Shown here one piece after another: positions 1 through 39,483 of a stretch of 39,483 nt of DNA. The translations under genes were made by a program, and so were the position numbers. Below the pieces are notes generated by a model. That model was given only the letters and a program-made list of their open reading frames with translations, made no database searches and was not told the DNA's origin. The first letter of the stretch is position 1; each line of letters begins with the position of its first letter. The stretch is from Elusimicrobiaceae bacterium (GTDB lineage: Bacteria > Elusimicrobiota > Elusimicrobia > Elusimicrobiales > Elusimicrobiaceae): assembly GCA_045601125.1 (NCBI GenBank), contig JAZRZE010000087.1, forward strand, positions 1-39,483. The letters are read 5' to 3'.

Positions 1-336
1 GAAAAAATTTTTAATATCTTCATTTAGATTTTGATTAAGAAAACGACTTAAATACCATTTAATTCCACTTATTGCTCCCTTTGAGATATCGGCTATGTCA
101 TGTTCTTTCATTGTAGGTTTCTCTTCAACTAAAATCAATAATTTTTCGTTTTCATTGTAATAGATTCTATCGGGATAACCATTTTTGCCGTTTTGTTGTT
201 TCGAAGCTTTTGATAATACTTTAATTACTTCATCAGGGAAATTTCTTCTTGCAGATGACCAATCTGCAACTTTATAACCTAATTCTTGTAATTTGTTATC
301 TACTGATGGAGTAACATTAATGTCCTTGTTTGGCAT
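1..336 (-). CDS. Partial CDS (N-terminal 112 codons; continues past the left edge): PD-(D/E)xK nuclease-like domain protein, possibly a restriction/modification-type enzyme
   Basis: Absent from the ORF track because it runs off the window. A reverse-strand ATG at 336-334, preceded by AAGGA, opens a stop-free frame to position 1: MPNKDINVTPSVDNKLQELGYKVADWSSARRNFPDEVIKVLSKASKQQNGKNGYPDRIYYNENEKLLILVEEKPTMKEH... The 'PD-x14-EEK' spacing fits a PD-(D/E)xK core like the N-terminal domains of type I/III restriction subunits. The family call is inference. Confidence 0.5.
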   Translation of the reverse strand, partial: MPNKDINVTPSVDNKLQELGYKVADWSSARRNFPDEVIKVLSKASKQQNGKNGYPDRIYYNENEKLLILVEEKPTMKEHDIADISKGAISGIKWYLSRFLNQNLNEDIKNFF

Positions 337-479
337 ATTTTATCCTTTTAATGGTTTAAATTATATTTTGAGAAAAAGTTAAACGAATAAATATACATTA
401 TAGCAAACCATGCTACTATGTAATTTATATTTAATAGAAACCTCTCTAATTATATTATAACAATAAAGACAATATTTTT

Positions 480-501
480 GATCTAAAATATATTTTAGAT
501 C
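480..501. repeat. Perfect 22-bp palindrome GATCTAAAATATATTTTAGATC
   Basis: Read directly; the sequence is its own reverse complement. It lies between the malQ stop (533) and the start of the left-edge ORF (336). It could be an operator or a hairpin. No T-run follows it on the minus strand. Confidence 0.6.
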
Positions 502-532
502 AATGGAACTTGATAAATGGTTCCGAAAATTT

Positions 533-2110
533 TTACAATCTTTCTGTTTCTTTCAATAACTCTTTAAGAGTATCAAATTTTTCTTGATATTCCGCAGTTA
601 TTTGCTGGGGTTCAAAAGGAACTCTGTAGGTCCAGTTATCGTCGTTAACTGTGCCGGGGGTGTTTATTCTGCCTTCTTCACCTAAAATATCTTGGAAAGG
701 TAAAATTACTAGACAAGAGGAACTGCCCAAAGTTCTTTTTAAGATTTCTCTTTGGACTTCTTTTGACCAATCAACATAGCCGCTTGTTTTGCGTGCGCTT
801 ACCATTTCCCAGAAGTTTGCCCTTTGCCAAGCAGGCATTTGTTGCCACCACTCTTTTAAAGTTTCGGTATCATGGGTGCCGGTTGTGGCAATAGATGCTT
901 TTGCGTAGTTGCGCGGTTCTCTAAAGACTTCGTTATCCTTTTCCCAGCGTAAAACTTTATAGCCGGGCATAGAAAGTTCTTGCATCATTTGGCGCATATA
1001 ATTAGGTATTACCCCAAGGTCTTCTGCGATAGGCAATTTATCTTTTGCGGTTTCAAAGACGGCTTGTAAAAAATCAAAACCTCTTTTCTTTTGTTCGTCT
1101 TCGTTTTCAATATCAAAATGGCCTTTCTTTTGACCTTTTTCAAAAATCCAAGTTCTAAAGAAGCCGACCATGTGGTCTAGGCGGAAAATATCATAAATTT
1201 CACACGCTCTTGTGATTTTATTGCGCCAAAAAATAAAATTATTTTCGGCAATATCCTTCCAATTATAAGCGGGCAAACCCCATTTTTGGCCGCCTTCGCT
1301 GAATTGGTCTTGAGGGGCACCGATTTCGGCATCAAGCCAGTAGCGTTTTTGATTGCCCCAAACATCTGCACTTTCAAAATTAACACCGAAGGGGATATCG
1401 CCGCAAAGTAAAATATTATTTTCCTTTGCGACTTCTCTTGCTTCGTGCATTTGTTCTTGTAAAAGCCATTGTATGTAAACAAAGAACATAACTTTTTGAT
1501 AATTATCTTTTGTAAAAGTCTTCAAAAAGTTAATATCGGGATTTTTTAAGTTTTCTGGCCAAGAAAGCCAAGAATTCCAATTGTTTATATCTTTTGCCGC
1601 GCGGAAAATAGCATAAGGCACAAGCCAAGAAAAGTTCTTTCTTTCAAAAGCCAAAAAATCTTGATAGCGGGCGGTATTGTTTACCTTTTCTTCATGCAAG
1701 AAATAAAGATAAAGTTCCCACAAAACCCAATATTTTGCAGCTTTAATTCGCTTGAATAGAGTCTTTTTGCTTTCGCGCCAATCTTCAATATCCGTTTTAA
1801 TTTTATCAACTACTTCTTGGGCTTTTGAGCATTGTTTATATTCGGGAATATTAGGTATACTCAAGTAAATTGGGTCAATAGCATAGGTACTGAGTGCGCT
1901 GTAAGGGCAATTTTCACTGGGGGCGGTTTCATTTATCGGTAAAATTTGAAGAACTTTTAAACCTTGCTTGCTGAAAAAAGTAAGCCAATGTTTAAGAGAA
2001 TCTAAATCGCCGCAACCCCAATCTTGAGCGGAGCGCATTGCGCTTAAGGGGAGCAAAACCCCCGTTGAGCGGGAATTTACGATTTTATTTTCTTTTAAAT
2101 CAAGTGCCAT
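533..2110 (-). CDS. malQ: 4-alpha-glucanotransferase (amylomaltase, GH77)
   Basis: 525-aa ORF. GH77-type motifs: LPINETAPSENCPYSALSTYAIDPIYLS, FRLDHMVGFFRTW, GDIPFGV, IAEDLGVIP, TGTHDT. Confidence 0.9.
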   Translation of the reverse strand: MALDLKENKIVNSRSTGVLLPLSAMRSAQDWGCGDLDSLKHWLTFFSKQGLKVLQILPINETAPSENCPYSALSTYAIDPIYLSIPNIPEYKQCSKAQEVVDKIKTDIEDWRESKKTLFKRIKAAKYWVLWELYLYFLHEEKVNNTARYQDFLAFERKNFSWLVPYAIFRAAKDINNWNSWLSWPENLKNPDINFLKTFTKDNYQKVMFFVYIQWLLQEQMHEAREVAKENNILLCGDIPFGVNFESADVWGNQKRYWLDAEIGAPQDQFSEGGQKWGLPAYNWKDIAENNFIFWRNKITRACEIYDIFRLDHMVGFFRTWIFEKGQKKGHFDIENEDEQKKRGFDFLQAVFETAKDKLPIAEDLGVIPNYMRQMMQELSMPGYKVLRWEKDNEVFREPRNYAKASIATTGTHDTETLKEWWQQMPAWQRANFWEMVSARKTSGYVDWSKEVQREILKRTLGSSSCLVILPFQDILGEEGRINTPGTVNDDNWTYRVPFEPQQITAEYQEKFDTLKELLKETERL

Positions 2111-2111
2111 A

Positions 2112-2492
2112 TTATTTCCTCGCTATTGCCTCAATTTCCACTAAAGCGCCTTTGGGTAAAGCAACTACTTGGACGGTGCTTCTTGCCGGAAAAGGCTCTT
2201 GGAAAAATTTTGAATAGACTTCGTTCATATCGGCAAAATCTGCTAGGTTTGTTAAAAAAACTGTTGTTTTTATTACGTGCTTAAAATCTGTTTTTGCTGC
2301 TTTTAAAATCTCTTGCATATTTTGCAGAACTCTTTGGGTTTGGGTGCGGATATCTCCGCCGGTAAGTTCACCCGTTACAGGATCAGCCGGTAAACAACCG
2401 GAAATAAAAATCCAACTGCCATTTTTTACTGCTTGGGAATAAGGTCCAATGGCTTTAGGTGCATTATTTGCTGTTATTGTTTTTGTAGCCAT
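2112..2492 (-). CDS. ridA: RidA/YjgF-family reactive intermediate deaminase
   Basis: 126 aa. Classic N-terminus APKAIGPYSQAV and C-terminal ARSTVQVVALPKGALVEIEAIA. AAGGAG lies upstream of the ATG. One nt separates its stop from the malQ start. Confidence 0.9.
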   Translation of the reverse strand: MATKTITANNAPKAIGPYSQAVKNGSWIFISGCLPADPVTGELTGGDIRTQTQRVLQNMQEILKAAKTDFKHVIKTTVFLTNLADFADMNEVYSKFFQEPFPARSTVQVVALPKGALVEIEAIARK

Positions 2493-2566
2493 AAAATCTC
2501 CTTGCTTAAAACAAGTTATAATATATAATATAAAAAAAAGGGATTTATTTCAAAGAGGTAAGGATT

Positions 2567-3301
2567 ATGAATATAACTTTTCTTGGTACAAACGGCTGGT
2601 TTGATACCCATACAGGCGCAACAAGTTGCGTTTTTTTAGATACTAAAGATTGCTATATTATTTTAGATGCGGGCAGCGGTTTTTATAAAGTGCCTAGTTT
2701 ATTAAAGGAAGAAAAACCTATTTATCTTTTATTAACCCATTTGCATTTAGACCATATTTGCGCTCTGCAGATGTTGCCTTTACTTAGGGGGAAAAACTTA
2801 ACAATTATCGTTAAAGAAAATAAACAAAAAGAAGATTTAGCAAAGTTTATGCAGCTGCCTTTTATGCCGACAGCCAAAGCCCTTGGTATAAGAGTTGCCG
2901 CTTTAGACGAAATTGAAAAGGATTTGCCTTTTAAAGTTGAAACTTTTGAACTTGCCCACGCGGTTAAAACTTACGGTTTTAAAATTTTTGCCGAAGATAA
3001 AATTGTGGCTTACGGTCTTGATAGCGGACTTTGCGAAAATATTTTACACCTCGCTAAAGACAGCGATTTATTTATTTGCGAGTGTTCTTACCTGCCCGCG
3101 CAAGACCCCGATTTTAATCACTTAAACCCAAAGGCTGCGGCCTTAATTGCCAAAGAAGCAAAGGTAAAATTGCTTGCTTTGATACATTTTAAGGCCGACG
3201 TTTATGACACTTTTGAAAAGCGCGATTTAGCCTTGCTTGCTGCCGGTGAACATTTTGAAAAAGTTTTTGCGCCTTATGACGGCGATACAATAACTATTTG
3301 A
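2567..3301 (+). CDS. MBL-fold metallo-hydrolase (RNase Z / beta-lactamase superfamily)
   Basis: 244 aa with ILDAGSG and the HLHLDH zinc motif. An AGAGGTAAGGA ribosome-binding region precedes the ATG. Confidence 0.75.
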   Translation: MNITFLGTNGWFDTHTGATSCVFLDTKDCYIILDAGSGFYKVPSLLKEEKPIYLLLTHLHLDHICALQMLPLLRGKNLTIIVKENKQKEDLAKFMQLPFMPTAKALGIRVAALDEIEKDLPFKVETFELAHAVKTYGFKIFAEDKIVAYGLDSGLCENILHLAKDSDLFICECSYLPAQDPDFNHLNPKAAALIAKEAKVKLLALIHFKADVYDTFEKRDLALLAAGEHFEKVFAPYDGDTITI

Positions 3302-3456
3302 ACTTTTCAAAAAATTTGGTATAATAAATGTATAGAGATTAAAACTCTTAACCCGTTTTACAAGAAATATACTAGACATAAAAAGTATTTTTTGGTAAAA
3401 TATACTTAATGGGAAATTAACCCCGTTATTTTTTGCTCTTTTTTTGACAGATTTTA

Positions 3457-3528
3457 GCGCTCGTAGCTCAGTGGTAGAGCATCCGCCTTTTAAGCGGGAG
3501 GCCGTGAGTTCGAGTCTCACCGAGCGCA
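3457..3528 (+). tRNA. tRNA-Lys(UUU): tRNA-Lys (anticodon UUU)
   Basis: Hand-folded cloverleaf. Acceptor GCGCTCG/CGAGCGC, D-arm GCTC-AGTGGTA-GAGC, anticodon stem TCCGC/GCGGG with loop CTTTTAA, T-arm GTGAG-TTCGAGT-CTCAC. CCA is not encoded. Confidence 0.9.
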
Positions 3529-3561
3529 AAAGTTTTTGGCTCTTGTTTCAAGAGTCTATAC

Positions 3562-3633
3562 GCCCCCTTCGTCTATCGGCTAGGACACCAGATTTTCAAT
3601 CTGGTGAGAGGAGTTCGATTCTCCTAGGGGGCG
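3562..3633 (+). tRNA. tRNA-Glu(UUC): tRNA-Glu (anticodon UUC)
   Basis: Acceptor GCCCCCT/AGGGGGC, anticodon stem CCAGA/TCTGG with loop TTTTCAA, T-arm GGAG-TTCGATT-CTCC. It matches the typical bacterial tRNA-Glu pattern TTCGTCTA..AGGACAC. Confidence 0.9.
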
Positions 3634-3663
3634 TATTTTTTTTACGGCTGCTTTTGGGTTATT

Positions 3664-3933
3664 TTTAATTTTTAAAAAATTTCGGATACGCGGGGCTACC
3701 GCCCCCTCTAGGTATACCTCATTTTTTAAATCGTTTTTTCTTTAAGAAAAAACTAATTAAAATTATCTCCAAAATCCTTGTAAAAAAATTTGCTCTGTTT
3801 ATCTTAAATAAAACCTAAAAAATACGGCATAAAAAACATTTGCTTTGCTCGGTTGCGCAACTCTAAACGTAAAATCCTCGCAAAAATATTTGCTCTGTTA
3901 TATTCGTCATTCCCGAGAGTTTTTATCGGGAAT
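3664..3933. repeat. Copy A of a mosaic dispersed intergenic repeat, plus a local 100-bp-spaced direct repeat and a terminal hairpin
   Basis: The modules TTCGGATAC(3681)-N21-GGTATACC(3711), TTAAAATT(3757) and ATTTGCTCTGTT (3788 and 3888) recur at 14187-14317. The ~31-nt direct repeat AAAATCCT(TG/CG)(T/C)AAAAA.ATTTGCTCTGTT.AT occurs at 3771-3802 and 3871-3901. Inverted repeat ATTCCCG-N11-CGGGAAT at 3909-3933. Confidence 0.7.
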
Positions 3934-4040
3934 CTCCACCGATTATCTTTTTATTTTTATATCTTAACTATTGAGTTATATTTTTTTCTTATTTTTTGTA
4001 ACATCTTTTTATAGTTATAATTTATAAAGGAGAAAAATTT

Positions 4041-5201
4041 ATGAAAAATATGAAAAATAAAGCCTTCACGCTAGTAGAGTTATTAGTAGTTGTTCTAATA
4101 CTTGGTATTTTAACTGCGATTGCCCTTCCAAATTATTTATTGTCAGTAGAAAAAGGCAGAGCGGTAGAAGCTCAAAATAACCTTAGTTCAATAGCTAAAG
4201 CAGAACAACTAATAAAACTAAGTAATGGGTCTTATACTTCACAGATAGATTCTCTCCATATATCGCTAAATGATGTTAATGGGGAAAAAGTTATTGGTGA
4301 TCAATTTAATACTAAAGATTTTCACTTTACAGTATATGGATCACAAGAGGGGGCTGCAACAGCTCAACGCATACATGTATCAGAAGATAAACAATATACA
4401 TTAGCTATTGATTATATGACAGGTAAGATTTTTTGTCGTCCTGTAGATAATAGAGTTTGTCGAGCTTTGAATCTTGAAGAAGGACCAGCTTATGGGTCAG
4501 AAAATATTTCTTGGCAATCATGTAATGGCAATTACGGTCGATTTGAGTATATGTTTTGGGCTGATTGCCTAATGTATCAATCTGGTGGGAAGACTTATCG
4601 TAAATACTGTGATGAAGAGTATGATTACTGTGTATTTGCTACAGAAAATGAAGATGGTTCTTATGAAACAGAAGAGTTATTTTGTAGAGGAGATTTAAAT
4701 GAAGATGGTACTTGCGATAATATTGATTTCAGACGCAAAGAATCAACGAATGGACCGTACAGAAATAGTTTGGAGGCGTATAGCGATGGAACAGGCTCTG
4801 TATACGAGTTTTATTGCAAAGATCATGTATGCCATACAACCGCGGCTAAAAATTGTGAAACTGATTCTCAAGGAGAATGTGTAGAATATACATATCTAGA
4901 TGAATTTGTGGTTGATGAAAATGGTAAAGAATTAGCTCAGAAGAATTGTCAAGAAATTAATTCCGATGGAACTTGTGCTAAATATCATATTTGTGATCCG
5001 CATAATTCAAGCAATGCATGTGAACAATATAGAGATTCCTGCCCGGAAACCCCTACGGGAACTTGTTGCCTTTCATTTAGACACTATTTAAGGGATGGAA
5101 CTATCGTTTATCATAATACAAAAGCAGAAGCTTTATCAGCATGTCAGGCCTTATATGGTAATACATGTTCTTATTGGTGGTGTGGATATTCAGGTCGTTA
5201 A
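4041..5201 (+). CDS. Prepilin-type N-terminal domain protein (type IV pilin / pseudopilin-like) with a long Cys-rich C-terminal extension
   Basis: 386 aa. The N-terminus MKNMKNKA|FTLVELLVVVLILGILTAIALPNY is a class III (prepilin) signal with Glu at +5, followed by a pilin alpha-1 helix. The C-terminal ~240 aa carry most of the 22 Cys, with recurring DGTC/GxC motifs. AAAGGAG lies before the ATG. Confidence 0.85.
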   Translation: MKNMKNKAFTLVELLVVVLILGILTAIALPNYLLSVEKGRAVEAQNNLSSIAKAEQLIKLSNGSYTSQIDSLHISLNDVNGEKVIGDQFNTKDFHFTVYGSQEGAATAQRIHVSEDKQYTLAIDYMTGKIFCRPVDNRVCRALNLEEGPAYGSENISWQSCNGNYGRFEYMFWADCLMYQSGGKTYRKYCDEEYDYCVFATENEDGSYETEELFCRGDLNEDGTCDNIDFRRKESTNGPYRNSLEAYSDGTGSVYEFYCKDHVCHTTAAKNCETDSQGECVEYTYLDEFVVDENGKELAQKNCQEINSDGTCAKYHICDPHNSSNACEQYRDSCPETPTGTCCLSFRHYLRDGTIVYHNTKAEALSACQALYGNTCSYWWCGYSGR

Positions 5202-5212
5202 CTAAAAGTAAA

Positions 5213-5245
5213 AAGCCCTGCTAATAAAATTAGCAGGGCTTTTTA
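5213..5245. terminator. Bidirectional intrinsic terminator between convergent genes
   Basis: Hairpin AGCCCTGCTAAT-aaa-ATTAGCAGGGCT, flanked by A-runs and T-runs on both sides. It sits between the pilin-like gene (+) and the thiamine pyrophosphokinase gene (-). Confidence 0.85.
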
Positions 5246-5246
5246 A

Positions 5247-5873
5247 TTATTTATTCACAATAACTAGTAATTGGCCTTTGGTGAAGGAAACTTCAAAATT
5301 ATTTTTTAGGGCAATATTGCTTACTGCTGTTTGGCCTATCTTAAAAGTAGCATTTTTTAGAAGATATTTTAAATTTTTTAAAGTTAAATTTGTGGTATTA
5401 CCCATTGGGATAAGACTTACTTTTGCACCTTTTGTGCAAGTAAATTTAGCACTTTTTTTAATTGGGTAAATATCGCAAGTACTTGTTTTAAAAACAATTT
5501 GCGCTTTATCAATATAACTAAATACAGAAGAAAAATTGCTTAAAGTAAAATCAAGCCTGCCACCTTGCGCGCAAATTATTGTGATATTTGGCACTTTTAA
5601 ATAACGCGCAAAATCAAGACCCTTTTCTAAATCGGTATTATCTTGCCTTGAAACTTTTAAAAGTTTTTCCTGGCCTATTTTATTTTTGACATTTTTTGAA
5701 ATTGAATCTAAATCACCTATTACCAAACTTGGCATTATGCCTGCTTTTAAAGCGGTATCTGCGCCGCCGTCAAGTGCTAAAATAAAATCGGCTTCTTTGG
5801 CGCAAGTTTTTATAAAAGTTTTATTTTCACTTTGCCCGTTTGCGATTATTAAAAGTTTTTTGATTTTTTGCAT
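5247..5873 (-). CDS. thiN: Thiamine pyrophosphokinase (thiamine diphosphokinase)
   Basis: 208 aa. LIIANG..., ALDGGAD and VIGDLDSI match the TPK catalytic-domain signature (GDxDS). The C-terminal half is beta-rich, like the thiamine-binding domain. Confidence 0.8.
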   Translation of the reverse strand: MQKIKKLLIIANGQSENKTFIKTCAKEADFILALDGGADTALKAGIMPSLVIGDLDSISKNVKNKIGQEKLLKVSRQDNTDLEKGLDFARYLKVPNITIICAQGGRLDFTLSNFSSVFSYIDKAQIVFKTSTCDIYPIKKSAKFTCTKGAKVSLIPMGNTTNLTLKNLKYLLKNATFKIGQTAVSNIALKNNFEVSFTKGQLLVIVNK

Positions 5874-7264
5874 TTTTTATTCCTGTAAACTGCTATACTT
5901 AATAATAGCAAATTTGTAAGAACGCCGATATAAAACCCGTCAATTTGTGCCCAAAAACCTTGCTTTTTAGAAGCGTCCCACAAAGTCAAAAAAACGGCGG
6001 AAATGATTGCGCTTAAAGTAAAAGTTTTATCAGATATCCTTTTTGGGAAAATATGCCCCAGCACCAAAGGCACTAAAAGACAGGCCGACATATAAGAACC
6101 TAAAACAAACCATATTTTTTTGAAACTGCCTTCAAAATAAATACTCAAACTTATTGCAAGCGCGGCAATTATTATAAAGAAAATTTGATTTGCTAAAAGG
6201 GTATTTTTAATTTTATTTTTAAGTAAATCATAGGCAATTGTGTTTGAAGCGATAAACAAAAAAGAATCAAGTGTAGATAAAATTATTGATAAAATACCGG
6301 CGACAAAAAATCCTTTTAAACCGATGGGCAAAAGTTGTATGGCGTAGATAAAATAGGAATCTCTGGGGGCGGCATTAGGTATAAGGGCGCGAGCATAAAG
6401 CGCACCGCCCGTCGTGCAAATATCAAAGCAAAACCAAATAAGCGTGCAAATCAAAATACCTTTTTTGGCGGTTCTTATATCTTTTGCGGCAAAACATCTT
6501 TGGTAAAAAGCAGGGTCAACTAAAGTAGCTAGAGCAATAAAACCCCATACCGCTAAATTAAAATAACTGTTGCCGCCCGTTATAGAAAAATGTGCGGCGG
6601 GTAAATTTGCTTTTAGAAAGGAAAGTCCGCCGAAAGTTTTAACGGAAAAAATAAGAACAAGTAAAACGGATAAACACATTACGCTGAACTGAACCGCATC
6701 GGAATAAACCACAGCGCGAAGTCCGCCCCAACTTGCGTAAAGGCACACAAAACTTGTGCCTATAATCATACCCCAAAAAGTGGAAATGCCGAAACATAAA
6801 TGTAAAAACACACCAAGACTTAAAACATAAGCAATCGGTAAGACATTAAAAAAAGTAAAAACGGCACAGGTTTTGTGTGCCTTCGGGCCGAACATTTCGC
6901 CGGCCATTTCGGGCAAAGTTAAACTATGGTATTTTTTTATTTTATCTACCATAAAAAGCGCAAAAATAATATAAGCGATATACCAAAAACAACCTTGTGT
7001 GATAAAGTTATAAATACCGTAATTAAAAGTTATTTCGCTTACACCGAAAATGCCGCCATACCAACTTGCGCAAAGTGTAGCAACAAAAAAGGGCAAAGTA
7101 AGGCGTCTGCCCATTAGCATATAATCAAGAAATTTATCTTCGGAGTTTTTGCGTTTAAAATTTCCGTAAAGAACAAAAAAGACAGTTAAAAAAAGCACCG
7201 CAAAAAATACGGCATAATCAAAAAAATTAAAAAAATCTAAAACTTTTACGGTATTTTGAAACAT
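5849..7264 (-). CDS. Sodium:solute symporter (SSS/SSF) family transporter
   Basis: Multi-TM protein with an SSF-like N-terminus (YMLMGRRLTLPFFVATLCASWYGGIFGVSE). The track ORF (to 7477) overlaps the upstream gene and crosses its terminator. The ATG at 7264 (MFQNTVKVL...) lies just downstream of that terminator, so I use it as the start. The 3' end overlaps thiN by 25 nt. Confidence 0.8.
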   Translation of the reverse strand: MFQNTVKVLDFFNFFDYAVFFAVLFLTVFFVLYGNFKRKNSEDKFLDYMLMGRRLTLPFFVATLCASWYGGIFGVSEITFNYGIYNFITQGCFWYIAYIIFALFMVDKIKKYHSLTLPEMAGEMFGPKAHKTCAVFTFFNVLPIAYVLSLGVFLHLCFGISTFWGMIIGTSFVCLYASWGGLRAVVYSDAVQFSVMCLSVLLVLIFSVKTFGGLSFLKANLPAAHFSITGGNSYFNLAVWGFIALATLVDPAFYQRCFAAKDIRTAKKGILICTLIWFCFDICTTGGALYARALIPNAAPRDSYFIYAIQLLPIGLKGFFVAGILSIILSTLDSFLFIASNTIAYDLLKNKIKNTLLANQIFFIIIAALAISLSIYFEGSFKKIWFVLGSYMSACLLVPLVLGHIFPKRISDKTFTLSAIISAVFLTLWDASKKQGFWAQIDGFYIGVLTNLLLLSIAVYRNKKCKKSKNF

Positions 7265-7304
7265 AAAAAAATAAAGACCGCTCTTAAAAAAGAAGAGCGG
7301 TCTT
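7265..7304 (-). terminator. Intrinsic terminator after the YfcC-family gene
   Basis: On the minus strand, AAGACCGCTCTT-cttttt-AAGAGCGGTCTT is followed by TATTTTTTT. It lies between the stop at 7312 and the symporter start at 7264. Confidence 0.8.
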
Positions 7305-7311
7305 GTCCAAA

Positions 7312-8709
7312 TTACTGCCAGTTTATCAAAGTCGCATAGGCCAAGAAGCCAAAGGACATTAAAAACCAAACTGCAATAAGCGGCCAAATAAACTTGAGCC
7401 ATTTTTGATAAGAGATTTTGGCAAGCCCGATAACCGCAATAGTAACAGGGCTTGTGGGGATGCAAATATTTGTCCACCCATCGCCGAATTGATAGGCAAG
7501 CACCATTGTTTGGCGGGTAATGCCGATTAAGTCCGATAAAGGCGCCAAGAGAGGCATAGTTAAAACCGCTTTACCAGAACCTGAGGGTATAAAGAAGTTT
7601 ATTATGGCTTGCAAAACAAAGGCCGCCCAAGATGCTATAACCGCAGGTAAATGAGAAATTAAACCGGCCATATAGTTAAGACAGGTATCTAAAATATGTC
7701 CGTTTTCGGCAATAACAACGATAGATGTTGCAAGCGCAAGCAGGAAGCAAATTTCCGCCATACCGCGAACACCGTCATAAAAAGCACTTGTTGCTTCCGT
7801 AATACTCATTTTTGCACAAATTGCCGCAACAATAGCAAGACCGAAGAATAAACCGCCCATTTCGGTTATATACCATTCATATTTTAATACGCCGAAAACA
7901 AGTAAAACCAAAGCTGATGCAAAAGCAACTAAAACAAGTTTATGGGAAAGTTTGAACTTTTCTTCCTTTTTATTATCCAAATGAAGTTCTTTTGTTCTTG
8001 TTTTATCAAATTCATAAGTTAAACTTCTCTCGGGATTTTTGGCAACCATTTTTGTATAAAGTAAAACAAAACCGATTGCAATTAAAGTAGAAACTATCCA
8101 AATTATTATTCTTAAAGTTAAGCCGGAACAAGGGGGAAGTTCGGCAATACCTTGTGCAATCCCGAGTGTAAAGGGATTCATAAAAGCGCTTGCAAAACCC
8201 GCACCTGCACCAAGAAACGGTATTAACATACCTGTTGCGCTGTCATAACCTAAGGATAAAGCAAGCGGCATAAAAATAGGAACAAAAATAAGCACTTCTT
8301 CACTCATACCGAAAGTTGCCCCGCAGAGCGAGAACATTATCATAGTCAGAGGTATAAAGAAAGTTTTTAAAATCTTATATTTTGTAAAGTAAGTGCTGAT
8401 ATGTTTTATGGCTATTGTTATGGCATTTGTTCTTTCTATAACCATAAAAGCACCGCCGATTATCAAAAGAAAAGCAATAATTTCTGCCGTTTGGGAGCGT
8501 TTAAAAGCATCCATAGGGGCTTTTAAAACATCAAAGACATTTTGGGGGGAAGATTCTATCTGATGATAAGAACCTTCAACCAAAACGAGTCTGCCGTCTT
8601 GATTTTTAACTTTGTCATATTGCCCTGCAGGTATAAACCAAGTGCAAAGGGCAGTTAGCACAACAATACTCATAATAATGAGCGTAGTGTTAAACTTAAT
8701 TTTTTCCAT
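7312..8709 (-). CDS. YfcC / DcuC-like anaerobic carrier family membrane transporter
   Basis: 465 aa and about 12 TM helices. The N-terminus ...LTALCTWFIPAGQYDKV... and overall layout look like YfcC-family (C4-dicarboxylate anaerobic carrier superfamily) proteins. Confidence 0.7.
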   Translation of the reverse strand: MEKIKFNTTLIIMSIVVLTALCTWFIPAGQYDKVKNQDGRLVLVEGSYHQIESSPQNVFDVLKAPMDAFKRSQTAEIIAFLLIIGGAFMVIERTNAITIAIKHISTYFTKYKILKTFFIPLTMIMFSLCGATFGMSEEVLIFVPIFMPLALSLGYDSATGMLIPFLGAGAGFASAFMNPFTLGIAQGIAELPPCSGLTLRIIIWIVSTLIAIGFVLLYTKMVAKNPERSLTYEFDKTRTKELHLDNKKEEKFKLSHKLVLVAFASALVLLVFGVLKYEWYITEMGGLFFGLAIVAAICAKMSITEATSAFYDGVRGMAEICFLLALATSIVVIAENGHILDTCLNYMAGLISHLPAVIASWAAFVLQAIINFFIPSGSGKAVLTMPLLAPLSDLIGITRQTMVLAYQFGDGWTNICIPTSPVTIAVIGLAKISYQKWLKFIWPLIAVWFLMSFGFLAYATLINWQ

Positions 8710-8794
8710 CTCTTGTTATGGAAACCTCCTTTTTTGTTTGTTTTTGTATCTATATATTTTATAAAATATGTATATATTTTTGGTAAAAAATTTT

Positions 8795-9502
8795 ATGCTT
8801 TATATTGTTCCAACGCCTATAGGCAATTTGCAAGATATAACTTTGCGCGCTTTAGAAGTTTTAAAGCAGGCCGATTTTGTTTTGTGTGAAGATACCCGCC
8901 AAACAAAAAAATTACTAGACAGTTACGGTATAAATACAAAAACTATCCGCTATCACGAAGGAGATAAATTTTCTGTGGAAAAATGTCTTAATTTGCTTAA
9001 AGGCGGCAAGGTTTGCGCTTTAGTCAGTGATGCCGGCACGCCTTGTGTTTCGGACCCGGGTTGGCGGCTTGTTCGCCGCGCAAGAGAAGAAGGAATAAAA
9101 GTTTGCGCTTTGCCCGGTGCAAGTGCTTTAACTTGCGCTTTAAGCGCAAGCGGTGTCGGCGGCGGCGGTTTTGTTTTCTTGGGTTTTACCTCAAGAAAGC
9201 CGGGTAAAATTATTAAACTTTTAAAAAGCGCTTTTGAACTTGAAAAACCTGTTGTTATTTATGAATCGCCTTACAGAATTATTAAATTCTTAAAACTCGT
9301 TAAAGATAATTTTGAAAACCCTATAACCTGCGTTTTAGCGCGCGAAATTACTAAAACTTTTGAAGAATATTTAAGCGGAAATTTAGAGGAAGTTATAGTA
9401 AATTTGGAAAACCGTAAAAAAATACTTGGCGAATTTGTGGTAATTTTGGACGCGCGTTCTTCTAAACAAAAAGAGGAAGAAGATGAAGAATTTAACTACT
9501 GA
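8795..9502 (+). CDS. rsmI: 16S rRNA (cytidine1402-2'-O)-methyltransferase
   Basis: MLYIVPTPIGNLQDITLRALEVLKQADFVLCEDTRQTKKLL is the canonical RsmI N-terminus, and SDAGTPCVSDPG is also present. The track ORF starts 9 codons earlier (8768), so the start choice is uncertain. Confidence 0.88.
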   Translation: MLYIVPTPIGNLQDITLRALEVLKQADFVLCEDTRQTKKLLDSYGINTKTIRYHEGDKFSVEKCLNLLKGGKVCALVSDAGTPCVSDPGWRLVRRAREEGIKVCALPGASALTCALSASGVGGGGFVFLGFTSRKPGKIIKLLKSAFELEKPVVIYESPYRIIKFLKLVKDNFENPITCVLAREITKTFEEYLSGNLEEVIVNLENRKKILGEFVVILDARSSKQKEEEDEEFNY

Positions 9503-10091
9503 TAAAGAAATAACTTTTGAAGAACTTTGCGCCCTTTTAGAAAAAGGCGAGTGCCTTGTTTTGCCGACTGATACGACCTTCGGTCTTGTTTGCGCGGCTA
9601 AAGATAAAAACTCTTTAGAAAAATTAAACACGGCAAAAGCAAATCCTAAAGAAAAACTTCCGCAGGTTTTATGCACTTTAAGTCAAGCCTTAAAACTTGC
9701 CGAGTTTGACGAGCGAGCAAAAAAAGCCGCTGAAACTTTTTGGCCGGGTGCTTTAACTTTAATTTTAAAAAGCACAGCGCTTGCTAAAGAAATTTTACCG
9801 GCTGAGACTATCGGTTTAAGAGTGCCAAACGATAATTTACTCTTAAAAATAATGGAAAAGTTAAACTCTCCGCTTTTTGCCAGCAGTGCAAATATTCACG
9901 GGCAGGGATACTATCCTGATTTGGAAATTATAAAAAAAGCCTTTGCCCAGCAAGGCATTTGTATCGTAGAAGGCAGTAGTAAAAATCTGGCCTCTTCCTT
10001 AGTAGATTTAACAAAAGAAGAAATAGTTTTTTTAAGGGAAGGGGAAATTCGTATAGAAGATTTTAAAAAAGCGATATCTTTTGCTAAATAA
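9483..10091 (+). CDS. tsaC: L-threonylcarbamoyladenylate synthase (YrdC/TsaC/Sua5 family)
   Basis: 202 aa with YrdC-domain motifs LVLPTDTTFGLVC, WPGALTLIL, GLRVPN and SSAN. It overlaps rsmI by 20 nt. Confidence 0.85.
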   Translation: MKNLTTDKEITFEELCALLEKGECLVLPTDTTFGLVCAAKDKNSLEKLNTAKANPKEKLPQVLCTLSQALKLAEFDERAKKAAETFWPGALTLILKSTALAKEILPAETIGLRVPNDNLLLKIMEKLNSPLFASSANIHGQGYYPDLEIIKKAFAQQGICIVEGSSKNLASSLVDLTKEEIVFLREGEIRIEDFKKAISFAK

Positions 10092-10120
10092 TTTGTTAGT
10101 ATATATCTAGGAAGGTTTTT

Positions 10121-11005
10121 ATGGTATTAGTAAATATAATCTTAATAATTTGTTTGATTGCGGTTATTTTTCTTTTTAGATGCTGCAAATGCAGAACACA
10201 AAAGCAGTTTTCAAAAGAAACGGAAACAAGAGAAAAACGCATAAAATATCTTGAAAGGGCTGTTGAAAAAATTGCTTTTAGATACCGTCAGGAAGCACGC
10301 CTAAATGAAAGTAAATCAAAATTTATGTTTATGGTTGCCCATGATTTAAGGCAGCCGCTTACTGCTATGCAGGGCTATACAACTATCTTGCTTGAAGATG
10401 CAAAAAGCGAAGAAGAAAAAAAGATTTTACATACCCTTGAACGCTCTTCCGCTCATATGGGCGTTTTGCTGGCGGATTTGGTGGAGGCTTCAATATCGGC
10501 TTCCGGCCACTTAAAAGTAAATCCTTATAGATTTATTTATAATAAACTTGTGGAAGAAATCTATGAGCAGTATCGTATTATTGCCCAGCAGAAAAATGTT
10601 ACTTTGCGTAAAATTGATTATCCCAGTGATATTGAAATTTACGGGGACAGAGAACGCCTTGCCCAAGTTCTAAATAATCTTGTATCAAATGCCTTAAAGT
10701 TCACAAATGCAGGCGGTACGGTGGAAATAAATTATCAGGTTGACGGTAATTATGTAAGAACTTTTATAAGAGATAACGGAAAAGGTATTGTCCACGTAGA
10801 TAAAGTTAAGATTTTTGAAAAATTTAATCAAGCCGAAAACCTTGATGATGAGCACAAAAGTCTTGGTTGGGGGCTTGGCCTTGCTATTGCGCAAGATATT
10901 ATCGGCGCGCATAAAGGTATTATTTGGTCGCAAAGCGCAGGACTTGGTAAAGGAACTTTATTTTGGTTTTCCTTGCCGCTTAATACAAATCCTACTAAAA
11001 AATAA
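10121..11005 (+). CDS. Sensor histidine kinase (one N-terminal TM helix, coiled-coil, HisKA, HATPase_c)
   Basis: H-box FMFMVAHDLRQPLTAM, N-box LVSNALKFT, G-boxes RDNGKGI and GWGLGLAIA. No periplasmic or PAS-like sensor domain is visible. Confidence 0.9.
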   Translation: MVLVNIILIICLIAVIFLFRCCKCRTQKQFSKETETREKRIKYLERAVEKIAFRYRQEARLNESKSKFMFMVAHDLRQPLTAMQGYTTILLEDAKSEEEKKILHTLERSSAHMGVLLADLVEASISASGHLKVNPYRFIYNKLVEEIYEQYRIIAQQKNVTLRKIDYPSDIEIYGDRERLAQVLNNLVSNALKFTNAGGTVEINYQVDGNYVRTFIRDNGKGIVHVDKVKIFEKFNQAENLDDEHKSLGWGLGLAIAQDIIGAHKGIIWSQSAGLGKGTLFWFSLPLNTNPTKK

Positions 11006-11006
11006 T

Positions 11007-11369
11007 TTATAAGAAAATTTTGTTTATAGCAAAAGTAAGATCGTCCATATCAAAGGGCTTATACAAAATATCATCCGCCCCGATTTGCTTGATTTGTTTA
11101 TTTAGGGTTTCTTCGTTCATAGCGGTAATAACAAGAATTTTTATTGCCGGATAATCCTGCCTTAATCTTCTTAAAATATCTATACCGTTTTCATCCGGAT
11201 AGAACATATCAAGCAAAATAAGGTCCGGCTTTTCGCAATTTGGAAGTAAATTAAATAGTTCTTTTGAGCCGCTTGCCGTGCCGACAACTTGATAATTAAA
11301 ACTTTCAAGAGCGTTTTGTATGCTGATTCTTAAGACGGCAGAATCATCAACTATAATAATTTTTTTCAT
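11007..11369 (-). CDS. Stand-alone response-regulator receiver (CheY-like) protein
   Basis: MKKIIIVDDSAVLR..., DLILLDMFYPDENG, LVITAM and YKPF are receiver motifs, and there is no output domain. I start it at the ATG at 11369, which forms an ATGA overlap with the upstream stop. The track ORF is 10 codons longer. Confidence 0.88.
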   Translation of the reverse strand: MKKIIIVDDSAVLRISIQNALESFNYQVVGTASGSKELFNLLPNCEKPDLILLDMFYPDENGIDILRRLRQDYPAIKILVITAMNEETLNKQIKQIGADDILYKPFDMDDLTFAINKIFL

Positions 11370-12775
11370 TTGATAGCCGCCGCTGTTTTTTGCGCCCAAT
11401 CTAAAAGTTCTTCGGTTTGTTTTTTAGAGCAAGTTTCCGCATAAATTCTAAGTTTGGGTTCTGTGCCTGAAGGGCGCAGTAAAACCCACTCGCCTTTATC
11501 AAGAATAATCTTTATGCCGTCAATTGTTGAAATACTTCTGACAGGATAGAGATTTAGAACTTTTTTAGGTAATTTCTTTTTGAATTTATCGTTAAAGTTT
11601 GTTTTGTCAAAATCTTTGGGAAGTTCAATATCCCTTCTTAAAAATACGCTTGCGCCGTATTCTTTTTGGACTGCCTGGCAAAGTTCGCTTAAAGATTTTT
11701 TAGTGTTTGCCATAATTTCCATAATGAAAAGGGCAAAAGTTATAGCATCCCTTTCGGGCAAAAGCCCTTTGAAGAAAAATCCGCCGGATTCTTCTGCGCC
11801 AAAGGCAATATCTTCAAAAAGATTTTTCTGAGCAATATTTTTAAAGCCCACCGGCACTTCTTCAAAACCAAGGCCGTGTTGTTCGGCAATTCTTTTTGTC
11901 AAATAGCCCATAGAAACACACTGAACAACATTACCTGTAAGTTTTTTGTGTTTTACCAAATAATCCAAAGCAACGGCGGAAATTAAACAAGGGCTGATAT
12001 ATTTGCCTTTTTCATCAATAAAAGAAATTCTGTCGCCGTCGCCGTCAAGGCCGATACCCATTAAACATTTTTTGTTTACGACAAGTTTTTTAAGTTCGGC
12101 TAAGTTGCTTTCTTTGGGTTCGGGGGCAACTCCGCCGAAGGTGGGGTTGGCATCGCTTCTTAAAGCAAGGACTCTGTTTTCGCCCAAAATTTGTTCAAGA
12201 TAAGTGCTTGCGCTGCCGTGCATATAATCAACGGCAATTTTGCCTTTTAAGGTTGCAATCTTTTTTAGATTTATTTTGGAAGAAATATACTTAAAGTAAT
12301 TTTTTTGTAAACCTTTTGTCGGAGTAACATTATGACCGGGGATATACATAACCGGTTTTTGTTCCAAAAGTTCTTCAATTTCTTTTGTAAGTTTTGTAGA
12401 CATCGGCGCACCGCCGAGTTTTACTTTTATTCCGTTATAATGCGGTGCATTATGGCTAGCAGTAACCATTATAGATATCCACACTTTGCTTGCAGTTAAA
12501 ACGCTCATTAAAGGGCTGGGAACGGGGGCATCTAAAAGCACTACATCAAGTTTATTAAGTTTTAATATGCTTGCAATATCGGAGGCAAATTTTTCGGATA
12601 AAAATCTTCTATCATAGCCGACAGCCACCAAATTTGTTTTATCTTCCATATTTGAAGGCATATTTATACTTATAAAATCTGACAAGGCCTGCGCCATAGT
12701 GCGCACCCTATCAAAAGTAAAATCCCACGCGATTATTCCGCGCCAACCGTCTGTTCCAAAACGAATATCTGCCAT
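11366..12775 (-). CDS. Phosphoglucomutase/phosphomannomutase (alpha-D-phosphohexomutase family)
   Basis: MADIRFGTDGWRG, active-site loop TASHNAPHYNGIK, metal loop GLDGDGDR, and GAEESGG. The start is set at 12775, with AAGGAG 8 nt upstream. The track ORF runs 22 codons further, into the tmRNA gene. Confidence 0.9.
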   Translation of the reverse strand: MADIRFGTDGWRGIIAWDFTFDRVRTMAQALSDFISINMPSNMEDKTNLVAVGYDRRFLSEKFASDIASILKLNKLDVVLLDAPVPSPLMSVLTASKVWISIMVTASHNAPHYNGIKVKLGGAPMSTKLTKEIEELLEQKPVMYIPGHNVTPTKGLQKNYFKYISSKINLKKIATLKGKIAVDYMHGSASTYLEQILGENRVLALRSDANPTFGGVAPEPKESNLAELKKLVVNKKCLMGIGLDGDGDRISFIDEKGKYISPCLISAVALDYLVKHKKLTGNVVQCVSMGYLTKRIAEQHGLGFEEVPVGFKNIAQKNLFEDIAFGAEESGGFFFKGLLPERDAITFALFIMEIMANTKKSLSELCQAVQKEYGASVFLRRDIELPKDFDKTNFNDKFKKKLPKKVLNLYPVRSISTIDGIKIILDKGEWVLLRPSGTEPKLRIYAETCSKKQTEELLDWAQKTAAAIK

Positions 12776-12806
12776 AAAATAAAACTCCTTATCTTCCAAA
12801 ATAAAG

Positions 12807-13150
12807 TGGAGGCGGCGGGATTCGCACCCGCGTCCAAACAACCTTACAACTTGCTTACTACAGGTTTAGCTTCGGTATTGTAGTAAAGCTGCTTGCCCGA
12901 AGCCGCTGCCGCTTTACTTGTTTGCTTTATCTTAAGCAAAATTAGGCCAAACTAACCTTTTTTGCAGCAGACGGATTATTGACCGAGTGCTTTTGTATCC
13001 CGTCAATACAAAAGCTTCGGGTTTAGGCGGTAGCCCAAACGTTGTTGTTGTAGTTGTTGCCAACTATTGTTGTGACCCTATTTTAAGCGGCCTGGTCAAC
13101 CGCTACCTGCAAGCAAGCCTCAGAGTTATCTGTCAAAACTGGTCGCCCCC
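12807..13150 (-). ncRNA. ssrA: tmRNA (ssrA)
   Basis: Minus-strand 5' end GGGGGCGACCAGTTTTGACAG. The 3' end GGACGCGGGTGCGAATCCCGCCGCCTCCA forms a tRNA-Ala-like acceptor stem (GGGGGCG/CGCCTCC, with a G3:U70 pair) and a T-arm. The internal segment AATAGTT|GGC AAC AAC TAC AAC AAC AAC GTT TGG GCT ACC GCC TAA resembles the E. coli resume context AAUAGUC|GCA. Length is about 344 nt. Confidence 0.88.
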
Positions 13151-13182
13151 GAGTTTGCTATATTATCGTATTAAAAAGCATA

Positions 13183-14106
13183 TCAAATTTTTTTATGTTT
13201 TTGCAAATATAAAGAAATTAAGATAGTGCCTGATAAAATTGCGGCTATTACCAAAAGTGATAGCCATATAGGTAAATGAACCACGCTTGAAAGTACCATT
13301 TTTAAACCGACAAAAGCCAAAATTAAGGCGATACCGTATTTTAAATATTCAAATTTGCTTGCCATGCCGGAAAGTAAAAAGTATAAAGAGCGTAGCCCGA
13401 TAATTGCAAATATATTAGAGGTGTAAACAATAAATGTATCTTGGGTGATTGAAAGAACCGCCGGGATAGAATCAAAGGCAAAAATAAGGTCGCTGCCTTC
13501 AATAACGAAAACACAGGCAAGCAAAGGTGTAGCAAAAAGTTTTGCGTTTTCTTTTACAAAAAAATTATCGCCGTGATAATTATCCTTGAAAGGTATAATT
13601 TTTTTAGCAAATCTTAAAATAAACATTTGGCTTAAATCTTTTTGCTCTTCTTCTTTATGAGTAATCATTTTTATTGCCGTGTATATAAGGAAAGCACCGA
13701 AAAGATAAATCGTCCAAGTAAACATTGTAATAAGTTTTACACCGGCAAAAATAAAGAAAAAACGCATTATAACCGCACCCAAAATACCCCAAATAAGCAC
13801 TTTGGGCTGATATTCGTTTGGTACAGCAAAAAAGGAAAATATCATAATAAATACAAACATATTATCAATAGAAAGGGAGTATTCTATAAGATAACCTGTT
13901 ATATATTCAAGGGCTTGCGTGCTGCCGTGTACCCACCAAATAGCCCCGCCGAAAACAAGTGCCAAAGATACCCAAGCGCAGACCATAGTTAAGGCCTCTT
14001 TTATAGTAACTTTGCCGTGATGCTTGTTCATCACCACTAGGTCAATAAAGAGGGCTAGAACTACTACTATCCAAAAAACTATCCATAAGATTAAATGACT
14101 TTGCAT
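13183..14106 (-). CDS. TerC-family integral membrane protein
   Basis: 307 aa and multi-TM. YLIEYSLSIDNMFVFIMIF and EGSDLIFAFDSIPAVL are the duplicated TerC-family motifs. Confidence 0.85.
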   Translation of the reverse strand: MQSHLILWIVFWIVVVLALFIDLVVMNKHHGKVTIKEALTMVCAWVSLALVFGGAIWWVHGSTQALEYITGYLIEYSLSIDNMFVFIMIFSFFAVPNEYQPKVLIWGILGAVIMRFFFIFAGVKLITMFTWTIYLFGAFLIYTAIKMITHKEEEQKDLSQMFILRFAKKIIPFKDNYHGDNFFVKENAKLFATPLLACVFVIEGSDLIFAFDSIPAVLSITQDTFIVYTSNIFAIIGLRSLYFLLSGMASKFEYLKYGIALILAFVGLKMVLSSVVHLPIWLSLLVIAAILSGTILISLYLQKHKKI

Positions 14107-14143
14107 ATTGTATATATTATATAAAAATATAATGTGTTGCTAA

Positions 14144-14317
14144 TAGTGCGGCTTGTCTTTTTGGCAAATTTTAATTTTTTTTAAACTTCGGATACACGGG
14201 CTTGCCAGCCACTCGGGGTATACCTTGTTTGAAAGAAAATTAAAATTTTCTCAAAAATACTTTGCCGATTGCTGTTTTAGTGCGACTCGTCTTTTTGGCA
14301 AATTCATTTGCTCTGTT
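14144..14317. repeat. Copy B of the mosaic dispersed intergenic repeat, plus a local 27-nt direct repeat
   Basis: TAGTGCGGCTTGTCTTTTTGGCAAATT (14144-14170) recurs at 14278-14304 with 2 mismatches. TTCGGATAC(14187)-N21-GGTATACC(14217) has exactly the spacing of copy A. TTAAAATT(14240) and ATTTGCTCTGTT(14306) are also shared with 3664-3900. Confidence 0.7.
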
Positions 14318-14384
14318 GGACTAAATTTAGCGGCAAAATTTTATAAAAATACTTTATTTGTCTTCTGAAAACTTGACTTGCGTA

Positions 14385-14399
14385 TTTTTTTTTTTTTTT
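14385..14399. repeat. Homopolymeric T15 tract
   Basis: Counted directly. It sits between a -35-like TTGACT (14373-14378) and a TGATAAACT element (14399-14407), upstream of the small membrane ORF and birA. Confidence 0.95.
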
Positions 14400-14452
14400 G
14401 ATAAACTACCTTTGTCAATTTTAATTAAAGTAAAATGGTTGAGGATGTTATT

Positions 14453-14656
14453 ATGAATTTTGTCGGATTTGATGCTGTTATCGTAACATTTTTGTTCTTA
14501 CCGCATTTTCCGCTTACTTGGTTCGTGGTTTTATTAGTGTTTGTAATTCTTGTGAATTTAGAAAAAAAGAAAGCTGCCACAATGTTTTTTTGCTCTTTCT
14601 TGATATGGTATGCTGTTTCTTATTATTTTCTTATGATTTACACTCCGTCTCATTAA
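14453..14656 (+). CDS. Hypothetical small membrane protein (about 67 aa, 2-3 hydrophobic helices)
   Basis: The ATG at 14453 has GAGGA 8 nt upstream; the track start at 14435 has no SD. The sequence is hydrophobic: MNFVGFDAVIVTFLFLPHFPLTWFVVLLVFVILV...FFCSFLIWYAVSYYFLMIY. I recognise no family. Confidence 0.45.
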   Translation: MNFVGFDAVIVTFLFLPHFPLTWFVVLLVFVILVNLEKKKAATMFFCSFLIWYAVSYYFLMIYTPSH

Positions 14657-14698
14657 AAAATCTTTTTTGACTCGCCAAAATTTGATAAAATATAAATA

Positions 14699-15391
14699 AT
14701 GGAGATTTTAAGCTTTGAGGTTTTGCCCTCCACTAACACTTATGCTTACGAACATTTTGACACGCTAAAAGACGGGCAGATTGTTCTTGCCAAAACGCAA
14801 ACGGCAGGCAGGGGAAGAAAAGAAAGAGTTTGGCTTTCCGGTGACGGCGGACTCTACTTTAGTTTAGTAGTAAAACCACAAAATTTTAAAATTGATTTTT
14901 TAGGTTCTTTAACACAGGCAATGGCTTTAAGCGTTTGTAAAACTTTGCAGGAATTAGGTGCAAAAAAAGCAGTTCTTAAATGGCCAAACGATATCCTTTG
15001 CGAAAGTAAAAAAATTTGCGGTATTTTAAGCCAAGCGGTTTTTAAGGATAGTAAACTTTCCGGCGTAATTATAGGCGTTGGCGTTAATATAGCACAAAGT
15101 GAAATTAATAGCCCAAAACCGGCAGTTTCTTTAAAAATGCTTGGCATAAAAGTCCAAAAAGAAGAAGTCCTAAAAAATATTTACCAAAGATTTTATAAAT
15201 ATTATTCCAAAATTTGTGCAAGCGGTTTTAGCGCAATTAGGGAAGAATTTTTAAATAACTTTCCTTTTATAAATAAGGAAATTAAAATAGTTAAAGATAC
15301 ACAAGAGATTTTAGGCATTTGCCACGGTCTTGACGACAGGGGGCAATTGCTGATAGATAAGAAAGTCGTAAATATAGGTGATATGGAGTAA
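14699..15391 (+). CDS. birA: Biotin--[acetyl-CoA-carboxylase] ligase (group I, no N-terminal HTH)
   Basis: 230 aa. The QTAGRGRKERVWLS (GRGRxGRxW) biotin-binding loop, KWPNDI and KICGIL are present. The protein is too short to include a repressor domain. Confidence 0.88.
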   Translation: MEILSFEVLPSTNTYAYEHFDTLKDGQIVLAKTQTAGRGRKERVWLSGDGGLYFSLVVKPQNFKIDFLGSLTQAMALSVCKTLQELGAKKAVLKWPNDILCESKKICGILSQAVFKDSKLSGVIIGVGVNIAQSEINSPKPAVSLKMLGIKVQKEEVLKNIYQRFYKYYSKICASGFSAIREEFLNNFPFINKEIKIVKDTQEILGICHGLDDRGQLLIDKKVVNIGDME

Positions 15392-15394
15392 AGT

Positions 15395-15622
15395 ATGGAA
15401 TTACTTGGAAAAGGACTTGAGTTAATGATTATGGGTATGGGGATGGTATTTTCCTTCTTAATAATCTTACTCGTTGTTATGAAAGTTTTGGCAGTCGTGG
15501 TGAAAGTTTTAAATAAATATTTACCCGAACCGGTTGCCAAAGTTCAAACAGTAACAAAAATCAGCGATGATAAAATTAAAAAGATTTTAGCCATAGCAGT
15601 GGCCAAACATTTTGCAAAATAG
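15395..15622 (+). CDS. oadG: Na+-translocating decarboxylase gamma subunit (OadG-like)
   Basis: 75 aa with one TM helix (GLELMIMGMGMVFSFLIILLVVM). It sits immediately upstream of the alpha and beta subunits. Confidence 0.75.
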   Translation: MELLGKGLELMIMGMGMVFSFLIILLVVMKVLAVVVKVLNKYLPEPVAKVQTVTKISDDKIKKILAIAVAKHFAK

Positions 15623-15635
15623 GAGATAAAAAGAA

Positions 15636-17453
15636 ATGAAAAAAATTAATTTTATGTTAACCGCCTTTAGAGACGGCTTTCAATCAGTTTACGGAACAAA
15701 AGTAAGAAGCGAAGATTTCTTGCCCGCAGTCCAAGCGGCAAAAGATGCCGGTGTTATGCACTTTGAAAGTGCCGGCGGCGCAACCTTCCAATCAGCCGTA
15801 ATGTTCAATAATGAAAATCCTTATGATGTTATGGACGCTTTTAGAAAAGTCGTCGGTCCGGATGTAAATTTGCAAAGTTTGGCAAGAGGCGTTAATGTTG
15901 TCGGTCTTAACTCTCAACCATCTGATGTTATTAAACTCCACGCCCAAACATTTAAGAAACACGGTCTTACCACAGTTAGAAACTTTGATGCTTTAAATGA
16001 TGTTAATAACCTTATATATAGCGGTAAATGTATTAAAGAAGCCGGCCTTAAACACGAAGTTACGGTTACAATGATGTCGCTTGCTCCCGGTTGGGATAAA
16101 ACAGGTAAATATCATACCCCCGAATTTTATGCCGGCGTTTTGAAAAATATTATGAAAAGCGGTATTGAGTTTGACAGCGTCTGCTTCAAAGATGCTTCAG
16201 GCACTTCTACCCCGCAAACCGTCAAAGAAACAATTAAACTTGCAAAAAGCATATTGCCTTCCGAAGTTAAAGTGGTCTTCCATACCCACGAAACCGCAGG
16301 AACAGGTATTGCCTGCTATTTAGCCGCTATTGAGGGCGGTGTTGATAGTATTGACTTATCTATGGCACCTGTCAGCGGCGGAACTTGTCAGACAGATATT
16401 ATTTCTATGTGGCATGCTTTGCGCGGTAGCAATTATACCCTTGATATTGATATTGATAAAATAAGAAAGGCCGAAAGCGTTTTGAAAGAGTGTATGAAAG
16501 ATTATGTCTTAAAACCCGAAGCCATGAGAGTTGAACCGATGATTCCGTTCTCTCCTTTACCGGGCGGCGCTTTGACAAATGCTACAAGACAACTTAGAGA
16601 AATGAATCAAATGGATAAATACCCTGCCTTGCTTGCCGCTATGGAAGAAGTTGTTAGACGCGGCGGTTTTGGCACATCTGTTACACCTGTCAGCCAATTT
16701 TATATTCAACAATCTATGCAAAATGTTCTTTCACCGGAAGGTCCTTGGACAAGATTTTCAAACGGTTATGCAAATATGCTTCTTGGCTATTTTGGCAAAA
16801 CTCCTGCCCAGCCCGATCCGGAACTTGTTAAACTTGCTTCCGCTTATATGAAGAAAGACCCTACCACAAAGACCGTTCTTGAATTAAACGACGCCGACCC
16901 GACAAAGGGTGTAAAAGTTGCAAAAGAAATGCTTGAAAAGAATAATTTGTCCACAACCGATGAAAATATCTTTATCGTTGCTGCCTGTAATGATGCGGCA
17001 AACGGTGTAAATAAAGGACTTGACTTCTTGCTCGGTAAGGCAAAATGCCAAGTTGAAAAGGTTTCCGGCGGTGCAACTTCTGCTAAAATCGGCGGAAATG
17101 CCTTTACCGTTACCGTTGACGGAACTGATTACGGCGTTGAACTTAACGGCGATAAAGCAACCGTTAACGGCGAAACTTTTGCCTTTAGCATTGTTGAAGG
17201 TTTAAAGAAAGTTGCCGGCGCAGTTAAAGCGGCAGTCGGCGGCGGTACGGAAGTTAAAGCTCCTATGCCGGGCGTTGTTTTAGAACTTTTAGTGGCCGAT
17301 GGCGCAAGTGTTAAAAACGCCCAACCTATTATGGTTATGGAAGCTATGAAAATGGAAACCGAAATCAAAGCAACCGCTGACGGTAAAGTTTCCTTTGCCG
17401 TAAAAAACGGCGATACTTTGCAGACCGGCACTTTAATTGCAACTATTAAGTAA
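15636..17453 (+). CDS. oadA: Oxaloacetate decarboxylase alpha subunit / pyruvate carboxylase subunit B-like (carboxyltransferase plus biotinyl domain)
   Basis: 605 aa. It has an N-terminal 5S-type carboxyltransferase TIM barrel ([17 protein letters not shown]) and a C-terminal biotinyl domain with [11 protein letters not shown]. Confidence 0.88.
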
Positions 17454-17464
17454 GAGGCGACAAA

Positions 17465-18658
17465 ATGGACATATTAAATTCTTTAATAAATCTTTGGCAT
17501 ACAACAGGTCTTTATAATATCGTTTGGCAACAAGAGGTAATGATTGTTGTTTGCTTGTTTATTTTGTGGCTTGGTATTGTAAAGAAATTTGAGCCGCTTT
17601 TGCTTATTCCGATAGGTTTTGGCGGACTTCTTTCCAATATACCTGTAGCTGCTATTGCGGCTTTGCCTGTTTCCGTAGCAGGGCCTGATGGCGTTGTTAC
17701 GACAACGGTTGTCGGCGGCTTTTTGGGGCAGGTTTATACTTTCGGTATAGAATCCGGTCTTTTTCCCTTGCTTATTTTTATGGGTGTGGGTGCTATGACC
17801 GATTTCGGTCCGCTTATTGCTAACCCCAGAACCTTGCTTTTAGGTGCGGCGGCACAATTTGGTATTTTCGTTACCTTGTTTGGTGCTTTGATGCTTGGCA
17901 ATATTTCACCGGATATGAGTTTTTCTCTAAAGGAAGCCGCTTCTATCGGTATTATCGGCGGGGCAGACGGCCCGACGGCTATTTTCTTAACTTCAAAACT
18001 TGCGCCTAATCTTTTGGGTGCTATTGCGGTTGCGGCTTATTCTTATATGGCACTTGTGCCTATAATTCAACCCCCGATAATGAAACTTTTAACAACAGAT
18101 AAAGAACGCAAAATTGAAATGAAACAGTTAAGACCTGTTTCCAAGAGAGAAAAAATTATTTTCCCTATTGTTGTTTTGATTTTGTGCGCTTTACTTATAC
18201 CTGATGCAACACCGTTAATCGGTATGTTGATGTTTGGTAATCTTGCTAAAGAATGTGGAGTTATTGATCGCTTAAGCAAAACTATGCAAAATGAACTTAT
18301 CAATATTGTTACTATTTTGCTCGGTCTTGCGGTTGGTTCAAAACTCGGTGCGGAAAAGTTCTTGCAAGTTAAAACTTTGGCTATTGTCGTGCTTGGTTTA
18401 ATGGCTTTCTGTGTGGGTTCTGCTTCCGGCGTAATTTTAGCAAAGATTATGAACTTATTTTCTAAAGAGAAAATTAATCCGCTTATCGGCTCTGCCGGTG
18501 TTTCAGCCGTTCCTATGGCAGCAAGAGTTTCAAACAAAGTAGGGCAGGAATACCACCCTACCAACTATCTCTTGATGCACGCTATGGGCCCAAATGTTGC
18601 GGGTGTCATAGGATCAGCAGTCGTTGCCGGTATATTATTATCAATGCTTGGCAAATAA
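17465..18658 (+). CDS. oadB: Na+-translocating decarboxylase beta subunit (OadB/GcdB/MmdB family)
   Basis: 397-aa polytopic membrane protein. [25 protein letters not shown] and [14 protein letters not shown] are typical of the beta subunit. Confidence 0.88.
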
Positions 18659-18681
18659 ATATAAGAACTTGTTTTTGTATA

Positions 18682-18718
18682 GGGAAAAGTCTTACTTTCA
18701 GACTTTTCCCTTATTTTA
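18682..18718 (+). terminator. Intrinsic terminator after oadB
   Basis: Hairpin GGGAAAAGTCT-tactttc-AGACTTTTCCC followed by TTATTTTATTT. Confidence 0.8.
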
Positions 18719-18754
18719 TTTATAAAAATCTCATAAAATGATATAATATAAACT

Positions 18755-19993
18755 ATGAAAAAGATACTAAATTTACAATGTGTTCAATGCGGAAAAGAAC
18801 ATACAACGCGGGAATCTGATTATGTTTGCAATTCCTGCGGGGGTAATTTGGAAATAAATTACGACTATAAATTAATCAATAAGCGCTTTGATTATGATGT
18901 TTTGGAAAAAAACGATAACTACAATATGTGGCGCTATGTGGATTTACTGCCTGTTGAAGAACATAAAGAAATGCCGCCCGTTCAAGTGGGGTGGACCCCT
19001 CTTTACAGGCTTGATGATTTAGCAAAAGAACTTGGTATTTCAAAATTATATATTAAAGACGAAGGCAGAAACCCTACCGGTTCTATTAAAGATAGAGGTA
19101 GCGCCGTTGCCGTTGCCCGCGCACTTGAACTTGGTGCAAAAGTTATTACAGATGCTTCAAGCGGGAACGCAAGCGATTCCCTTGCCTGTTTAACTTCAAG
19201 TTTAGATTTAAAAACAGTTATTTTTACACCTAAAAATACACCTATTCCTAAACTTGTGCAACTTTATATGTATGGCGCACAGGTTATAAGAATAGACGGC
19301 ACTTACGACGACGCTTTTGAACTTTGTAAAGCCGCTTCTGCCAAATACGGCTGGTATAACAGAGCAGCCGGTTTTAACCCGTTTGGCAGAGAAGGCAAAA
19401 AAACCTGCGCTTTTGAAATTTGCGAACAAATGCAGTGGGAAGCGCCAGATAAAGTCCTTGTCGCCGTTGGCGACGGAACAATTTTAAGCGGTATGTGGAA
19501 AGGTTTTACCGATTTTAATAAACTCGGTATTATCGAAAAAATGCCGCAAATGATAGCCGTTCAGGCAGAAGGAAGTTCTGCTATTAAAAATGCTTGGGAA
19601 AGTAAAACAGAAGCAACTGCAGTCCAAGCGTCAACGATAGCAGATAGTATTTCCGTAAATTATCCGCGTGATGCCTACCTCGCATTACAAGCATTACAAG
19701 AATCAAACGGTATGGCAATAAGTGTATCAGATACGGAAATTATTACAGCTATGAAAGAACTTGCCCGCAAAACCGGTATTTTTGCCGAACCAAGCGGTGC
19801 CGTAACATACGCCGGACTAAAGAAACTTGTTGAGCAAGGGGCAATTAAAAAAGACGAAAGTGTTGCTATCGTAGTGGGGGGAAATGGCCTAAAAGATGTA
19901 GGCTCTGCTGAAAAAGCACTTGAAATTTCCCAACAGTTTGTTAAACCCACTCTAGAAGAAATTGAAAAATTAGGACTTATAAAGGAAAAATAA
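18755..19993 (+). CDS. thrC: Threonine synthase (PLP-dependent, with N-terminal Cys4 zinc-ribbon)
   Basis: 412 aa. CVQCGKEH...CNSCGGNLEINYDY N-terminus, PLP-lysine motif NPTGSIKDRG, ASSGNASDS and VAVGDGT. Confidence 0.75.
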   Translation: MKKILNLQCVQCGKEHTTRESDYVCNSCGGNLEINYDYKLINKRFDYDVLEKNDNYNMWRYVDLLPVEEHKEMPPVQVGWTPLYRLDDLAKELGISKLYIKDEGRNPTGSIKDRGSAVAVARALELGAKVITDASSGNASDSLACLTSSLDLKTVIFTPKNTPIPKLVQLYMYGAQVIRIDGTYDDAFELCKAASAKYGWYNRAAGFNPFGREGKKTCAFEICEQMQWEAPDKVLVAVGDGTILSGMWKGFTDFNKLGIIEKMPQMIAVQAEGSSAIKNAWESKTEATAVQASTIADSISVNYPRDAYLALQALQESNGMAISVSDTEIITAMKELARKTGIFAEPSGAVTYAGLKKLVEQGAIKKDESVAIVVGGNGLKDVGSAEKALEISQQFVKPTLEEIEKLGLIKEK

Positions 19994-20004
19994 GGGGAAG
20001 AATA

Positions 20005-20904
20005 ATGGACGAAAAACTTTCATCAACAGCCGTTATAAGAATAAATCACGGCGAACAAAATAAAGCGCAGTATGATTTGCCGCAAAGTTATGGTGCAACG
20101 GAAAGTTATCTGTTGCCCAAAGACCCAAATTGGATGTTCTTATTTTGGGATATCGTGAAGGAAACTTATGAATACATAAAAGATACTTATGGCCAAGATA
20201 TTTTTGAAAGAGCAAAAAGCATTATCCGCGTTTACGATATTACAAATACAGAAAATTTTGACGGCACTAATGCAAACAGTTTTTTTGATATTGATGTCGT
20301 GCTTGATGCAAGAAGTTGGTATATTAATGCAATGAGCGCAAAAAGATATATTTGCGATTTAGGGTTAATTACCCCCGAAGGTAGATTTATTTTAATTACG
20401 CGCAGTAATGCAACCACCTTGCCGCCGGGCAGAGTTTCAAATGTAATAGACGAAAAGTGGATGATGGTTGAAGGTGATTATCAAAAACTTTTAAAAATGT
20501 CCGGTCAGGATATGTTTGACAGACAGGGCGGCGCAAGCGAAAAACTTCAGCATTTCTTTACCCACAAGTGGAAAATGTTTGAATTTGACACAAACTCTTT
20601 GCCTTCTTCCCACGTATCTTCTTGGAGTTCCGCTGCTTTAGCAAGACCCCAAGCGCAGGAAGAAACCGACGAAGATATTTGGCTTAAAGCAGATTGCGAA
20701 CTTATTGTCTATGGTCAAGCAAGCAAAAATGCCAAAGTTATGCTCGGTAATGTACCTTTAAAATTAAACGAAGACGGCACTTTTTCTTTAAGATATTCTC
20801 TGCAAGACGGGCAGGTTATTATCCCCATCAGAGCAGAGCATAAAACAAAATCCGAAAAGAAACGCGCCATCACTATTAAAGCCCAAAGACAAAAGGAGGC
20901 ATAA
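20005..20904 (+). CDS. DUF4912-like protein (usual partner of GH57 enzymes)
   Basis: 299 aa. The N-terminal YLLPKDPNWMFLFWDI...IRVYDIT pattern and the position directly upstream of a GH57 gene match what I recall of DUF4912 proteins. The function is unknown. Confidence 0.6.
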   Translation: MDEKLSSTAVIRINHGEQNKAQYDLPQSYGATESYLLPKDPNWMFLFWDIVKETYEYIKDTYGQDIFERAKSIIRVYDITNTENFDGTNANSFFDIDVVLDARSWYINAMSAKRYICDLGLITPEGRFILITRSNATTLPPGRVSNVIDEKWMMVEGDYQKLLKMSGQDMFDRQGGASEKLQHFFTHKWKMFEFDTNSLPSSHVSSWSSAALARPQAQEETDEDIWLKADCELIVYGQASKNAKVMLGNVPLKLNEDGTFSLRYSLQDGQVIIPIRAEHKTKSEKKRAITIKAQRQKEA

Positions 20905-20909
20905 CTTTT

Positions 20910-22499
20910 ATGGAAGAAAAAGGCTATTTATCCCTAGTTTTACACGCCCATTTGCCCTTTATCAGACACCCCGAATACCCCGATTTTCTTGAAGAAGATT
21001 GGTTCTTTGAGGCTATGGTTGAAACCTATTTACCTCTGCTTAATGTTTATGAAAATTTGACAAGAGAAGGGGTTGATTTTAGAATAACAATGTCCTTAAC
21101 ACCGCCTTTGTGCGCGATGATGAGTGATGAGTTATTAATTTCCCGCTTTAGAAATTATTTAAACCAAAGAATTGAGTTAAGCGCAAAAGAAATTGAGCGC
21201 ACCAAAAATACGGAATTTGCCGAAGTCGCTCAAATGTATAATACCAAGTTTTTGCGCTACCGCGAACTTTTTGAGAATTATTATCATGGCAGAATTTTGG
21301 AAGGTTTTAAAAAATTCCAAGATATGGGTAAACTTGAAATTATTACCTGCTGCGCAACACACGGTTATTTGCCTTTGCAGGTTCATAGGGAAAGTGTGCG
21401 CGCACAAATTAAAATTGCCGTTGAAGATTATAAACGCCATTTCGGCAGAGGGCCAAGAGGTATTTGGCTTGCCGAGTGCGCCTATAACCCGGGTGATGAT
21501 AAATTTTTACAGGAAGAAGGAATTAGATTTTTCTTTATGGAATCACACGGCGTAATGCACGCTGTTCCGCGCCCGAAATATGGTATTTACGCTCCTGTTT
21601 ATACACCTAACGGCGTTGCGGCTTTTGCGCGTGATATGGAATCTGCCCAGCAGGTTTGGAGCGCAGAAAGCGGCTATCCCGGTGACCCTAATTACAGAGA
21701 GTTCTACCGCGATCTCGGGTATGACCTTGATTATGAATATATAAAACCTTATTTACATAGTGACGGAGTCAGAAGAAATATCGGTATGAAATACCATAAA
21801 ATTACGGGTAAAGTTTCTTTAAACCAAAAACAACCTTACTACCCAAGCCATGCGCGCGAAGTTGCAGCCAGCCACGCGGGTAATTTTATGTTCAACCGCC
21901 AAAAACAAATTGAATATCTTGCAAGTGTCATTACCGATAGAAAACCTTTAGTAGTTTCTATGTATGATGCCGAGTTATACGGACACTGGTGGTATGAAGG
22001 TATAGAATTTTTAGAATATCTTTTTAAGAAAGTTTATTATGACCAAAAAGATATTAAACTTATTACTCCTATGGAATATTTGCAAAAATATCCCGTTAAC
22101 CAAGTGGCGCAACCTTCAATGTCCTCTTGGGGCGATAAGGGTTATCATGATGTTTGGTTAAACAGCGGTAATGATTGGATTTACAGACACCTTATTAAAG
22201 CTGCTCAAAGAATGATTGAAATGGCAAATAAATTTCCTTCCGCAGAAGGCGTTTTAAGAAGAGCCCTAAACCAAGCCGCAAGAGAACTTGTTTTAATGCA
22301 ATCTTCCGACTGGGCGTTTTTAATGACGGTCGGCACGGCAAAGGAATATTCCACCAAACGCACTAAAGACCATATTCAGCGTTTTATTGCCCTTTATGAA
22401 ATGATTATGGGTAATAGAATTGATGAGGGCTATGTCTACGATTTAGAGCAGAGAGATAATATCTTCCCTCAAATTAATTACGAGGTTTACAGAAGTTAA
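20910..22499 (+). CDS. GH57-family 1,4-alpha-glucan branching enzyme (DUF1957-containing)
   Basis: 529 aa. GYLSLVLHAHLPFIRHPE N-terminus, GIWLAECAY and YDAELYGHWWYEG are GH57 branching-enzyme-type motifs. Confidence 0.85.
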   Translation: MEEKGYLSLVLHAHLPFIRHPEYPDFLEEDWFFEAMVETYLPLLNVYENLTREGVDFRITMSLTPPLCAMMSDELLISRFRNYLNQRIELSAKEIERTKNTEFAEVAQMYNTKFLRYRELFENYYHGRILEGFKKFQDMGKLEIITCCATHGYLPLQVHRESVRAQIKIAVEDYKRHFGRGPRGIWLAECAYNPGDDKFLQEEGIRFFFMESHGVMHAVPRPKYGIYAPVYTPNGVAAFARDMESAQQVWSAESGYPGDPNYREFYRDLGYDLDYEYIKPYLHSDGVRRNIGMKYHKITGKVSLNQKQPYYPSHAREVAASHAGNFMFNRQKQIEYLASVITDRKPLVVSMYDAELYGHWWYEGIEFLEYLFKKVYYDQKDIKLITPMEYLQKYPVNQVAQPSMSSWGDKGYHDVWLNSGNDWIYRHLIKAAQRMIEMANKFPSAEGVLRRALNQAARELVLMQSSDWAFLMTVGTAKEYSTKRTKDHIQRFIALYEMIMGNRIDEGYVYDLEQRDNIFPQINYEVYRS

Positions 22500-22501
22500 T
22501 T

Positions 22502-23566
22502 ATGCAAAAATCAGCTGCTTATTTTGAAGATTTGCTTGATCAAAATAAACCCGCTCAAGTTTTAAAAGAACTTGGCAAAGTTAAAACAAAAGATGCCCAA
22601 ATTCTTTTTGTGCTTGCAGAAGCGCAAAGAATGTTAGGCAATTTTGAAGAGGCCATAGTTATATATGAGCAGGCCTTAAAAAACATTTCAAAATCGGCGG
22701 TGGAAGATAAAATTGATTTGCTTTTGGCTCTTGCTAAATGCCAGCGCACTTTAGGCAAAGCAGCAAGTGCTTATAAAAGCGCAAGTCTTGCCGAAAAACT
22801 TGCCCAAAAAGAAGAACTTGAAGATTTTGCCGTCTTAGCACTGCAAGAACGTGCGCTTGCTTTAAGAGCGCAAGGTAAATTGCAAGATTCTAAAGTTTTA
22901 TTAAATACTACTTTGAATTATTATCAGGAACAAGGCGAAATTGCAGGCCAAAGTTTTATTTATTGGGCGCTTGGCGGTATCAGCCGTCTTGAAGGTAATT
23001 TCGCGCAGGGTATTGCTGAGTTTAAAAAGGCAATAACTCTTGCCAAGCGCGCAAAAGATAATATAGCAGTTGCTTATGCAGTTTGCGGGCTTGCCGGTAT
23101 CAGCAGAATTGCCGGTAATATAAAAGAGTGCGTAAAAAATTATCAACTAGCCGCAAAACTTTTTAAAAACACCGATGATATCTTTGGCAAGGCCTACACA
23201 AATTGCGGGCTTGCAAACGGTCTTAGGCAACTTGGCGAATATAAAAAAGCAATGAGCCATTATATCGTTGCAGATAAATTATATTCTTCTATCAATGATA
23301 CGGTGGACCTTGGTTTTGTTAAATGGGGCAAAGCCGATATTTTAAAACATCAAGGTAATTTAAAAGCCTCTTTACAAACTTTACTTGAAGCAAAAAAACT
23401 TTTCGGCGCGAGTGATGAAATACGCGGTCAATTGCTTACGGAAATAAGTCTTGCGCAAATTTATTATTTACAAGGGCAAAAAGAGCAGGCAGATAAGACC
23501 TATGATAAAGCCGTTGCCCGTGCTAGAAAAGAGGGCTTACACACCTATTTAGAGAGTCTTACTTAA
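22502..23566 (+). CDS. Tetratricopeptide-repeat (TPR) protein, cytoplasmic
   Basis: 354 aa with no signal peptide. The A/L/Y/G-spaced 34-40-aa repeat pattern recurs (e.g. GNFEEAIVIYEQALK, GNFAQGIAEFKKAITLAK, GEYKKAMSHYIVADKL). Its start abuts the GH57 stop. Confidence 0.7.
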   Translation: MQKSAAYFEDLLDQNKPAQVLKELGKVKTKDAQILFVLAEAQRMLGNFEEAIVIYEQALKNISKSAVEDKIDLLLALAKCQRTLGKAASAYKSASLAEKLAQKEELEDFAVLALQERALALRAQGKLQDSKVLLNTTLNYYQEQGEIAGQSFIYWALGGISRLEGNFAQGIAEFKKAITLAKRAKDNIAVAYAVCGLAGISRIAGNIKECVKNYQLAAKLFKNTDDIFGKAYTNCGLANGLRQLGEYKKAMSHYIVADKLYSSINDTVDLGFVKWGKADILKHQGNLKASLQTLLEAKKLFGASDEIRGQLLTEISLAQIYYLQGQKEQADKTYDKAVARARKEGLHTYLESLT

Positions 23567-23628
23567 TATAATATATATACTACACATATATACTAATAAA
23601 TAAACTTGCGAAATTTTCAAAATACCCC

Positions 23629-23657
23629 TTGACAAATCTAAAAATAGGAAGTATACT
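23629..23657 (+). promoter_or_regulatory. Near-consensus sigma70-type promoter of the five-gene cluster
   Basis: TTGACA (23629-23634), a 17-nt spacer, then TATACT (23652-23657). This implies a leader of roughly 145 nt before the ATG at 23811. Confidence 0.6.
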
Positions 23658-23810
23658 AGTAGTAGGTGCAAGGTAGCATTTTGAGGCAAACTCCATGTTT
23701 GAGCGTTTCCTGAAGTTATGGGTAACGGGTCAGCAGGAGTAAAATTTTTTGTCTTATAATTTGAAATATGCTAGAGTGAAAACATAGACAGATTGAAAGG
23801 GGAAAAAATT

Positions 23811-24932
23811 ATGGCAGAAGAAAAACAAAAAAGTTTTGGAATAATTCTTAAAGATTCCAAAACCAAAAAACAAAAAGAAGAAAGGAAATTATATACTATA
23901 GTTTCCTGTTGCGTGTCAGTAATTTTTTTAATTACTATTTTTGTTCCGTTTTTAACTAATGGGGAAGAAAAATCTTCCGGTAAGGCTTACAAGAATATAG
24001 CCTTTGACCTTGCTGATTTAGAAGTAGACGACGAAGCCGAAAGAACTTTGCTTGAAATGAATAGATATAAAGATATTCCCCAGCAAAATCTTTCCGGTTC
24101 ATTATTTACCAAAAAACAAAAAGAAGAAAGACAGCAGGTTGATAAAGTAAAAGGTGTGCCTCCCGCTGCAGATAAAGAATATTTACAGGCACGCAAGACA
24201 AAAAAGAAAAAACAAGTAAAAGGTGTTAAAAGACCTGCTACGACTTATACTCAAAGAAACAGCACCAAGACTTCAACCGGTAATATGTCAAAAAGCGGGA
24301 TGGTTTCGGTAAGCGGTGGTTCAAGCGGTGTTAGCGGTTCTATTTGGACAAGCCCAGATAAAGCCGGACAAAACGGTGGTAAAAATGCTAAAAACGGTAA
24401 TATCGGTTCTTACGGTTCACAACAACTTGTTGCTTCTGCAAACCCGAAAGGAAGAATATCCAGTTTAACCCGTGCTGTTCAAGAAAGCCAAAGAGCTGCC
24501 GATAGTAATAACTCAGATGTCGCAAGGCAGGCAGTAGTGGATGCGTTTACGGATAATAATATTGAAGCAGAAGACGGTGAACTTGAAGGAGAGGTAGAAG
24601 ATTTAGCGGAAAAATTTAATCCTGAAGAACTTAAAAAACTTGGTAATGATAAAGACTTACTTGACTTTAAAAATGACCTTGACGATGCTAAAGACGATGC
24701 TGTTGCCAATTCTGACCCTTGTGCGGAAATGAAAAATAAAATGTCCTTTCAGTGTTTCTGGGGACCGGCTTTGATGGATTTAGTTAAGGCCGTCGGAATA
24801 GCAGCTATTAACTATGGTTTTAAGAGTATAGGCAGTGGTAGTGGAAACTCCACGTCTACTAGTCTAGGTGATGGTTCAAATGGGTGGGCAGGTTTAGGTG
24901 ATGGCGAAACTTTACCTGACAACGTTATATAA
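23811..24932 (+). CDS. Hypothetical signal-anchored low-complexity protein (P1)
   Basis: The ATG at 23811 follows AAAGGGG; the track's TTG at 23793 lies inside that RBS. Basic N-terminus, one TM helix (LYTIVSCCVSVIFLITIFVPFL), K/S/G/N-rich and acidic stretches, and a C-terminal CAEMKNKMSFQC plus a hydrophobic segment. No family recognised. Confidence 0.7.
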   Translation: MAEEKQKSFGIILKDSKTKKQKEERKLYTIVSCCVSVIFLITIFVPFLTNGEEKSSGKAYKNIAFDLADLEVDDEAERTLLEMNRYKDIPQQNLSGSLFTKKQKEERQQVDKVKGVPPAADKEYLQARKTKKKKQVKGVKRPATTYTQRNSTKTSTGNMSKSGMVSVSGGSSGVSGSIWTSPDKAGQNGGKNAKNGNIGSYGSQQLVASANPKGRISSLTRAVQESQRAADSNNSDVARQAVVDAFTDNNIEAEDGELEGEVEDLAEKFNPEELKKLGNDKDLLDFKNDLDDAKDDAVANSDPCAEMKNKMSFQCFWGPALMDLVKAVGIAAINYGFKSIGSGSGNSTSTSLGDGSNGWAGLGDGETLPDNVI

Positions 24933-24951
24933 AGATTTGGAGGAAAATAAA

Positions 24952-26448
24952 ATGAAGATGAGAGCAATACTAAATAATATCGGCGCTGTTTCAAAACAAA
25001 TGATTGTTGGCGGCGCTATTACTGTAGCAACCGTAGCTGTCGGCATCGGTTTAATAAACAATTTCAGTAGCAAAGGCAATGTTGAACACGGTTTTGCTTC
25101 TAACGCTATTGAACGCAGCGGTTATTCTTATAACTCTGCTTACGAAGGCGCAAGCGCGGAAGATATTCTTTCCGCCCGTGATTTCGCACAAGGGCAAGGC
25201 GATGGCAAAGTTGCTATTAGGGGAGCAGAAAATCTTGCTTTTAACAAAAAAAGTTCAGCCGGTGCTAATGGGGCAGGCACTTCTGTTAAAGGGGAAGCAG
25301 GCGAAGTCGGAACTGTTCAGGATAATACCCAAGATTATGGTGACGGCCAAATTGAAGGTATGGGAACTTCAAGAACCGTTGCGGTAGATGTTACTAAAGA
25401 AGATGCCGCTGCCTTAAAAGCAAAAAGAGATGCCAAAATTGCTCAAGGTAAAGATATTGCACAACAAACAAAAGCTGCTTTCAAAACAAGTAAAATGGCT
25501 GATTCCTCCACTTTTGACAGTATGGCGCAAGGCTCTACCTCTATGTCTTATGGCACCGGCAGTGGTGCTATGGGCGCAACGGGAACGGCTGATTCTTCCA
25601 AAATTGATTTAGCAAAGGCAACAGGCCTTGCAAATGTTGACTTAAAGGGTGCTAAAGACGGTCGTTTAAGCGCTATGGGTAGCAAAAATACCGAAACAAA
25701 AGATTCGGGCGTTGGCCGCAACTCCTATGGCCAGCATGCCGAACTTCAAGGTGATTTGGTCCGCGCAAGACAATATTCCGCTTCAGGTAAAAAAGCAGTT
25801 ACTGTTTCCGATATGGAAAAAGGTGCTGCCGATGCAGCAGCGGCCTTTGACGGCAGTAAAGATTCTCCCGTTGCTCAATTAGAAGGGGAAAATTTACAAG
25901 CCGCCGCTCTTAGCAATTTGAAAAATAATGCAGGCGAAGGAATGGATTTTGACCTTAGCGGTCTTCAAGATAAGTTTGACGAAGTTGATGAAACCATGCA
26001 GAAATATGATGACATTCTCGGTAAGATTAAAGATTGTATGATGGCTATGATTTTAGCTGCTTCAATTGCTTCACTTGCTGTAGGTATATTTTCTAAAATT
26101 GAACCGTGGGGAGCTGCGGCGGCTTTGGCAGCAGCGGCAATTGGAACAGCAGCAATACTTGCTTCTCAAATCGCTGCTACGGTATTTTTAAGTCAACTTG
26201 CAGATTTAGCAAATACTTCTGGTATAGAAACCATAAAACCTAGCGGTTGGGATTGGGCATCCCCGTGGGTTATTGGAGGACTTCTTGCCGGTTGTATTTG
26301 GGCTTCTTGGGCTTTAGCAGGTTTTGGTCCCGGTCAACTTTCAGACAAAATTTTCGAATTACTTAGTGGAATAGTAAATGGTGTAGCAACCGGTGGGGTG
26401 ACTACCTCTCTTGGCCATTTCTTTGGTAAAATAGGTAAGAAGAAATAG
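24952..26448 (+). CDS. Hypothetical membrane protein (P2): N-terminal anchor, G/A/S/T/D-rich region, C-terminal Ala/Gly-rich TM bundle
   Basis: The ATG at 24952 follows GGAGGA; the track start at 24898 overlaps P1. N-terminal TM helix MIVGGAITVATVAVGIGLI. The C-terminal ~130 aa hold 3-4 hydrophobic helices (MMAMILAASIASLAVGIF, AAAALAAAAIGTAAILASQIAATVFL, WVIGGLLAGCIWASWALAGF). Confidence 0.7.
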   Translation: MKMRAILNNIGAVSKQMIVGGAITVATVAVGIGLINNFSSKGNVEHGFASNAIERSGYSYNSAYEGASAEDILSARDFAQGQGDGKVAIRGAENLAFNKKSSAGANGAGTSVKGEAGEVGTVQDNTQDYGDGQIEGMGTSRTVAVDVTKEDAAALKAKRDAKIAQGKDIAQQTKAAFKTSKMADSSTFDSMAQGSTSMSYGTGSGAMGATGTADSSKIDLAKATGLANVDLKGAKDGRLSAMGSKNTETKDSGVGRNSYGQHAELQGDLVRARQYSASGKKAVTVSDMEKGAADAAAAFDGSKDSPVAQLEGENLQAAALSNLKNNAGEGMDFDLSGLQDKFDEVDETMQKYDDILGKIKDCMMAMILAASIASLAVGIFSKIEPWGAAAALAAAAIGTAAILASQIAATVFLSQLADLANTSGIETIKPSGWDWASPWVIGGLLAGCIWASWALAGFGPGQLSDKIFELLSGIVNGVATGGVTTSLGHFFGKIGKKK

Positions 26449-26470
26449 TTAATACTTAGGGGAGGATAAT

Positions 26471-27121
26471 ATGAGTGGAGAACTTGCACAAAATTTGACT
26501 CCGAAACGCTTTAATATAATTTGGGTGTTATTTATCTTATTTTATCTGTTTTCTTGTACTGTCGCAGGGATGTACTTTCTTAATTTGGAAAATAGGATAA
26601 AAAACGAAGCCCCTCGTATTAAAGCAAAACAAATTGAAAAGATTATTAGGGAAAATGCTTTGGCAAGAAAAACTGCCGATCCTAAAACTATGGAAAGTAT
26701 ATATAGTCATAGTGGCGGTATAAACCCCGGTTTTAAGAAAATGGTTTCTAATGTAACGGGTCCGCAGGAAATGCCTAAACAAAGAGCATACGAAGAACAA
26801 CTTGCTAAGTATGAAGCAGAAATGGCCGAGCGTGAAAGAATCAGACTTGAAGAAAAGCGCCGTGACGAAGAAATTCAGGCACAAGAACGCGCTTTAATGG
26901 AAGAAGAAAGACTTGAACGCTTGAAAGAAGAACAAGCCATGAAACAACTTGAGGCAAGCCAAGCAGCGCAGACAACGGGCGGCTTAAGTCCCGCAAAGAC
27001 TTTTACCGCTCCCAAGACTCAAAAACCCCGGCCGAAGACTCAACAAAAGACTCAACAAAAAACGGTAATCGGCACTTTGAAAACAAGTAAAATGGGGGAA
27101 AGCAGTTTTCAGAGTTATTAA
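26471..27121 (+). CDS. Hypothetical signal-anchored coiled-coil protein (P3)
   Basis: GGGGAGG RBS. TM helix FNIIWVLFILFYLFSCTVAGMYFL, an E/R/K-rich helical segment (YEAEMAERERIRLEEKRRDEEIQAQERALMEEERLERLKEEQ), a QKTQQKTQQKT repeat, and a C-terminal LKTSKMGESSFQSY. Confidence 0.7.
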   Translation: MSGELAQNLTPKRFNIIWVLFILFYLFSCTVAGMYFLNLENRIKNEAPRIKAKQIEKIIRENALARKTADPKTMESIYSHSGGINPGFKKMVSNVTGPQEMPKQRAYEEQLAKYEAEMAERERIRLEEKRRDEEIQAQERALMEEERLERLKEEQAMKQLEASQAAQTTGGLSPAKTFTAPKTQKPRPKTQQKTQQKTVIGTLKTSKMGESSFQSY

Positions 27122-27133
27122 AGGAAAAAAGTT

Positions 27134-28780
27134 ATGAAAAAGGCAAAAGTCGTAAACCAAGCAAATAAACAAGGCCGCTCCTTAACCGGTAAAAGAGCCG
27201 TATTGCTTACTTTGGGTGCGGTTGCGGCTTTAGGCACGGTTGCTGTGGTAGTTCCTACTTCCAATATACCGGGTTTTAAGTATATTGCCCAATTTATTGG
27301 TATTGAGGCGGATGCAACTCGCAACTTAACAATGTCGGATTTTGCCTCTTATGCTGTAGGGATGCGTGGTAATAAAATTTCATCTTTACGCGATGCTAAC
27401 TCCCTTACCTATAGTGTAAACGGCGGTGGTAGCAGTGGACTTTCGCCTTTTTCAACTTTTGCAAATGATAGACTTGCCCAGGCCTATGCCGAAAACAGCA
27501 AAACAGTCATAGAGATAGAAAAATCTTTCGGTGGCAAAATAACACCTTTTGATAAAACTAAAATTGATAGAAATGTAACAACCTATGACCCTGCCTTGCT
27601 TGCAAAAGGTTTTGACCCTTCAAAGATATCTGCTTCGGCCCAAGCGGCGCAAAGCGGTGCTATGGAAGCACTTGCCGCGGCAGCCGGTAAACAGGCAGAG
27701 CAATTTGGCAAACCGGTAAAGCAAACAAATTTAACACAGATTGCAAGTCTTGTAGGTGTAAAAGACAGTAATGTGTCTAATATTGTAGGAACGGGCAATA
27801 TTATGTCTTTTGCAAACAAAGATGAAATGCTTTACGACCGTATTAAATTACAGGCAAAGGCCTTAATGGGAACAAGCGTTTTCGGCTCGGTCAACCCTAA
27901 TTTTACCCGCACCGATACTAGAATCGGGCGTCCTGTTTACGGTATGTTTAAGGAACTTGGTAATTCCTACTTCTTCAGCCGTTATGCAAAGGGGGCAAAA
28001 TATTCCACCGCGGCAGAAGATATAGCCATAGCGGCTTTTGACGGTGGTTCTCCACAAGATCAGAGTATCGTAACACAGGAAGAAACCGCCCACCCCGGCG
28101 CAAGTGGTAATCCGCAGGAAAGTCTTAACCAAAGTGCTCAAGCCATAAATGCTTGCCAGCAGATGAGAGATGCTTATAATCAAACTCTTTCTTCTCAATA
28201 CAGTATGATTCAGGAATACAAAAATATAATGAAAGGTCTTTCCAGTGCCTTTAACAATACGGAAACACCGGGCAGCTGCTATGGTAAAGGCAACAATAAA
28301 AATGTAAAGGAAGCAAGGGACCAATGGAATACTTATATTGACTCCATAAGAGATGCTTGCGATACTATAAGAGATATTAAAAACCAATTTGCCAATCAAT
28401 GCGGTATAACAATACAGCAACCGGTAAAAACCTGCTCTCAAATGGCGCGAGCGCTTAAACTTGCCCACGTTAAAAAAGCACATATGATTATAAAATGCAG
28501 AAGAATCAGTCTTTTCGGTTCAACAGGAGAGGTAACTATAAGTTCTTCTAAATTAAGAAGATGGAATAGAAAATTCAATCATTATATAAATAACGGTTAT
28601 ACCTCCGAAGAAGCAGAAGTCGCTGCCGATAATGATGTTGATATAGATATGGACGATATTTCAGGGGTAGATTATAAATGTAATAACAAAAGAAATTGTT
28701 GGAACTATTTTGATAATATGATAGAAGAAGGTTTTGCTTTTGGTAATATAACCGGTATAAATAATTTGCCTACTAATTAA
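27134..28780 (+). CDS. Hypothetical signal-anchored protein (P4) with a Cys-containing C-terminal module
   Basis: 548 aa. Basic N-terminus plus a TM helix (AVLLTLGAVAALGTVAVVVP), an A/Q/S-rich middle, and a C-terminal third with 9 Cys and an acidic patch (DNDVDIDMDD). No family recognised. Confidence 0.7.
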   Translation: MKKAKVVNQANKQGRSLTGKRAVLLTLGAVAALGTVAVVVPTSNIPGFKYIAQFIGIEADATRNLTMSDFASYAVGMRGNKISSLRDANSLTYSVNGGGSSGLSPFSTFANDRLAQAYAENSKTVIEIEKSFGGKITPFDKTKIDRNVTTYDPALLAKGFDPSKISASAQAAQSGAMEALAAAAGKQAEQFGKPVKQTNLTQIASLVGVKDSNVSNIVGTGNIMSFANKDEMLYDRIKLQAKALMGTSVFGSVNPNFTRTDTRIGRPVYGMFKELGNSYFFSRYAKGAKYSTAAEDIAIAAFDGGSPQDQSIVTQEETAHPGASGNPQESLNQSAQAINACQQMRDAYNQTLSSQYSMIQEYKNIMKGLSSAFNNTETPGSCYGKGNNKNVKEARDQWNTYIDSIRDACDTIRDIKNQFANQCGITIQQPVKTCSQMARALKLAHVKKAHMIIKCRRISLFGSTGEVTISSSKLRRWNRKFNHYINNGYTSEEAEVAADNDVDIDMDDISGVDYKCNNKRNCWNYFDNMIEEGFAFGNITGINNLPTN

Positions 28781-28955
28781 TATGCTAATATATAGGTAAA
28801 GAGATTTGACAAAATAACGGGGCTTAGGACTTAAATAAAAAGCCCCCATAAAAAGAAGTAAAAGCAGTAGTAAAAAAGTTAAGCAGTAAACATATAAGAT
28901 AGAGGGTATAGAGCATTTTATGTGTTTTATATCCGTAAACTAAAAGGAGGATTGT

Positions 28956-31900
28956 ATGAAAAAGGATAGCTTCACGTTTAGTGATAAGTTAAAGAAAAGT
29001 AAAACTTTACCTTTATCTAAACGTATTCCCTCGCGTGTTGGCGGGGAAGTGAAAGCAAAACGCACCCTCTTTGAGCGTGCGCAAAGGGACTTGCCCTTTA
29101 TAATCGTGGCAGCACTAGCGTTGCTATTGTTGCCATTCCTCAGCAGAGAATCGGGAGATATTGATACCCCGAAACTCGTCTGGGGCGAAGGAGATACTTA
29201 TGAAGAAGATTTCAATTCAAAACCTAAATCAGCCGAAGAGGAAATTGCTTTATCTAGCTTCCGCAATCCTCTTGATTTGATTATCAGACGCGGTGAAAAA
29301 GATTCTTCCAGAGATACTATTGACCCCTATGCTTCAGAATCAGATTCTTCCGCTTCCGAGGCAGAATCTTCTTCTGATAAATACGGTTCCAGCCGTTCAA
29401 GTTATGCAAGTGAAGATTATACTTCTTCTCCCTCAACTTCCAAATATGGCAAAACCGTAAAGAGATCTGTGCGCAATTCCGTTAAGCGTGTGCCTACCGC
29501 TATTGGCTCTTTAACTACTAAAGGTATGGTTTCCGCAAACGGTGGCGGTTCACCGAATCATAGTTTGGCTTTCGGCAGCCGTTCAAAAGATGCCGCACCC
29601 AGAGTTCAAGGCCCCGGTGTCAGACCGGTTGCTTTGCAACCTTTAACCGCAGCGGGCAAAGGGCGCGACTTAACCGGCAATGATGCCCTTTATGCAGAAG
29701 CGGCACGCTCTATCGGCGCAATGAACAGACCGGGCGCAAAACAGGCCCTTATGGATGCTCAACTTGCCGATCTTGACGGTAAACCTTTAGGCGATACCAA
29801 AAGCGCTGAAGCCAAAGGCGAACCCGGCAGACCCGGCGCCGGCGGCGGCCCCAGCAATAATTGGACCCATAACAACCAAAAACCTTGGTGGTGGGATATG
29901 ATGAAAGAACGCTCCCAAAGAAGATGGGAACTTTGGCATTATAACTGGGAAAAAATGGCCTCTGATAGTTTAATTGCTTTAACAAGAGGTCTTGCTTCCT
30001 GCTTAATCACCGGTTCCAATAATTTTGAAGTTAGCAAATTCTTGGGTGCCGACGGTGGTGATGCTGATGGTAAATGTGTTGATGATAACGGAAATGAAGT
30101 TTATATCCGCCGCAGACAATACATCAACGAATTAAAAGTTTCCGGCGGTAAAGATAGCGCTGCTTCTTCTGTTTCTGCTTTACCTTGGGAAGAAGCCTGT
30201 GTTAAATATGGTCACGGAAAAGTAGAAATGAAACCTTCCGGTTCCCACAAGAGTATGTTGGAAACCCGTTTGAATTGCTTGGGTATCGGGCTTAGTGATA
30301 TTAAAGATAAATATGTAACCAAAAGGGCATTTACTTGCCAAGGTACCTATTATGACCCTATGTATGTTAACATAGACATCACAAGAAACGGCAAAGACAA
30401 ACCCGGAAAATACAAAAAGGTCGGTTACTATGTAATGGGTGAAAAAGACGGTTGTACAGGAGATGTTGCTTTATTCTTGAGCAAGGCAAAATCCGGCAAA
30501 AATAATATAACCGGTGTAGATAGATCCAAGGTTTCTAAAATTGTTATTTACAAAGCCAATGATAAAACTACTACCCATTATCCCGAAGGTAATGTTAAAA
30601 CAACAGATAGAAACCTTGAAGATTACAAATATAAACAAGGTGACCGTGAAGGCGAATACTTTGATGATGAAGAAATTTATTGGGAATCCGGTGACTATGA
30701 TAAGGCCTTTAATGTCGCTTACAAGAGAATACAAAACGGAGAATGTTTGACTGAAAAAGAACTCCAAAAAATCTTGAAAGCCGGCAAATGGCGTGATGCT
30801 AATACACTTGGCGTTTGTGATGATATTGCCTTTAATAATTCTTATTATAAACTTGTTAAGATAAATCCTTTAGATAGCACTCAAGATGATTATCAAAGCA
30901 CAGGCAATACTCCTAATGATTACACACAGGCATTCAAAGATATGACGGATTGTCAATATAAGGATGTCTTTATTGAGAAGGTTCCCAGCAATCACGTTTT
31001 TGCTACAACAATTAAGAACCCCGGCAAACGCACAATTGCTTTTGTCTTGGAATATGTTCAAGGTAATGCCTATAGTGATGATAAGGCGCCCAGTTATTTC
31101 GATAATGAAAAATCAACCCTATCTGAAAGAACAGGTTATAGAGTTGTTAGAAAAATTGATTATACAAATTATCCTCATTTAGTTTCTAACAATGCTGACG
31201 GCTCTCAAACCTTTATAGGCGAAGTTCAAGTGGGCACAAGCAGTACCCTTAAAAATGATAACACTGAGCGCGACGAAAAAGTTAAAGCAGAACCCGGCTT
31301 TGGTAAAGTAATTTGGGTTACCACTGACGATATGACAACCGAAGGCGTAACGGAAGGAACTATCGTTAGAGAACCGCAAGCAAACTTACTCTTCCCTACT
31401 CCAAGGAAATTATCCGCAGTTTGTAATTACAGATGGGGTTGCAAGGGTGGCAACGTTTGCCCCGGAACTCCTAACCCAAATGAAGAGCAAATTCCAACCG
31501 AAGATTATTGCTTTGTCGCGGATGGAAACAACCCCTCAAACACAAGTCTTCGCAAGTATTATAAATTCACTTACTTCCAAGGGCATCCTGTCAAGAGCGA
31601 TAATAACGCCATACTCCCCGGAGATTTGCCGGAGAATTTTGATGAAGACCACGCGATTGAATGTGAGCCGATATGTAAGTGTAAAGATGACAAATATCGC
31701 CTTATAATTAAGAAATATTGTGAAGATATTACCGGAAAAGAAATAGATATTACCGATTGTGAGGAATGTAAAGAAAACGAAGGCGACGGACTTTGCGAGT
31801 TAGAAGGTGAAGTCTACAAGAGCATTAAAGTAGTTGAAAACGGAAAAGAATACTACTTCCGCTTGACTAATACACCTGTTGAAGGTAGGGCAACAGTTCC

Positions 31901-32969
31901 TTGCACACCTATCTGCGCAGATAAAGCAAAGGCCTTAGGTATCTTGCAGACAACAGGCAAAGACTCTAATATCCCGCTTAACGAAACAACTCTTACTACA
32001 GAGGAAAAAGTTAATAAGCAAGGTATTGGAATTCCTAGCGAAGTCTGTCCTTATTGTTCAGGCAAGTGCTATATAGGTAATGAAGTCTATCCTTGCACTT
32101 CCTTTGAAGGCAATGATGGAACAACCTATTACATCCGCACCTCTGCAACACCTATTGCCGGCAGAACAGAGTTCCCTTGTACGCCTATCTGCGCAAAGAA
32201 AGCAGAGGATTTAGGTATTAGTATCTTTAAGACGAAAGAAAGCGATCCTGTGACACCCATTGATCCTGTCTTAACAGAAGATGCAAATAAGATTGCTCCT
32301 GTTAAACCCGGTGCTGAAAAACTCTGTCCGTTCTGCAACCCTGATCCAGAATCTCCAGTAGCACCTAATCCGGAGCCTAGAGATTTAGCCACACTTGCCT
32401 CTAGGACTATTAACTTTGCAAATGGTTGCTATAAAAAGTATTACATCGATAGTAATTATGACTTCAACGAGTTTAAAGAGGCTGTTATTGATAATGCTGT
32501 TGCACAAGGTGTAAATACCTTTATAATTGAAGGCCACGCTTCAGGCCGTGTGGCTAAGTGCCCTGAAGGCAATTGTAATGAATTGCTCGCATACGATAGA
32601 GCGATTTACTTATACAATCAAATGGCTCCGTTGTTGAATGGCGTATATAATGTTGAACTTATAGATGAGACTGATAAATCTAAGTTCGGCACCGGTAAAT
32701 ATCCGACACCCGGAACCAATGGCTTGCCTAATTATGAGGATTGCGAGAATCACTGGCCTATAGAGAGAAATACCTTAATGTCTATTTCTTATGATAGTTC
32801 CAAGCCTACAATTAAGATTACACTTAGAGGTCTTGGTATCAGTGAATCTGTAACAAGTAAACAGAGTTCTGGAGAAACAAAAGAAGAAGCAAAGATAAAT
32901 ATTAGACGAGGTGAAGACGACAGAAGTGCAATTATCTATCCTAATCAAGAAATAGTTGATAGTGATTAG
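28956..32969 (+). CDS. Giant (1337 aa) signal-anchored Cys-rich protein (P5) with internal tandem repeat and OmpA/MotB-like C-terminal domain
   Basis: AAAGGAGG RBS. TM helix LPFIIVAALALLLLPFL at about residues 46-62, a Ser/Asp/Glu-rich tract, and a Trp-rich segment (KPWWWDMMKERSQRRWELWHYNWEKM). Many Cys are in paired CxxC/CxC contexts. The C-terminus FIIEGHASGRV...NELLAYDRAIYLYNQM fits the OmpA_C pattern (GHxD/S...N..LS..RA). Confidence 0.8.
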   Translation: MKKDSFTFSDKLKKSKTLPLSKRIPSRVGGEVKAKRTLFERAQRDLPFIIVAALALLLLPFLSRESGDIDTPKLVWGEGDTYEEDFNSKPKSAEEEIALSSFRNPLDLIIRRGEKDSSRDTIDPYASESDSSASEAESSSDKYGSSRSSYASEDYTSSPSTSKYGKTVKRSVRNSVKRVPTAIGSLTTKGMVSANGGGSPNHSLAFGSRSKDAAPRVQGPGVRPVALQPLTAAGKGRDLTGNDALYAEAARSIGAMNRPGAKQALMDAQLADLDGKPLGDTKSAEAKGEPGRPGAGGGPSNNWTHNNQKPWWWDMMKERSQRRWELWHYNWEKMASDSLIALTRGLASCLITGSNNFEVSKFLGADGGDADGKCVDDNGNEVYIRRRQYINELKVSGGKDSAASSVSALPWEEACVKYGHGKVEMKPSGSHKSMLETRLNCLGIGLSDIKDKYVTKRAFTCQGTYYDPMYVNIDITRNGKDKPGKYKKVGYYVMGEKDGCTGDVALFLSKAKSGKNNITGVDRSKVSKIVIYKANDKTTTHYPEGNVKTTDRNLEDYKYKQGDREGEYFDDEEIYWESGDYDKAFNVAYKRIQNGECLTEKELQKILKAGKWRDANTLGVCDDIAFNNSYYKLVKINPLDSTQDDYQSTGNTPNDYTQAFKDMTDCQYKDVFIEKVPSNHVFATTIKNPGKRTIAFVLEYVQGNAYSDDKAPSYFDNEKSTLSERTGYRVVRKIDYTNYPHLVSNNADGSQTFIGEVQVGTSSTLKNDNTERDEKVKAEPGFGKVIWVTTDDMTTEGVTEGTIVREPQANLLFPTPRKLSAVCNYRWGCKGGNVCPGTPNPNEEQIPTEDYCFVADGNNPSNTSLRKYYKFTYFQGHPVKSDNNAILPGDLPENFDEDHAIECEPICKCKDDKYRLIIKKYCEDITGKEIDITDCEECKENEGDGLCELEGEVYKSIKVVENGKEYYFRLTNTPVEGRATVPCTPICADKAKALGILQTTGKDSNIPLNETTLTTEEKVNKQGIGIPSEVCPYCSGKCYIGNEVYPCTSFEGNDGTTYYIRTSATPIAGRTEFPCTPICAKKAEDLGISIFKTKESDPVTPIDPVLTEDANKIAPVKPGAEKLCPFCNPDPESPVAPNPEPRDLATLASRTINFANGCYKKYYIDSNYDFNEFKEAVIDNAVAQGVNTFIIEGHASGRVAKCPEGNCNELLAYDRAIYLYNQMAPLLNGVYNVELIDETDKSKFGTGKYPTPGTNGLPNYEDCENHWPIERNTLMSISYDSSKPTIKITLRGLGISESVTSKQSSGETKEEAKINIRRGEDDRSAIIYPNQEIVDSD
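31794..32342 (+). repeat. Intragenic tandem duplication (two units of about 90 aa) inside P5
   Basis: Unit 1 (31794-32063): CELEGEVYKS..GKEYYFRLTNTPVEGRATVPCTPICADKAKALGI...CPYCSG. Unit 2 (32067-32342): CYIGNEVYPC..GTTYYIRTSATPIAGRTEFPCTPICAKKAEDLGI...CPFCNP. A degenerate third unit may precede them (KYYKFTYFQGHPV...ECEPICKC). Confidence 0.8.
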
Positions 32970-32982
32970 AAATATAAAACAG

Positions 32983-33017
32983 ACACCCCGTTCTAAAAAA
33001 GAACGGGGTGTTTTTTG
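32983..33017 (+). terminator. Strong intrinsic terminator ending the five-gene cluster
   Basis: ACACCCCGTTC-taaaaaa-GAACGGGGTGT followed by TTTTTTG, 14 nt after the P5 stop. Confidence 0.9.
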
Positions 33018-33050
33018 TCTTAAAACTAGCATATTTAATATAATTTATAT

Positions 33051-34817
33051 ATGAGGAAATATGTTTTTTTACTTTCTTTAATTTTACTTAATTGCTCGCT
33101 TTTAACATCAGCCGCTTTGCCAAAGTTTCTTGGCGGCAGCGGGCTTGGCATAAATGCGCAAAAAGCTAATCTTGAAAATAATTACTACCCAACCTATTGG
33201 GAAAATCTTATGAAAGAGCAATCTTCCCTAAATCTAAAACAGGGTTTTTATGACCTAGCCAGACACGATTATAAAACCGCCGAAATGACATTTGCTAAAG
33301 CAACAATAAAAGATCCCACAAAGCCCTATCCCCATATATTTTTGGGTATTTCTCTCTATTGGCAAGGTAAACTTGAAGCAGCTATGGCAGAATATAATCA
33401 AGCCCTAACCCTTGACCTCGAAAATGCTCAAGCCCATCAACTTTTAGGTATCGCTTATGCTTGGAAAGGCGAAATTAAACCTGCTTTGGAGCATTTTCAA
33501 ATCGCCTATAAAAAAGAACCAGACCGCGCTGATGTTAATATGAATTTGGGTTCAACTTACGGCGCCTTAAATGATTATGAAAATGCTCTTTTCCATTTTC
33601 GCCGTGCCGTTGAACTTGAACCAAGACATCCTTTGTATCTTTATCAGTTAGGTTCACTTTACGAGTTTTTAGGCAGAGATTCCCTTGCTAAAGATTCTTT
33701 TAGAAAAGCAATAAAACTTTATCCCTATTACGAAGAAGCTATTTTGGCCCTTGCCGTTTTATCTGAAAAACTAGGCGAAAATGCCCGCGCAAAAGGTTGT
33801 TATAATAAGGCCCTTTCCCTAAAACCCGGCGATAGTATTGCCCGTTTGCGCTTGGTTAATTTGCTAATAAAACAAGAGAATTTTGATGATGCTGTTGACA
33901 TAATTCAGCGCGCTTTTTTAATTGCGCCTGTTTCAAACGAAGGCCTTGCTTTATCCATTTCCTACGGCGGTAAAACTGCGCAAGCAAGCGCGCAAAATAA
34001 TACGCAAGAAGATAGCGCGCAAGATACTTTAGATAGTCAACTTGCCGGGTTTAAAAAGCGCTTAGCAAAAATTTCCGCAGAAGAAGAAATCTCTATCCAA
34101 GTGCAAACCGAAATTACACCCAAAAACTTTAATCCGCTTGTAGAAAAAACTAATACGGAAACCCCTCAGCCGACTTCCCTTTTTGATAAAAAGTTTGAGC
34201 AAAATCTTTCTAATACTTTCAGCCGTTCCTTTACCCTTGCGCCTGCCACCGCCGAAGGCCGTAAAGAACAACTTGATAAACTTTTTGAAGGTTTAAATAA
34301 TGTCTTAAAAGAAGGTTCAAAAGAAAATGATGTCAAAATGTTTGTGCAGGCCTCCGGCTTAAAAAAAGATGCCCCTAGTTTAACGGCGCAAAATACCGCT
34401 TACGGTCAAGCACAAGATTCTATCGGTGCAAAGGCAACTTATAATCCTTATAATGTCGGCAATGATATGGGCCTTTGGGTTATCGGCAAAACTTGGCTTA
34501 AATATGTGGAAGAAGTCCAAAACGATATAGAACAAAATACTTTAAAAGAACCTACCTTGCAGAATTATATTTTGTCGGGTTTTATGTATTTGACTCTCGG
34601 GCAAGGTAATCAGGCTTTTGATAGTTTCAAAAAAGCAAATATGTTAGTTGAAGATAATCAAACTTTAAGGGAAATTTGCCTTCTTGGTATGGGAACTTCT
34701 TTTGTGGTTCTCGGCGAGGAAGAAGAAGCCACGCAAATTTATAACGAGGTTCTTAAAATAAATCCCAATAATAAAATAGCGCAAAGTAATATAGAAATTT
34801 TAACTGCGGAGGAATGA
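33051..34817 (+). CDS. Secreted or lipoprotein-like TPR-repeat protein
   Basis: 588 aa. Signal peptide MRKYVFLLSLILLNCSLLTSAA. At least 6 clear TPR units lie in residues ~60-300 (e.g. AMAEYNQALTLDLENAQAHQLLGIAY, ALFHFRRAVELEPRHPLYLYQLGSLY), followed by a Q/S/E-rich linker and C-terminal TPR units. Confidence 0.75.
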   Translation: MRKYVFLLSLILLNCSLLTSAALPKFLGGSGLGINAQKANLENNYYPTYWENLMKEQSSLNLKQGFYDLARHDYKTAEMTFAKATIKDPTKPYPHIFLGISLYWQGKLEAAMAEYNQALTLDLENAQAHQLLGIAYAWKGEIKPALEHFQIAYKKEPDRADVNMNLGSTYGALNDYENALFHFRRAVELEPRHPLYLYQLGSLYEFLGRDSLAKDSFRKAIKLYPYYEEAILALAVLSEKLGENARAKGCYNKALSLKPGDSIARLRLVNLLIKQENFDDAVDIIQRAFLIAPVSNEGLALSISYGGKTAQASAQNNTQEDSAQDTLDSQLAGFKKRLAKISAEEEISIQVQTEITPKNFNPLVEKTNTETPQPTSLFDKKFEQNLSNTFSRSFTLAPATAEGRKEQLDKLFEGLNNVLKEGSKENDVKMFVQASGLKKDAPSLTAQNTAYGQAQDSIGAKATYNPYNVGNDMGLWVIGKTWLKYVEEVQNDIEQNTLKEPTLQNYILSGFMYLTLGQGNQAFDSFKKANMLVEDNQTLREICLLGMGTSFVVLGEEEEATQIYNEVLKINPNNKIAQSNIEILTAEE

Positions 34818-34824
34818 ATTTTTT

Positions 34825-35613
34825 ATGCAAAAATACGGTCAGCATTTTTTGGTTAATCAAGGTATTATTGACAAAATTACCGGCGCCGTTATTGACAATC
34901 AAATCGGTTCTTTAATTGAAATCGGCCCCGGCAAAGGCGCTTTAACTTTTAACCTTTTAAACAAAGGTATAAACGATTTAACACTTATTGAAATTGACCC
35001 TAAAATGAGCGAGTTTTTAAAACAAAATCTTCCTTCTTGGGCAACTTATAAATTAATTGAAAAAGATTTTTTAACCGTAAACTCGGAAGATTTACCGTCG
35101 GGGCAAAAAACTTTTATCAGCAATTTGCCTTATATTGATGCGGCGCAAATTTTGCTTAAAGTTTTGGATATGCAAGGTTTTGCCTGCGCGGTTTTTATGT
35201 TCCAGCGCGAACAGGCGCGCAAGTTTTTTGCTGCGCCAGAAACAAAATTATATGGCCCGCTTTCTATTATGGTTCAGGCGCGCGCAACCGTGCAAAGTGT
35301 GTGCCGCGTTAGCCCGGGCAGTTTTAATCCACCGCCTAAAGTTGATAGCGAAGTTGTCTTAATAAAACCCAAAGAAAAAACTTTTTTTACTAGTGCAGAA
35401 CATAAGAAAAACTTTGACGAACTTGTAAAATGCGCTTTTATTTACCGAAGAAAAACAATCTTAAACGCTCTGTGCGAAGCCTACAAAAAAAATAAAGATG
35501 ATTTAATAAAAATCTTAGGCAAAAGCGGGGTAAAAGTTTCCGCCCGGGCAGAAGAACTTGACGCGCGGCACTACGCCGATCTTGCCTTAAATCTAAAAGG
35601 CTTTATTTTTTAG
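34825..35613 (+). CDS. rsmA: 16S rRNA (adenine1518/1519-N6)-dimethyltransferase
   Basis: 262 aa. KYGQHFLVNQGIIDKI, the SAM motif LIEIGPGKGALT, NLPYIDAAQIL and FNPPPKVDS are canonical KsgA/RsmA motifs. Confidence 0.9.
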   Translation: MQKYGQHFLVNQGIIDKITGAVIDNQIGSLIEIGPGKGALTFNLLNKGINDLTLIEIDPKMSEFLKQNLPSWATYKLIEKDFLTVNSEDLPSGQKTFISNLPYIDAAQILLKVLDMQGFACAVFMFQREQARKFFAAPETKLYGPLSIMVQARATVQSVCRVSPGSFNPPPKVDSEVVLIKPKEKTFFTSAEHKKNFDELVKCAFIYRRKTILNALCEAYKKNKDDLIKILGKSGVKVSARAEELDARHYADLALNLKGFIF

Positions 35614-36756
35614 GTTCTTATCTAAATGCTTTGCGATATAATCTAAAGTTTTTGTAAGTTTAACAAACTCTTTTGTGCCTTTTGTATCAATAAACGGAAA
35701 GCACGCTATTCTTAAAGAATTTTCTTCTATGCTTGAAAACTTTTTTATACCGTCAAGCAAATTTCTTTTTTTAGTTTGCTTAAGCGCTTTGTTTACAAGA
35801 GTGTCTTTTATTTTATCGTCGGTAATTTTTAAAGTTAAAGTTTCCGACGAGCGAAAATTTGGGTCTTCTATCATAGGTTCTAGCCAATTTGATTTTTTGG
35901 CGTAATCAAGCAAAACTTTTGCGTGCGCGCGAGTTAGTTTTTCCATCGCTTTTAAGCCGCCGTGTTTAAGCATATATTTTGTGGCTTCGTTTAACATCCA
36001 AATATTTATCGTTGAAGGAGTGTTCAAGGTTTGATATAAAGGCGCAAAATGAAGGGCATTATTAAGATTCAAAAAGAAAGGAATTTTTTTTATTTTTTGC
36101 ATTTCTTCAGCGCGCTTTATGGCTTTTTTATTCATAATCAAAACGCAGGTTCCGCCGCCTGCACCAAATGCTTTTTGCGTGCTGAAAAGCATAATATCAA
36201 AATAAGGTTTAACTTGGTTCATACCCGCCCAAGAAGTTGCATCCCACGCAATTAAAGTGTTTTTGCTTTTTCTTTCATAAATATCCTTTAACATTTTTTC
36301 CGGCAGACAAATACCGTGGGAAGTTTCATTTAGAGTAAGCAAAATTAAAGAAGATTTGAAATCCATTTTTTTATAACTCTGCGGATTTTTATAATCAAAA
36401 GAAATAAAAGTTTTTTTAATGTTGTCTAAAAAATTGGTATCTTTTATCCACCGTTTTGAAAAAGAACCAAACACAAGTCCGCTGATACTTTTATCTGTCA
36501 AAGTCCAAACCACAGCATCCATAGCGGCCGTTGCTCCGGCGGGAAAAAATAAAATTGTGTAATCATCACTCAAGTTAAAAAGTTTTTTTATGTTTAGAGT
36601 TGTCTGGCGGTATAAACCTTTTTGCGCGATACTCGGGCTGCGGTGGCTCCTTTCAAAAAAAGTTTTTACAAGGGGTGTATTTTCCACGTGTTTTAGGGCT
36701 TGGGCAGGTCCGCAGGTAAAAGTGTTGTTTGGCAAAATATTTTGTGGTATTTTCAT
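35593..36756 (-). CDS. Class V aminotransferase, phosphoserine-aminotransferase-like
   Basis: 387 aa. FTCGPAQ N-terminus (compare FSSGPA in SerC), LNETSHG, WDATSW, the PLP-Lys motif FSTQKAFGAGGG, and NTPS. It forms a 4-nt ATGA overlap with the upstream ftcD-like gene and a 21-nt convergent overlap with rsmA. Confidence 0.6.
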   Translation of the reverse strand: MKIPQNILPNNTFTCGPAQALKHVENTPLVKTFFERSHRSPSIAQKGLYRQTTLNIKKLFNLSDDYTILFFPAGATAAMDAVVWTLTDKSISGLVFGSFSKRWIKDTNFLDNIKKTFISFDYKNPQSYKKMDFKSSLILLTLNETSHGICLPEKMLKDIYERKSKNTLIAWDATSWAGMNQVKPYFDIMLFSTQKAFGAGGGTCVLIMNKKAIKRAEEMQKIKKIPFFLNLNNALHFAPLYQTLNTPSTINIWMLNEATKYMLKHGGLKAMEKLTRAHAKVLLDYAKKSNWLEPMIEDPNFRSSETLTLKITDDKIKDTLVNKALKQTKKRNLLDGIKKFSSIEENSLRIACFPFIDTKGTKEFVKLTKTLDYIAKHLDKNLKNKAF

Positions 36757-37664
36757 AATAACTCCGTCGGTATTATATGTTCTTCTTTCTTAAACGGCGC
36801 AAGATAATTAAGCCCGAGTTCTTTAATTATTTTATCTAAATCTTGAGAGTTTTGGCAAAGGGCATCTTGCGGAGCAAAACCGATAAGTTCGCTTGAAAAA
36901 GCATCTATATTAAAAAGTTTTGCGATTTGTTTACACTCGTTAAAAACAAATAAAACAGGGGATTTTTTATAATTTTCTATATTGATGGAAACTTGGCACA
37001 AATCATATTCTTTAATAAACCAAGCGGTTGTTTTTATATAAGGTATTTTGGCGCGTAAAGTTTTAGCGATTTGTTTTGCGATTTGTAAATCTTTTGTCTT
37101 TAAGTTGATATTATAAGCAATTAAAAAATCACGCGCGCCAAAACAAAAAGCACCGGTCTTTTTGACTTGATTATTAAAAGCACAAGGCCCGAAATCAGGC
37201 GGAAGAATTTTTAATTTTTCGGGTAAACTTTCATACTGGCCTTTGCGGATAAAAGATAAATTTTTTCTTTCAGCAGAAGTTGCCGCCTCGCCATATAAAT
37301 AGGCGGGTATGCCCCTTTCTCCGGCAAATTTTGCAGTTGCTTTTGCAAGTTCTATACAATCTTTTATAGTTGCGTTTTTCATCGGTATAAACGGGCAAAC
37401 ATCCAAAGAGCCTATTCTAAAATGCTTGCCTTTTTGCACGGACATATCAATTAAACTAGCGGCGATTTCAACGGCGGCATAGGCGGCTTTTAAGATTTCT
37501 TCTTTGCTTCCCACAAAAGTAAAAACACTTCTGTTTACGTCGGCCCCGCTTTCTTTGCCAAGCAAAATAATATTTGCTTTTTTTGTTATATCGTCAGCAA
37601 GCAAATTTACTTTGTTCAAATCTCTGCCTTCGGAAAAATTGGGCACCCACTCAATTAAAGTCAT
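36753..37664 (-). CDS. ftcD: Glutamate formimidoyltransferase (formiminotransferase domain only)
   Basis: 303 aa. MTLIEWVPNFSEGRD is the hallmark N-terminus (ECVPNFSEGR). No cyclodeaminase domain is present. Confidence 0.85.
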   Translation of the reverse strand: MTLIEWVPNFSEGRDLNKVNLLADDITKKANIILLGKESGADVNRSVFTFVGSKEEILKAAYAAVEIAASLIDMSVQKGKHFRIGSLDVCPFIPMKNATIKDCIELAKATAKFAGERGIPAYLYGEAATSAERKNLSFIRKGQYESLPEKLKILPPDFGPCAFNNQVKKTGAFCFGARDFLIAYNINLKTKDLQIAKQIAKTLRAKIPYIKTTAWFIKEYDLCQVSINIENYKKSPVLFVFNECKQIAKLFNIDAFSSELIGFAPQDALCQNSQDLDKIIKELGLNYLAPFKKEEHIIPTELL

Positions 37665-37694
37665 AAAAAATAACTCCGCAATAAATTATATCAT

Positions 37695-37722
37695 TTGACA
37701 AGCACTCTTTTTTTGATATAAT
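37695..37722 (+). promoter_or_regulatory. Sigma70-type promoter with extended -10 for the cold-shock gene
   Basis: TTGACA (37695-37700), a 16-nt spacer ending in TG, then TATAAT (37717-37722). The ~70-nt 5' UTR holds two small hairpins (AGGAAC-aaaaa-GTTCCT; AAGGTCTT-ttaat-AAGACTT). Confidence 0.7.
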
Positions 37723-37794
37723 TTATTTAGGAACAAAAAGTTCCTAAAGGTCTTTTAATAAGACTTAAGTTAATAAAAGGAAGTAGAAATAATC

Positions 37795-37998
37795 ATGGCA
37801 AACGGAAAAGTGAAATGGTTTAATGATCAAAAAGGGTTCGGTTTTATCGCACCCGAAGATGGCTCTAAAGAGCTTTTCGTTCACTATCAAGACATTCAAG
37901 GCGACGGCTTTAAAACCTTAGCAGAAGGTCAAGAAGTAAGTTACGAAGTTGTTGAAACCGAAAAAGGTCTTAAAGCAGTAAAGGTCACCAAGAAATAA
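37795..37998 (+). CDS. cspA: Cold-shock protein (CspA family)
   Basis: 67 aa. [15 protein letters not shown] (RNP1) and LFVHY (RNP2). Confidence 0.95.
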
Positions 37999-38015
37999 AA
38001 CCTTTTTATGCTATT

Positions 38016-38052
38016 AACCTGTGTGCAAATTCGTTTGCGCACAGGTTTTTTG
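38016..38052 (+). terminator. Intrinsic terminator after cspA
   Basis: AACCTGTGTGCAAA-ttcg-TTTGCGCACAGGTT followed by TTTTTG. Confidence 0.9.
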
Positions 38053-38074
38053 TTGTAAATGATTATTCGTCAAA

Positions 38075-39454
38075 ATGAAAAACCCATTAAAAATTACCGA
38101 AAAAGATGAGCAAGGCTCTATAAAATTACTATTAAAAATCGCCTTGCCTTTAATTATAACAACCTCATCGCAAAGTATAATGCAGTTTGTGGATAGGATG
38201 TTTCTTGCTTGGTATTCGCCCGATGCTTTGGCAGCTTGTTTGCCGGCCGGTTTAATGTCTTTTGCTTTAGTATCTTTTTTTATGGGCACTTGCGGTTATA
38301 CAAGTGTTTTTGTGGCTACTTATTACGGTCAAAAACGCTATGCGCGTTTAAGTGTTGCTTTGTGGCAAGGGGTAATTTTGGGGGTAATTTCCGGATTGAT
38401 TATTTTGGCTTTAACGCCGCTAGGGTCTTATATAATAATGTCCTCTAACCACGATAGCGCAGTTAAAATTTTGGAAAGCCAATATTTCACAATTCTTTGC
38501 GCATTTGGCGGTTTTGCCGTTATAAATAATGCGCTTGCCGGCTTTTTTACGGGGCAAGGCAAAACGGCAATAACGATGGTTGCAAATCTTGTAGGAAACG
38601 TAATAAATTTATTTTTAAATTATGCTCTTATATTTGGTAAATTCGGTTTTCCGGAAATGGGAATAAGGGGGGCTGCTTGGGCAACCGTTATAGGCGGTTT
38701 TTGTGTGATTTTAATATTCTTGACTATAATTTTTAGTCCTAAAGTAAACAAAAAATTTAAAATAGGTAAATTATTCGGATTTAATAAAACAGCATCTTTC
38801 AGACTTATCAGATATGGTATACCAAACGGTTTTGGCTTTTTTATGGATATTTTCTCTTTTTCTGTATTTGCCTTTTTTACGGGTAATATTGATAAGATTT
38901 CGCTTGCGGCAAGTAATATTGTTTTAACTTTGCAGTCAATATCTTTTATGCCATTACTTGGGCTTGCGATTTCCGGTCAGATTTTGATGGGACAATATGT
39001 AGGTAAAAAACAACCGGAGTATGGTATTAAAAGTGCTTATAATGCCTTGAAACTCGGTGCGGTTTATTTAACTTTTATAGTTTCCACCTTTTTACTTTTC
39101 AGCGATTTTTGGCTTAGCCTTTTTGCCGGTGCAGATGTTGGGGAGCAAATGGCGGCTATTATAAAACAGGCAAAACCTTTGCTTTATATGCTTTGTATTT
39201 TTGTGTGGGGGGATTTAATTTTCCTTTGTTTCGGCGATGCTATCAGAGGGGCAGGTGATACCAAATTTCACATGAAAGCGATGGCGTTTTGTTCGGTCCT
39301 TTTATTGATAGGGAGTTATGTTATAGTTGATGTTTTGGGTTTAGGAATAAGGGTGGCTTGGAGTTGGATAGTGTTTTATGCGTGGATATCCGGGCTTATT
39401 ATGATGTGGCGTTTTTTAAGCGGGCGTTGGCGTAATATAGATATTACAAAGTAA
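38075..39454 (+). CDS. MATE-family efflux transporter (NorM-like)
   Basis: 459 aa and 12 predicted TM helices. The N-terminal IALPLIITTSSQSIMQFVDRMFLAWYS and the duplicated 6+6 TM layout are typical of MATE transporters. Confidence 0.85.
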   Translation: MKNPLKITEKDEQGSIKLLLKIALPLIITTSSQSIMQFVDRMFLAWYSPDALAACLPAGLMSFALVSFFMGTCGYTSVFVATYYGQKRYARLSVALWQGVILGVISGLIILALTPLGSYIIMSSNHDSAVKILESQYFTILCAFGGFAVINNALAGFFTGQGKTAITMVANLVGNVINLFLNYALIFGKFGFPEMGIRGAAWATVIGGFCVILIFLTIIFSPKVNKKFKIGKLFGFNKTASFRLIRYGIPNGFGFFMDIFSFSVFAFFTGNIDKISLAASNIVLTLQSISFMPLLGLAISGQILMGQYVGKKQPEYGIKSAYNALKLGAVYLTFIVSTFLLFSDFWLSLFAGADVGEQMAAIIKQAKPLLYMLCIFVWGDLIFLCFGDAIRGAGDTKFHMKAMAFCSVLLLIGSYVIVDVLGLGIRVAWSWIVFYAWISGLIMMWRFLSGRWRNIDITK

Positions 39455-39483
39455 TTTTATATAATTAAGTTATGGGTAAAAAA

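Follow-up and report, generated by a model that had tools for sequence, protein, structure and literature searches.

In type IV pilins and the pseudopilins of Tad systems (TadE/TadF), co-encoded and N-terminally anchored paralogues keep a short segment that serves one assembly. TPR domains dock short peptides. C-terminal sorting signals (LPXTG, PEP-CTERM, GlyGly-CTERM) place a short signature in several envelope proteins of a genome, where it is followed by a membrane helix and a basic tail and is read by a sortase-type enzyme. Amyloid signalling motifs are cytoplasmic and occur in filamentous bacteria; in BASS/RHIM-like systems, whose motifs form self-propagating cross-beta fibrils, a Bell effector ends with the motif and the neighbouring gene encodes an NLR-type protein (NB-ARC or NACHT) that begins with it, and the RHIM/PP/BASS3 group has a central G-phi-Q-phi-G (bioRxiv 10.1101/2020.01.06.895854).

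The locus described here lies in a stretch of 39,483 nucleotides from an Elusimicrobiaceae genome (the window) and comprises one operon of five genes, P1 to P5, spaced 12-175 nt apart (Table 1). The short gaps, together with a promoter-like site on the 5' side and a terminator on the 3' side, argue for a single predicted transcription unit. The likely true start codons are ATG 23811 for P1 and ATG 24952 for P2. Each of the five proteins begins with a basic stretch and has one membrane-spanning segment as its N-terminal anchor, and the recurring peptide is found 40-165 residues past that segment, as judged by the hydropathy of the window proteins; the copies are predicted to be periplasmic. As with the pilins, co-encoded and N-terminally anchored paralogues keep a short segment, possibly for one assembly. 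Unlike the pilin segment, it is G/S-rich and predicted to be periplasmic, and is neither an N-terminal hydrophobic helix nor a G/xxxxE cleavage site. Neither PF07963 (N_methyl) nor PF07811 (TadE) matched P1-P5, and in the P2 N-termini a Gly-Lys pair, 90% conserved, precedes the hydrophobic stretch, with no Glu at +5.

Table 1. Features of the P1-P5 locus, with positions in the window.
Feature	Position	Strand	Basis or remark
Promoter-like site upstream of P1 (TTGACA-17-TATACT, 11/12)	23629..23657	+	consensus match only
P1, 373 aa; one membrane-spanning segment after a basic N-terminus, then a long part predicted to be periplasmic	23811..24932	+	
P1 segment homologous to P5 (P1 ORF residues 154-240)	24252..24512	+	profile-profile comparison
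P1 module copy, TKTSTGNMSKSGMVSVSGGSSGVSGSIWT	24264..24350	+	
P2; N-terminal membrane anchor, periplasmic region, three more membrane segments at C-terminus	24952..26448	+	
P2 module copy, QTKAAFKTSKMADSSTFDSMAQGSTSMSYG, diverged	25465..25554	+	P3-trained model finds P2 orthologues
P2 region tentatively homologous to P4 (GR..G...SR..K...AAFDG), putative second module apart from the motif	25702..26040	+	
P3; membrane anchor, E/R-rich segment, motif at extreme C-terminus	26471..27121	+	
P3 copy, motif core only, QKTVIGTLKTSKMGESSFQSY	27056..27118	+	cross-trained models, conservation
P4; membrane anchor, confident fold only at residues ~330-540, 8 Cys	27134..28780	+	
P4 proposed copy, NKISSLRDANSLTYSVNGGGSSGLSPFSTF	27371..27460	+	unsupported as motif copy
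P5, 1337 aa; membrane anchor, module-bearing stalk, Cys-rich middle, OmpA-like C-terminus	28956..32969	+	
P5 module copy, KRVPTAIGSLTTKGMVSANGGGSPNHSLAFG	29484..29576	+	conservation across P5 family
P5 OmpA-like C-terminal domain (GHAS...N..LAYDRA)	32508..32969	+	PF00691 in orthologues
Strong terminator-like hairpin directly 3' of P5 (14-bp stem, then T run)	32981..33013	+	
Downstream TPR protein, N-terminal signal peptide; conserved P5 neighbour, candidate partner	33051..34817	+	

Searches of Pfam and NCBIfam gave no family match for P1-P5, and P1 had 29 homologues, the named one being from Elusimicrobiaceae. The E/R-rich segment of P3 looks like a coiled coil when judged by eye from its sequence rather than computed. 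A Foldseek comparison of the P4 model with the PDB returned no matching fold (best E 1.2), and a P5 profile matched nothing among PDB sequences. The cytoplasmic N-terminus and membrane anchor of P5 are nearly invariant, and the whole protein contains 34 Cys. PF00691 matched 5 of 13 orthologous P5 C-termini (best E 9.3e-5); the window copy fell below the model threshold and carries GHAS...NELLAYDRA, which can be set beside the OmpA-like signature GH(T/A)(D/S)...N..LS..RA. P5 proteins of distant clades have a different C-terminus.

The gene cluster was found only in Elusimicrobiaceae. In a synteny survey of 88 loci, about 70 had kept it, the gene for a secreted TPR protein lying downstream. Two TadE-like genes lie directly upstream of the cluster in 42 related loci; PF07811 matched 16 of 20 scanned proteins from genes upstream of P1 in relatives (best E 2e-5). 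Neither the window nor the related loci examined showed a Tad ATPase, platform or secretin gene, and a literature search on Elusimicrobium pili gave nothing relevant. At about 10 loci P5 is found with neither the other cluster genes nor the TPR gene nearby and still has the module, so a partner encoded next door is not required.

An earlier note had proposed that one short peptide recurs in all five proteins. The five peptide strings were all confirmed in frame and mostly at the positions it gave, except that the P1 string is in codon phase from 24264 and not from 24262. The peptide proved to be the conserved core of a longer module (~27-30 residues) with the family-wide consensus T-x-[IV]-[GN]-x-[LMF]-x2-[AG]-x-[ML]-x4-G-x-G-x4-6-[WFY]-G, which is Gly-, Ser- and Ala-rich and has an aromatic-Gly end. 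P3 and P2 carry the short core (G)TLKTSKM. The aligned module was seen in P1, P5 and the second P2 paralogue across 43 genomes; this second paralogue, present in other clades and most relatives, has the same ~27-residue module. Of the two paralogues in those clades, BLASTP singled out neither as the counterpart of the window P2. P3-like proteins of clade B still end with the motif, in a variant form, (V/I)N(K/R)L.TS.

The module resembles the amyloid signalling motifs in several respects: those motifs are ~20-25 residues long, recur in dissimilar proteins encoded side by side and are G/S/Q-rich with a few hydrophobic positions, and distant P1 copies read TQ[IV]G, recalling the RHIM core. However, the module is internal in P1, P2 and P5 (C-terminal only in P3), and its predicted location is the periplasm. 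TAIGSL, TVIGTL and TSTGNM, the sequences of the window copies, do not match the G-phi-Q-phi-G signature, and a Pfam search found no NB-ARC, NACHT or Bell domain in P1-P5.

The relatedness of the copies was examined by comparing profiles of the protein families. A non-circular profile-profile comparison of P1 with P5 (64 and 70 sequences) gave E 7.6e-7 and a probability of 91.7% over 80 columns, and profiles of orthologues gave E 1.4e-5 over 115 columns. The 80-column alignment begins at the motif, homologous sequence continues on both sides of it, and an iterated P1 profile recruited 77 P5 proteins. By these comparisons common descent of the module, which the earlier note had offered as an alternative to a signal, is demonstrated, and P1 and P5 are shown to have inherited it by duplication. 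The P1 and P5 modules are slightly more similar within a genome than between genomes (0.374 vs 0.351, permutation p 0.006), a small excess that lineage-specific composition could cause.

The link extends to P2 and P3. The best match between P2 and P3 profiles was exactly the 12-column motif (E 0.003), and that between P3 and P5 was also the motif (E 0.056). A motif model built from P5 only placed 100% of P3, 65% of P1, 25% of P2 and 1% of P4 members above the 99th percentile of a background of 5,069 ORFs, and the top 8 matches of a P3-trained model were all P2 orthologues. Ancient duplication relates four of the five proteins and explains why they carry the segment. A 34-column module model (iterated, E<0.01) gathered 78 P5, 44 P1 and 7 P2 proteins and matched none of the 5,069 background ORFs; composition alone therefore does not yield the module. 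Of 1.84 billion representative proteins, only 123 matched a profile of the wider 96-column P1/P5 segment at E<=0.001. Apart from fragments these had P1-like or P5-like lengths, with the match at the same position (residues ~140-300).

These results also bear on whether low-complexity composition could have produced the recurrence by chance. A five-way de novo search for one 12-mer in each window protein scored 105, against 93.9 +/- 5.0 for shuffled controls that kept local composition (25-aa blocks); 3 of 60 shuffles reached the observed score, and the best motif was the G/S-rich GMVSxxGGGS, with other sites chosen in P2 and P3. On single sequences, the five-way claim is thus marginal against local composition, and the P4 copy could not be told from chance. 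For P1, P2, P3 and P5, however, chance was rejected by the profiles, the cross-trained models and the search of 1.84 billion proteins, and we regard it as an extremely improbable explanation.

The P4 site was detected by none of the tests applied (profiles, P5-only model, module model and a scan of relatives). Only 1% of the P4 family lay above the background percentile and the module model gathered none, and the P4 copy was rejected as a motif. A GLSPF element was present in 14 of 67 distinct P4 relatives, and in one of these 14 the best motif match fell at the proposed site. As P4 is unsupported, the claim of a motif in all five proteins was overstated and holds for P1, P2, P3 and P5. P4, which lacks the module, is nonetheless an equally conserved member of the cluster. 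It may be related to P2 through a separate region: close-orthologue profiles gave E 3e-4 over 98 columns, but broad family profiles did not confirm this (E 0.089), and the link is therefore tentative.

The identical 16-nt string noted in P2 and P3, AAAACAAGTAAAATGG, exists in both genes, at 25483 and at 27080-27095 (not 27078-27093, as first reported), and these are its sole plus-strand occurrences in the window. Nucleotide identity between P2 and P3 was 15.0 of 21 positions within genomes and 14.6 between genomes. There is therefore no sign of gene conversion, which was ruled out as the source of the string; the identity stems from shared residues and codon bias.

Conservation of the motif in orthologues depended on the protein and on the evolutionary distance sampled. 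Among 53 P5 sequences less than 80% identical to one another, R173 (just upstream of the module span) and T181 were invariant, and R178 and I183 were at least 90% conserved; the family is ~30-35% identical overall, and these core positions stand out from the less conserved surrounding stalk. The mean pairwise identity of the P3 motif was 0.78, compared with 0.37 and 0.26 in its flanks. In the closest clade, however, the P1, P5 and P4 segments were no better conserved than their flanks. This last result, the demonstrated common descent of P1 and P5 and the marginal five-way test would all be expected if the module were a relic of ancestry with no function of its own, its copies being alike through slow divergence of paralogues or a G/S/T-rich composition. 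Such a relic would not readily account for the conservation of the P5 core across the family, for the retention in P3 of the core alone, at the C-terminus, or for the lack of matches among background ORFs, and we consider it unlikely, though far from negligible.

The reading that we favor, to which we give about an even chance of being correct, is that the conserved module is a common assembly element in the predicted periplasmic stalks of paralogous, inner-membrane-anchored proteins belonging to one envelope complex. We infer this docking or assembly role from the predicted single transcription unit, the shared topology, the homology, conservation and specificity of the module, the kept synteny and the slight within-genome excess of similarity; the lack of extra conservation over the flanks in the closest clade, the loci with P5 alone and the equal conservation of P4, which lacks the module, count against it. 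The module would have been retained as the common element that joins the subunits, probably acting as an extended or hairpin segment that pairs with its counterparts on other subunits or else with a single periplasmic partner common to them all; the OmpA-like end of P5 would link the complex to peptidoglycan. AlphaFold2 gave no confident structure in isolation for the motif regions of P4 and of P5 residues 1-430 (pLDDT 25-45), although the alignments were shallow (15-23 sequences) and the low confidence may reflect only that depth. This fits a segment that might fold only with a partner.

Candidate partners are the secreted downstream TPR protein and the folded C-terminal domain of P4. Relatives of the downstream TPR gene were found in 59 ORFs, with matches to TPR families, and lie after P5 in most of the cluster-bearing loci; in the window the gene sits past the strong terminator, with a promoter-like site of its own. 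As in known TPR-peptide docking, a TPR protein (here a secreted one) is a conserved neighbour, and the motif falls in sequence predicted to be unstructured. The parallel differs in that some genomes keep the P5 module with no TPR gene nearby, and binding is a candidate role only. The TPR protein encoded upstream (22502-23566), which the earlier note had put forward as a docking partner, is unlikely to be one: its N-terminus has no hydrophobic signal peptide, its gene starts 2 nt after a GH57 gene and belongs to a DUF4912-GH57 unit, and the motifs are predicted to be periplasmic. The downstream protein, which has a signal peptide, is the better candidate.

The module could instead bind a ligand other than protein, such as peptidoglycan or an outer-membrane lipid, or set the length or stiffness of the stalk. 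Its fairly fixed position past the anchor (residues ~140-300 in 123 of 123 matches), its Gly/Ser/Ala-rich composition with an aromatic-Gly end and the OmpA-like, putatively peptidoglycan-binding domain borne by P5 orthologues are consistent with this, but none of the peptidoglycan- or lipid-binding families known to Pfam and NCBIfam resembles it, and its place in P3, at the extreme C-terminus after the E/R-rich segment, better suits a terminal docking peptide. We therefore rate a ligand-binding or spacer role as quite improbable.

It is also conceivable, though very unlikely in our judgement, that the module serves as a signal for processing or sorting, read by a dedicated periplasmic protease or modifying enzyme that releases or modifies the C-terminal parts of the proteins. 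Several co-expressed, membrane-anchored proteins share it as a conserved linear element within regions predicted to be disordered, and the clusters of relatives adjoin TadE-like genes, whose products are cut by prepilin peptidase. Like the C-terminal sorting signals, the module is a short signature in several envelope proteins of one genome. Those signals, however, are C-terminal and precede a membrane helix and a basic tail, neither of which follows the motif here. No protease, sortase or exosortase gene turned up in the cluster at loci with a listed gene order, and the scanned window ORFs included no sortase or exosortase gene. The position of the motif also varies, being internal in P1, P2 and P5 and comprising the last 21 residues of P3, where cleavage would free almost nothing, and conserved homologous sequence flanks it on both sides.

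A more novel reading, offered as a long shot, is that the module is a periplasmic hetero-oligomerisation 'zipper'. Each unit would form one strand-turn-strand ending in the aromatic-Gly pair, and the units of at least four subunits would share a beta-sheet or cross-beta core; this would nucleate a hitherto undescribed envelope-spanning machine specific to the Elusimicrobiaceae, with links to TadE-like pseudopilins and with P5 as its anchor in peptidoglycan.

The module finding has at present no bearing on a long-standing open question. It defines at least four new protein families, none of which has a Pfam or NCBIfam model, and links them to TadE-like pseudopilin genes in a phylum of poorly studied diderms that live in the microbiomes of rumen, gut and termites. 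Should the module prove to be a common assembly element, it would give a simple handle on a conserved, wholly uncharacterised envelope complex of these bacteria, which could be probed with no more than a short peptide or a few point mutations.

The earlier note proposed one short motif in all five operon proteins (P1-P5), and the peptide strings that it quoted were all found in frame; its coordinates held except for the P1 string, whose phase starts at 24264, and the second copy of the 16-nt string common to P2 and P3, which lies at 27080. A de novo search of the five window proteins, with one 12-mer per protein, was marginal (score 105, against 93.9 +/- 5.0 for shuffles keeping local composition, 3/60 of which reached 105), and picked the G/S-rich part, not the noted sites in P2 and P3. 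As this single-sequence test was marginal, the needed power was sought from orthologues, in syntenic operons from eight loci (P4 identities 45-83%) and 79 more loci found via P5 alignment. Nucleotide identity between P2 and P3 was 15.0/21 within genomes and 14.6/21 between genomes, and the exact 16-nt match results from shared residues and codon bias.

Profile-profile comparison of the orthologue sets matched P1 with P5 over 115 columns (E 1.4e-5), P2 with P3 over exactly the 12 motif columns (E 0.003) and P3 with P5 with the motif as best hit (E 0.056); the P4 motif site gave no hit to any other protein. In a non-circular comparison, 64 P1 and 70 P5 N-terminal sequences aligned over 80 columns starting at the motif (probability 91.7%, E 7.6e-7). 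With a 21-column model trained on P5 only, the 99th percentile of a background of 5,069 ORFs was exceeded by 100% of P3, 65% of P1, 25% of P2 and 1% of P4 relatives, and iteration of a 34-column model (E<0.01) recruited 78 P5, 44 P1 and 7 P2 sequences and no background ORFs. The best eight non-P3 hits of a P3-only model, among 5,429 ORFs, were eight P2 orthologues, at the same protein position. The GLSPF element of P4 was present in 14/67 distinct P4 relatives, and the motif model's best hit coincided with the proposed P4 site in one of those 14. These observations imply that four of the proteins, P1, P2, P3 and P5, truly carry the motif, whereas for P4 it is unsupported. Chance recurrence, an account that applies to P4 only, is highly improbable.

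Apart from the motif, P2 and P4 have a second common region, GR..G..LG...SR..K....A.AAFDG (E 3e-4 over 98 columns with close orthologues, but E 0.089 with broad family profiles). A similar stretch in P1 and P5, GR...A..DA(F/Q), suggests that all four large proteins (P1, P2, P4 and P5) may be paralogous throughout.

Features of the window and of related loci
Feature	Position	Strand	Remark
386-aa ORF	4041-5201		prepilin-type N-terminal methylation motif, PF07963 E 1.6e-7
tmRNA gene	12804-13150	minus	tag peptide GNNYNNNVWATA
DUF4912, GH57 and TPR genes	20005-23566		gaps 5 and 2 nt
Upstream TPR protein	22502-23566		no signal peptide
Promoter-like site TTGACA-17-TATACT	23629-23657		upstream of five-gene region
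P1 gene	23811-24932	same for P1-P5	
P2 gene	24952-26448	same for P1-P5	
P2 N-terminal consensus	24952-25060		
P2 second common region	25702-26040		
P3 gene	26471-27121	same for P1-P5	
P4 gene	27134-28780	same for P1-P5	
Antisense 206-aa ORF	27863-28483	minus	inside P4
P4 second common region	27914-28210		
P5 gene	28956-32969	same for P1-P5	
P5 residues 1-65	28956-29150		
P5 Cys-rich units, residues ~935-1095	~31758-32240		
Terminator	32981-33013		14-bp stem, directly 3' of P5
Downstream TPR protein	33051-34817		secreted
P3 small-protein counterpart, related locus L036	6341-6625		
P3 small-protein counterpart, related locus L017	7739-8254		

The five genes are separated by 12-175 nt, and none of their products matches a Pfam or NCBIfam family. 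All five proteins start with a basic stretch and then a single hydrophobic segment, an arrangement implying a cytoplasmic N-terminus and a largely periplasmic remainder; P2 carries three more membrane segments towards its C-terminal end. There are 8 Cys in P4 and 34 in P5. In the window's clade P5 appears to have an OmpA-like C-terminus, PF00691 matching 5/13 orthologous C-termini (best E 9.3e-5); the window's P5 shows the signature but falls short of a match to that model. AlphaFold2 gave P4 a confident fold at residues 330-540 only, for which no PDB match was found. The antisense ORF is probably spurious, given the conservation of P4 on the plus strand.

The best-conserved part of P5, MKKDSFTFSDKLKKSK...RDLPFIIVAALALLLLPFL, is a predicted cytoplasmic N-terminus and membrane anchor in which K3, S5-K11, R41, R44, D45, P47 and F48 are invariant (53 sequences <80% identical), suggesting a conserved cytoplasmic partner. 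A Cys-rich unit is duplicated inside P5 (...YYFRLTNTPVEGRATVPCTPICADKAKALGI... and ...YYIRTSATPIAGRTEFPCTPICAKKAEDLGI...). The P2 family begins MNIFxxLKxxSGK, with the Gly 90% conserved (relatives L028-L085), and continues into a hydrophobic stretch; this resembles the leader of neighbouring TadE-like proteins (LRSRKGQATTEVVLLFP) without Glu at +5, and could be a prepilin-peptidase-type signal. The 386-aa ORF, far from the operon, is a type IV pilin-like protein. The tmRNA tag ends in ATA, which is unusual for such tags, LAA being the common ending.

Family-wide, the motif is the core of a module of ~27 residues, T-x-[IV]-[GN]-x-[LMF]-x2-[AG]-x-[ML]-x4-G-x-G-x4-6-[WFY]-G, as in P1 (TPTQVGQLGSASMGRASGSGVSATWG), the second P2 paralogue (PTQIASLGTASMTRASGSGINASYG) and P5 (AATKINKLGTAGMARGNGGRLGERYG) of distant genomes. 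The window copies are diverged versions, ending IWT in P1, AFG in P5 and SYG in P2; the P3 copy stops after FQSY. A profile of the 96-column P1/P5 segment gave 123 matches at E<=0.001 among 1.84 billion representative proteins, and these, fragments aside, were all P5-like (~1,035-1,641 aa) or P1-like (~350-450 aa) in length, with the match at residues ~140-300. The segment is confined to this protein family, and the module was absent elsewhere in the databases searched. AlphaFold2 did not model the motif regions with confidence (pLDDT ~25-35 for P4 residues 89-332, <50 for P5 177-246), which is weak evidence for disorder because the alignments are shallow.

Common descent, the alternative offered in the earlier note, is upheld by the 80-column P1-P5 alignment: these co-transcribed, N-terminally membrane-anchored proteins owe the module to duplication. 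P1 and P5 modules were slightly more alike within a genome (0.374) than between genomes (0.351; permutation p 0.006), a weak effect compatible with shared constraint. In the closest clade the P3 copy exceeded its flanks in conservation (0.78 vs 0.37 and 0.26), as did the P2 copy (0.64 vs 0.56 and 0.45); the P1 and P5 copies did not stand out from theirs. The module's core residues are strongly conserved family-wide, and that it is a relic of ancestry without a function of its own is unlikely. Among the same 53 P5 sequences no variation occurs at R173 or T181, and conservation reaches at least 90% at R178 and I183, while much of the remaining stalk is variable. Binding of a non-protein ligand, or a role as a stalk element, is improbable. 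A C-terminal sorting signal was ruled out by the motif position and the lack of a membrane helix after it. A processing or sorting signal is quite improbable.

Gene order was read in 88 loci. The common order is histidine kinase and LuxR-type regulator, two TadE-like genes, P1, P2, a ~90-aa protein (membrane anchor and E/R/Q-rich segment), the second P2 paralogue, P4, P5, the secreted TPR protein and KsgA. In 42 related loci (L015-L019, L028-L085) the TadE-like genes (PF07811 in 16 of the 20 proteins that were scanned; best E 2e-5) immediately precede P1, ~7-8.5 kb upstream of P5, and in loci read further upstream the kinase and response regulator come before them; P5 is alone in ~10 loci. The window's clade (12-14 loci) is without TadE-like genes at that position and has the DUF4912-GH57-TPR unit there instead; most of the clade's loci have the unit ahead of the operon (L008 does not), and none of the other clades examined has it there. 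In the window's clade P3 occupies the place of the 90-aa protein and the second P2 paralogue, the latter missing. P3 resembles the small protein extended by the motif core, and the arrangement may be a fusion or remnant; the P3 equivalent of clade B, another clade of relatives (171-186 aa), ends ...RVNKLRTSSL. The window is chromosomal, with tRNAs, tmRNA and housekeeping genes, and nearly all related loci bear the label Elusimicrobiaceae or Elusimicrobiales and come from genome assemblies of rumen, gut and termite samples; generic or other labels are found on a few.

Assembly or docking is a reading to which we give about an even chance: the module would be the element by which subunits join one periplasmic complex, pairing either with its counterparts in other subunits or with a single common partner. 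Candidate partners would be the downstream TPR protein, which has a signal peptide, and the folded domain of P4. The upstream TPR protein, suggested earlier as a docking partner, does not suit this role: it has no signal peptide and would lie across the membrane from the module, and it is probably part of the DUF4912-GH57 unit rather than of the envelope cluster.

In its logic the case comes closest to the conserved N-terminal segment common to pilins and pseudopilins of one machine, an analogy made concrete by the TadE-like genes adjoining the cluster in relatives; P1-P5, however, fall outside the Pfam and NCBIfam definitions of pilins and TadE. Amyloid signalling motifs common to adjacent bacterial genes are similar in form, but their defining traits are all lacking here: a pair of Bell and NLR genes, a motif at the protein terminus, a location in the cytoplasm and, for the RHIM-like group, the pattern G-phi-Q-phi-G (bioRxiv 10.1101/2020.01.06.895854). 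Four of the five proteins carry a real, conserved and lineage-restricted module, which they have chiefly through paralogy; it represents no new principle but a protein family and gene cluster not described before.
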